DNA of 64,000 bases, taken from assembly GCF_006345805.1 (NCBI RefSeq), contig NC_043000.1:1426001-1490000 (forward strand), read 5' to 3'. Numbering within the stretch: position 1 is the stretch's first letter; each line of letters starts with the position of its first letter. This DNA comes from Octopus sinensis. Lineage: Eukaryota. Under the pieces are notes generated by a model, which did not search any database, was not told the origin of the DNA, and worked only from the letters and a program-made list of their open reading frames with translations. Position numbers and translations under genes: made by a program. This document shows, one piece after another, positions 1-64,000 of the stretch.

Positions 1-212
1 GCAATTAAAGGTAATTTTTCTGTCAAGTGTGACACTCAGAAAGTCCTGCAGGCTGCAGTTTTGCCCATGACTGCCATAGAGTCTCTCTCAGCCTGCATAC
101 AAACTTCATTGGTTCTGGTGGTTGTGGTAGAGAAGATTTGTGGTGATGGCTATGATAGTTTTGTTGTTGTTGTTGTTGCTGCTGCTTCAGGAAACGATTA
201 ATGTTTTTTCAG

Positions 213-340
213 GTGATGTAAAGGAGATGGACCAGCGACATAAATATGTTGGATTATGTGGGCTTTACGTTCTCTACACTCAGATATTTCGTGTGGTTGA
301 CAAGAAACTTTTTAAAGCAGTTTGGGACGTTTACAAAAAG
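213..340 (+). CDS. WASHC4: WASHC4 coding exon (1st in window)
   Basis: ttttcAG|gt...aag|GTaaat; (G)DVKEMDQRHKYVGLCGLYVLYTQIFRVVDKKLFKAVWDVYKK matches recalled human WASHC4 [43 protein letters not shown]. Confidence 0.95.
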
Positions 341-659
341 GTAAATTTTCTATAACTTTTGTTTTTGTTTTTCATTTTTGCTGTTGAAACAAACAGGCAC
401 AGGGCATAGCAGTGTGTTTAAGAAGCTGGTTTGGGGTTCAGTCCCACTCTAAGACACCTTAGATAAATGTCTTCTACTATAGCCTTAGGCTGACCAGTAC
501 CTTGTGGAAGAATATGGTAGATAGGAGTTGTGTGGAAGGCCATCATACACACACACACACACACATACACACTCATAAACTACATGTGATCTATAGTCCA
601 GCACCCTTACCTCATTTTCTTTGTTGTTTTTTGTTAACCTTTCTTTTATTTAACCGTGG

Positions 660-1045
660 AGGCACAATGGCCCAGTGGTTAGGGCAGCGGACTCGCAGTC
701 ATAGGATCATGGTTTCGATTCCCAGACCGGCCTTTTGAGTGTTTATTGAGCGAAAACACCTAAAAGCTCCACGAGGCTCTGGCAGGGGATGGTGGTGATC
801 CCTGCTGTACTCTTTCACCACAACTTTCTCTCACTCTTACTTCCTGTTTCTGTTGTACCTGTATTTCAAGGGGCCAGCCTTGTCACTCTCTGTGTCACGC
901 TGAATATCCCCGAGAACTACGTTAAGGGTGCACGTGTCTGTGGAGTGCTCAGCCACTTACGTTAATTTCACGAGCAGGCTGTTCCATTGATCGGATCAAC
1001 CGGAACCCTCGTCGTCGTAACCGACGGAGTGCTTCCATCCATCCA
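660..1045 (+). mobile_element. SINE family C (tRNA-like head); near-identical copy 60634-61008
   Basis: tggcccagtggttagggcagcggactcgc...ggtttcgattccc head; tail ccctcgtcgtcgtaaccgacggagtgc(ttcc/atcc)n. Confidence 0.85.
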
Positions 1046-1284
1046 TTTATTTAACTGTTCTGTTAACTAATCATAGCAATCCCTAATCCACCCACACATC
1101 AAAATAACAAAATCCACACAATTTCTACAATGTACCATGTTCTAAATCTCATTTTGTTGCCATGATATAACCAGCTATAAATAACAAGACTTACCACAAT
1201 AGTCCTCAACTGGAACACATGTTATTATTACAATGTATCCTATACTAAGCCTCACACAGTTACCAAAATATTTTTTATTTATTT

Positions 1285-1590
1285 ATTTATGCGCCCTTTT
1301 GAAGCCTAGCCAGGGTCATGGGCCCAGTTTCCCGGTTTCTATGGCGTATGTGTTCTCCCCAGCTGGACGGGACGCCAGTCCATCGCAGCGTTACTCAAGA
1401 AACAGGAAGAAAAAGTGAGAGAAAGTTGGGGCAAAAGAGTACAACAGGAGTCGCCACCACCCCGTCGGAGCCTCGTGGGTCTTTAGGTATTTTTGCTCAA
1501 TAAACACTCACAACGCCTGGTCTGGGAATTGAAACCGCGATCTTCTGACTGCGAGTCCACTACCCTAACCACTGAGCAATTGCGCCTCCA
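1285..1590 (-). mobile_element. SINE with family-C-like head and V-domain-like body; related copy 32735-33032 (-)
   Basis: - strand gatggactggcgtcccgtccag resembles the V-SINE domain; head shared with family C. Confidence 0.6.
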
Positions 1591-1924
1591 CTACCAAAAT
1601 ATACCCTATACTAAAACCCATGAAGGTACCATGATATACCTGAACCAAAACCCCACAAACTACCACAATATACCTTGTCCTAGACTCTCCATATATACAC
1701 AGTTACCAAAATAATCCTTGCACTAAACCCTACTCTCATTAAACCCCAGACAGTCACCACAATATACTATGTACTAAACTCCAACAGTTATCACAATATA
1801 CCCTGTACTAAGCCCCTACACAGCTAACACAATCTTTTGAACTAGGAACACTCTAACCAGCCACAACAAAAGGCTCCATCCCTCCTCTTTACACTAACAT
1901 CTCTCTGCTGTCTTAATCATGCAG

Positions 1925-2085
1925 GTACCTGCTGTACACCTTGTTGGCAATGTAGTGTGGATCCCCAGTGACTTCCTGTTAAACAATATCCCAGACACTG
2001 CACAGGCTATTGACAAGAAAGCTCTATTAGTGGTACGAGGTCATTGCTCCACTTGGCTGCAACAAAAGAACCAGATCCTCACCAG
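1925..2085 (+). CDS. WASHC4: WASHC4 coding exon 2 in window
   Basis: tgcAG|gta...ag|GTaac; VPAVHLVGNVVWIPSDFLLNNIPDTAQAIDKKALLVVRGHCSTWLQQKNQILT(R) vs human [23 protein letters not shown]...FLQQKAQSLTK. Confidence 0.93.
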
Positions 2086-2460
2086 GTAACATAACAATTT
2101 CTTCCTTCTTTGTTCTAAACTCACCTTCTGTTTCTTTGATCAAATGCAATTGCTAAATGAACTATACATTAATAATTCACTCCTATTTCATTTATACTTT
2201 ACCTGTAGTGAACAGGTGATAGATTTTAATGACAATGCCTATGTGCAGTTGCTGCACTTCTACTGTACTGATACTGTAAATTCCACCAAACATCTATTGT
2301 ACTTGCTGTTGATGCACTGATAGTGCACATTTCATGTACTAATAATGTACAGTTACTGCATTTCTATTTCTGCCTTTCTATCTAACTGTGCATAAAAGCA
2401 CATATACGCGTATGTTTTTTTCACACTGGAAACTTACATATATCTATGTGTCGGTATGTA

Positions 2461-2690
2461 TGGCGAGCTGCCAGAAATGTTAGCACGCTGGACGAAATGC
2501 TTAGCGGTATTTCGTCTGCCGTTACGTTCTGAGTTCAAATTCCGCCGAGGTCGACTTTGCCTTTCATCCTTTCGGGGTCGATTAAATAAGTACCAGTTAC
2601 GCACTGGGGTCGATATAATTGACTTAATCCGTTTGTCTGTCCTTTTTTGTCCTCTCTGTGTTTAGCCCCTTGTGGGTAGTAAAGAAATAG
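2461..2690 (+). mobile_element. SINE family B (tRNA-like head, Deu/Nin-like domain)
   Basis: gagttcaaattcc B box; aggtcgactttgcctttcatcctttcggggtcgattaaataagtaccag resembles the recalled Deu/Nin central domain. Copies 3685-4087(+), 10168-10745(+, tandem), 50087-50500(-, tandem), 51545-51770(-), 52605-52835(-). Confidence 0.8.
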
Positions 2691-4424
2691 AAATTGAGTA
2701 ACAATTTTCACTACTGCAAACCCATCCAACCCATGGTAGCATATTAAAACAATGAAAATTTAAATGGTTTTTAATGCTGGACATTGAAGTAGGTAACCAG
2801 CTCTCTGCTGGTTATGATGACAGGTGTTCCAGTTGATCCGATCAGCAGAACAGCCTGCTCAGGAAATTAATATGCAAGTGGCTGAGCACTCCACAAATGT
2901 GTACCCTTAACGTAGTTCTTAAGGAGATTCAGCATGACACCAAATGTGACAAAGCTGGCCCTTTGAAATACAGTTACAATTCATTTTTGCCAGCTGAATG
3001 AATTGGAAAAACATGAAGTAATGTGTCTTGCTTAAGGACATGATGTGCCACCCAGAATCAAATCCATGGCTTTATGGTCATGAGCTAAATATTCCTAACA
3101 ACTAAACTACACACTTTCACTTGAAGTAGATAAGGCTATAAATAATAGCATGTGGAATATTGGGTTTTAAAAAATCCTAGATACAAAAATGTCAAAGGCT
3201 GTCTGTGGGACTCAAACCTACACCTATGAACATTATAATAGTTTCACATCTGGCATATTTACAGAAGATGTGAGTTCAAGTCCCAGAGACAGTCTTCAAC
3301 TTTTTTTCTATCCAAAGGGTTTTTTAACCCAACATCTTACATGCTGTTATTTATAGCTTGATCTACTTTGAGTTCCACTATTAAAAACTGTTTATTTTAT
3401 CTCTTGAAGTTTTAAACTTCTTATGTCATAAACAGATTTTGGATCATAATCTCTAGGAATTCTAACAGCCCTTAGCATGGATTCAGGTTTGATGTCATAA
3501 ACTTAAAGATAACTCAATATTACTTATTAATTTCAGGTTTTCTTTTAAAATGTGTCTATGCATGTTTGCATGCATTTAAAATTTATGTTTAATGAAATAC
3601 AAAGTTTCAATTGATTGAATCGACTTCTTTAGTCCCTGAGCCTTTAATCCAAGAAAGAGCAATCTTTGTCTAACTGATTCAGGTCGTTTGAAGTTTGAAT
3701 TCCGCTGAGGTCGACTTTGCCTTTCATCCTTTTCGGGGTTGATAAATTAAGTACCAGTTACGCACAGGGGTCGATGTATTCGACTTAATCCCTTTGTCTG
3801 TCCTTGTTTGTCCCCTCTATGTTTAGCCCCTTGTGGGCAATATAGAAATAAGGTGGCGAGCTGGCAGAAATGTTAGCATGCCAGGCGGAATGCTTAGCAG
3901 TATTTCGTCTGCCGTTACGTTCTGAGTTCAAATTCCACCGAGGTCGACTTTGCCTTTCATCATTTACAGGGTCGATAAATTAAGTACTAGTTACGCACTG
4001 GGGTCGATGTATTCGACTTAATCCCTTTGTCTGTCCTTGTTTGTCCCCTCTATGTTTAGCCCCTTGTGGGCAATATAGAAATAAGAAACTGAATGAAGAT
4101 CATCACTCGTAGGTCATGTAATGAAAGTGACCATTTTTAAGTTCAAAGAAAACATTGAATCAATTGAAACATTCCATTCTTTGTCACACCAAAACCATTG
4201 CAAAGTTCATGTAATTCTATTTTGATTTTATTTGTTTTTTTTATTTTATTTCTTTTTATCTTACCATAGGAAGAGGTCAGTACACAATTTTTGCTCTCTT
4301 TGTCTTTCCATACTTTAACTGTCTGTCTTTCTTGTTGACAAATACACACCTCAATAAACACTCTCTAGCAACCCATTACTGTATGGTATCCCTCAAAACA
4401 GAATAGTCTGAAAATTATATACAT

Positions 4425-5045
4425 GTCATCATCATCATCATCATCATCATCATCGTTTAGCGTCCGTTTTCCATGCTAGCATGGGTTGGACGGTTCTACT
4501 GGGGTCTGTGAAGCCGGAAGGCTTCATCAAGCCTAGTCAGATCTGGCAGTGTTTCTACGGCTGGATGCCCTTCCTAACGCCAACCACTCTGTGAGTGTAG
4601 TGGATGCTTTTTACGTGCCACCCGCACAGGTGCCAGACAAAGCTGGCAAACGGCCACGAACGGATGGTGCTTTTTATGTGCCACCGGCACGGGGGCCAGG
4701 CGAGGCTGGCAACAGCCACAAACGGATGGTGGTTTTTACGTGCCACCGGCATGAGGCCAGTCGGGGCGGCGCTGGCAACGGTCAGGAACGGATGGTTCTC
4801 TTACATGCCACCGGCACTGGTAACACATCTGTAATTTCCATTGATCGATTTCGATTCTGATCCTCACTTGCCTCAACAGGTCTTCACAAGTAGAGTTTTG
4901 TGTCCCAAGAAGGGAAGGCATGCATACGTAGGCTGGCTCCATCCCATGTAGAAGGCCACGGGTTATGGTCTCACTTGTCCTGCCGGGTCTTCTCGCGCAC
5001 AGCACACTTCCAGAGGTCTCGGTCTCTAGTCATTTCCTCATTTCC
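4425..5045 (-). mobile_element. RTE-like LINE 3' end (ORF terminus, repeat-rich 3' UTR, (GAT)n tail); most abundant LINE remnant here
   Basis: - strand EEMTRDRDLWKCAVREKTRQDK*; shared core ggagtggttggcgttaggaagggcatccagc. Further copies near 6350-6680(-), 12266-12542(-), 14175-14395(+), 15810-16240(+), 28285-28660(+), 32208-32600(-), 38262-38520(+), 40865-41180(-), 42485-42812(+), 42965-43340(+), 47178-47312(+), 53028-53255(-), 54250-54510(+), 58470-58650(+). Confidence 0.75.
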
Positions 5046-5503
5046 TCAGAGTATTTATATCAATTTGGAATACGCTTCATATATTATTAACTTTTCAGAT
5101 GTCCAAATCACTCTACAATCATCCTTCTATGACTTTCTCGTTGTTACTTTATTTTTCTCATTATTGAATTGTAAACAGAAAATCCATCTTTTTTGCATTA
5201 ATGGGTAAAGACTGAAACATCGCCAATCAGTGCTAATTACATAAACTGAGATGTTTTCCAAATACACTTTGACCATTAGTTACAACTGAAATTAGGGAGG
5301 CAACAAAACATCTTGGTCCTTTTATTGATTTTAGGAATACTCTGTGTGTGTGTGTGAAAGAGAGAGAGAGAGAGAGAGAGATCATAAAGGAAAGGGACTT
5401 GAAATTCAGGCAGGTACCCTATGAGCACTCTGATACTATTCAGTTCTGGCTAACCACTTTGGATGGCAGGGAACATTCAGAATTGTTTAAGAAAGATAAT
5501 TAA

Positions 5504-5949
5504 CCCTTTCGTTACTGTATATATTTTGAGATGCTCTGTGTTTCTTTCAATCAATTTTAACCCTTTAGCATTTAAACCGGCCATATCCGGCCAAAAGTAT
5601 TCTACCTGTTTTATGTTCAAACTGGCCAGATCTGGTCTCTCACACCAGCCCTACAATATCGTTTTAAAAATTAACAGCTACCTCATCAAAATCTCAAAGC
5701 TACAAAATAATTCATGATTAGTTCAAGGCAATGTGGATGAAAAAGCATTAATTTTGGCAGAATAATGCGAACACTAAAGGGTTAAATATAACAAAGAATT
5801 TAGTAAAATAACTTTGTTATCATTAAGCTAGTTTTAGGAACATAAATTGTGACTAAAGTTTGGTGGAAGATTTTAATTCAAAACTTATGAAAACAAGACA
5901 TTTATACTCAGAGCTAGAACCGATTTCAGCCAGGTTGGTAACGAAAGGG
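5504..5949. mobile_element. piggyBac-like MITE (type 1) with a nested type 2 MITE at 5561-5781
   Basis: TTAA|CCCTTTCGTTAC...GTAACGAAAGGG|TTAA; inner TTAA|CCCTTTAG...CTAAAGGG|TTAA. Un-nested type 1 copies 46479-46698 and 52168-52386. Confidence 0.85.
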
Positions 5950-6141
5950 TTAAGAAAGACAATTAAACTGTACTTCACTCGATAGGTAAATCCTGAGTTC
6001 ATTTCATTGGATTTCATGCAGCATACAAAGTAACTAATCAAGAATCATTATAAAGAATGCAGAATTATACATTCTATTACTCTTTTATTTGCTTCAGTCA
6101 TTTGACTATGGCCATGTTGGAGCACCTCCTTGAAATTAATG

Positions 6142-6213
6142 TTCCCTTGCCAGGAGTCAAACCTAGGCCGCCTGGGTGAAAGCCAGGAATCCTAACCACT
6201 TGACCACATGGGA
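6142..6213 (-). pseudogene. tRNA-Glu(TTC) pseudogene, probably retroposed
   Basis: TCCCATGTGGTCAAGTGGTTAGGATTCCTGGCTTTCACCCAGGCGGCCTAGGTTTGACTCCTGGCAAGGGAA; anticodon stem CCTGG/CCAGG, loop CTTTCAC; T-loop TTTGA (C56>T); one acceptor-stem mismatch. Confidence 0.75.
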
Positions 6214-6779
6214 CCACCTCTTCAAAATTTAGTCATTAAGATATTTTTCATTAAATTCCAATCTGACATATTTCTGTTGGATAAATGTCCTAATGTCCTC
6301 TGATGTAGCAGTTATATGCATTTAGTTCACTCATTTGCAGTATATATTCATCATCATCATCATTTAATGTCCGCTTTCCATGCTAGCATGGGTTGGACAA
6401 TTTGACTGAGGACTGGCGAACCAGATGGTTGCACCAGGCTTCAATCTTGATCTGGCTGAGTTTCTACAGCTGAAGCCCTTCCTAACGCCAACCACTCTGA
6501 GAGTGTAGTGGGTGCTTTTACGTGCCACCGGCACGAGAACCAGTTAGGCGGTACTGGCAACGGCCATGAAAAAATCGTGTTTTTTTTACATGTCACCTGC
6601 ACACCGGCACAGGTGCCAGTAAGGTAACACTGGTAATGATCACTTGTAGTTGGTGCTTTTCCAAGGTAGATATTCTTATGCAACTTTCTTCAAGGTGTTA
6701 CCCATATGGGTGGGTGCAGCTGTATGGCTAACACCTTGAAGAAAGCAGCATAGGAATATCTACCTTGGATGTATACATA

Positions 6780-7185
6780 CAGGAGTGGCTGTGTGGTAAG
6801 TAGCTTGCTAACCAACTACATGGTTCCGGGTTCAGTCCCACTGCGTGGAACCTTGGGCAAGTGTTTTCTACTATAGCCTCGGGCCGACCAAAGCCTTGTG
6901 AGTGGATTTGGTAGATGGAAACTGAAAGAAGCCCATCGTATATATGTATATATATGCGTGTGTGTGTTTGTGTGTCTGTGTTTGTCCCCCTAGCATTGCT
7001 TGACAACCGATGCTGGTGTGTTTATGTCCCCGTTACTTAGCGGTTCAGCAAAAGAGACCGATAGAATAAGTACTGGGCTTACAAAAAGAATAAGTCCCGA
7101 GGGCGAGTTGCTTGATTAAAGGCGGTGCTCCAGCATGGCCGCAGTCAAATGACTGAAACAAGTAAAAGAGAAAAAGAGAGAGTCC
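6780..7185 (+). mobile_element. SINE family A (tRNA-like head, CORE-like segment, internal (TA)n(TG)n, LINE-like tail)
   Basis: A box tggctgtgtggt, B box ggttcagtccc, accttgggcaagt, tail ggcggtgctccagcatggccgcagtcaaatgactgaaacaag(taaaagag)n. Other copies about 396-570(+), 7705-8105(-), 9563-9975(+), 11075-11460(-), 14395-14540(-), 17075-17475(-), 30500-30900(+), 33262-33700(+), 39845-40010(+), 46965-47490(-), 49630-50030(-), 51355-51540(+), 55460-55870(-), 59997-60420(+), 63825-64000(-). Confidence 0.88.
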
Positions 7186-8299
7186 AGTGCACCTAGGTCT
7201 TGCTCAGCCATTATACATTAAAGCAACAAGAGTAATCTTCATATATGTGTGTGTGTGTGTGTGTGTATGAGTGTAAGCATGCTTCAAACTTAACGTTACG
7301 ATTTTACACATAGGTAGCTGAAATTTTGCATAAGTGCTTACTTTTTTCAAGGAGACAGTTATGGGATCTTTGACTTTTTTCAGTAACATGAAAAGAAAAA
7401 AATCTTAAATATATTAATAGCAAAGGGTGTATACCCACTGTAGAAATTGTTTTTGAAATGAAGAAGGAAAAATGAAAGAGTTAAATGGAGGTGAAGGAGA
7501 ATGCCAAACAGAATTGCCTTCAAGAAGCTAGGACTAGAAAATAAACAGCAGAAAAGAAAAAGTGGCAAATTTAAGAAAGAACATTTGAATAGATTTAGAA
7601 TCCCGACTTAGTTGTCTTGATGAACAGAATGTCTCTAATATGTGCACATTGTGGAGCAAAAAAGTAGAAAACAGAAGTTCTAGGTATGTGCTGTTTAAAT
7701 GGTATACTCTTTTACTTGTTTCAGTCATTTGACTGTGGCCATGCTGGAGCACCGCCTTTAGTCGAGCAAATCGACCCCAGGACTTATTCTTTGTAAGCCT
7801 AGTACTTATTGTATCGGTCTCTTTTGCCGAACCGCTAATTTACGGGGACGTAAACACACCAGCATCAGTTGTCAAATGATGTTGTGGGGGAGAGGAAAAA
7901 CACAGACACACAAACACACACACGCATATATATATATATATACATATACACGACGGGCTTCTTTCAGTTTCCGTCTACCAAATCCACTCACAAGGCTTTG
8001 GTCGGCCCAAGGCTATAGCAGAAGACCCTTGCCCAAGGTGCCACGCAGTGGGACTGAACCTGGAACCATGCGGTTGGTAAGCAAGCTACTTACCACACAG
8101 CCACGGTAAAATTACAACTATATGAATATTTCCAGAGCATTGATATAGTTTAAAGGAAGTACAACAGAATCGAACAACTTCATTTCCCAAGCAAATTGGT
8201 TCAAATCTTGCTGCAGATTGCTTCTTTTGGGGCTGCTGAGATTGATAAAGGAGGATGGATGTCTACATTCAAAATACAGGCACTTGTGTATCATTGTCT

Positions 8300-8800
8300 T
8301 CATCATCATCATCATCGTTTAACGTCCGCTTTCCATGCTAGCATGGGTTGGACGGTTCAACTGGGGTCTGGGGAGCCAGAAGGCTGCACCAGGCCCAGTC
8401 TGATCTGGCAATGTTTCTACAGCTGGATGCCCTTCCTAACGCCAACCACTCCATGAGTGTAGTGGGTGATTTTATGTGCCACCGACACAGGTGCCAGATG
8501 AGGCTGGCGAACGGCCACGCTCGGATGGTGTTTTTTATGTGCCACCGACACAAGTGCCAGACGAGGCTGGCAGACGGCCACGCTCGGATGGTGTTTTTTT
8601 TTATGTGCCACTGACACAGGTGCCAGACGAGGCTGGCGAACGGCCACGATCGGATGGTGTTTGTTACGTGCCCACAGCACGGAGGCCAGTTGATGCGGTA
8701 CTGGCTACGGCCACGTTCGGATGGTTTTCTTATGTGCCACCGGCACTGGTACCACAAAGATACAAATTCCATTGATGTTCATCTATTATGATTTGGTTTG
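8300..8800 (-). mobile_element. RTE-like 3' UTR copy with 3 x ~63-bp VNTR units
   Basis: units tttttatgtgccaccgacacaggtgccagacgaggctggcgaacggccacgctcggatggtg. Confidence 0.8.
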
Positions 8801-9088
8801 TCCATACTGACATGGGTCGGATAGTTTAACCCTTTAGCATTTAAACAAGCCATATCTGGTCCAAATATTCTACCTGCTTCATGTTAAAACTGGCCAGATC
8901 AAGTATCTCACACCTGCCCTACAATGTCATTCTGAGGAGAAGCAGTCTCAACATCAGAATCTTGAAGCTACAAGATAATGCCTGATTAATACAGTTCTAT
9001 ATTTAAGAGATGAGGAATTATGTACATTATTTATATTATTTACATTATTTACATTCAATGGATATTTGTCCTCATCTTGTTTGTTGTT

Positions 9089-9134
9089 AACACAACGTTT
9101 CGGCTGATATACCCTCCAGCCTTCATCAGGTGTT
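9089..9134 (-). ncRNA. Putative minimal type I hammerhead ribozyme
   Basis: aacac CTGATGA a ggctg gagggtatat cagcc GAAAC GTT gtgtt: stem I 5 bp, stem II 5 bp, palindromic AACGTT stem III. Confidence 0.65.
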
Positions 9135-9411
9135 TTGGGAAAATTTCGAACCTGGGTTCTCATTCCTAAGGTATTTTTCAATGTTACTGTTATTGTTCTT
9201 AACCACTACGCCGTATGCCCACGGGCATATGGTGTAGTGGTTAAGAGCGCTGGCTACTAACCCCAGGATACCGAGTTCGATTCCAAGCAGTGACCTGAAC
9301 AATAACAATAATAATAATAACAGTAATAATAATAATAATAATAATAATAGTAATAATAATGACATCGAAAAATACCTTAGGAATGAGAACCCAGGTTCGA
9401 AATTTCCTCAA

Positions 9412-9457
9412 GTCACCTGAAGAAGACTGGAGGGTATATCAGCCGAAACGTTGTGTT
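9412..9457 (+). ncRNA. Second (sense) hammerhead copy, partly degenerate
   Basis: gtcac CTGAAGA a gactg gagggtatat cagcc GAAAC GTT gtgtt; one stem II mismatch, stem I 3 bp. Confidence 0.5.
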
Positions 9458-11274
9458 AACAGCAAACAAGATGAGGACAAATATCCATCGAATGTAAATA
9501 ATGTAAATGCCTGATTAATTCAAAACAACATGAATAAATGTGCATTACATTTGACAGAGTAGGCACAGGAGCGGCTGTGTGGTAAGTAGCTTGCTTACCA
9601 ACCACACAGTTCCGGGTTCAGTCCCACTGCGTGGCACCTTGGGCAAGTGTCTTCTACTATAGCCTCGGGCCGACCAAAGCCTTGTGAGTGGATTTGGTAG
9701 ACGGAAATTGAAAGAAGCCTGTCGTATATATATGTATATATATATGTGTGTGTGTGTTTGTGTGTCTGTGTTTGTCTCCCCAACATCGCTTGACAACCGA
9801 TGCTGGTGTGTTTACGTCCCCGTAACTTAGCGGTTCGGCAAAAGAGACCGATAGGATAAGTACTGGGCTTACAAAGAATAAGTCCTGGGGTCGATTTGCT
9901 TGACTAAAAAGGCGGTGCTCCAGCATGGCCACAGTCAAATGACTGAAACAAGTAAAAGAGAAAAAGAGAGAAAGAGAGAGTAATCTGATTGCTAAAGGGT
10001 TAACAGGATCCAATAGCTTAGAGGACTGCACTGTGCTCTTGAATCTGTTTCAACATGGTTCTGCAGCTGGATGCCCTTCCTGAGACTAATCACTTTTCAG
10101 AATGTACTTGGTACTTTTTTTTCTTAGCATCAGTGCCAATGAGGTTGCCATGTTACTTACAAGACTAAGGCGGCGAGCTGGCAGAAATGTTAGCACGCCG
10201 GGCGAAATGCTTAGCAGTATTTCGTCTGCCACTACATTCTGAGTTCAAATTCCACCGAGGTCGACTTTGCCTTTCATCCTTTCAGGGTCGATTAAATAAG
10301 TACCAGTTATGCACTGGGGTCGATATAATCGACTTAATCCCTTTGCCTGTCCTTGTTTGTCCCCTCTGTGTTTAGTAAAGAAATAGGTATTTCGTCTGCC
10401 ACTACATTCTGAGTTCAAATTCCACCAAGGTCGACTTTGCCTTTCATCCTTTCAAGGTCGATTAAATAAGTACCAGTTATGCACTGGGGTCGATATAATC
10501 GACTTAATCCCTTTGCCTGTCCTTGTTTGTCCCCTCTGTGTTTAGTAAAGAAATAGGTATTTCGTCTGCCACTACATTCTAAGTTCGAATTCCACCAAGG
10601 TCGACTTTGCCTTTCATCCTTTCAGGGTCGATTAAATAAGTACCAGTTACACACTGGAGTCAATATAATTGACTTAATCCATTTGTCTGTCCTTGTTTGT
10701 CCCTTGTATGTGTAGCCCCTTGTGGGCAGTAAAGAGTAAGAAATAAGACTAACATCCCCTTTAAGTGAGTGAAGCTGTAGTAGAGAGGGAAACAGCTTTA
10801 TGCTATTTGATGAAAGGTTAAAGTATGAAAGAAAAGACTGAACATTAAATGATGATGGTATTGGCAACAGCAATGGTAAGGATGACAAGGACAATGATGA
10901 ATGTATACAGTCATTACATAAAGTCACCTCTTTCACATTTCAATGCTGACCACAAATACTTGCAGATATACTGCATGGGGGACAAATGTGAACAGACCTG
11001 GCAATTTTGTAACAACCTACCAGCTGTTTCTGAGGAAGTCGTCTTCGATATTCAGGAAATATTATATCTTTCATCTTTTCTCTTTTACTTGTTTCGGTCT
11101 TTAGACCGTGGCCATGCCAGAGCACCACCTTGGAAAATTTTCTAGTCAACTGAATCGACCCCAGTATTTATTTTCTTTTTAAGCCTGGTACTTACTGTAT
11201 CAAACTCTTTTGCCAAACCACTAAGTCATGGGGATGTAAGTACACCAACACTAGTTGTCATGTGGTGGTAAGAG

Positions 11275-11308
<34 letters not shown>

Positions 11309-12012
11309 GACAAGCTTCTTTCATTTTCCATCTGCCAAATCCACTCACAAAACTTTGGTCAGCCCAAAGACACAGTAGACAACACTTGCCCAAGGGACTG
11401 AACCCAGAACCATGTGGTTGGGAAGCAACCTTCTTACCACACAGCCATGCCTGTGCCTATGTATGCAAATTATTCATCTATTCTGTTTAATTGTCCACCT
11501 CTCTATACCCCTTTAATATATAATTGTCTCCCTCCTTATCAATTATATCAATGATATATCTTTATATTCCGTATCTCATTCTTCGTTTCTTTCTGTCTCC
11601 CTTCTGCATGTTATTATTCTATGTCCAACTCCTCAAACTTTTGTTACACAATTAACAAAGTTGCATGTAATTAATGAGGATCTTAACGGTGGCTTAGAAA
11701 CGTTGATATAAATGTTGTGGGGTTTCAATCTCACTCTAGCTTTCTCACTCTGTCTATTGACACCTGGGTATGAGATGTTTTGACACAGCCATATTGACAT
11801 CACCTGTCTAGTGTTGCTGATTCTCTGCTGACTTATCAGACATTTTAATTTTTCTCTTGTTTACTCTCTCTTTTTTTTCTTGCCATCTCTCTTCTCTCTC
11901 TTTCTTCCTCCCTCTCTCTCATTCCTCTCCTCTTTCTCTTTTTGTATATGAAGAGAAGAAAAGTATTTATGACAATCATATGTAATTAATAATTCATAAT
12001 TCTCTGGCTCTT

Positions 12013-12076
<64 letters not shown>

Positions 12077-12227
12077 AGAAAAAAATCTATCAGAAAGGAA
12101 CTCTATCTCTCTTAAAAAAATATCCTTTGATAAGCATAACAAATGCGCAACCGGTAAAAAGAACTTTCACCTAATTAAATACACTCTCCCTTACTTAAAT
12201 TATTTTGTCAGCATTTTCTTCATTTCC

Positions 12228-12271
<44 letters not shown>

Positions 12272-12609
12272 CATCGTTTAACGTCCGCTTTCCATGCTAG
12301 CATGGGTTGGACGGTTCAACTGGGGTCTGGCAAGCTCGAAGGCTGCACCAGGCCAGTCAGATCTGGCAGTGTTTCTACAGCTGGATGCCCTTCCTAACGC
12401 CAACCACTCCGAGAGTGTAGTGGGTGATTTTATGTGCCACCGACACAGGTGCCAGACGAGGCTGGCAGACGGCCATGCTCGGATGGTGTTTTTATGTGCC
12501 ACCGACACAGGTGCCAGATGAGGCTGGCGAACGGCCACGCTCATATATATATATATATATATACGAGAAGAAAAGTATTTATGACAATTATATTTGATTA
12601 ATAATTCAT

Positions 12610-12681
<72 letters not shown>

Positions 12682-13264
12682 TCTCTGTCTGTTTCTCTCT
12701 TTTTCAATCTCTCTCACTCTCTCTGTAGTGGAGGAGAGGAAAAGTGTTTATTAACAATTATATTTAATTAATAATTCATAATTCTCTCTCTTACTCTCAC
12801 TCCCTCCCTCTTACTCTTTCTCTCTCTAGCTATCTCTCTCTCTCTCTCTCTTTCATTATATATGTATATGTATATTTCTGTTCACACACACACACCTGTC
12901 TCTGTGTTTACCTCTCATGCCAAAATGTACTCCCACCAGAATAGATCGAATGTCCACTTGGCCATGCTAAATCATCTCCATCTAAACACCTATACCCAAT
13001 TGCTTCATTGCTTAGACACTTGCAGCCTCCACTTAACAGTCCAATATTTAGTTCTTTCAAACTATCATATATTTTTTAGCAACTGTTTACAAACTTTTAG
13101 TCTCGTCTTTTTCCTGAATTTCTTTTTCAAACAGTATTCTCTTAATATTTTGGATTCTATTTATCATCAGGTATCATGTCTGAATATGTCCTTTGGTTGG
13201 TATTGAATTCACTTGTCTTTTTTCATGCAAATCTCCAGTACTTTTAATAGTGCTCTATATATAT

Positions 13265-13695
13265 ATCATACGCCGCATCCTTCATGTCCGATGGCATCAC
13301 TCTGTCTCCAACAATTCGGTGTGACACCAGTGCAAAATCACCTCCCTCCGACAAGTCATCCTAACGAGATGTCTGCGTTGGCTGGGTCATGCCCTCCATC
13401 GTCAACCAGGAGAATTCATCTAGGAAGCAATTGTCCCAGCTCCCCTTCAGGGTTGGCGAAAGCGATGTGGTGGACAACAAAAAACCTGGCTGATGACAGT
13501 CAAGGCTGATCTGGAACCCATCTTAGGCCCCCATATCTACGGTGTTCGCCGCTGGAATAAGGAGTGGTTGGAGATCACGCGGTCGTTAGCCTCAAATCGC
13601 CAGGTCTGGTCGGCGTTTGTAAGAGATGCAGCATTGAGGATGAATGAAGCCAGCTCAACCCACCCCGGGTGAATGCTGTCTGAAGACAAGAAGAA
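13265..13695 (+). mobile_element. RTE-clade LINE 3' fragment; related copy 47978-48300
   Basis: IRRILHVRW...LRWLGHAL.RQPGEFI...RKTW..TVKADLEP...NRQVWSAFVRDAA. Confidence 0.8.
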
Positions 13696-14657
13696 GAGAT
13701 ATATATTAAACATATGGAAGTAGTACTTATTATATAAGTGCTATACACAGACATAAACATGCATGTCTGTGACGGCTACAAACCACTCTTGAAGGATCCA
13801 ATAAAATTCAAACAACTTAAAATGTCTCATACATTTGATAAGTTTTTCATGGAGCAAAACATGGCCATCTATTACAAACTTTCCAATCATCATCATCATT
13901 GTTTTAACATCCATTTTTCCATGCTTGCATGGGTCAGAAGGAGTTATTTTTTTTAATTGAGGCAGGTTTTCTATGGCCAGATGTCTTTCCTCTTGCCAAC
14001 TTTCACCTGTTTTACAAGCCAGGTAATGTTTTTCCATGGTCAGACATTTCTTTTTTTTTTTTTTTGCAGAATATTGGAATTGTTTGTATGACAGTGATAA
14101 CCATCTTAAAACTGTCTCACAGTGTTAAAACCTGGAGGTGCATGCACACACACACACATACGTATTTACATTCATACCAGTACCCCCTGATTAGCTCCCG
14201 TGCTGGGGGTATGTAAAAAATACCCACTACACTCTCGGAGTGGTTGGTGTTAGGAAGGGCATCCAACTGTAGAAACCTTGCCAGATCAGATTGGAGCCTG
14301 GTGCAGCATACTGGCTTACCAGTTCTCAGTTAAACCGTCCAACCCATGCCTGCATGGAAAGCAAACATTAAACAATGATGATGATGATGATGATGATACA
14401 TATACAGTGAAATTCTTTCAGTTTCCCTCTACCTAATCCACTCACAAAGCTTTGGTCAGCCTGGAGCTATAGTAGAAGACACTTGCCCAAGGTGCCACAC
14501 AGTGGGACTGGACCCAGAACCATGTGGTTGGAAAGCAAGCTCGTTTAGAACAGCATCAAAGCAAACTGAAACGATTACTAGTCTGAATGGTTTTGATAAT
14601 CAACAATAAAAATAATAATAATAATAATGATAATAACAATAATAATAATAATAATGA

Positions 14658-15131
14658 CTGTCCTAATCGATATAAACGTATCTGTCAAGACCTACCAAAA
14701 ACTGAGCAAATATAAAGATCTTGAAATAGAAATCAGCAAAATGTGGAAGCTGAAGACTAAAACAATACCTGTTGTCATAGGTGCCCTGGGAATGATAGCG
14801 AAAGGGACTGATTGCTACCTAACTCAGATACCAGGAAACCCAAAAATGGCAGAAATTCAAAAGATAGTGCTCATGGGAACTGCTCATATCCTACGCAAAA
14901 TACTTTCTATGTAATCTCAAGGTTTAAAACAAACATAATTTTCGGTTTAAAAAAATTTTTTTTTTTTTAGACGTTCATTAGTACAACCCCCCTCCCCCCA
15001 ATATATGGCACACTAGGCATAACATCAACATGAACTTCCAACCTGTTGTCTCTTGAGGTCTCTGGGTGAGACTTGGAGCCAACTTGTACAAATATAAAGC
15101 AAAAGTCAAACATAGAATAATAATAATAATA
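14658..15131 (+). mobile_element. 5'-truncated R4/Dong-type LINE (C-terminal endonuclease region + 3' UTR)
   Basis: KLSKYKDLEIEISKMWKLKTKTIPVVIGALG...IQKIVLMGTAHILRKILSM*; (TAA)n on both sides. Confidence 0.8.
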
Positions 15132-16424
15132 ATTTCTGTATTGCTATAAAAGACAACAATTGAAAGACGACATTACAAAAAAAATGGTAACAATTTTACA
15201 TCAAGCACAGAAATTAGTTAAATGAAATATTAATTATGAAATTACCCTAATTGTGGCACTGTTACCTAGATTACTCTGACTATCAAAGGCAAGTTCACTC
15301 ACCCAGCTGTGGTGTTCTTTGTTATAAATTACACTTCTTCATTTTCCCATTATATTGTGGGTTGGATAGTTCTATAAATTCACTTTTTAACATGGATTCT
15401 TTGTACAATTGTATTTTAGTTTATTCCTTGATTTACTGTCTTCCTCACACAAACCAATCAACCATGAATTAGAGAACATTTGTAATTACACTAACAACAT
15501 AGACTGAAGTAAAAGCACAGTAATGTCTTGGTTAAAAAGCGACTTAACATCAGAATCACATAACTACGTTCAAGTTTACAAACCAAAATTATTTATGATC
15601 TGTATGTTTCATTATGCAACCATAATATACAACAAAGTATATTAAACTCTTTTATAAGTAAATGCTGTGTTCTACTGTGCTAGCAGTGCTATTAAATCAT
15701 GTGTTAACGTTATCTCTACGGATTTTCAGTAGAAATTATAGCTAGCATTGATTTTGTTATGATAATGAAGCAAAAATTCCTGAAATATGGCATATACAAC
15801 CATTACTCATTTTTCATCTTCGTGGAGCGCTAAGAGCACCATCCGAGTGTGATCGTTACCTGCGTCACCTTACTGGCACTTGTGCTGGTGGCATGTGAAG
15901 AAACATCTGAGCCACTGAACTGGCTCATATGCAGGTACATAAAAAGCACCATTTGAGCATGGCTGTTGCCAGTACTGCCTGACTGGCCTTCGTGCCGGTG
16001 GCGCGTAAAAGCATCCACTACACTCTCGGAGTGGTTGGCGTTAGGAAGGTCATCCAGCTGTAGAAACACTGCCAGATCAGATTGGAGCCTGGTGCAGCCA
16101 TCTGGTTCACCAGTCCTCAGTCAAATCATCCAACCCATGCTAGCATGGAAAGCAGACATTAAACGATGAAGGTGGTGATGGTGGCAGTGGCGGTGGTGGT
16201 GGTGGTGGTGGTGGTAGTGATGATGATGATGATGATGATGATTCTCCTTGTAGTTGTTTACATTCGGCATACTCAGATATGAAACATCATAACAAAATCA
16301 GTGCTGGCTATAATTTCTATAGAAAACCTGTAAAGATAACCTTAGCCAAAGGCATTTATTTCTCTGAAGTATGTCCATTCTTAACCCTTTAGCATTCCAA
16401 TTATTCTGCCAAATGTAATGCTTA

Positions 16425-16780
16425 TTTAATAATAATAATAATAATAATAATAATTGTGTACAGTGCTCAGGTGCACTACAACTCATCTAAAGTGTATATA
16501 TAATCAGGTGTAGTTTCGGCGGATTTCGGAAAGCATGAGGGCCTTAAAGGATGCAGTGTCATGGCAGTCAACGACTGACGCAGGCAGTTTGTTCCATGCT
16601 TCAGCAACTCTGAGCGTGAAAAAATGTTTCCGAAAGTCATGGGAGCTGTGTTGTTTTCTGACTTTGTAGTCATGTCCACGTGTGTTAGACACATGGAGAT
16701 CAAAAAGGTGTTCAGTGTTGTTGTTGTTGGTGAGGTGGTTGATAACTTTGCGGGTGTTTACCAAGTCCGTCGCCAGACGC
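16425..16780 (-). mobile_element. CR1-clade LINE 3' end; related copies 49020-49381 (+) and 61045-61372 (-)
   Basis: NTRGHDYKVRKQHSSHDFRKHFFTLRVAEAWNKLPASVV, then 3' UTR and (AAT)n tail. Confidence 0.88.
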
Positions 16781-17501
16781 CGGAGCTTCACATAGTTTTG
16801 AATTGATAATGTGTTATCTTGTAGCTTCAAGATTTCGATGATATGCTTGTTTGTGTTTAGAATGCGAGAGGCTGAATCTGGCTGGTTTGAACTTAAAACA
16901 GGCAGAATATTTGTGCTGGACGTGTCCAGTTTAAATGCTAAAGGGCTAAGGATATGTTATGGTGTTTAATTAACATATTGTTTATGTTATTTTGTATATA
17001 ACCATTGTATAATTAATGTTCCATTTAACCATTCTATTTATCTGTTGTATTTAAAAATTCATTTAACTGTTATACTCTTTACTCTTTTACTCTTTTACTC
17101 TTTTACTTGTTTCAGTCATTTGACTGCGGCCATGCTGGAGCACCGCCTTTAGTCGAGCAAATCGACCCCGGGACTTATTCTTTGTAAGCCCAGTACTTAT
17201 TCTATCGGCCTCTTTTGCCGAACCGCTAAGTGACGGGGACATAAACACACCAGCATCAGTTGTCAAGCAATGCTAGGGGGACAAACACACACACACACAA
17301 ACACACATACATACACATATATACATATATACGACAGGCTTCTTTCAGTTTCCGTCTACCAAATCCACTCACAAGGCATTGGTCGGCCCGGGGCTATAGC
17401 AGAAGACACTTGCCCAAGATGCCACGCAGTGGGACTGAACCCAGAACCATGTGGTTGGTTAGCAAGCTACTTAACTATTGTCATCAACCTTCTGTTAAGC
17501 T

Positions 17502-17985
17502 ATAAAATTACTATTTTTAAATCTTACAACAAGAGATATTCAGCACCAGTACTTTGTAGTAAAGATTGTTTGCCAACATAACATGGCAGTCCTGGTTTAG
17601 GACGAATGTTGCTGTAATTTTGCCCAGGAGACATCATCTCCAGCTGGCTATATGACACGATCTGTGTCCTTATGTTTTCGAACAAGGGAATCTAGCAACC
17701 CCACTCAGCTCAAAACAATACCAATGTATCGTGATTTCCGGGTTATTTCCCTTCATCAGCACAGAATAATTGTTTGGCTAGAGGTGGCGCTGCCAAATTC
17801 CTGTTTGAAATATATAGTTTTCAAAGTGACAACTAGTCACTGATGTATAAATTACAAAATTACTATTTTTAAATCTCTCAACGAGTGATATTCAGCAACA
17901 GTACTTTGTAGTAAAGATTGTTTGCCAACGTGACATGGCAGTCCTGGTTTAGGACTGCCATGTTGGCAAACAATCTTTACTTCTC
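17502..17985 (-). mobile_element. ~352-bp-unit retrozyme/Penelope-like element (partial tandem dimer) with 5' fold-back
   Basis: ~100-bp direct repeats starting 17504 and 17856; terminal hairpin ~17905-17981; possible TSD ttaagct 17495-17501/17986-17992; hammerhead-like fold 17724-17762. Confidence 0.6.
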
Positions 17986-18244
17986 TTAAGCTGTTATGTT
18001 TAATTCATTAAGATTATTCTCTCTTGATTGCAGAAAAATTTAAGATGCAGGTAATGAGTTTGATCTCTGATTGTCATCATTAAATGTCTTTCTCCGTTGT
18101 ATATTCATAGCTGCAGGCAGGATTTGAATTTGAATTAGTTTTCTTTTTCTAAACTTGTAACTTGCCTGGGTTGAGGGGGCATCAGTGTTGATGGACTGGT
18201 AACTGCTTTCTGCAGTTAAAATTTATGAATTTTCAGTGAATATA

Positions 18245-18857
18245 TAGTGGGGTGCTGAAAAGTTCCTGGCTTTGGGTAAAAGAAAATACAAAAGGATCGG
18301 TTAATTATGATTTTATTCAACACTAGCAGCATAGCCTGGCGTTGCCCGGGTATGTAAGAGCCCCTAGTAGGCAACGACTAATCCCAATCTAGTCCTTTCC
18401 CTCTAGGGAACGAAGGTGCATGTGTAGGTTGCAATGTCTTCTCTTCACTCGAATACTTCTGTGTATACCATGTTCCTAGCTGCCCCTAGCTGTCGAGTTG
18501 TGTCCCCTAGACAGAAAATGTGTTGCATATAAAAAGCTTAGATTTGACCCCATGTCAAATTTATCGATTTTTTTCAGAACTGGGGGAACTTTTCAAAATT
18601 TTCGCTGCGTTAGTTTTGAATTATGACATTGGGCTATGTGTGTGTCAAGTTTCACCAGAATCGGTTGAAAGCCGTGGTCAGGGTGAGGGAACAACCTGAC
18701 AGACACACAGACAGACAAACTGCCGTTTATATAGAGAGAGATATTCCCCTCTCAGATTTATGCAATTATTGCCCTGTAAAAGAACTTAGAAGGTTCGGGC
18801 CTTCATCCAGGCCTTTCACAATACCTGTAAAACTAGGAACTTTTCAGCACCACTTCA
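18245..18857. mobile_element. Mariner-like MITE with nested Helitron
   Basis: TIR ggtgctgaaaagttcct..ttt at both ends, TA flanks; removing 18323-18741 restores ttttattcaacatattcccc. Confidence 0.75.
18323..18741 (-). mobile_element. Non-autonomous Helitron
   Basis: 5'-TC...CTAG-3' on - strand, subterminal GC hairpin, A|T insertion, no TSD. Confidence 0.8.
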
Positions 18858-19004
18858 TATGTTATTTCCGCAGTAAAAGGGTTAATTACAGATCTGCTGT
18901 ATCGAGGTCCACTTGGAACTATTGTTATTACTACCCGCTCTCCCTTTTATTAGGGTATATATCGCTCATGTCTTCGTCATTTTTTTTTTTGTCTTCTGTT
19001 TCAG

Positions 19005-19122
19005 AGATATCCAGAGTTATTTCTCACAGATTGGTATATGGATGGTAAACATGGAATCTAACCTGTCTCGAGGTTCTTCAGTCATGCAAGAACTCAACAA
19101 CAGGTGTAATCTGTTTATTCAG
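19005..19122 (+). CDS. WASHC4: WASHC4 coding exon 3 in window
   Basis: tttcAG|a...cag|GTaag; DIQSYFSQIGIWMVNMESNLSRGSSVMQELNNRCNLFIQ vs human DVQSYYVFVSSWMMKMES...DLTNRCNVFIQ; phase 2 matches previous exon. Confidence 0.93.
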
Positions 19123-19464
19123 GTAAGCCATTGCACCTTGTAGTGTTTATGTTTTTGGTGGTAAAATAGAGTATAATTAATTGTACCTTGCTACTATCAT
19201 ATAGCCCCTATCTCCACTGCATTCAACATGTTCAGCCTCCAAAATATTAGGTACCACTGTTTTACCATATTTGTTTGCTTGATAAATTTATGAATGACCC
19301 CCTCTAGTGTTTCAGAAACTATTAATGCTAGGAAGAAGTTTTCTCCTTTTTTTTTTTTTTTTCCCCACTAATTTTAACTATGTGTGGTTGTGTGATAAGA
19401 ACTTTTCTTCTCAACCGCAATCACATGGTTTGGTTTCTATCTCTCTATCTCTTCACCACACATG

Positions 19465-19505
<41 letters not shown>

Positions 19506-19895
19506 GCTGTCCAGCAACCTCACAGGTCCAGAAGCCCTGTTCTAATCTATGTATGTTGTGGCTTCTTGTCAAAGAATAAATCCTAACATTGGACCTTGTG
19601 CACTGATTTGCCCAGGGGCCTACAATGCTGCTAATATGACCCTGCTTCCCTTTCAACATGTCTTTCTCAACATATCTGTCTCCTCCATCCCCTCTCTCTC
19701 TTTCCTTACTGATGTCTTGCAGCTGTCCTTCTCACTCTTCCATCTTTTTCTCCTTCATCTTTTCCATTTGCTTTCTCTCTCAGCTGTCTTTATCACCCTT
19801 TTTTGTCCTTCCTTCCCATCTTCTTCTCCATTCAGTTTCAAACCATTCCCAATCTTCCCCACCTACCTCTGTCTGTCTATGAATCTTCTACTACC

Positions 19896-19943
19896 TGTCT
19901 ATCTATCTGTCTATTTATCAACCATCTACTATATTTCTCTCTG

Positions 19944-20002
<59 letters not shown>

Positions 20003-20038
20003 ATCCACCCATCTATTTATCTCTCTGTCTATCTACCA

Positions 20039-20090
<52 letters not shown>
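19896..20090. repeat. (CTAT)n and (CT)n microsatellites; many other (TA)n, (CA)n, (CT)n, (CAT)n and (AAT)n tracts across the window
   Basis: direct inspection. Confidence 0.9.
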
Positions 20091-20094
<4 letters not shown>

Positions 20095-20385
20095 CCCTTT
20101 TCATCGAAAACCTACACCACCTTTCTTTTTGTTTCTTTTGTTTTTTTGTTTTTTTCATCCCCCAAAAGAAAAGCTCTACCTTGTAACTTGTCCCATCTGT
20201 GTGCAGCCCTGTGTGGCCAATAAAGAAACTTATTTAATCGTTTTTTTCTTTTTTTTATTTTTTTCTTTCCTTTTTACGATCCCTTTTGATCAAAAACTTA
20301 CCCCACATTTTTTTTCCTCCCCAAAAAGAAAAGCACTACTTTGTAATTTGTCCCGTCCGTGTTCAGCCCCGTGTGGCTAATAAAG

Positions 20386-23300
20386 AAACGTATCATCTAC
20401 CATCTGTCTATTGATCAATCGTCTATCTGTCTGTCTATCTATATTTCTATCTACTGTGTCCATCTATCTGTCCATCTATCTACCATCTGTCTATTGATCA
20501 ATCGTCTATCTGTCTGTCTATCTATATTTCTATCTACTGTGTCATCTATCTGTCCATCTATCTACCATCTGTCTATTGATCAATCGTCTATCTGTCTGTC
20601 TATCTATCTATCTATCTACTGTGTCCATCTATTTCTCTGTCCATCTATCTACCATCTGTCTATTGATCAATCGTCTATCTGTCTGTCTATCTATATTCTA
20701 TCTACTGTGTCATCTATCTGTCCATCTATCTACCATCTGTCTATTGATCAATCGTCTATCTGTCTGTCTATCTATCTATCTATCTACTGTGTCCATCTAT
20801 TTCTCTGTCCATCTATCTACCATCTGTCTATTGATCAATCGTCTATCTGTCTGTCTATCTATATTTCTATCTACTGTGTCATCTATCTGTCCATCTATCT
20901 ACCATCTGTCTATTGATCAATCGTCTATCTGTCTGTCTATCTATCTATCTATCTACTGTGTCCATCTATTTCTCTGTCCATCTATCTACCATCTGTCTAT
21001 TGATCAATCGTCTATCTGTCTGTCTATCTATATTTCTATCTACTGTGTCCATCTATCTGTCCATCTATCTACCATCTGTCTATTGATCAATCGTCTATCT
21101 GTCTGTCTATCTATATTTCTATCTACTGTGTCATCTATCTGTCCATCTATCTACCATCTGTCTATTGATCAATCGTCTATCTGTCTGTCTATCTATCTAT
21201 CTATCTACTGTGTCCATCTATTTCTCTGTCCATCTATCTACCATCTGTCTATTGATCAATCGTCTATCTGTCTGTCTATCTATATTTCTATCTACTGTGT
21301 CCATCTATCTGTCCATCTATCTACTATCTGTCTATTGATCAATCGTCTATCTGTCTGTCTATCTATATTTCTATCTACTGTGTCATCTATTTCTCTGTCC
21401 ATCTATCTACCATCTGTCTATTGATCAATCGTCTATCTGTCTGTCTATCTATATTTCTATCTACTGTGTCCATCTATTTCTCTGTCCATCTATCTACCAT
21501 CTGTCTATTGATCAATCGTCTATCTGTCTGTCTATCTATATTTCTATCTACTGTGTCCATCTATCTGTCCATCTATCTACCATCTGTCTATTGATCAATC
21601 GTCTATCTGTCTGTCTATCTATATTTCTATCTACTGTGTCATCTATTTCTCTGTCCATCTATCTACCATCTGTCTATTGATCAATCGTCTATCTGTCTGT
21701 CTATCTATATTCTATCTACTGTGTCCATCTATTCTCTGTCCATCTATCTACCATCTGTCTATGATCAATCGTCTATCTGTCTGTCTATCTATATTTCTAT
21801 CTACTGTGTCCATCTATCTGTCCATCTATCTACCATCTGTCTATTGATCAATCGTCTATCTGTCTGTCTATCTATATTTCTATCTACTGTGTCATCTATC
21901 TGTCCATCTATCTACCATCTGTCTATTGATCAATCGTCTATCTGTCTGTCTATCTATCTATCTATCTACTGTGTCCATCTATTTCTCTGTCCATCTATCT
22001 ACCATCTGTCTATTGATCAATCGTCTATCTGTCTGTATCTATATTTCTATCTACTGTGTCCATCTATCTGTCCATCTATCTACCATCTGTCTATTGATCA
22101 ATCGTCTATCTGTCTGTCTATCTATATTTCTATCTACTGTGTCATCTATTTCTCTGTCCATCTATCTACCATCTGTCTATTGATCAATCGTCTATCTGTC
22201 TGTCTATCTATATTTCTATCTACTGTGTCCATCTATCTGTCCATCTATCTACCATCTGTCTATTGATCAATCGTCTATCTGTCTGTCTATCTATATTCTA
22301 TCTACTGTGTCATCTATTTCTCTGTCCATCTATCTACCATCTGTCTATTGATCAATCGTCTATCTGTCTGTCTATCTATATTTCTATCTACTGTGTCCAT
22401 CTATTTCTCTGTCCATCTATCTACCATCTGTCTATTGATCAATCGTCTATCTGTCTGTCTATCTATATTTCTATCTACTGTGTCCATCTATTTCTCTGTC
22501 CATCTATCTACCATCTGTCTATTGATCAATCGTCTATCTGTCTGTCTATCTATATTTCTATCTACTGTGTCCATCTATTTCTCTGTCCATCTATCTACCA
22601 TCTGTCTATTGATCAATCGTCTATCTGTCTGTCTATCTATATTTCTATCTACTGTGTCCATCTATTTCTCTGTCCATCTATCTACCATCTGTCTATTGAT
22701 CAATCGTCTATCTGTCTGTCTATCTATATTTCTATCTACTGTGTCCATCTATTTCTCTGTCCATCTATCTACCATCTGTCTATTGATCAATCGTCTATCT
22801 GTCTGTCTATCTATATTTCTATCTACTGTGTCCATCTATTTCTCTGTCCATCTATCTACCATCTGTCTATTGATCAATCGTCTATCTGTCTGTCTATCTA
22901 TATTTCTATCTACTGTGTCCATCTATTTCTCTGTCCATCTATCTACCATCTGTCTATTGATCAATCGTCTATCTGTCTGTCTATCTATATTCTATCTACT
23001 GTGTCCATCTATTTCTCTGTCCATCTATCTACCATCTGTCTATTGATCAATCGTCTATCTGTCTGTCTATCTATATTTCTATCTACTGTGTCATCTATTT
23101 CTCTGTCCATCTATCTATCATCTGTCTATTGATCAATCGTCTATCTGTCTGTCTATCTATATTTCTATCTACTGTGTCCATCTATTTCTCTGTCCATCTA
23201 TCTACCATCTGTCTATTGATCAATCGTCTATCTGTCTGTCTATCTATATTTCTATCTACTGTGTCCATCTATTTCTCTGTCCATCTATCTACCATCTGTC

Positions 23301-26300
23301 TATTGATCAATCGTCTATCTGTCTGTCTATCTATATTTCTATCTACTGTGTCCATCTATTTCTCTGTCCATCTATCTACCATCTGTCTATTGATCAATCG
23401 TCTATCTGTCTGTCTATCTATATTTCTATCTACTGTGTCCATCTATTTCTCTGTCCATCTATCTACCATCTGTCTATTGATCAATCGTCTATCTGTCTGT
23501 CTATCTATATTCTATCTACTGTGTCCATCTATTTCTCTGTCCATCTATCTACCATCTGTCTATTGATCAATCGTCTATCTGTCTGTCTATCTATATTTCT
23601 ATCTACTGTGTCCATCTATCTGTCCATCTATCTACCATCTGTCTATTGATCAATCGTCTATCTGTCTGTCTATCTATATTTCTATCTACTGTGTCATCTA
23701 TTTCTCTGTCCATCTATCTACCATCTGTCTATTGATCAATCGTCTATCTGTCTGTCTATCTATATTTCTATCTACTGTGTCCATCTATTTCTCTGTCCAT
23801 CTATCTACCATCTGTCTATTGATCAATCGTCTATCTGTCTGTCTATCTATATTTCTATCTACTGTGTCCATCTATTTCTCTGTCCATCTATCTACCATCT
23901 GTCTATTGATCAATCGTCTATCTGTCTGTCTATCTATATTTCTATCTACTGTGTCCATCTATTTCTCTGTCCATCTATCTACCATCTGTCTATTGATCAA
24001 TCGTCTATCTGTCTGTCTATCTATATTTCTATCTACTGTGTCCATCTATTTCTCTGTCCATCTATCTACCATCTGTCTATTGATCAATCGTCTATCTGTC
24101 TGTCTATCTATATTTCTATCTACTGTGTCCATCTATTTCTCTGTCCATCTATCTACCATCTGTCTATTGATCAATCGTCTATCTGTCTGTCTATCTATAT
24201 TTCTATCTACTGTGTCCATCTATTTCTCTGTCCATCTATCTACCATCTGTCTATTGATCAATCGTCTATCTGTCTGTCTATCTATATTTCTATCTACTGT
24301 GTCATCTATTTCTCTGTCCATCTATCTACCATCTGTCTATTGATCAATCGTCTATCTGTCTCTATCTATATTTCTATCTTCTGTGTCCATCTATTTCTCT
24401 GTCCATCTATCTACCATCTGTCTATTGATCAATCGTCTATCTGTCTGTCTATCTATCTATCTATCTACTGTGTCCATCTATTTCTCTGTCCATCTATCTA
24501 CCATCTGTCTATTGATCAATCGTCTATCTGTCTGTCTATCTATCTATCTATCTATACTGTGTCCATCTATTTCTCTGTCCATCTATCTACCATCTGTCTA
24601 TTGATCAATCGTCTATCTGTCTATCTATATTTCTATCTACTGTGTCCATCTATTTCTCTGTCCATCTATCTACCATCTGTCTATTGATCAATCGTCTATC
24701 TGTCTGTCTATCTATATTTCTATCTACTGTGTCCATCTATTTCTCTGTCCATCTATCTACCATCTGTCTATTGATCAATCGTCTATCTGTCTGTCTATCT
24801 ATATTTCTATCTACTGTGTCCATCTATTTCTCTGTCCATCTATCTACCATCTGTCTATTGATCAATCGTCTATCTGTCTGTCTATCTATATTTCTATCTA
24901 CTGTGTCCATCTATCTGTCCATCTATCTACCATCTGTCTATTGATCAATCGTCTATCTGTCTGTCTATCTATATTCTATCTACTGTGTCATCTATTTCTC
25001 TGTCCATCTATCTACCATCTGTCTATTGATCAATCGTCTATCTGTCTGTCTATCTATATTTCTATCTACTGTGTCCATCTATTTCTCTGTCCATCTATCT
25101 ACCATCTGTCTATTGATCAATCGTCTATCTGTCTGTCTATCTATATTTCTATCTACTGTGTCCATCTATTCTCTGTCCATCTATCTACCATCTGTCTATT
25201 GATCAATCGTCTATCTGTCTGTCTATCTATATTTCTATCTACTGTGTCCATCTATTTCTCTGTCCATCTATCTACCATCTGTCTATTGATCAATCGTCTA
25301 TCTGTCTGTCTATCTATATTTCTATCTACTGTGTCCATCTATTTCTCTGTCCATCTATCTACCATCTGTCTATTGATCAATCGTCTATCTGTCTGTCTAT
25401 CTATATTTCTATCTACTGTGTCCATCTATTTCTCTGTCCATCTATCTACCATCTGTCTATTGATCAATCGTCTATCTGTCTGTCTATCTATATTTCTATC
25501 TACTGTGTCCATCTATTTCTCTGTCCATCTATCTACCATCTGTCTATTGATCAATCGTCTATCTGTCTGTCTATCTATGTTTCTATCTACTGTGTCCATC
25601 TATTTCTCTGTCCATCTATCTACCATCTGTCTATTGATCAATCGTCTATCTGTCTGTCTATCTATATTTCTATCTACTGTGTCCATCTATTTCTCTGTCC
25701 ATCTATCTACCATCTGTCTATTGATCAATCGTCTATCTGTCTGTCTATCTATATTTCTATCTACTGTGTCATCTATTTCTCTGTCCATCTATCTACCATC
25801 TGTCTATTGATCAATCGTCTATCTGTCTGTCTATCTATATTTCTATCTACTGTGTCCATCTATTTCTCTGTCCATCTATCTACCATCTGTCTATTGATCA
25901 ATCGTCTATCTGTCTGTCTATCTATCTATCTATCTACTGTGTCCATCTATTTCTCTGTCCATCTATCTACCATCTGTCTATTGATCAATCGTCTATCTGT
26001 CTGTCTATCTATATTTCTATCTACTGTGTCCATCTATTTCTCTGTCCATCTATCTACCATCTGTCTATTGATCAATCGTCTATCTGTCTATCTATATTTC
26101 TATCTACTGTGTCCATCTATTTCTCTGTCCATCTATCTACCATCTGTCTATTGATCAATCGTCTATCTGTCTATCTATATTTCTATCTACTGTGTCCATC
26201 TATTTCTCTGTCCATCTATCTACCATCTGTCTATTGATCAATCGTCTATCTGTCTGTCTATCTATATTTCTATCTACTGTGTCATCTATTTCTCTGTCCA

Positions 26301-27410
26301 TCTATCTACCATCTGTCTATTGATCAATCGTCTATCTGTCTATCTATATTTCTATCTACTGTGTCCATCTATTTCTCTGTCCATCTATCTACCATCTGTC
26401 TATTGATCAATCATCTATCTGTCTGTCTATCTATATTTCTATCTACTGTGTCATCTATTTCTCTGTCCATCTATCTACCATCTGTCTATTGATCAATCGT
26501 CTATCTGTCTATCTATATTTCTATCTACTGTGTCATCTATTTCTCTGTCCATCTATCTACCATCTGTCTATTGATCAATCGTCTATTGTCTGTCTATCTA
26601 TATTTCTATCTACTGTGTCATCTATTTCTCTGTCCATCTATCTACCATCTGTCTATTGATCAATCGTCTATCTGTCTGTCTATCTATATTTCTATCTTGT
26701 GTCATCTATTTTGTGTCCATCTATCTACCATCTGTCTATTGATCAATCGTCTATCTGTCTGTCTATCTATATTTCTATCTACTGTGTCCATCTATTTCTC
26801 TGTCCATCTATCTACCATCTGTCTATTGATCAATCGTCTATCTGTCTGTCTATCTATATTTCTATCTACTGTGTCCATCTATTTCTCTGTCCATCTATCT
26901 ACCATCTGTCTATGATCATCGTCTATCTGTCTGTCTATCTATATTTCTATCTACTGTGTCATCTATTCTCTGTCCATCTATCTACCATCTGTCTATTGAT
27001 CAATCGTCTATCTGTCTGTCTATCTATATTTCTATCTACTGTGTCCATCTATCTGTCCATCTATCTACCATCTGTCTATTGATCAATCGTCTATCTGTCT
27101 GTCTATCTATATTTCTATCTACTGTGTCATCTATCTGTCTGTCTATCTATATTTCTATCTACTGTGTCATCTATCTGTCTGTCTATCTATATTTCTATCT
27201 ACTGTGTCATCTATCTGTCTGTCTATCTATATTTCTATCTACTGTGTCATCTATCTGTCTGTCTATCTATATTTCTATCTACTGTGTCATCTATCTGTCT
27301 GTCTATCTATATTTCTATCTACTGTGTCATCTATCTGTCTGTCTATCTATCTATCTATCTACTGTGTCCATCTATTTCTCTGTCCATCTATCTACCATCT
27401 GACTATCTAC
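20386..27410. repeat. ~7 kb tandem satellite, 87-bp main unit (~80 copies), GATA/GACA-derived
   Basis: unit ctgtgtccatctatttctctgtccatctatctaccatctgtctattgatcaatcgtctatctgtctgtctatctatatttctatcta; ATTGATCAAT recurs at 22347 and 22434 (87 bp); ~6 shortened 40-bp units at 27121-27360. Confidence 0.97.
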
Positions 27411-27418
27411 CATTGCAG

Positions 27419-27544
27419 GGTATCCTTTATGCATACAACATCAGTCACATGGTACGTACTGTCATGAATCTACACTTGCTACTGCAGAAAGCTATGACCA
27501 AAACTGCAGTGATTGCCCTCTGTAAACTGCTGGAGCTACTCAAA
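27419..27544 (+). CDS. WASHC4: WASHC4 coding exon 4 in window (126 nt, phase 0-0)
   Basis: ttgcAG|ggt...aaa|GTaagt; GILYAYNISHMVRTVMNLHLLLQKAMTKTAVIALCKLLELLK vs human [42 protein letters not shown]. Confidence 0.95.
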
Positions 27545-27592
27545 GTAAGTGATTACCCCCCTTTGTTTTCTGCTTCCTTCTACTGTAACAGT

Positions 27593-27627
<35 letters not shown>

Positions 27628-27684
27628 CATCTGTTTATTTGTTTGTCTGTCTACCTCTCTCTCTCTCTCTCTTTCTCTCTGCCA

Positions 27685-28197
27685 TCTCTCTCTATATAAA
27701 CGGCAGTTTGTCTGTCTGTGTGTCTGTCAGGTTGTACCCTCACCCTGACCACGGCTTTCAACCGATTCTGATGAAACTTGACACACACATAGCCCAATGT
27801 CATAATTCAAAACCAACGCAGCGAAAATTTTGAAAAGTTCCCCCAGTTCTGAAAGAAATCGATAAATTCGACATGGGGTCGAGAATCTAAGCTTTTTATT
27901 TGCAACACATTTTCTGTTGTAGTTTTCGCAACTTGCAATCAATTTTCACCAAACTCATGGTGAAGCTTAATGTTACCCTAAGAAACTTAATTCTGACGTT
28001 AGTTTTCCATGCAATACCTTACCATCAGAAAAATCTATAAAATCATGCCATTTTGGGAAATCGCGTTCAAATTCAAGATGACATATTTTCGACAATATCT
28101 TTCACAAATTGGCAGAAATTTTTTTTAATTCACAGCGAGCATCATGTCTGTTCCAGGGGCTCTTACATACCCGGGCAATGCCGGTCTATGCTGCTAG
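27685..28197 (+). mobile_element. Non-autonomous Helitron, same family as 18323
   Basis: a|TCtctctctatataaacggcag...cccgggcaatgccggtctatgctgCTAG|t. Confidence 0.82.
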
Positions 28198-28794
28198 TTC
28201 TACAATAAATCAGTGAAGGAACCCTTATGTGGTCATTGAATCTGTTAGAAATGGTTGCTAAATCTCTCATATAACACTCGAGCCCCGTGCTAGTAGGGTA
28301 TTAAGAGCACCATCCTAGCGTGATCATTGCCAGAGCTGCTATCTGGCCTCCATGCTGGTGGCACATAAAAGACACCATTCGAGCGTGATCATTACCAGCA
28401 TCATCTTACTGGCACCTGTGCAGGTGGCATGTGTAAAGGATTCGAGTGAGGTCGTTGCCAGTACTGCCTGACTGGCCCCGTGTCAGTGGCATGTAAAAGC
28501 ACCTACTACACTCTCGGAGTGGTTGGCGTTAGGAAGGGCATCCAGCTGTAGAACACACTGCCAGATCAAGATTGAGGCCTAGTGCATCTGGTTTGCCAGC
28601 CCTCAGTCAAATCATCCAACCCATGCTAACATGGAAAGCGGACGTTAAATGATGATGAACACTCTACTTGCAATGCTATTATCAGTTCAAATATGCCTGT
28701 AGCACATTTGCACTAATAAACAAACCATTCACTGTGTTTTGTCATGGAAAAAATTTCTCATTGTTGACAATGATGTAAATACACCTAGATCACT

Positions 28795-29160
28795 TCGTTA
28801 GTTAGTTAGTTAGTTAGTTAATTTGGTTCAAAAGCAAATAGCAAGGCCATGTAGGGGGACATGGAGTTAAGTACAGGGTGGTGTTCATGTAAAGAGTTCA
28901 GGCCACTTGAGGTCAAGGGAGGCTTTGAACAAAGCGGTCGTCGGCATCTTCACCATCTCGTCTGGCAGCTTGTTCCACGGATCCGCAACCCGGACGGAGA
29001 AAGCTCCTCTCCTTCGATTGAGATGAAATCGTCGCAGGTAGAGCTTTTCGGAATGACCCCGCAGCCGACGCTTCGTGATGGTATTTACACCATTGTGAAC
29101 AGCAAGAAATTTTCTCCATGACAAAACACAGTGAATGGCCTGTTTGTTAGTCCAAACATG
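28795..29160 (-). mobile_element. CR1-clade LINE 3' end, second subfamily
   Basis: RRLRGHSEKLYLRRFHLNRRRGAFSVRVADPWNKLPDEMV; (TAAC)n tail. Confidence 0.82.
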
Positions 29161-29264
29161 CAGCAAGCATCTTTGAATTGGTAATAACATTGCATTTATG
29201 TATATCACTGCTTAATGCTCCTATTTCGTAACACTCTACTGTCTTAATGAAAGACATATTGGAT

Positions 29265-29590
29265 AGGATAGGAGCACTCCGTCGGTTACGACAACGAGGG
29301 TCCCAGCTGATATGATCAACGGAACAGCTTGCTCGTGAAATTAACGTGCAAGTGGCTGAGCACTCCACAGACACATGTACCTCTAACGTAGTTCTCAGGG
29401 AGATTCAGTGTGACACAGAGAGTGACAAGGCCAGTCCTTTGAAATACAGGTACAACTCATTTTTACCAGGTGAGTGGACTGGAGCAACGTGAAATAAAGT
29501 GTCTTGCTAAAGAACACAACGCGTCTCCGGGAATCGAACTCATGACCTTACAGTCGTGAGCTGAGTGCCCTAACCACTAAGCCACGCGCC
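29265..29590 (-). mobile_element. SINE with tRNA head, CORE-like segment and family-C tail; related 2795-3110 (-), 31680-31890 (-)
   Basis: tail identical in type to family C (gagaactacgtta...gttaatttcacgagc...gtaaccgacggagtgc) joined to a different 5' half. Confidence 0.65.
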
Positions 29591-29871
29591 TTCACAATGT
29601 TGTCCTATTTACACTATGCTTGAAAAAAACAGATGGGATGCTCATTGTTGGAATACTTTTGATCGTAGGTCTTCCTGATCAGTAGCACCCAGGGCTAACA
29701 ACAACAACTTGTCAATGAGAAGTCCTTAAAGAGACAGACAGACCCTTGACTCATGGCATTCACTCTCTAAATTATACATCAACCCTTTACCTGCTATCCT
29801 AGAAAGGGGAACAAATATATTGCAGAAATAAAGTAAAAAAAAAATGGGAAAGACTCAAGAGATTAAGACTC

Positions 29872-30340
29872 TATTCCTTGGAGCGTAGGCGGGAAAGATA
29901 TGCCATAATATACATCTGGAAGATCCTGGAAGGACTTGTCCCAAACTTTGGCATCGAGAGTTACACAAATACTAGAACTGACCGCCACTGCATAGTGCCA
30001 AGGACTCCAAATTTGCCATCAAGATGTAGGACAAGATACTGCAATAGCCTGGGCTTCAGAGGTCCACAGCTCTTCAATATCCTCCCGAAGGACCTGAGAG
30101 ACCTGCATGCGGTGGATGTAGGTGTCTTTAAAATAAAGCTGAACCTCTTCCTGTCAGGTGTCCCAACTTCGCGGCAGCAGGTGCAGATGAGGGCAGCTGC
30201 ATCAAACTCTCTCATGCACCAAATGTCAATTGTTAAAAAGCATTTGTGAAGTAAAATTATGTAGCATCACCAAATGGTGGTGCCCCGGCATGGCCATAGC
30301 CCGTGAGCTGAAACTAGATGAAATAATAAATAAATAATAT
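29872..30340 (+). mobile_element. CR1/L2-group LINE 3' end
   Basis: ERRRERYAIIYIWKILEGLVPN...GFRGPQLFNILPKDLR; 3' UTR ending ggtggtgccccggcatggcc...gctgaaac and an (AAAT)n-like tail. Confidence 0.8.
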
Positions 30341-31337
30341 TCTAGAGTAAATATGAGTTAGCTATAGCTGAGATGCTGCTTGAAATGAGGGTCCAGAGCT
30401 GACCAGAGTTATACAACTACAATAAGGAAAAAGAACTGCAGGGAATCTAGTCAGTTATCCAGACTCTTCAAAGCTGAACCTATGTTAAAATGATGATAGG
30501 AGTGGCTGTGTGGTAAGTAGCTTGCTTATGAACCACATGGTTCTGGGTTCAGTCCCACTGCATGGCACCTGGGACAAGTGTCTTCTACTATAGCATCGGG
30601 CCAACCAAAGCCTTGTGAGTGGATTTGGTAGACGGAAACTGAAAGAAGCCCATCGTATATATGTGTATATATGTACAAATGTATGTGTGTGTATATGATT
30701 GTGTGTCTGTGTTTGTCCCCCCAACATCGTTTGACAACCGATGCTGGTGTATTTACGTCCCCGTAACTTAGTGGTTTGGCAAAAGAGACCGATAGAATAA
30801 ATACTCGGCTTACAAAGAATAAGTCCTGGGGTCGATTAGCTCGGCTAAAGGCAGTGCTCCAGCATGGCCTCAGTCAAATGACTGAAACAAGTAAAAGAGA
30901 ATTAGTAGACCTAGCCAACATGCACAGGACAAAAAAGATAGACATAACACCATAAAAAGAATCACAATGGTAGCAGTGATGATGGTAGTGGTAGCAGTGG
31001 TGGCAGCCATAATAGCAGCAGCAGCAGCCGTTCAAGAATTTGGACCTGGAGATCTCCATTTCCAGCGACTTCGAGGGCCACCACCCAGTGGTGTCGGGCG
31101 TCAATGAAGAGCCCTCGACTACAACAAGACAACCAAAGTTTTTTTTTTTCAAGGTCTGGGGTCTCCTGCCCCTTAGCCCTAGACCCTCACCTAATCACCC
31201 TTACTTGTCTTGTTGCTTAACAACAACAACAACAACAGCAGCAGCAGTAGTGGTGGTGGTAAAAACAGTAGTAGTAGTAGTAGTAGTCGTCTTGTCACAT
31301 ACTCATTATTTTTTTTCTTTGTGTTTTCTTGTTTCAG

Positions 31338-31445
31338 GCCATAGAATTCACATTCCACCGTCGGACAATGTTGGTTTCAGAATCAATCAACCAGATAATC
31401 CAACATCTCAGTTACCTGGCTCTGTCTGCTATAAACACAGCACGA
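31338..31445 (+). CDS. WASHC4: WASHC4 coding exon 5 in window
   Basis: tttcAG|gcc...cga|GTaagt; AIEFTFHRRTMLVSESINQIIQHLSYLALSAINTAR vs human [36 protein letters not shown]. Confidence 0.93.
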
Positions 31446-33122
31446 GTAAGTCAACAGTTTTTTTTGGTCCAGGTATCCAGTTTGAGGATACCTTCCTCCC
31501 ACCCATCCAAACAACTTTGGTGGCCCATTAAAGGGCTATTTGTACTGCCTTCCCACCTAACTAAAAGAAAACATAATTTGATGACTAGTTGGTTTATGTA
31601 TATAAATTACCTTTGGCCTTATTCTAACATATAGACTGGTCTTTAATATTAAACCAATGGTTAGTCCACATCACTCCTTAAGGAGCCTACGACCAGTTTT
31701 CTGGTTTCCCCAGTATTTATATTCTTCCCTGAATGGGGCACCAATCCATCATAGGATTACTCATTTTTACCAGCAAGTGGACTGGAGCAATGTGAAATGA
31801 AGTGTTTTACTCATGAACACAGTGCATTCTCTGGTTCAGGAATTGAAACCACAATCTTACAATCATGAGTCGAACACCCTAACCACTAAGCCATATACCT
31901 ACACATTTCAAACCAATACAGTACTACATAACCTCTCAATGATTTACTTCTATGAAACAGACCATTACAAGCCCTAAATGTTTTAAAATTTCATCACATT
32001 ATTTACAACAAAATCTACTTTTGTTTTAGTTTTTTTTTTAATATCAAACCAATAGATTTTATAGTAAATAATGTGATGAAATTTAAAAGCATTTAATTGC
32101 TTGTAATTGTCTTGTTTCATAGCAGTAAATCATTAACAGGTAAATCTCCTCCAGGTGAGGATGCCAGTCACTTGAGGTAATATTCCCAGAGAAGCTACTT
32201 TCTAATTTCATCATCATCATCATCATCATCATCATTTAACGTCCGTTCTCCATGCTAGCATGGGTTGGACAGTTCAACCGGGGATCTGGGAAGCCAGAAG
32301 GCTGCACCAGGCTCCGGTCTTATCTGGCAAAGTTTCTACAGCTGGATGCCCTTCCTAACGCCAACCACTCCGTGAGTGTAGTGGGTGCTTTTTATGTGCC
32401 ACCTGCACTGGTGCCAGGTGAGGCTGGCATCGGCCACGGTCGGATTGGTGCATTTTATGGAAGCCAGTCGAGGCGGCACTGGCTTCGGCTACGATTCGGA
32501 TGGTGCTTTTTACGTGCCACCGACACGGAAGCCAGTCGAGGCGGCGCTGGCATCAGCCACAATTCAGATAGTGCTTTTTACGTACCTCCAGTCCCAGGGC
32601 CCTGATCTGATGTAATATTAAATTACATGTGTTTTTCAAATACACAACTTGACAAATGCAGGGTGTTAAATCAAAATCCATATGAGTATGCAGTCCCAAT
32701 ATCTTATGTACACATTCTTTGAGATGACTAGTTTGTTCCTTCTTGAGCCATGCCTGGCTCATAAGGGCCAGTTTCCCGGTTTCCTTGGCATATAGGTTCC
32801 CCACCTGGATGGGACGCCGGTCTGTCGCAGGTGAGCTGCAAGATGCAGGAGGTAAGAGTGAGAGAAAGTTGTGGCAAAAGAGTCAGCATAAGTTTGCCAT
32901 TACCTTCTGCCTGAGCCGCATGGAGCTTAGGTGTTTCGCTTGTAAACACACACATCACCCGGTCAGAGATTCGAACCCGCGATCCCTCGACCGCGAGTCC
33001 GCTGCTCTAACCACTAGGCCATGTGCCTCCGCGAGATGACTAGTAGTATAAATATTTTAACCCTTCAGTCCACACCCTTATCTCTTTAATTCATCTAAGC
33101 CTCTGTGGTTATTTTATTGCAG

Positions 33123-33213
33123 AAAAGAATCACCCAAGACAAGAAATACAGTGAACGAAGACTCGATGTGCTGTCAGCTTTGGTTCTAGCTGAAAATGCC
33201 CTTAATGGACCGG
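33123..33213 (+). CDS. WASHC4: WASHC4 coding exon 6 in window
   Basis: ttgcAG|aaa...g|GTaaat; [30 protein letters not shown], near-identical to human [30 protein letters not shown]. Confidence 0.96.
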
Positions 33214-33432
33214 GTAAATACCCAACAAGCTATTTTTGTTTATGTTTTGTTTTTTTGTTTTTACTGCTTTGCAGGAGTGGCTGTGTGGTAAGTAGCTTGT
33301 CTACCAACCTCATGGTTCCGGGTTCAGTACCACTGCGTGGCACCTTGGGCAAGTGTCTTCTACTATAGCCTTGGGCCGACCAAAGCCTTGTGAGTGGATT
33401 TGGTAGACGGAAACTGAAAGAAGCCCGTCGTA

Positions 33433-33482
<50 letters not shown>

Positions 33483-33985
33483 TGTGTGTGTTTGTGTGTC
33501 TGTTTGTCCCCTAGCATTGCTTGACAACCGATGCTGGTGTGTTTATGTCCCCGTCACCTAGCGGTTCGGCAAAAGAGACCAATAGAATAAGTACTGGGCT
33601 TACAAAAGAATAAGTCCCGGGGTCGAGTTGCTCAACTAAAGGCGGTGCTCCAGCATGGCCGCAGTCAAATGACTGAAACAAGTAAAAGAGTGAAAGAGAG
33701 TATGTTATTGTTGTTGGTTCCAAGCTCTGCCCTGTACAAGCTAACCTATGACCAAAGACTTTCCAGTTGAGACTGTCTTACTCTACTTTTTTTTCAAGAC
33801 TACACTATTCAGTGTGTCCTTTTTCTTTTATTTTTTCACAGCAAAGTGTAGTTTTTTGGGGGGATTTTGTTACTATTATTAGTTTGCTTAGTATACGAGT
33901 GAGCTGATTTGACTGTGCAATTGTTTTTACAGCTAGATGTGGGACCTTCTATAACTGACCACTCAGCTGTGAGCATGTATATATA

Positions 33986-34036
<51 letters not shown>

Positions 34037-35282
34037 AAACATTGGTGTACATGCACACTATGCACTTAGAGTACAGGTAACAACAGGATAAACAAAAATT
34101 TATCAGGAAACAAATACAAATAATCAGAAAATGGAGAAAACCTCAGATTAACAAACACATCGATTGGACCCCATTTACAGCTTAATTTTTAATACAAAGC
34201 ATGACATAACAAATAGTGTCATTATTTGACCTTTGGAAACATCAGCCAACTGGTGGGAAAATTCACAAGCTCTCCTATCTAGATATTATCAATAAAGATT
34301 CAAAATATGAAATGTAAAGCCTTCATGGTAATGTAGGATCATGAGGTCTGAAAAGGAGCTGTTAGGTTTGACACTTCTGAGAGCACAAAATGATGATGAC
34401 AGAGCAGTCCGTCTTTTTGTGGGGGCACAATCAAAGTTCAAGTGTTAAGATTTGAACTATTCTTAATGTGGTCAGTTAGTAGTTCCAGAACTTTAACCTC
34501 ACAGTCTTTTACGTCTGTTTTCAAAAATTCTCATTGAGACAAAAGTGACTCCTATATGTCATATAAATAAAATATTTTTTGAAAGTTCACAGAAGGGAAA
34601 TTTACGAATTACTTTCACATGTATATATTTCACACACACACATATATATATATATATATGGTGGTGCCCCAGCATGGCCGCGGCCTTTGGGCTAAAACAT
34701 TTTTAAGGATAAGGATTTAAGGATATGAGCGCCTAATAATACTTTAATTGTTCCACCTCCTTGCATTGTTGTCTTTTTTGTTTTCTGTTTGGATTAACTT
34801 TATATATATATATATATATATATATACAAAAATTAGAAAATGGAGAAACATACTTAAATCAATCAAACATCAACCAACAGATGATACCCAATCAATACTT
34901 TATTACACCATTACATAACAGTAAAGGCATTATACAAAATATATTGTAAATATAATTAGACAAGGAAATAGAAATATAAAATATATATAAAATATATATA
35001 TATATAAAAAATATATATATATAAAATATATATAAAATATATATATATATGGTGGTGCCCCAGCATGGCCACAGCCTTTGGGCTAAAACATTTTTAAGGA
35101 TAAGGATTTAAGGATATATATATATATATATATATATATTCAGAGAGTCAAGACTATTGAAAAGGTTGCAAAATGCAATGAAAATTTTAGGAAAATAAAA
35201 ATAAGAAATAAGTGGCAGTTTTACCAGTGAGTGTGTTACATTATAAGGCACAAAAAGAAAATGACTCTCCCCAGACACAACA

Positions 35283-35319
<37 letters not shown>

Positions 35320-36116
35320 AGAAATGTATGGCTTTCTCATAGACTCAGGAACAGGAAGTGCAGCAGTACAAATGCACCCTCTTTTTTTTTTTTTGTCAAT
35401 TGGTTCACAATGAAAACACTTTGAAATCCTCCTAAAAACCTGGGTTTGCACCCACTTAGCAAAATTTCACTCCTGTACTTATGTACTTTCTACAATGTTA
35501 CTTTTATAATTTAACTAAATGCTGCTGTTGAAAGGAACACAAACATTTATTTTAATGACATTCTAATAACTGACATTTAAGCATTTACTTATTCATTTCA
35601 CTTAAGATTACCAAGTTTATCTTTGTACATTCCTGGCTTCGTTTCCTTTTATTTTTATGTGCCTAAAGCAAAAGATCTCCTATGGCTGTCTGGTGGGTAT
35701 TCACTCCTTGACAGAGTGACCACTCAAGTGTTCACTATCCATGGTAATGTCTACTTAACCCTTTAGCATTTAAACCGGCCATATCTGGCCCAAATTTTCT
35801 ACTTCTTTTATGTTCAAACCATCTAGATCTGGCCTCTCACTCATATCCTACAATGACATCCTCAAAATAAACCATCACATCATCAAATTCTCAGAGCTAC
35901 AAGATAATGCAGGATTAATTCAAAACAATGTGAATGAAAAAGCATTATATTTGACAGAGTAATCTGAACACTAAAGGGTTAAATGTACATCCCACTCCTT
36001 GTCAAACAATGTAAGAAGCCCATTAGCATCTTCAAAGGGGACTCCCCAACTTTTAAGGGTATAAATGACATGGATTTCTTAACTACATTGACTCCATTCT
36101 TCATTCTTTTTCCTAG

Positions 36117-36172
36117 GCACCAAAGAACGCATCCTGGTAGCCACCCTGGCATTATCTGTGGGTACCAAGATG
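36117..36172 (+). CDS. WASHC4: WASHC4 coding exon 7 in window
   Basis: tcctAG|gc...atg|GTaagt; (G)TKERILVATLALSVGTKM vs human STKQRRLIVSLALSVGTQM. Confidence 0.92.
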
Positions 36173-36375
36173 GTAAGTTCATTCATTTTATTCTTAGAAA
36201 TTTTGATTTTTAATGATGTGTGAAACGGATAAGGTATTGTGAAACTTATGCTTTTACTAAGACATTATATTTAATACAGTATCTGAAAAAAAAGACAGAA
36301 TCAATTACACACACACACACCCAATAACACTAATGTTTCATACCATAAACATTAAATATTTGTTTTACATTGCAG

Positions 36376-36455
36376 AGAGCATTTAGAGACGATGAAATCA
36401 CAAGCCTCACTGAACTTCTGAAGAAATTGGAGATTATTACCAAACTTTGGGAGAG
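36376..36455 (+). CDS. WASHC4: WASHC4 coding exon 8 in window
   Basis: ttgcAG|aga...ag|GTaagt; RAFRDDEITSLTELLKKLEIITKLWE vs human [26 protein letters not shown]. Confidence 0.9.
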
Positions 36456-36807
36456 GTAAGTTTTGTATATGTGTATGTACATATATAAAGGTAAAAGTTT
36501 TTTAAAAGAATATTTGCATAATTTCTGAAACAGGCAGGAACAAGGAAAATGCCACTTGTATTTGAACACTATGCTAATATTTTTTTTTTAAACTTTTCTC
36601 TTAATTTTTCCAAAATTTAATTCTTTTCCATACTTACAGTTGAAAAAGTCTCAATGACTGAAACCGGTACTGAAATGTTTTTCATAAAATTATTTTAGCA
36701 TTTTCTACCTTGACTTTTTTTTTTCCATATATATCAACCCGTGTGTTCCTTTTCAACCTTCTACATATACATATATATATATATATATATACACATGCAT
36801 CTATATT

Positions 36808-36857
<50 letters not shown>

Positions 36858-37042
36858 TTGTAATGTACCTGAGCACTTCGTATGCACAGCAGGCTTCCTC
36901 GCTTTCAGATGTTCCACTCACTCATCGCATATCACTCACAATTTTCCTCTCTCTTTTTCACATAGTTTTACTCTCTCTCACTCCCTCCTAATCTCAAACA
37001 TCTCACACACTTACAGTCTCTCTCTCTCTCTCTCTCCCTCAG

Positions 37043-37148
37043 TCTCAGATGTGCCACTGACTGCAGCTTCATGTACTGGCATCGTCATATCTTCCCTATA
37101 TACCTCTCCGACATGTTGGACAATCCATCTGATGCCCACGGACTACAT
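37043..37148 (+). CDS. WASHC4: WASHC4 coding exon 9 in window
   Basis: cctcAG|t...cat|GTaagt; (S)LRCATDCSFMYWHRHIFPIYLSDMLDNPSDAHGLH vs human [35 protein letters not shown]; acceptor chosen by alignment, neighbouring AGs exist. Confidence 0.9.
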
Positions 37149-37780
37149 GTAAGTCTTTCTCTTTTTAAAACAATTTGCTGGGGTTGAGAGAAAGGGTAGT
37201 ATCTTAACAGACCATCCACGACCGGTGTGTAGATTAGTGCTATTAATGTTCTACTTAAATTTATATATCTATTTATGTGCATACAATACACACACACATA
37301 TATATAATATCTTTATATATATCTGGATGATTTTTGTCTATTGCTGATTCATTTCTCTGTTTTGTTTTGGGTTTTTTTTTGATACTATATGTTTATAAGA
37401 AATGCTTTCATGAGACAAATACTGCAGTTTAACAGGTTTTCAATAATATATCTATTTTTAGTATGATATTCACATTACTATTTTGAACTATGTGTGTGTG
37501 CGCGCGTGTGTTTGTATGTGTGTGTGTGTGTGTATATATAAACAAATATGAAAGTAATATTTTAAACACAGTGTAGCTGGGAAAACAGCAGAAAGATTGA
37601 GTACTTTACCCTTATAAGACAGTGCTGACAACTTTTTCTGTCTTATAAGGGTAAAATACTCAATCTTTCTGCTGTGTTCATGGCTATACTGCATTCAAAA
37701 TATTACTTTCTTGTTTGTTAATAGGAAACACATTCAATGCTTCCAAAAACAAACAAAAGTTTGTGTACTATATGTTGCTA

Positions 37781-37843
<63 letters not shown>

Positions 37844-38010
37844 TATATATGTATATTGGCAGGGCAAGACTGCTAGGTAGTCGGCCGTATGCTAGAAATA
37901 GATCATCAACAATCAAACTACAAGGAAAGTTCTCTAGAGGAAAAATTCAGCGAACACCAGAACCAAATTTGGCGGGCAGGACAGATGAAAATTTATATAA
38001 AAAACAGAAT

Positions 38011-38091
38011 CAACTGCATACCTCGGTTTCGGCCTTTAACAAAAGAATTACTTACATAATTCAAATGTCCGTGGCTTCATCAGTGCAATCG
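38011..38091 (-). ncRNA. Hammerhead-like fold with long stem II, inside a (TA)n-embedded element (~37856-38215)
   Basis: cgattgca CTGATGA agcc...gaatta tgtaag taattc...ggcc GAAAC C ga G GTA tgcagttg; stem I 8 bp including 2 G.U. Confidence 0.55.
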
Positions 38092-38224
38092 TTCAGTGTA
38101 AATGCAATCTGAAAAACTAACCCCAGCTTTCTGTGCCAAAACAGACACGTGTTTAGTTAGACTACTGGTTTTAAATTGATATTAAAATTAATATTAATTT
38201 ATCTCCCTCATTATTTAAATATAT

Positions 38225-38257
<33 letters not shown>

Positions 38258-38826
38258 GTATTACCGGCTCCTGTGCCAATGGCATGTAAAAAGCACCATC
38301 CGAACGTGGTTGATGTCAGTGCCCCCTGACTGGCTCCCATGTCGGTGACACATAAAAAACTCCCACTACAGTCTCAGAGTGGTTGGCATTAGGAAGGGCA
38401 TCCAGCTATAGAAACATTGCCAGATCAGATTGGAGCCTGGTGCAGCCTACTGGCTTGCCAGACCTCAGTCAAAACGTCCATCCTATACCAGCACGGAAAG
38501 CGGACATTAGACAGTGATGATGATATGTGTGTGTGTGTGTGTGTCTGTATATATATATATATATATATAGGTGCAGGCGTGGCCGCGTAGCAAGAAGCTT
38601 GCTGCACGGAACCTTCGACTAGTGTCTTCTATCATAGCCGCAAGCCAACCAAAATACAAAGTAATTTTCAAATGTGAGATAACTATAAGAATAACCTAAA
38701 AAATTGAGAAAACACCCCTAGAAGATGGGCAACTTTTTCCATCTTCAAGGGGTATTTACTCAATTTTCTTTGCTGTTTTCACAACAATCCTGCATTCAAA
38801 ATTTACTTTATTTTCTGCAATATATA

Positions 38827-39062
38827 CAGGCTGGCCCAAAAGCAGGTTTACAGTTATCCAACTATCTCTTTCGCATTCATATATTAACAGTTTAAATCTT
38901 AATTATAAAAAAAATATGAGATCATTATTCTATGCTAATTTAATTAATTTTCTCAAGCTTCCTTTTCAGTTTGTAAGATAGAAATTTAAATGTAATAAAG
39001 CGTTTTAACAGAAATTTAAAGTACCTACGTGATAACTGTAAACCTACATTTGGGCCAGCCTG
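38827..39062. mobile_element. Tc1/mariner/pogo-type MITE
   Basis: TIRs caggctggcccaaa(a/t)g(c/t)aggtttacagttatc; TA at left flank. Confidence 0.8.
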
Positions 39063-39188
39063 TCTATTACAGTCAGCAGTTAACTCTTATATGGCTGCAT
39101 GCTGTTTTTCTTGAAATTATGTCTTAGTAGCATAATACACTTATTCAAATTATATATATGTTATATATATATATATATATATATATAT

Positions 39189-39367
39189 AGATCGTTAGCC
39201 ACTACACACATTGTTTTCTCTCCTTGTTTTCTGTGTCCCTTTCTGTAGAAGAGCGTAGGCTCGAAACGTAAAAGACTTTTTCTATTCCTGAGCGTTATAC
39301 TAATACATCTGTTTGTTTTGTACACCACCCGTCTTCATCTTTTGTTTTTTTCCGTAAACTCTCCCTA
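39189..39367 (+). mobile_element. Short Penelope-like terminal fragment within (TA)n, with variant hammerhead core
   Basis: cttt CTGTAGA a gagc gtag gctc GAAAC GTA aaag at 39239-39274; flanked by TA repeats on both sides. Confidence 0.45.
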
Positions 39368-39440
39368 TATATATATATATAGATAGATAGATAGATGTGT
39401 ATTGATCTTATTAATGTTATTCCTTTTGTTGTTTTTCCAG

Positions 39441-39557
39441 TACATGTTCGGTGCTCTAAGGGACTGTGTCATGCCTATGGATTACGTACGCCACCTTGAG
39501 ACCTCTCAACACCTGAAGGACATCTTTGCTAAAGAGATCCGGATTAATTTGAAAGAG
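39441..39557 (+). CDS. WASHC4: WASHC4 coding exon 10 in window
   Basis: ttccAG|tac...gag|GTactt; YMFGALRDCVMPMDYVRHLETSQHLKDIFAKEIRINLKE vs human [21 protein letters not shown]...DKEIMEILNE. Confidence 0.94.
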
Positions 39558-40016
39558 GTACTTGCAACATTCCTATTATTATATAGTTGGTGGTGTTGGT
39601 AGTGGTGGTGATGTTATTGGTGTTGGTTATATTGGAGTTGTTGGTGGTGATGGTGTTGGTTTTGGTGTAGCTGCGGTATTCTTGATGTTGTTTTTGGTGG
39701 TGGAGATGGTGGCAGAAGTGGCAGCGGTGGTGATGTTTTAGTGTAGCTATGGTGGTGTTGTTGTTGTTGGTGGTGGTGGTAGTGGTGGTGGTGTATGTGT
39801 GTATGTTTGTCTATAAGCTGGAAAATTTCATCTGTGTATATTCAAGACACAGGTGTAACTGTGTGGTGAGAAGCTTGCTTCTCAACCACATGGTTCTGGG
39901 TTCAGTCCCACTGTATAGCACCTTGAGCAAGTGTTTCTGTTATAGCCTTGGTCCACCAAAGCCTGGTGAGTGGATTTGGTAAATGGAAACTGAAAGAAGC
40001 CTGTTGTGTGTGTGTG

Positions 40017-40068
<52 letters not shown>

Positions 40069-41545
40069 CATACATGTATATGTAAAAAAACACAAACTGG
40101 GACAAGAACGCAAAACATTTAGAAGACGATACAAAAAACGGACGGGACATTCGAAGCCTTCGATCTTCAGTCAAGAACCGGATCATCTTCGCAATTTCGG
40201 CTGATTATACTTGAGATTGCTCCGACCTGGCCAGCCCCAAAGGAAAATCTAAGCCAAGCGCATTAGATTCCTTGGAAGAAAGCCTCGAATGTATACAAAA
40301 CAAGGACGGGAACGAATAAGAATACAAAAATACGTAAAAATAATAATGATAACACGAATAAGAATACGAAAATACGTAAAAACAATAATGATAATAATAA
40401 TAACAAAAACAGGACGTTACAGACAGGTGTCTTTTCGACAGGTGAACTTGAGCTGGCACATTGAAAAAATGCCTTGAGGCGAAGAGAGAAAAAAAATGTG
40501 TCTAGCCTAGACGGCCGTTGACCACGAAAAGGCAGGACAGCAGTCCAAAGTTAGTCACATGTGAGAAGAAATGAGGGACAGAGGAAGAGAGAAAAAAGGG
40601 AACAAGGAACAAAGGAGGAGGAGAAGAGAGAGAGAGAAAGAGACGGGTCAAAGTGGAGTGCAAAGTGTGAAAGGCAGAGAAATGTAGGAGAGGGGAGAGA
40701 GAGAGAGAGGCAGTGTTATAGAGTCGTACCATGTTTTAGAGAAAAATGTACTTACATACAAGATCAAAAGGGGTAATACATTTATCTATATATATATAAA
40801 TGTTTTTTTTGTCTCTTTGTTTTAACATTGTAAATGATTGTCACTGTCATACAAGCAGTGTCATTCATTTCCAATATCATCATCATCATCATCATCATCG
40901 TTTAACGTCCGTTTTCCGCACTAGCACGGGCTGGACGGTTCGACCGGGGATCTGGGGAGCCAGGGGCTGCTCCAGGCTCCAGTCTGATCTGGCAGAGTTT
41001 CTACAGCTGGATGCCCTTCCTAACGCCAACCACTCCGCGAGTGTAGTGGGTGCTTTTTACGTGCCACCGGCACAGGTGCCAGGGGAGTCTGGCATCAGCC
41101 ACGATCGGTTGGTGCTTTTTATGTGCCACCGGCACAGAAGCCAGTCGAGGTGGTGCTGGCATCAGCCACGTTCTATGAAAATATATTTGGCCATAGAGAA
41201 ATATTACCTAACTTAGAAACAGGTGAGGGTTAGCAACAGGGAGAGTATCCAACCGTAGAAAATCTGCCTCAATAATCTCCAAGTGACCCATGCAAGCGTA
41301 GAAAAGTGGATATTAAATAATTGATGATGATGATGAAGACAACGACCATATGCTACTAACCACCATGATTAATGCCACCATGTTAACTGCTATCACTACC
41401 ACTAAACATTCACTGTCATCTCAATTATAACCACTTCTGATACCTCTGCCACTGCTGTTACTACCATCAACAACTCTACCATTCACTACATTCACCACTT
41501 CCATCAACACCACAATAATCACCATCATCATCATTTACATCACTA

Positions 41546-42150
41546 ATGACTAGTGACCGAGACCTTTGGAAATATGCTGTGCTTGAGAATACCCGGCAAG
41601 CCAAGTGAGACCATAACCTTGAGGCCTATGCCAGGGGTGTAACCAGCCCACTTATGCGTACCTTACCTTCATTGGACACTAAACTCCGCTTGCAAAGACC
41701 TGTTGAGGCAAGTGAAATTGAAATCAAATTCGATGACTGGCATCCATGCTTGTGGAGAGCGTGATCATTGCCAGAGCAGCTAACTGGCTTCTGTGCTGCT
41801 GGCATGTAAAAAGCACCATTCGAGCTTGATCGTTTCCAGTGTCACCTACTGGCATGTAAAAAGACATTCAAGCGAGGTTGTTGCCAGTACCGCTGGACTG
41901 GCTCCTGTGCAGGTGGCACGTAAAAAACACCATTTGAGCGTGGCCTTTGCCAGTACTGCCTGACTGGCCCTCATGCCAGTGGCATGTAAAAGCACCCACT
42001 ACACTCTCGGAGTGGTTGGCGTTAGGAAGGGCATCCAGCTGTCATATCAGATTGGAACCTGGCGCAGCCATCTAGTTTACCAGTCCTCAGTCAAATCATC
42101 CAACCCATGCTAGCATGGAAAGTAGACATTAAACGATGATGATGATGAGG
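41546..42150 (+). mobile_element. RTE-like LINE 3' end
   Basis: MTSDRDLWKYAVLENTRQAK* (41546-41608), then the same 3' UTR and (GAT)n. Confidence 0.75.
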
Positions 42151-42287
42151 ATTCTCATCATCACTTCCACCACTCCTACTATCCCTACCATTCCAGTATC
42201 ACCACCACTGCTATTATCGCCTTTGCAATCATTACTATCCCTATTCTTGTTTCCATTACATAATGTCTCCTGTTTCTCTTCCCTCAG

Positions 42288-42456
42288 CATCTGATGGAAC
42301 CACTGTGCCTTGCCATAGAAACTGACCTGAGATTACACATTCACTCTCACCTTCAGTTAGATGACCGTAACCCATACAAAGTTGGCCTTAAGGACCTCTC
42401 CAACTTCTTACGACTCAGACCAATACGATTCTTTGATCAGTTCATCAATATTAAAA
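42288..42456 (+). CDS. WASHC4: WASHC4 coding exon 11 in window
   Basis: cctcAG|cat...a|GTaagt; [56 protein letters not shown] vs human [37 protein letters not shown]. Confidence 0.96.
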
Positions 42457-43664
42457 GTAAGTACATGGTAGTAAATTGGTTTTAATAGTGCCGGTGAATA
42501 CGTAAAAATCACCATCCAAACGTGGCAGATGCAGCGCCGCCTGACTGGCATCCGTGTCAGTGACATGTAAAAGCACCAACTGATCATGGCCGTTTGCCAT
42601 CCTCCTCTGGACTCTGTGCTGGTGGCACGTAAAAAGCACCCACTACACTCACGGAGTGGTTGGCATTAAGAAGGGCATCCAGCTGTAGAAACACTGCCAG
42701 ATCAGACTGGAGCCTGGTGGAGCCTCCTTGCTTCCCAGACCCCGGTCGAACCGTCCAACCCATGCTAGCATGGAGAACGGACGTTAGATGATGATGATGA
42801 TGATGATGATGAGTGCCCTAGGTCATGCTTTCAAGTCTTATTACTGCTTTGCAAGTTCTAAACTGCTCCTTATTTAACACTTAATATCTTAGATAAGTTT
42901 GTTGTTATTTAAGATTATAATTTTCTGGAAAATTGACCTCATCATTTAAGCTTATATTTACAAGTAGGGTATTAAGAGCACCATCCGAGCATGATCATTG
43001 CCAGAGCGATTATCTCGCCTCCGTGCCGGTGGCACGTAAAAGAGACCATTCGAGCATGATCATTACCAGCATCGCCTTACTCGCACCTGTGCCGGTGGCA
43101 TGTGCAAAAAGATTCGGGCGAGGTTGTTGCCAGTACTGCCTGACTGGCCCCGTGCCGGTGGCACATAAAAGCACCCACTACATTCTCAGAGTGGTTGGCG
43201 TTAGGAAGGGCATCCAGGTGTAGAAACTCTGCCAGATCAAGATTGAAGCCTGGTGCAGCCATCTGATTCACCAGCCCTCAGTCAAATCATCCAACCCATG
43301 CTAACATGGAAAGCAGACGTTAAACGGTGATGATGATGATACCTACACTATGTTTCTTTTGGTTCAGTTTCTGATTGCTATCAGGTGTCTTATTCTTAGA
43401 TGAGTACAAAAACCCTAACTGGATTCTAGTTAAAGGAATCCTGGAATGAAACATCTGATATCTATTTGAGATCATAATGTAGCATAGATATAAATATTGT
43501 TCTAGAAATAATAGGTTTTTTTGTGCTTCTATTGACAATGCACAGATGGTATGGGGGAATGAATAATTTTTCATTTGACTCTAATGACTCATAGGTCTTC
43601 AGATCAAAAACAATGCAAGGAAGTGCATTGTAACCAATGGTGTATAACAACATCCAGTAGTCTA

Positions 43665-44138
43665 GTCAGTGCAAATCTAAGTAGAGATTTCAAACTCTAA
43701 ATCTTCAAAGCCACAGTCGAACCAATTCTACTATATGGCTCAGAAACCTGGACGCTATCAAAGAAGCTTGAGAGGCGGTTGGATGGAACCTACACCCGCC
43801 TCCTTATGAGAGCTTAAAATCTCTCGTGGAAGCGCCATCCAGCCAAAGTACAAATATATGAGAAACTACCACCTGTGTCATCTCTTGTGAAAGGTAGGAG
43901 AGTCCAGTTTGCTGGACATTGTTGTAGAGCTGAAAAAGAGGTAATTTCTACTCTTCTCCTCTGGAAGTCATCTACTCGTGATACCAGAGGGCGCACACTC
44001 TCCTACCCTGATGTAATCTCCAGGGATACAGGCATCCAGCAACAGGACCTCCGTAATGCTATGATGGACCATGAAGTCTGGCATAGCATATTAAATTCCA
44101 TTGTCTCAACCACGGTCGAATAATGATGATGATGATGC
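43665..44138 (+). mobile_element. RTE-clade LINE 3' fragment with stops; ~30-bp terminal copy at 44761-44791
   Basis: FKATVEPILLYGSETWTLSKKLERRLDGTYTRLLMRA*...RRVQFAGHCCR; (TGA)n tail. Confidence 0.85.
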
Positions 44139-44908
44139 CATGATATAGTGATATTATATTTTACATTTAATCAGAATTAGAGTAAGTACATTTTTACAAT
44201 TCTGACTCCTACTCCACAATGATACAGAATAGATACCAATTATAGATCCGCTTTGCACACGGTGCTGGAGCTAACCATTAGTTCTTGAAAATCCAGTTTC
44301 TGAGAGGACATTCATAACTTATATTTACCGTTGTTAAATATATTAAAAATTTATAGTTTTTTTTTTACCTTTTATTTTGTTCTTTGTTTTGTCTTTACTA
44401 TATTCTTAACATATACACAGATGCATGTTGCTATGTTTGTATGTATGTGTATATGTATGTGTCTTCTTGCATACATGTTGTGCATAGTCCAACTACTGGT
44501 AAACTGTAAACCAGTACAACCTGTGTCAGTGGGGTAGAAAGGGCTCCTTAGCCGTAGTGAAGGCAATCTATCTAGGGAGATAACCTTACAATAAATCACT
44601 CGGTCCGTAGCTTAGAAATACTGGTTGACGTCCAGCGGGAACAGCTTTGTTTCATGGAGGAGGAAAGATCTTCTTTAGTACTTGGTTGTACAATGCTTTC
44701 CAATGTGTGTAGTAGTGGCACGCGCACACATTATTAGCCATTTGAAAAGACTATGAAAGTCTCGACCACGGTCGAACAATGATGATGATAGTCCAAATCC
44801 TCTGTAGTGTTCAGTATTTCTCCCAACGGCCCAGCAGTTATAATCACATCGTTTGTATTTCTTTTCTCATTCTCTCTCTTTTTGCTGTCTCTCCTCCTTA
44901 TCCATTAG

Positions 44909-45063
44909 CCTATGTGGAACATTACTTGGACAAGACTTTCTACAATCTAACCACTGTCACACTCCATGACTGGAAAACTTACAGCGAAATGAAAAACATG
45001 GCTGAAGAGAAGTATGGTGTATCATTGATTGAGTCTCACTTACCAAGTCAGACTTTGGAACAG
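44909..45063 (+). CDS. WASHC4: WASHC4 coding exon 12 in window
   Basis: cattAG|cc...cag|GTaag; [51 protein letters not shown] vs human [29 protein letters not shown]...HLPSQTLEQ. Confidence 0.97.
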
Positions 45064-45154
45064 GTAAGATTATATGATTACCAACCTTTACTTTGTTAAC
45101 CCTTATTGGTGAGGTCAATGTGAAATCATGCGTGCTCACATACACAAACACATA

Positions 45155-45295
45155 CACTCACATGCATACATACATTCTTATACATGCAAGCTCTCACACA
45201 CATGCATACATGCATTCTTATACATGCAAGCTCTCACACACATGCATACATGCATTCTTATACATGCAATCACTCACACACATGCATACTTATGT
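45155..45295. repeat. 40-bp minisatellite (~3.5 copies)
   Basis: catgcatacatgcattcttatacatgcaagctctcacaca repeated. Confidence 0.8.
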
Positions 45296-45521
45296 GTATG
45301 TATGAAAAATCTGCTAATCTTCCCCTCCTGATGAAAGAAGCCTGTATTACCGTAATGTCTCTATGCATCCATCTACTGGTTGCTTATCCATGACTTTTTG
45401 CACATTATATCTGCTAATTATGAACATTACAGCTATTACATAATTCTGAGCTCCCAGAAACTGTTGTTAGGTTAAAAAACTATGCTTTTCCCCCACATAG
45501 TTGTATGTGTATATAAGTAAA

Positions 45522-45906
45522 CTAGCGGTATCGTCTGGCATTGCTCAGGTTTGTTTCGACCATTTAGAATTGGAATTTTTGAAAAGTAAAAATTTTGCAT
45601 TATGTAGCTTGTTATTCTCTTTAAGTGAACATTTTTCTGGTTGAAATACACCAAAAAAATGTCGACACAGCAGTAAAAAAATCGTAAAAAATCGAGAAAA
45701 AAATAGCACCTTTTTGATGTAAATAATTTTTGGTCTTAACATGGTCCGATTTGAATTTTTTCTTCTATGGAAGGAAGAGCAAACCTTCTTCTATCATACT
45801 CTCAATTTTGGTCAACTTGCACCGCAGGATCTCGGAGGAAATAGTGTTAGTTGAAGGCTACCAAACCTGCCATACACAGACAACTTCAGCTTTATACATA
45901 TATAGA
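45522..45906 (-). mobile_element. Non-autonomous Helitron, second family
   Basis: + strand a|ctagcggtatcgtctggcattgc...tatataga|t. Confidence 0.65.
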
Positions 45907-45997
45907 TGTATCGAACCTATTACTTTTCTCTTCCAGTTACACATATTGCCCGCCACTTCATCACTGTTATAATGTTTTTACTGTTTCATTTTTACAG

Positions 45998-46072
45998 GGT
46001 CTGGATGTTTTAGAAATAATGAGGAATATCCATGTATTTGTCTCCAAGTACCAATACAACTTAAACAATCAG
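45998..46072 (+). CDS. WASHC4: WASHC4 coding exon 13 in window
   Basis: ttacAG|ggt...cag|GTcggt; GLDVLEIMRNIHVFVSKYQYNLNNQ. Confidence 0.96.
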
Positions 46073-47544
46073 GTCGGTTGGTGCTTTACGTCTTCCACTT
46101 CCTCATATCTTTCCTTCATAAATCTCTCTTTCTCTCTTGCCCATACACACACACGCACACATGGAAACAGGTCAGCGTTGACATTAGGCATCCCTGCTAA
46201 AAGTCTCTTAACCTGATAATTAAATCATATTAATTAAAACAAACAACAACAAAATGGGTTTTAAGGTAATTTTCTCAGTTAATGCTAGGGTTGGCTTTGT
46301 TGGTCTCATGGCAATCTTTTCCGTTTTAAATTAATTCATCACGATTCTCTTTCTGAGGCAGTGTTTTACAGCCAGATGCCTTTCCTGTCACCAACCTTTA
46401 TAATTTTCTATTATTACCTGCAGGAATACAGTGTACCTGTTCTAAAACTGGAGAACACACAGATCCTATGTTAATTAACCCTTTTGTTACTGTATTCGTT
46501 TTGAGCCGCTCTGTGTTTCTTTCAATTACTTTAAATATAACAAAGAATTTATTAAAATAACTTAGTTATCATTAAGCTAGTGTTTGGAACGTAAATTTTG
46601 ACTAAGACTTGGTGGAAGATTTTAATTCAAAGCTTATGAAAACAAGACATTTGTACTACAGAGCCAGAGCCGGTTTTGGCCGGGTTAGTAACAAAAGGTT
46701 AAGATATTATTTTGAACCGAGGCATTTTATTGTATTTGTGGAATTAAAGAAATCTTGGTTTTCATGATTACCTCTTTAGCATTTAAACCAGCCACATCCA
46801 ACCCAAATATTCTTCCTGTTTTATGTTTAAACCAGCCAAATCCAGCCTCTCATACCTACCCTACAATGCCATTCTAAAAGGAAACAATGATATCAATGAA
46901 ATGTCAAAGCTACAAGATAATACATGATGTGTATAAAGAAGCATTATATTTGACAGAGTAATCTCTTACTTGTTTCAGCCATTTGACTGCGGCCATGCTG
47001 GAGCACCACCTTTAGTCGAGCAAATCGAACCCGGGACTTATTCTTTGTAAGCTTAGTACTTATTCTATCGGCCTCTTTTTGCCAAACCGCTAAGTTACGG
47101 GGGACGTAAACACACCAGCATCGGTTGTCAAGCGATGTTGGTGGGTGGCAAACACAGACACACAAACATATACACACATTAGGAAGGGCATCCAGCCGTA
47201 GAAACACTGCCAGATCAGACTGGGCCTGGTGCAGCCTTCTGGCTTCCCAGACCCCAGTTGAACCGTCCAACCCATGCTAGCATGGAAAGCGGACGCTAAA
47301 TGATGATGATGATATACATATATACAATGGGCTTCTTTCAGTTTCCGTCTACCAAATCCACTCACAAAATTTGGTCGGCCCGAGGCTATAGTAGAAGACA
47401 TTTGCCCAAAGTACCACGCAGTGGAACTGAACCCGGAACCATGTGGTTGGTAAGCTAGCTACTTACCACACAGCCACTCCTGCACCTATCTGAATACTAA
47501 ACGGTTAAAACTGTTTTTCGATTTTTCTTTTTTTTGTGTTACAG

Positions 47545-47649
47545 ATTTTCATTGAAGGTTCCAGCCATAACAAGCACTTCAACACAATCAATATACGACA
47601 CATTGCAAACTCCATTAGGACACATGGCATTGGCATTATGAACACAACG
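47545..47649 (+). CDS. WASHC4: WASHC4 coding exon 14 in window
   Basis: ttacAG|att...acg|GTgagt; [35 protein letters not shown]. Confidence 0.96.
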
Positions 47650-47977
47650 GTGAGTAAACTGCCTTTGTCTTCTGTATTAGATAGAAGTTGAGGGAGGGAA
47701 TAAAATTAGAATTTGGTTATTCAGAAGCATATAACCACTGGTCATAAACAGCATAAAAATCTCAACCTTACAAGCTGACAAAACTGGATACATTTCCTAA
47801 CACCCGCCACGTTACTGAGTACTGCAGGAAAACATTGGCTAGACTGGAGTTTCTTGCATATGTTTTATGAAAGGTGATATTTCCTTGGAAGGAGACATCA
47901 CCTTTCAGTGTAAATTTTCTTTCCAGTTTTTTTTTCCTCTTTTAGCATTCACAAGTTATTTCTGAAAGAACATTCCT

Positions 47978-48300
47978 CTTGTTGGTTCTGCATTGGCTGG
48001 GTCATGCCCTCCGTCGTCAGCCAGGAGAATTCATCTACGAAGCAATTGCCCCAGCTCCCCTTCAGGGTTGGCGAAAGCGATGTGGTGGACAACGAAAAAC
48101 CTGTCCGATGACAGTCAAGGCTGATCTGGAACTCAACCTAGGCTCCCATGTTTACGGCGTTCGCCGCCGGAATGGGGAGTGGTTGGCAATCATGCGGTCA
48201 TTAGCCTCAAATCACCAGGTCTCATTGGCGTTTGTGAGAGATGCAGCATTGAGGATGAATGAAGCCAGCTCAACCCACCCCGGGTGAATGCTGTCTCAAG
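47978..48300 (+). mobile_element. RTE-clade LINE 3' fragment
   Basis: LHWLGHALRRQPGEFIYEAIAPAPLQGWRKRCGGQRKT... Confidence 0.8.
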
Positions 48301-48329
48301 CAAGCAAGTTGTATCTCCACTGTTCAGTA

Positions 48330-48900
48330 TTTCAGATCTGATGTTCACTGTACCACACCTGACATCATATCAGAGTGTGCCGTATCTCTACTGTTCACTG
48401 TAAAACATCTCTCATAGCTCTACAGTTCACTGTCTCACACACATGTTTACTGCTCAGTGTATCATATCAGTTGTATGTCTATGTTTCAATGTGTCTCAGC
48501 TACATTTTTATTGTTAAGTATGTCACATCTCTTGTATCTCTAAAGTTCACTGTGCCTCTGCTATGTTTACTATACAGTGTGTCACCTCTGTTATGTCTCT
48601 AATGTTCACTGTTTCCCACTTGTTTTATCACTACTGTTCTTTGTGTCCCATTTGTATCCCTCTTGTTCACTGTGACCCACTTATTGTATCTTTACTGTTC
48701 ACTGTGACCCACTTATTGTATCTTTACTGTTCACTGTGTCACACATTGTATCTTTACTGTTCAGTATGTTGCATCTATTGTATCTCTTTGTTCACTGTGT
48801 CACTCATGTTGTATCTCTACTGTTCACTATGTCTCATATGTATGTTTACTGTATTACGTCTATCGTACATCTACAGTTCACTGTCTCATCTTTATCTTCG
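48330..48900. repeat. Degenerate ~33-bp minisatellite
   Basis: recurring (a)ctgttcactgt...tgtatct; near-exact pair at ~48665-48730. Confidence 0.75.
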
Positions 48901-49019
48901 CTGTTCAGGAGGCTTTTCTTTCCATAGATAAACCTTATCTGTTTCCCCCTTTACACTTTACATCATGACATTTCTGTGATACACGATCCCTATTGATCGT
49001 TTTTTTTTCTTTCCTTTTT

Positions 49020-49381
49020 AACTTCAAACTCCACCCATCTAACACCCGTGGACATATTTACAAAGTCAGAAAACAGCACAGCTCCCATGACTTCAGGAAA
49101 CATTTTTTCACGCTGAGAGTTGCTGAAGCATGGAACAAACTGCCGGCATCAGTTGTTAGTTGTTGGAGCACTGCATCCTTCAAAACTTCCATGCTTCCTG
49201 AGATTCGCCAACACTACACTTGATTTTCTCCCCTCCATACACACACAAGCATGTATCTGACTCATACATTGTTCACTTTCCACATTTCTACATTACTGCA
49301 TGTACTTTATATGCACTTTCTGACAAGTTATGGTGCACCTGAGCACTGTATACAATAATTTCATCATTATTATTATTATTA
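49020..49381 (+). mobile_element. CR1-clade LINE 3' end
   Basis: TRGHIYKVRKQ...FFTLRVAEAWNKLP, (TAT)n tail. Confidence 0.88.
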
Positions 49382-50599
49382 TGATCCCTTTTGATCGAAA
49401 ATCTACCCCACTTTTTTTTTCTCCCCAAAAAGAAAAGCTCTACTTTGTAATTTGTCCCGTCTGTGTTCAGCCCCGTGTGGCTAATAAAAAAACATATCTT
49501 TGCTGTTCGGTGTGTCACAGGTATTGTGTCTTTAGTGTTTACTATCTCTTACCTGTTTTATTATTACTGCACCCTATGTCACCCACTCTGTTCCTATTAT
49601 TCACTAAGCCAAACTTACTGTATCACCACTCTCTTCTCTCTTTCTCTTTTACTTGTTTCAGTCATTTGACTGCGGCCATGCTGGAGCACCGCCTTTAGTC
49701 GAGCAAATCGACCACGGGACTTATTCTTTGTAAGCCCTGTACTTATTCTATCGGTCTCTTTTGCCGAACCGCTAAGTGACGGGAACGTAAACACACCAGC
49801 ATCGGTTGTCAAGCAATGCTAGGGGGACAAACACAGACACACACACATACATATATATACATATATACGACAGGCTTCTTTCAGTTTCCGTCTACCAAAT
49901 CCACTCACAAAGCATTGGTCGGCCCGGGGCTATAGCAGAGACACTTGCCCAAGATGCCACGCAGTGGGACTGAACCCGGAACCATGTGGTTGGTTAGCAA
50001 GCTACTTACCACACAGCCACTCCTACGCCTAACCACTGTTTACTGTGCTACATTTCCTCAAGCTATTATTTATTTATGCCACACTTCTTGTATTTTTCTT
50101 TACTACCCACAAGGGGCTAAACACAGAGGGGACAAACAAGGACAGAAAAACAGATTAAGTAGATTACATCGACCCCAGTGTGCAACTGGTACTTAATTTA
50201 TCGACCCCGAAAGGATGAAAGGCAAAGTCGACCTCGGTAGAATTTGAACTCAGAACGTAGCGGCAGACGAAATACCTATTTCTTTACTACCCACAAGGGG
50301 CTAAACACAGAGGGGACAAACAAGGACAGACAAACAGATTAAGTAGATTACATCGACCCCAGTGTGCAACTGGTACTTAATTTATCGACCCCGAAAGAAT
50401 GAAAGGCAAAGTCGACCTCGGCGGAACTTGAACCCAGAGCGTAACGGCAGACGAAATACTGCTAAGCATTTCGCCCGGCGTGCTAACATTTCTGCCAGCT
50501 CTCCGCCACACTTCTTGTAACTCTACTAGTTACCATCTCACACCTGTATATTTAACATCCACCATCGCATTTCTATTGTTTATTGTCATATTTTTTCAG

Positions 50600-50689
50600 G
50601 TAAACTTCACATACCAGTTCCTACGTAAGAAGTTCTTCATATTCTCGCAGTTTATGTTTGATGAACACATCAAGTCACGACTGATTAAG
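50600..50689 (+). CDS. WASHC4: WASHC4 coding exon 15 in window
   Basis: tttcAG|gta...aag|GTactt; [30 protein letters not shown]. Confidence 0.96.
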
Positions 50690-50762
50690 GTACTTAATTT
50701 CTTTCATACATCTAAAGCACACACACACACTCGCATGTACACAGACATGCACACACACACAC

Positions 50763-51340
50763 ATATATACATCATCATCATCATCATCGGTTAGTGTCCG
50801 CTTTCCATGCTAGCATGGGTTGGACGGTTCAACTGGGGTCTGGGGAGCCCGAAGGCTGCACCAGGCCAGTCAGATCTGGCAGTGTTTCTACAGCTGGATG
50901 CCCTTCCTAACGCCAACCACTCTGAGAGTGTAGTGGGTGATTTTATGTGCCACCGACACAGGTGCCAGACGAGGCTGGCGAACGGCCACGCTCGGATGGT
51001 GTTTTTTATGTGCCACCGACACAGGTGCCACACGAGGCTGGCAGACGGCCACGCTCGGATGGTGTTTTTTTATGTGCCACCGACACAGGTGCCAGACGAG
51101 GCTGGTAGACGGCCACGCTCGGATGGTGTATTTTATGTGCCACCGACACAGATGCCAGACGAGGCTGGCGAACGTCCACGATCGGATGGTGTTTGTTACG
51201 TGCCCACAGCACGGAGGCCAGTCGATGCGGTACTGGCTACGGCCATGTTCGGATGGTTTTCTTATGTGCCACCGGCGCTGGTACCACAAAGATACAAATT
51301 CCATTGATGTTCATCTATTTTGATTTGGTTTTCACTTGCC
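50763..51340 (-). mobile_element. RTE-like 3' UTR copy with 4 VNTR units
   Basis: same unit and flanks as the 8300 copy. Confidence 0.8.
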
Positions 51341-52437
51341 TGCATTTACATATTCATAGGCAGTGGTGTGACTGTGTAGGCGTGAAGTTTGCTTCTTAAA
51401 CCACGTGGTCTCAGTTTCAATTCCACTGTATGTCACTTTAGGCTAATATCTTCTTCTATAGCCCTGGCCTAACCAAAGCCATGTGAGTAGACTTTAGCAG
51501 ACAGAAACTGGAAGAAGCCTGTCATGTGTGTGTGTGTATGTCTTTCTTTACTACCCACAAGGGGCTAAACACAGAGAGGACAAACAATAACAGACAAACA
51601 GATTAAGTCGATTATATTGACCCCAGTATGTAACTGGTACTTATTTAATCGACCCCAAAAGGATGAAAGGCAAAGTCGACCTCGGCAGAATTTGAACTCA
51701 GAACGTAGCGGCAGACGAAATACCGATAAGCATTTCGCCCGGCGTGCTAACGATTCTGCCAGCTCGCCGCCTTGTGTGTGTATGTGCTATTGTGTGTGTG
51801 TGTGTGTGTACCCTTGACATCATGTGATTGTTGTGTATGAGCATCCTCATCATACAAGCAATGTTGTTCACTTCCAGTCTTCTGTAAAAACTCATCTGGC
51901 CATGGGCAAAATATTACCATACCAGGAAACAAGTGACACTGAATGACAAGAAGGGCATCTGGCCATTGCAAAATCTGCTTCAACTAATTCTGTCTGACCC
52001 ATGCAAGCATGGAAAAGGAAACATTAAATGATGAGAATGAGAATGATGATGATGATGATGATGATGATCTTCATACATACATGTATTCTGTCTTTCCTTG
52101 GGCTTTCAGCTCTTGACGGAACTGTAAGATCACTATCATAACATGCAGTGTATCCTGAGCATGTTAACCCTTTTGTTACCAACCTGGCTGAAATCAGCTC
52201 AAACTCTGAATGCAAATGTCTTGTTTTCATAAGTTTTGAATTAAAATCTTCCACCAAACTTAGTCACAATTTATGTTCCTAACACTAGCTTAATGGTAAC
52301 TAAGTTATTTTGCTAAATTCTTTGTTATATTTAAAGTAATTGAAAGAAACGCAGAGCACCTCAAAATAAATACAGCAACGAAAGGGTTAAAACGAGTGAA
52401 GTCCACCTTCCCCATGTGTGTACATAACCAATTTCTT

Positions 52438-52474
<37 letters not shown>

Positions 52475-53781
52475 CAACTCTGGTACTGGACTGATACTTT
52501 ATTTATCAACTTCAAAAGGATGAAAAGCAGAGTTGAGCTCCATGAATGTTGCATGAAAACATTCAGCACTTATCTATCTGGAATATTGATACATGAATAT
52601 ATCTGTTTCTTTACTACCCACAAGGGGCTAAACATAGAGGAGACAAACAAGGACAGACAAACGGATTAAGTTGATTATATCAACCCCAGTGTGTAACTGG
52701 TACTTATTTAATCGACCCCGAAAGGATGAAAGGCAAAGTCAACCTTGGCGGAATTTGAACTCAGAACGTAACGGCAGACGAAATACTGCTAAGCATTTCG
52801 CCCGGCGTGCTAACGATTCTGCCAGCTCGCCGCCTTTGAAACTTAATTACCACCACAGTGGCATGGCTGCTGCTGCGGCGGCAGTGGTGGTGGTGCAGTT
52901 TCCATCTACCAAATCCATTCACAGCATGGTGCTATAGTAGTAGACATTAGCCCAAGGTGCCATGCAGTTGGAAAGCAAATGTCTTACCACTCAGTCATGC
53001 TTGTGCCCTAATCTCTACGCATGTATAATCATCATCATCATCATCATCGTTTAACGTCCATTTTCCATGCTGGCATGGGCTGGACGGTTCAACTGGGGTC
53101 TGGGAAGCCAGAAGGCTGCGCCAGGCCCAGTCTGATCTGGCAGTGTTTCTACAGCTGGATGCCCTTCCTAACGCTAACCACTCCGCGAGTGTAGTGGGTG
53201 TTTTTATGTGCCACCGACACAAGTGCCAGATGAGGCTGGCGAACGGCCACGATCAGTCTTCGTATATGAATTGATATCTGTAGTTAGGTTCTTATTTCTA
53301 GCGTCAATTAGATTTGAGTTGGTGATATTGTAATGCATACTTATGTACATATGCATGTATGTATCTATGTATGTATAGATATGCATTTGTAAGTGTATAT
53401 ATACTTATGTACATACTTGTATGTTTATATGTACATATATGTATGTAGGTACTTATCTACTAATGTGTGTACTTATATGATTGTACATTCACAACAACTA
53501 ATTTGGATGGATTTTTCTGTTGCAGGCTGATAAATAATGATCCATCTAACGCATGCCAGCATGGCAAATGAACATAAAATGATGATGATGATGATTCTAT
53601 ATATGAGAGAGACACAGAAAGAGAGAGGGTGAAATAAATTTAGATAGATATGCACATCTTTACACATGCACATGATAAACCTTTGTTAACATGATAGACA
53701 TTACAGCACTGTACCCCTACAACAACATGCTTCTCCTATGCTCTCCCTGTTTTCTATCATTATACAATCATTCTATTTCAG

Positions 53782-53826
53782 GATTTGAAATTCTTCAAGG
53801 AACATCACATACACACTGACCAGAAG
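53782..53826 (+). CDS. WASHC4: WASHC4 coding exon 16 in window (45 nt)
   Basis: tttcAG|gat...aag|GTactg; DLKFFKEHHIHTDQK vs human DIRFFREIKDQNDHK; fills the gap between flanking exons in phase. Confidence 0.88.
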
Positions 53827-54537
53827 GTACTGTACACATTTTGTTATCTTTGAATGTAGGGACAATTGTGAGGGAAGGCATTATTAGCCAGGGGTTCTCT
53901 AGTCACTGCATATGCTTCTTTGCCTTTATTCTGGGATGCAAGCCTCAGCCCAAAGCCTACTCAGATAGTAAGATTTTTCCACACTAGTGCAAATATCTGA
54001 AGTGCCAATCTCTAATTGTGGAAGGAGTAGACCCAGGAAGATGTGGGACAAAGTAGTAAGAAATTATCTTCAGATGTTGGGCCTCACAGAGGAGATGACA
54101 AGAGACCGAGACTCCTGGCTTTTTGCTTTACTTGAGAAGACATGCCAAGCTAAGTAAGACTGTGGCCATCCATACATACAGATATGTCTTCTACATCCCT
54201 CTCTCAGCCAAGAGGTCCTTTCCTTGAGGCCTTGTGGGTGCTGGTATCACATAAAAGGTGCCCGTGCCAGTGCCACTTAAAGGCACCCGTGCCTGTGCCA
54301 CATAGAAGCACCCATACTTGTGCCACATAGAAGCACCCATACTTGTGCCATGTAAAAGTCCCACATAAAAGCATCCCTGCCAGTGCCTTTTAAAATGCCC
54401 ATACTGGTTCCCTATAAAATGCACTCTGGGCAGCTTCCCAGCTGGCCAGTTGCTGTCAAACTATCCAATCCACAGAAAGCAGGTATTAAATGATGGTGAT
54501 GATGATGACGATAATTGGAGTAGGTGTGCATCATCTA

Positions 54538-55102
54538 ATGGGTTGTCCGGAAACTTCGTGCTGATTTTTAAAGGAAAGAAAAAGGTCAATAAATACTTGC
54601 CATTACATTTTTAATCAACCAAATATGAACCATTTTGTTGCACAATGCATCTCCATCTTTCCTTTAACTTGAAAATACCCTCTTCCCAGAATTGAGGTGG
54701 TTTCATGACAAAGAATTCATCAAGGTCTCTTTTTACGCCATCCAAGGAATTGAAATTTTTACCATTAAGACTATTCTGCAGAGACCTGAATAAGTGGAAA
54801 TCCGAAGGAGCAATATCTGGTGAATATGGAGGGTGGGGTAACACATCCCAGTCGAGCTGCAGCAATTTTTGTCTGGTTCCCAAAGCATCAAGTCTGAAAA
54901 TGAACTTTCTTATCTTCCATTTTAAAGGGTTGCAGAATTAACACAGGTTATAGGAACATAAACCTTCTTCCACGAAAAGATAGCTTAACCTGTGCTCTAA
55001 ATGGAGGTGTAGTCTAATCCTCTTTTATGGACTCAACCATGTTCTAAAATAAGTCGAAAGGTAAGCTACTATAAATCGGCACAAACTTTCCGGACAACCC
55101 AA
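54538..55102 (-). mobile_element. Internally deleted mariner (DD34D) transposon
   Basis: ~30-bp TIRs (ATGGGTTGTCCGGAAACTTCGTGCTGATTT / TTGGGTTGTCCGGAAAGTTTGTGCCGATTT), TA on both sides; C-terminal HPPYSPDIAPSDFHLFRSLQNSLNGK; N-terminal MEDKKVHF from ATG at 54920. Confidence 0.93.
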
Positions 55103-55657
55103 TATTATGGTGCTAGGATGGTAAATGCTGCTACCATTGTGGTGGTATGGTACTAGGGTTGCAATACACATCTTGTTGTCATTACTCTAGACATGGGGTC
55201 TTGGGCCTTAGGCTTTTGGGAGAAGCGTATACAATGGTACTGTGCTTCATCTAAGCCATTTATGCGATAATGTATGAGTGTCTGTATGTCATAAAAAGAA
55301 TGAGGTGATATGTGGAGAATAGGGCCAAGAGTGAGTTGAAAGAATGAGTAGGAGTAAGAGGGTTGGAGAAGGGGAGGAAAGATTGAGATTAGAACTAGAC
55401 GTGACACAAATTTGACCTCTCTGTGAATATGTAATTGCCTGGTTTCATTTGTATGAATGTATACTCTTTAACTCTTTTACTTGTTTCAGTCATTTGACTG
55501 CGGCCATGCTGGAGCACCGCCTTTAGTCGAGCAAATTCTTTGTAAGCCCAGTACTTATTCATCGGTCTCTTTTGCCGAACCGCTAAGTGACGGGGACGTA
55601 AACACACCAGTATCGGTTGTCAAGCAATGCTAGGGAGACAAACACAGACACACAAAT

Positions 55658-55702
<45 letters not shown>

Positions 55703-56493
55703 AACGACAGGCTTCTTTCAGTTTCCGTCTACCAAATCCACTCACAAGGCATTGGTCGGCCCGAGGCTATAGCAGAAGACACTTGCCCAAGTTGCCACGC
55801 AGTGGGACTGAACCTGGAACCATGTGGTTGGTTAGCAAGCTACTTACCACATAGCCACTCCTGTGCCTATATGTATGTGTATCAGAACTTGAATGTATTA
55901 TATGCACTGATTATGTGTGCACACCTACTGCATATATATGTGTGTGTGTGTGTGTGTGTTGTTAATAATCACCAGAAGATAGAGAGTGACTCAAGGGTCG
56001 AGCATTTCATGTGTTGGCACTTATCAAGTTTGTTAAGTCCCAACACTCTAAGTGCTCAGTCATCGTGTTACTATATAACTTCTGCCAAGTATTAATAAAA
56101 AAAAGACAATTACATATACTCATGGTTTGAGTTCCATTTCCCTGTTTGTATCACCTCTCTTTATATATAAATATATATATATATATATATAAACTTAGAT
56201 ATGTTTCGACCAAAGATTGGTCCAGGCCATGTCTAACTTAATAGCACCACCTGATAGGATTATTCGAATCCTGTTTAAGTCAAGTTTTGTTCAAGTAGTG
56301 AGTTCTTGTTGAGTGAGTTGTATCCAATATATATATATATATAAGCAATAATAAATCGCTGAGCAAGGTATAAATACTGATAGGGCACAGAAGAAAGTGT
56401 GTCAATAGCCAGCTGGAAGAGGTATCCTCCCGGGACTACAAGCTACAGTAGCATCCACCCTTATGGGTTAGCCACATTTAAATAGCAAATATA

Positions 56494-56533
<40 letters not shown>

Positions 56534-56623
56534 CAACAATTGAGGGTAAAATTAATTAATTAATCAATTTCACCAAGTATTCAGTATGCAAAGGGACCAT
56601 TTAAGGCGAATTCAAATTATTAC

Positions 56624-57160
56624 ATTATATAAAAGGGCTTAGTAAAATAAATTACTTTGCCGCATACTGAACTCATTAGAAATAGCAGCTAAAAAACTTT
56701 TTTAAAACTATTTCTAATACTTAAAGAAAACCTCTCTCATATAGTGTTTGCTCAACTCAACTCACGCAAATATGGGGGTAGAGACATTAAAAAATCAAGT
56801 GCAAAAGTTATTTGAGAACGTACGTTTCAAGATTAGTCAACACGACATTTCTATCATCAGCTCAGAACTCCTGGTTTGGATTTGAAAACCAGTGTTTTCA
56901 AATCCAAACCAGGGAGTTCTGAGCTGATGATAGAAATGTCGTGTTGACTAATCTTGAAACGTACGTTCTCAAATAACCTTTGCACTTGATTTTTTAATGT
57001 CTCTACCCCCATATTTGCGTGAGTTGAGTTGAGCAAACACTATATGAGAGAGGTTTTCTTTAAGTATTAGAAATAGTTTTAAAAAAGTTTTTTAGCTGCT
57101 ATTTCTAATGAGTTCAGTATGCGGCAAAGTAATTTATTTTACTAAGCCCTTTTATATAAT
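56624..57160. repeat. Near-perfect long inverted repeat (266/267-bp arms, 4-nt loop)
   Basis: 56624-56889 is the reverse complement of 56894-57160; I saw one mismatch and one 1-nt indel; loop cagt. Confidence 0.95.
56920..56971 (+). ncRNA. Hammerhead-like fold in the palindrome arm (mirror copy 56813-56864 on - strand)
   Basis: tgag CTGATGA tagaaatgtcgtgttgactaatctt GAAAC G ta C GTT ctca; stem III is the palindrome AACGTACGTT; stem II imperfect with U.U closing pair. Confidence 0.5.
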
Positions 57161-57805
57161 ATATATATATATAATGCTAAGCATTTTTTCTGATGGCCCG
57201 ATAACTTAAGAGATGCCAGCATGGGTTTCCGCCCCGACATCCGAAACTTGGAGTTTTATCATGGCTACCAAATAATTGTCACATACTATATTTACTGATA
57301 AATTCCTCTATTTACATAATATCGAGGTCTCTTTCTTTCTTTTGTTGTCTTGCCATTTCTATCAATATATATATGTAGAAAGAGAGAGAGAGAGAGAGAA
57401 ATGAGAAATCAATAGGTCTGAGCCTTTCAGCTTTGAATTTGCACAATTCACTGAGTGTTTCATGAAAAAGTAAGGACATTTTGTATGAGTTGTAATGTGG
57501 TAGTTGGAACAAGTGAGCCATGGTGTAGTAATGGAGACATCCTGTTCTTTTTTTAGACCCAGGTCAACCCTGATAGAGTAAGCCTATGATCAAAGACATT
57601 TCGACCATCGCCATCTTGTCAGTTAATCTAGACGGCATCATGCAATGTGTCCTTCCTGTTCCAAGTTGCTATTGTGTAATTTGAGTTATTTGACTGCTGT
57701 TTCTAGAGTGAAGCTTGTGTATCTGTATATGCACATATGTGCATATGTATGTGTGTGTTTTATGTTTGTTTGGACTAACTGAGGGTGCTGATGATTATAG
57801 GATGG

Positions 57806-58257
57806 TAAGGCCAGCTGGAGACGTCGATCTCCTGGGGCTAAAAGTGTCAGTAACACCCACCCCCAGTGGCTAGCCACATTCAGATGGCTAGTACACTTTA
57901 TGTTGTCGAGCGGTTACTGTTTACATCTCGTTCGGAGATTTATTAATGCTTTCAGACAGTTTTTCTAAATCAGTGACTGTGGTTGCTGGGAAAAACATTA
58001 AATAGTTATTTGCAAGGGTCTCCTTCATCGAAAACCGGTGTTTACCATGCGTTGACGAGAGGCAAAAACCTTGAAACTATAGTCCGTATGTATCACTTAG
58101 GTTTTCGAGGGAGGATGACCTCCCTTTGCAAATATCATAAGGGCACAGAAATTGTGTCTAAGGCCAGCTGGAGACGTCGATCTCCTGGGGCTAAAAGCGT
58201 CAGTAACACCCACCCCCAGTGGCTAGCCACATTCAGATGGCTAGTACACTTTATGTT
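57806..58257 (+). mobile_element. 353-bp-unit retrozyme/Penelope-like element (partial tandem dimer)
   Basis: 99-bp direct repeats 57806-57904 and 58159-58257 (1 mismatch) enclosing a hammerhead fold. Confidence 0.7.
58046..58090 (+). ncRNA. Putative type I hammerhead ribozyme (two C>T departures from the canonical core)
   Basis: catgcg TTGACGA gagg caaaaa cctt GAAAC tata GTC cgtatg; stem I 6 bp, extended by tcgaaaacc/ggttttcga and tatttgcaaggg/ccctttgcaaata; palindromic actatagt stem III. Confidence 0.7.
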
Positions 58258-59510
58258 ATAGTAATGGTGTTTTCAGTGAATCAAGCTTATTATATGTCTA
58301 GCAGAAGAGTCTTCTGTATATGTGTGTGATGTCTATGTTGCCTCAGGCCAACACTAATCAAGCAGCTCAATGGTCAAAGGCCCTCTAGCTTTAAACATGC
58401 CATCCTTTATTCAAACACAGTGTATCTAAGGTTATATTATCCAATGTAAAAAAAAAAACCGCTTTTTCCGTGTCCGTAAAAGCACCCACTACACTCTCGG
58501 AGCGGTTGGCATTAGGAAGGGCATCCAGCTGTAGAAACTCTGCCAGATCAAGATTGGAGCCTGGTGCAGCCATCTGGTTCGCCAGTCCTCAGTCAAACCG
58601 TCCAACCCATGCTGGCATGGAAAGCAGACGTTAAACGATGATGATGATGTATGAAGAGCATTGTACAGTACAGAAGCAGTAAAACGAATGAAATGAGAAA
58701 TAAGGAGAGCTTCTAACAATGCAGAAAGTTCTAAAATCTGCTTCTACTAACTCTCCAAAATAGTAGGATCTACATAGACACACATTTGTCTATTTGTTTC
58801 ATAGTGTTCTTCTGAAGACAGGCCTGCCTTTGTGCTGATATATGAAGGGTTTTTTAAAGCTTTCCTAGAAGTTTTCCTTATTGCTCATTTCATTCCTTAT
58901 CCAATTAAAAACACACAGAAAACATTAGATTCTCTTCAACATTTAAATTTAATTTTTCAAAATATTTTTGTCGCTTTGAAACTACGGCCTGTTCGCTGAC
59001 AAAATTCTGATGATTTTTGTGTGATTTTAAATGACTTATAAACAACTTCCACACTGCAATCGTTCTTGTTTCAGCACACGATCTCAGATCAGGTCACTTG
59101 CTATGCAAGTACATCTCCATAATTCCTTATCAAATGTTTTATAACAATACCGTCAGGTGCATTACTGAGACAAGTTACATGATATAAAGCCCTTACTTGT
59201 TTGTTTGCCTATGTTTTTTTCACCTTTGTACTCTCCTCGACAAGCTGTGATCTTCACATGTCCAGGATCATTATTTTAAGTACTTTAGTTGAACTCGTTG
59301 CTAAGGAAGTGTTGAATGTGCAGATTAGGCTACCCAGTTTATTTTAGCTTCTAATAGTGGTGCTTATTGGTGGATATGTTTGGAGAGAGTGTACAGTTCC
59401 TGACAAAATTATGAGCAGTATTAAAATATGCACATACAGCTGTTCCTTCTTTTTCTGTCCCTCAACACATTATAAATAAAGACATATTATTTACATTCAT
59501 TGTAACACAA

Positions 59511-59856
59511 GTAGTATGACCCGGCGTTGCTGGGTCGTAGTGCTAGTGCATGCATATACAGCTGCGTGCGTGCACACATACACGCAAGTACTGTCCAAAT
59601 CTCCGACCAATCACATACAGCTAGCTGGCATTCAATTGGTTCAATTCGATTGGGTTTTTGATAGAAAATTCACAAAAAAGTTGCTTCTATTTATTTTTTA
59701 TGGCTTTGCGGGTTGACTGGGGTAATGTAAAGATGTGCATGACCACCCTTAAACGGTTTTGAATGACCATAGAAAGTGCGAGCCCTCTAACTGAAAAATT
59801 GTGGATTTGTATAAAGGACACGCACACAGACATTTTGCCGTTTATATATATAGAGA
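59511..59856 (-). mobile_element. Non-autonomous Helitron, third family
   Basis: hairpin gacccggc gtt gctgggtc near the terminus; other end ...gccgtttatatatatagaga|t as in the 18323 family. Confidence 0.65.
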
Positions 59857-61044
59857 TACAGTGTTGGCTAACAAACTTGTAGATATGTTATACAATGCAT
59901 TATAACAATCAATTTTTGTATCTTTGATTTTTTTTTTTCCATTATGTAGTGTGTGGGTTTGATCTGTGTTTAGTTTGTGATAAGGTGAAGTATACAGGGC
60001 GCAGGAGTGGCTGTGTGGTAAGTAGCTTGCTAACCAACCACATGGTTCCGGGTTCAGTCCCACTGCGTGGCATCTTGGGCAAGTGTCTTCTGCTATAGCC
60101 CCGGGCCGACCAATGCCTTGTGAGTGGATTTGGTAGACAGAAACTGAAAGAAGCCTGTCGTATATATGTATATATATATATATGTATGTGTGTGTATATG
60201 TTTGTGTGTCTGTGTTTGTCCCTCTAGTATTGCTTGACAACCGATGCTGGTGTGTTTATGTCCCCGTCACTTAGCGGTTCGGCAAAAGAGACCGATAGAA
60301 TAAGTACTGGGCTTACAAAGAATAAGTCCTGGGGTCGATTTGCTCGACTAAAGGTGGTGCTCCAGCATGGCCGCAGTCAAATGACTGAAACAAGTAAAAG
60401 AATAAAAAGAATAAAAGAAAATACAGTAAGTTTTGACTGCTATATCTAGCAGTTTGAATCTTAAGCTTCTTTGTAGATTTGGTGTCATATATTTATGTTG
60501 CTGAATGAGGACTATGATGGCTGTTTCATTTAATGTTCTTTGATGTTATTAGTTAGAAGGGAGATAGTGGACTTTGCAAATGCTCCTTTAAGTTTCTGAT
60601 TGTGGTGCCAGGTTTTTAGATGGTTGATGTAAAGCCCAGTGGTTAGGGCAGCGGACTCGCGGTCGTAGGATCGCGGTTTCGATTCCCAGACCGGGCGTTG
60701 TGAGTGTTTATTGAGCGAAAACACATAAAGCTCCACAAGGCTCCGGCAGGGATGGTGGTGATCCCTGCTGTACTCTTTCACCACAACTTTCTCTCACTCT
60801 TACTTCCTGTTTCTGTTGTACCTGTATTTCAAAGGGCCGGCCTTGTCACTCTCTGTGTCACGCTGAATATCCCCGAGAACTACGTTACGGGTACACGTGT
60901 CTGTGGAGTGCTCAGCCACTTACACGTTAATTTCACGAGCAAGCTGTTCCGTTGATCGGATCAACCGGAACCCTCGTCGTCGTAACCGACGGAGTGCTTC
61001 CATCCATCGATGTAAAGCTGGAGAAGTTAGTTACTTATAATAAA

Positions 61045-61372
61045 AAAAATTATAATAATAATTGTGTACAGTGCTCAGGTGCACTACAACTCATCTAAAG
61101 TGTATATATAATCAGGTGTAGTTTCGGCGGATTTCGGAAAGCATGAGGGCCTTAAAGGATGCAGTATCATGGCAGTCAACAACCAACGCAGGCAGTTTAT
61201 TCCACGCTTCAGCAACCCTGAGCGTGAAAAAATGTTTCCGAAAGTCATGGGAGCTGTGTTGTTTTCTGACTTTGTAGGCATGTCCACGTGTGTTAGACGG
61301 GTGGAGATCAAAAAGGTGTTCAGTGTTGTTGATGAGGTGGTTGATAACTTTGTGGGTGTTTACCAAGTCCGT
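61045..61372 (-). mobile_element. CR1-clade LINE 3' end
   Basis: TRGHAYKVRKQ...RVAEAWNKLP. Confidence 0.88.
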
Positions 61373-61442
61373 TTATGCTTTAAGAAATGTAGGTAGGTGC
61401 TTTATAGTTGATTAAAAAGTTTATTTGTTTATCACTATGCAG

Positions 61443-61551
61443 TATCCATATGACCGAGCTGAAAAATTCAACAAAGGGATCCGCAAGCTAGGTTTGACTC
61501 CTGATGGCCATAGCTATTTGGATCAGTTCCGTACCTTAATTACACAAATAG
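61443..61551 (+). CDS. WASHC4: WASHC4 coding exon 17 in window
   Basis: atgcAG|tat...g|GTaagt; [36 protein letters not shown]. Confidence 0.96.
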
Positions 61552-61631
61552 GTAAGTTACAATTCTATTTTCTCTTGTCCTGATATAAACCAGATGGTGA
61601 GCACCATATAGTAAGCAGTAAGGTCACAATG

Positions 61632-61946
61632 GCTCAGTGGTTAGAGTGTCAGGTTCACAATCACGAGGTAGTGAGTTTGATTCCTGTACTGGACAGTGCA
61701 TTATTTTCTTGAGCAAGACACTTTATTTCATGTTGCTCCAGTTCACTCAGCTGTAGAAATGAGTTGTGACGTCACAGGTGCCAAGCTGTATTGCCTTTCC
61801 CTTGGACAAAATCATGGAGAGGGGAGACTGGCATACATGGATTACTGATGGTCTTCCATAAACAACCTTGCCTGGACTTGTACCTTGGAGGGAACTTCCT
61901 AGGTGCAATCTCATGGTCATTCACGACCAAAGTGGGTCTTTACCCT
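61632..61946 (+). mobile_element. tRNA-headed SINE with 13-bp TSD
   Basis: taaggtcacaatg at 61619-61631 and 61947-61959; head gctcagtggttagagtg...gagtttgattcc. Confidence 0.65.
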
Positions 61947-62114
61947 TAAGGTCACAATGAATAGAATCAGTGAGTTTTGCTTCCCTTCCTGCTCGAATGA
62001 AGCCATTATTTCATTTCCCTTTCGATGCTAACGACTCTCTGAAGCTCACGAATATCACATCACCTTCTTGCACATCTATCAGAAATCACTAAACAATGAC
62101 TCTCTTGTTTGCAG

Positions 62115-62268
62115 GCAATGCAATGGGTTACATCCGCATGATCCGGTCAGGTGGGTTGCATTGTTGCAGCAATGCAATTCGGTTTATCCCAGACTTAGAA
62201 GACATTGAAAGTTTTGAAGAACTCTCTGCCAAAGAAGGTCTCTCTTCAGAATGTCAACTGGCTGCAAA
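62115..62268 (+). CDS. WASHC4: WASHC4 coding exon 18 in window
   Basis: ttgcAG|gc...aa|GTaagt; (G)[50 protein letters not shown]. Confidence 0.96.
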
Positions 62269-62716
62269 GTAAGTTTCTGGAGCATTCTTTTTGTTTTCAT
62301 TTTTTTTTGTCCCCTCTATGTTTAGCCCCTTGTGGGTCAATAAAGAAATAAGAAACTGTGCAAATGGCCACTGAATAAAAGAATGAACAGAATGTGACGA
62401 GGAGGTAGATGTTAACCCTTTAGCATTTAAACCGGCCATATCCGGCCAAAAATATTCTGCTTGTTTTATGTCCAAACTGGCCAGATCTGGTCTCTCACAC
62501 CAACCCTACAATATCGTTTGAGAAATGAACAGCTACCTCATCAAAATCTCAATGCTACAAGATAATGCATGATTAGTTCAAAACAGTGTGGATGAAGAAG
62601 CATTAATTTTAGCAGAATAATGCAAACACTAAAGGGTTAAAGACCGTTCACATCTCTTTTGAGATTCAACAAATCCTACTACAGCATGCTTATGAATTTT
62701 GTTTTCATCTCACCAG

Positions 62717-62780
62717 GAATCTGGATGCTGTTATAAATAACCTGTCTAAGAATTTTGCAGAAGGAACTGAATATTTCAAG
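62717..62780 (+). CDS. WASHC4: WASHC4 coding exon 19 in window; gene continues beyond window
   Basis: caccAG|g...aag|GTaagt; (K)[21 protein letters not shown] vs human [21 protein letters not shown]. Confidence 0.94.
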
Positions 62781-62883
62781 GTAAGTTTTTTTTTATTTAA
62801 CCTTTTTCCCATACAAAGCATTTTCAGGAGTTTGTCCTAAATGTCCGACATGTTTTCAGGCTTTTAAGTAGCCCTTGTTTCAT

Positions 62884-63630
62884 TCATCATCATCATCATC
62901 ATCATCATCATCGTTTAACGTCCGCTTTCCATGCTAGCATGGGTTGGACGGTTCAACTGGGGTCTGGGGAGCCCGAAGGCTGCACCAGGCCAGTCAGATC
63001 TGGCAGTGTTTCTACAGCTGGATGCCCTTCCTAACGCCAACCACTCCGAGAGTGTAGTGGGTGATTTTATGTGCCACCGACACAGGTGCCAGACGAGGCT
63101 GGCGAACAGCCACGCTCGGATGGTGTTTTTTATGTGCCACCGACACAGGTGCCAGACAAGGCTGGCGAACGGCCACGTTCGGATGGTGTTTTTTATGTGC
63201 TACCGACACAGGTGCCAGACGAGGCTGGCGAACGGCCACGCTCGGATGGTGTTTTTTATGTGCCACCGACACAGGTGCCAGACGAGGCTGGTGAACGGCC
63301 ACGATCGGATGGTGTTTTTATGTGCCACCGACACAGGTGCCAGACGAGGCTGGTGAACGGCCACGATCGGATGGTGTTTGTTACGTGCCCACAGCACGGA
63401 GGCCAGTCAATGCGGTACTGGCTACGGCCACGTTCGGATGATTTTCTTATGTGCCACCGGCACTGGTACCACAAAGATACAAATTCCATTGATGTTCATC
63501 TATTTTGATTTGGTTTTTGGTTTTCATTTGCCTCAACAGGTCTTCACAAGTGTCACAAGAAGGAAGGTATGCACAGGTGGACTGACTACGTCCCAGGTAG
63601 GGGCCACGGGTTGTGGCCTCACTAGTCATT
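62884..63630 (-). mobile_element. RTE-like 3' UTR copy with 5 VNTR units
   Basis: same unit and flanks as the 8300 copy. Confidence 0.8.
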
Positions 63631-64000
63631 CTGAGTAATATAAAGCTTCTGTTTTTTTTTCCTAAGTCCCAAGTTACTCTGGTAGTTGAAAAAACTTGGG
63701 AATGTGTATCAGATATGATGCGTGGATACCAGGGGAATATGTCCTGTGTGTCATATGTTATACACAGGGCAGGTTAAAGGTTCTGAGGAGTGATGTGTGC
63801 GTGTGTTAGTGTCTCCTTGTCTTTATCTTTTACTCTTTACTCTTTTACTTGTTTTAGTCATTTGACTATGGCCATGCTGGAGCACCGCCTTTAGTCAAAC
63901 AAATCAACCCCAGGACTTATTCTTTGTAAGCCTAGTACTTATTCAATCAGTCTCTTTTGCCAAACTACTAAGTTATGGGGACGTAAGCACACCAGGATCG

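What the first reader, a model, noticed from the sequence alone, without database searches (positions are those of the whole stretch)
20386..27418. ~7 kb AG-free satellite runs straight into a WASHC4 3' splice site
Seen: the 87-bp unit has no AG on the sense strand. By eye the last AG is at 20384-20385 and the next is the acceptor at 27417-27418, giving an AG-exclusion zone of ~7030 nt. The last unit changes ctgtct to CTGAC (27399-27403), a branch-point consensus with A at -17, so the acceptor region is satellite-like sequence. Each unit also offers TTGAT (branch-like), three CCAT (YCAY) and UC-rich tracts. Established: AG-exclusion zones mark branch-point-to-AG scanning and described ones are usually tens to a few hundred nt; YCAY clusters bind Nova/Pasilla and UC-rich tracts bind PTB. 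The downstream exon is 126 nt and phase 0-0, so skipping keeps the frame. Inference: expansion was tolerated only in this orientation, and array length might modulate exon inclusion.
Basis: partly seen in the sequence, partly recalled or inferred. Interest (0 to 1): 0.7.

Follow-up and report, generated by a model that had tools for sequence, protein, structure and literature searches.

The report
AG-free intron satellite from a LINE tail
A 7-kb tandem repeat with no AG does fill most of one octopus WASHC4 intron and runs into the splice acceptor, but it is the blown-up simple-repeat tail of a jumping gene, and its lack of AG follows from its make-up rather than from any splicing function shown here.

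Summary
There is no AG on the + strand from 20386 to 27416 (7,031 nt; the next longest AG-free gap in the window is 333 nt). An 87-bp unit is repeated about 80 times. The array ends a few bases before the acceptor AG (27417-27418) of a 126-nt, phase 0-0 WASHC4 exon. The only branch-point-like motif in the last 330 nt is CTGAC, with its A at -17. The genome is Octopus sinensis.

The splicing interpretation is not supported.
- The array starts exactly at the 3' end of a LINE fragment. Other copies of that LINE carry a (TATC/TGTC)n tail at the same spot, so the satellite is an expanded, degenerate LINE tail.
- Such tails have no AG by construction. GG and TAA are also absent from the array, and GC occurs once.
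- The 78 aligned units differ by only about 7 independent substitutions. No new AG is then expected by chance (P about 0.5-0.7).
- The YCAY count matches what the base composition gives.
- All seven annotated octopus isoforms keep the exon. The limpet Lottia has the same exon, behind a 212-nt intron.

Gooding et al. 2006 described the same situation: a repeat-made AG-free zone with the branch point at -17. This is an ordinary, extreme case. Array length, polymorphism and any effect on splicing could not be tested.

The parts
19005..19122 (+). WASHC4 exon (about residues 397-436), donor CAG|GTAAGC
19123..27418 (+). Intron of 8,296 nt, 85% of it the AG-free array; 33 AGs counted in 19100-20385, two of them in the exon
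19868..20091 (+). Older degenerate (TCTA)n/(TC)n microsatellite upstream of the LINE fragments
20092..20392 (+). Two adjacent 5'-truncated 3' ends of a dispersed LINE in sense orientation, each ending ...GTGTGGC(C/T)AATAAAGAAAC. The last AG before the zone (20384-20385) lies in this terminal motif
20395..27406 (+). 87-bp tandem array of about 80 units with 25 sequence variants. The 5' end repeats three unit types in order, B-E-C, a 252-bp higher-order unit. The middle has runs of identical units, with 681 nt exactly periodic
20386..27416 (+). AG-free zone of 7,031 nt; also no GG, TAA, TAG or GTRAGT
27007..27391 (+). 40-nt sub-repeat (9.5 copies) derived from part of the unit and lacking TTGAT, at the 3' end of the array
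27399..27403 (+). CTGAC, candidate branch point (A at -17), in the last partial unit where other units read CTGTC
27404..27418 (+). Short A-interrupted pyrimidine tract TATCTACCATTGC plus the acceptor AG; 13 of 20 pyrimidines at -22..-3, the weakest of six acceptors checked in this gene
27419..27544 (+). 126-nt phase 0-0 WASHC4 exon (42 aa, GILYAYNISH...ELLK)
31338..31445 (+). Next WASHC4 exon (108 nt)

Best explanation
This is a young, locus-specific intronic minisatellite. A LINE inserted in sense orientation into this WASHC4 intron of Octopus sinensis. Its 3' simple-repeat tail, (TATC/TGTC)n, degenerated. An 87-bp stretch of the degenerate tail was then amplified in tandem to about 80 copies (7 kb), reaching to within a few bases of the acceptor. 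Every G in this kind of sequence sits in TG or CG, so AG (like GG) is absent from the founder unit. The copies are almost identical, so no AG has had time to arise. The 7-kb 'AG exclusion zone' is therefore a by-product of composition. Splicing most likely uses the ordinary nearby signals: branch point CTGAC at -17, a short pyrimidine tract, then CAG. The exon is most likely constitutive. The array has no AG and no GTRAGT, so it offers neither acceptors nor canonical donors. That makes it inert for splicing in this orientation and explains why it is tolerated. Shown here: the anatomy, the LINE-tail origin and the neutral expectation for AG. Inferred: use of the proximal branch point, constitutive inclusion and inertness.
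For: The array begins right after the LINE terminus ...AATAAAGAAAC. The element is dispersed, with more than 2,000 first-look candidates. Conservation among copies rises toward the 3' end, as in 5'-truncated retroposons. A longer copy carries an upstream ORF with zf-RVT, PF13966, E = 2.6e-8. At the same position, 12 of 26 other copies carry (TATC/TGTC)n tails. TRF also reads the array as degenerate TCTA. In the array AG = 0, GG = 0, GC = 1. There are 8 distinct substitution variants, 6 of them singletons, in 78 units. Only 5-9% of possible substitutions create an AG, giving P(no AG) of 0.5-0.7 for about 7 events. P(AG = 0) is 0.18 for a shuffled unit. Copies above 90% identity occur only at this locus; the roughly 80% matches elsewhere are ordinary TCTA/TCTG microsatellites, each with an AG-free interval of 160-769 nt around the match. 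CTGAC is the only YTNAY within 330 nt of the acceptor. All seven annotated isoforms keep the exon. Lottia has the identical exon, with a 212-nt upstream intron. Gooding et al. 2006 (PMC1431707, section 6) describe a 369-nt AG-free zone caused by an AG-less repeat with the only good branch point at -17, judged unrelated to splicing.
Against: No transcript, lariat or population data could be consulted, so use of the proximal branch point and constitutive inclusion are inferences. The acceptor's pyrimidine tract is the weakest of the six checked (13/20), so the exon could be sensitive to its context. Long AG-free runs are somewhat commoner than CT-free runs on the sense strand in 134 kb of genic sequence (67 vs 42, P = 0.02), so some selection or skew by orientation cannot be excluded. 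No orthologous DNA from O. vulgaris or O. bimaculoides could be obtained to date the LINE and the array, or to tell whether CTGAC is ancestral.
Confidence: 0.8

Rival explanations
1. The zone is a functional AG exclusion zone. AG is kept out by selection so that distal branch points (TTGAT in each unit) or PTB/Nova-type binding along the array can regulate inclusion of the 126-nt exon, with array length as the dial.
For: The zone runs uninterrupted into the acceptor. Each unit has one TTGAT, three YCAY and about 15 YCU. The acceptor's pyrimidine tract is weak. The exon is phase 0-0. There is precedent in the ABCA7 intron-18 VNTR, whose length correlates with exon 19 skipping (PMC6660495).
Against: A consensus branch point sits at -17 and the nearest alternative is at -337. 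Absence of AG is fully expected under neutrality. YCAY is not enriched over composition (P = 0.41). TCTT, a classic PTB motif, is nearly absent: 2 in 7 kb. No annotated isoform skips the exon. The 42 residues are 74% identical to Lottia and the exon boundaries are the same there, so skipping would remove conserved protein.
Confidence: 0.07
2. The array is real, but it survives only because of its orientation. The same expansion in antisense orientation, which would be rich in AG, would have been removed by selection. There is no regulatory role.
For: In sense orientation the array has no AG and no GTRAGT, so no cryptic splice sites. AG-free runs of 100 nt or more outnumber CT-free runs on sense strands, 67 vs 42. 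TC-type runs outnumber GA-type runs in the WASHC4 window, 8 vs 3.
Against: Orientation was set by a single LINE insertion (n = 1). Six stretches from dynein heavy-chain genes show no significant bias (31 vs 25). Short GA-rich runs do occur in WASHC4 introns. A general pyrimidine skew of introns explains the mild asymmetry: AG 0.057 vs CT 0.066.
Confidence: 0.25
3. The 7-kb length is an assembly artefact, an over-expansion or mis-join of a much shorter repeat.
For: Many differences between units are 1-nt losses in short homopolymers (CC to C in 20 units, TTT to TT in 6), as raw long-read errors would give. No second haplotype copy of this exon is present in the assembly for comparison.
Against: The array is structured rather than uniform: a repeated B-E-C order of unit types at the 5' end, runs of identical units in the middle, a distinct 40-nt sub-repeat at the 3' end, no Ns, and unique flanks on both sides. 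A 7-kb array is within long-read length (own knowledge of PacBio-based assemblies).
Confidence: 0.1

Closest known systems
Repeat-caused long AG exclusion zone (Gooding et al. 2006, Genome Biol 7:R1; exon IDB1079466.8106)
   Same: An AG-less repetitive element directly upstream of a 3' splice site produces a very long AG-free zone, while the only good branch point is conventional, at -17 in both cases. The authors judged that case unrelated to splicing.
   Different: The length is 7,031 nt here against 369 nt there; the longest zone quoted in that paper is 1,126 nt. This one is a tandem 87-bp satellite derived from a LINE tail, and it is in an octopus.
Distant-branch-point exons with functional AG exclusion zones (PTB exon 11, nPTB, alpha-tropomyosin, alpha-actinin, OGDH)
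   Same: A long AG-free, pyrimidine-rich stretch precedes the acceptor.
   Different: Those exons lack a proximal branch point and have a strong branch point plus pyrimidine tract at the 5' end of the zone, and the zones are conserved in orthologues. Here a consensus branch point is proximal, and the 5' end of the zone is the end of a LINE.
Intronic VNTRs that affect splicing (ABCA7 intron 18 VNTR; human tandem repeats associated with splicing variation; CFTR intron 8 TG/T tract, the last from own knowledge)
   Same: A multi-kb intronic minisatellite lies next to an exon whose skipping keeps the reading frame. A length-dependent effect is mechanistically conceivable.
   Different: In those cases the link between repeat length and splicing was measured. 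Here there is no evidence of alternative use of the exon.
Satellites and minisatellites born from transposable-element tails or internal repeats (for example the SVA VNTR; TE-derived satellites in molluscs; own knowledge)
   Same: The array sits exactly in the tail position and orientation of a retroelement, and its unit breaks down into the tail motif.
   Different: It is a single-locus expansion, and the 87-mer was not found elsewhere above 90% identity.

Membership tests
Functional AG exclusion zone with distant branch point | AG-free zone of at least 100 nt upstream of the acceptor, much longer than the next AG-to-AG interval upstream | tested here: met
   7,031 nt; upstream AG spacings are tens of nt
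Functional AG exclusion zone with distant branch point | No credible branch point in the conventional position (about -18 to -40) | tested here: not met
   CTGAC with its A at -17
Functional AG exclusion zone with distant branch point | Strong branch point with an adjacent pyrimidine tract near the 5' end of the zone | tested here: inconclusive
   The 5' end is the LINE terminus. The first TTGAT lies about 25 nt into the zone, but it is just the motif repeated once per unit
Functional AG exclusion zone with distant branch point | The zone is conserved in orthologues, and the AG depletion exceeds the neutral expectation | tested here: not met
   The neutral expectation explains the lack of AG. 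The Lottia orthologous intron is 212 nt. Close orthologues could not be fetched
Minisatellite / VNTR | Head-to-tail units of 10-100 bp in an array of kb scale | tested here: met
   87 bp x 82 copies, 96% matches
Minisatellite / VNTR | Copy-number polymorphism between individuals | not testable with these tools
   No reads and no second haplotype were available
Retroelement-tail-derived tandem array | The array abuts the 3' terminus of the element, in tail position and orientation | tested here: met
Retroelement-tail-derived tandem array | Other copies of the element carry the same simple-repeat tail | tested here: met
   12 of 26 copies have (TATC/TGTC)n at that spot
Retroelement-tail-derived tandem array | The element is a non-LTR retrotransposon | tested here: met
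   A zf-RVT ORF lies upstream in a long copy, the copies show a 5'-truncation pattern, and the element is dispersed with more than 2,000 candidates. The LINE clade was not determined
Splicing-modulating intronic tandem repeat | The flanking exon is alternatively included | tested here: not met
   0 of 7 annotated isoforms in O. sinensis, O. vulgaris and O. bimaculoides lack the 42 residues. This rests on annotation only, not on read counts
Splicing-modulating intronic tandem repeat | Inclusion correlates with repeat length | not testable with these tools
   This needs long-read genotypes and RNA-seq
Nova/Pasilla YCAY cluster | YCAY density above what the base composition gives | tested here: not met
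   3 per unit against 2.28 in shuffles, P(>=3) = 0.41

The most novel reading that the evidence does not exclude
The array acts as a natural, length-variable splicing element. About 80 branch-like TTGAT motifs and pyrimidine tracts precede the acceptor with no AG in between. Distal branch points or bound PTB/Nova-like proteins could then tune inclusion of a conserved in-frame WASHC4 exon. This would be a 7-kb test of how far the search from branch point to AG can reach.
Probability: 0.06. Interest if true: 0.65.

Novelty: new member of a known kind. Interest (0 to 1): 0.2.

Why it matters
As it stands, this is a clean worked example rather than a discovery. An extreme AG-free zone need not mean a splicing function, because tandem amplification of a retroelement tail produces one for free. 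It is still useful in three ways.
- It is a caution for genome scans that use the length of the AG-free zone to predict distant branch points, especially in repeat-rich genomes such as those of cephalopods.
- It suggests that the branch point and pyrimidine tract of an ancient exon, kept in every annotated isoform, can lie entirely in repeat-derived sequence.
- It is a natural substrate for asking whether the spliceosome ever uses far-upstream branch sites when no AG intervenes.
If array length did affect inclusion of the exon, this would be an invertebrate counterpart of the human ABCA7 VNTR.

Tried and rejected
- **Orthologous intron DNA from close relatives.** The O. vulgaris gene spans 115 kb, above the 100-kb limit, so no DNA was returned. 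The O. bimaculoides and Acanthosepion products are not on record.
- **Open frame across the array-exon junction.** An exact look-up of the 194-aa frame found nothing. Two homology searches with that frame also found nothing: low-complexity words swamped the first, and the exon-only region gave one candidate and no hit.
- **Comparing gene spans between O. sinensis and O. vulgaris to infer array length.** Rejected, because the first and last exons and the UTRs are not comparable.
- **Second haplotype.** No other copy of the exon exists in the assembly apart from a processed pseudogene.
- **Genome-scale orientation test.** A Pfam search with PF00063 failed. The strand test is therefore small.
- **Rfam scan of 17000-32000.** Nothing found.
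- **Considered and rejected.**
  - A coding role for the long open frames in the array. They exist only because TAA and TAG are absent and TGA occurs once per unit.
  - H-DNA (triplex) formation. The longest pure pyrimidine run in the array is only 7 nt.
Full report
**Observation**

The window is Octopus sinensis chromosome-scale scaffold C4:1,426,001-1,490,000. The scaffold length, 164,836,235, equals that of the contig carrying O. sinensis XP_029634617.

- A string search finds no AG on the + strand between 20384-20385 and 27417-27418. That leaves 7,031 AG-free bases, against 333 for the next longest AG-free gap in the window and 244 for the longest CT-free gap.
- Tandem Repeats Finder reports 20395-27406 as 82.2 copies of an 87-bp unit at 96% matches. 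It also reports the same stretch as a degenerate period-4 TCTA array at 61% matches.

**Gene context**

The three exons 19005-19122, 27419-27544 and 31338-31445 translate to a peptide 100% identical to O. vulgaris WASHC4. It is 51-78% identical to WASHC4 of other animals, all of which carry the WASH-4_N, WASH-7_mid and WASH-7_C domains. The window holds the exons for residues 301 to about 1000 on the + strand, and the coding part of the gene spans about 101 kb. The intron in question is 8,296 nt, of which the array makes up 85%.

**What the array is**

- **LINE fragments.** Directly upstream of the array lie two adjacent copies of a roughly 125-150-bp sequence ending ...GTGTGGC(C/T)AATAAAGAAAC (20092-20392). 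A third copy is at 49376-49498.
- **Nature of the element.**
  - It is highly dispersed in the genome, with 2,072 first-look candidates and 39 further matches at 90-94% identity.
  - Aligned copies are conserved most strongly at the 3' end and progressively less upstream. That is the pattern of 5'-truncated retroposons.
  - A long copy carries an upstream ORF with the zinc-binding domain of non-LTR reverse transcriptases (zf-RVT, E = 2.6e-8).
- **Tail.** In 12 of 26 other copies whose 3' end could be scored, the terminus is followed immediately by a (TATC/TGTC)n microsatellite.
- **Junction.** The WASHC4 array starts at exactly that position: ...AATAAAGAAAC|GTATCATCTACCATCTGTC...
- **Conclusion on origin.** The satellite is the simple-repeat tail of a sense-oriented LINE insertion. 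The tail degenerated, and an 87-bp stretch of it was then amplified.
- **Copies elsewhere.** Copies above 90% identity exist only at this locus. The roughly 80% matches elsewhere are ordinary TCTA/TCTG microsatellites.

**Is the lack of AG more than chance?** No, on three levels.

1. **Composition.** Every G in the array follows T or C. AG = 0, but also GG = 0 and GC = 1, with no TAA or TAG. An 87-mer of this composition lacks AG in 18% of shuffles. Twenty unrelated TCTA/TCTG microsatellites, on either genome strand, each have an AG-free interval of 160-769 nt around the match.
2. **Age.**
   - The 78 alignable units differ mostly by 1-nt and 4-nt indels.
   - There are only 8 distinct substitution variants, 6 of them singletons.
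   - Only 5-9% of possible substitutions would create an AG, and nearly all of those are transversions.
   - For about 7 events, the chance of seeing no AG is 0.5-0.7.
3. **Motifs.** Three YCAY per unit compares with 2.28 expected from composition (P = 0.41). TCTT is nearly absent.

The zone is real, but it is inherited from one AG-free founder unit.

**How the acceptor most likely works**

- The last partial unit reads CTACCATCTGACTATCTACCATTGCAG|G. It matches the start of the unit (CTACCATCTGTCTAT...) except for the T-to-A difference that gives CTGAC. A second ATCTACCAT then runs into TGCAG.
- CTGAC is the only YTNAY in the last 330 nt. The 3' end of the array is a 40-nt sub-repeat that lacks TTGAT.
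- The pyrimidine tract is modest: 13 of 20, against 14-18 in five other acceptors of this gene.
- I infer conventional use of the proximal branch point. Whether CTGAC is ancestral or arose in a satellite copy cannot be decided without an outgroup.

**Is the exon regulated?**

- All seven annotated WASHC4 isoforms of O. sinensis, O. vulgaris and O. bimaculoides contain the 42 residues. They differ only by a two-residue KR insertion and at the ends.
- In the limpet Lottia gigantea the orthologous exon is also 126 nt with the same phase and boundaries, and it is 74% identical in protein. The upstream intron there is only 212 nt.
- The exon is therefore old and conserved, and it is present in every model. 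Frame-preserving skipping is possible arithmetically, but nothing found here supports it.

**Orientation**

The orientation of the array was fixed by one LINE insertion. In sense orientation it contains no AG and no GTRAGT, so it offers no cryptic acceptors or canonical donors. That plausibly makes it harmless.

I made a small test on 134 kb of sequence with known gene strand: WASHC4 plus six stretches beside dynein heavy-chain exons. AG-free runs of 100 nt or more outnumbered CT-free runs 67 to 42 on the sense strand (P = 0.02). The six non-WASHC4 stretches alone gave 31 to 25. Sense-strand AG is also generally rarer than CT. This is weak and does not separate selection from compositional skew.

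**Comparison with what is known**

- Gooding et al. 2006 introduced AG exclusion zones. They already list an exon with a 369-nt zone caused by an AG-less repeat and the only good branch point at -17, judged unrelated to splicing. They also list a 1,126-nt zone in PTPRS. The present case is the same kind, about six times longer than that 1,126-nt zone.
- It fails the defining features of a distant-branch-point exon.
- The nearest functional analogue would be the ABCA7 intron-18 VNTR (0.3 to more than 10 kb), whose length correlates with exon 19 skipping. No comparable evidence exists here.

**Caveats**

- Array length and polymorphism could not be checked against reads.
- Many differences between units are homopolymer-length changes that could be long-read errors.
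- The structured layout speaks for a real array: an ordered repeat of unit types at the 5' end, a 681-nt exactly periodic core and a distinct 3' sub-repeat.
- No Rfam family lies in or near the intron.

**Verdict**

This is a new, extreme member of a known kind, and interest is low.

Noticed in passing
G000:C9495:74593-76293 (- strand): A second, intronless match to WASHC4 residues 661-1129 with many in-frame stops. It is most likely a processed pseudogene.
   Followed up: no
L063:2852-3563 (G000:C4:1418851-1419562): Another WASHC4 intron holds a 711-nt (ACAT/ACAC)n array that is free of both AG and CT. It ends about 95 nt before the acceptor of the exon for residues 217-262, and one AG lies 43 nt before that acceptor. 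Simple repeats close to acceptors thus occur more than once in this gene.
   Followed up: partly
window 20219-20224 and 20379-20384: Both LINE ends carry AATAAA in sense orientation. The second is followed by the GU/U-rich array, so together they look like a composite poly(A) signal inside the intron. Whether it is ever used is unknown.
   Followed up: no
window 20347-27748 (+ strand): The array has no TAA or TAG and only one TGA per 87-nt unit (87 = 29 codons), so two frames stay open. Stop-to-stop frames reach 401 aa. Low-complexity C-terminal extensions on some deposited cephalopod WASHC4 models (P0002, P0024, P0025) look like translated repeats of this sort.
   Followed up: partly
window 4605-4817, 8470-8754, 12423-12542, 50941-51274, 63060-63471; reverse orientation at 42974-43100 and 54248-54358: A 62-66-bp G+C-rich unit (TTTTATGTGCCACCGACACAGGTGCCAGACGAGGCTGGC...) recurs as short tandem arrays at many places in the gene, on both strands. 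It probably belongs to an abundant interspersed element.
   Followed up: no
window 10217-10703 and 50095-50459: Tandem duplications of 170 bp (x2.9, 96%) and 184 bp (x2.0, 95%) with SINE-like sequence.
   Followed up: no
window 2104 / 19005 junction: Annotated isoforms differ by two residues (TR-KR-DIQ versus TR-DIQ) at the junction before the upstream exon. This is a 6-nt alternative splice event unrelated to the array.
   Followed up: no
window 49100-49375: Just upstream of the third LINE-end copy lies the 3' end of a different retroelement with an (ATT)n tail. Insertion next to or into simple-repeat tails may be recurrent here.
   Followed up: no
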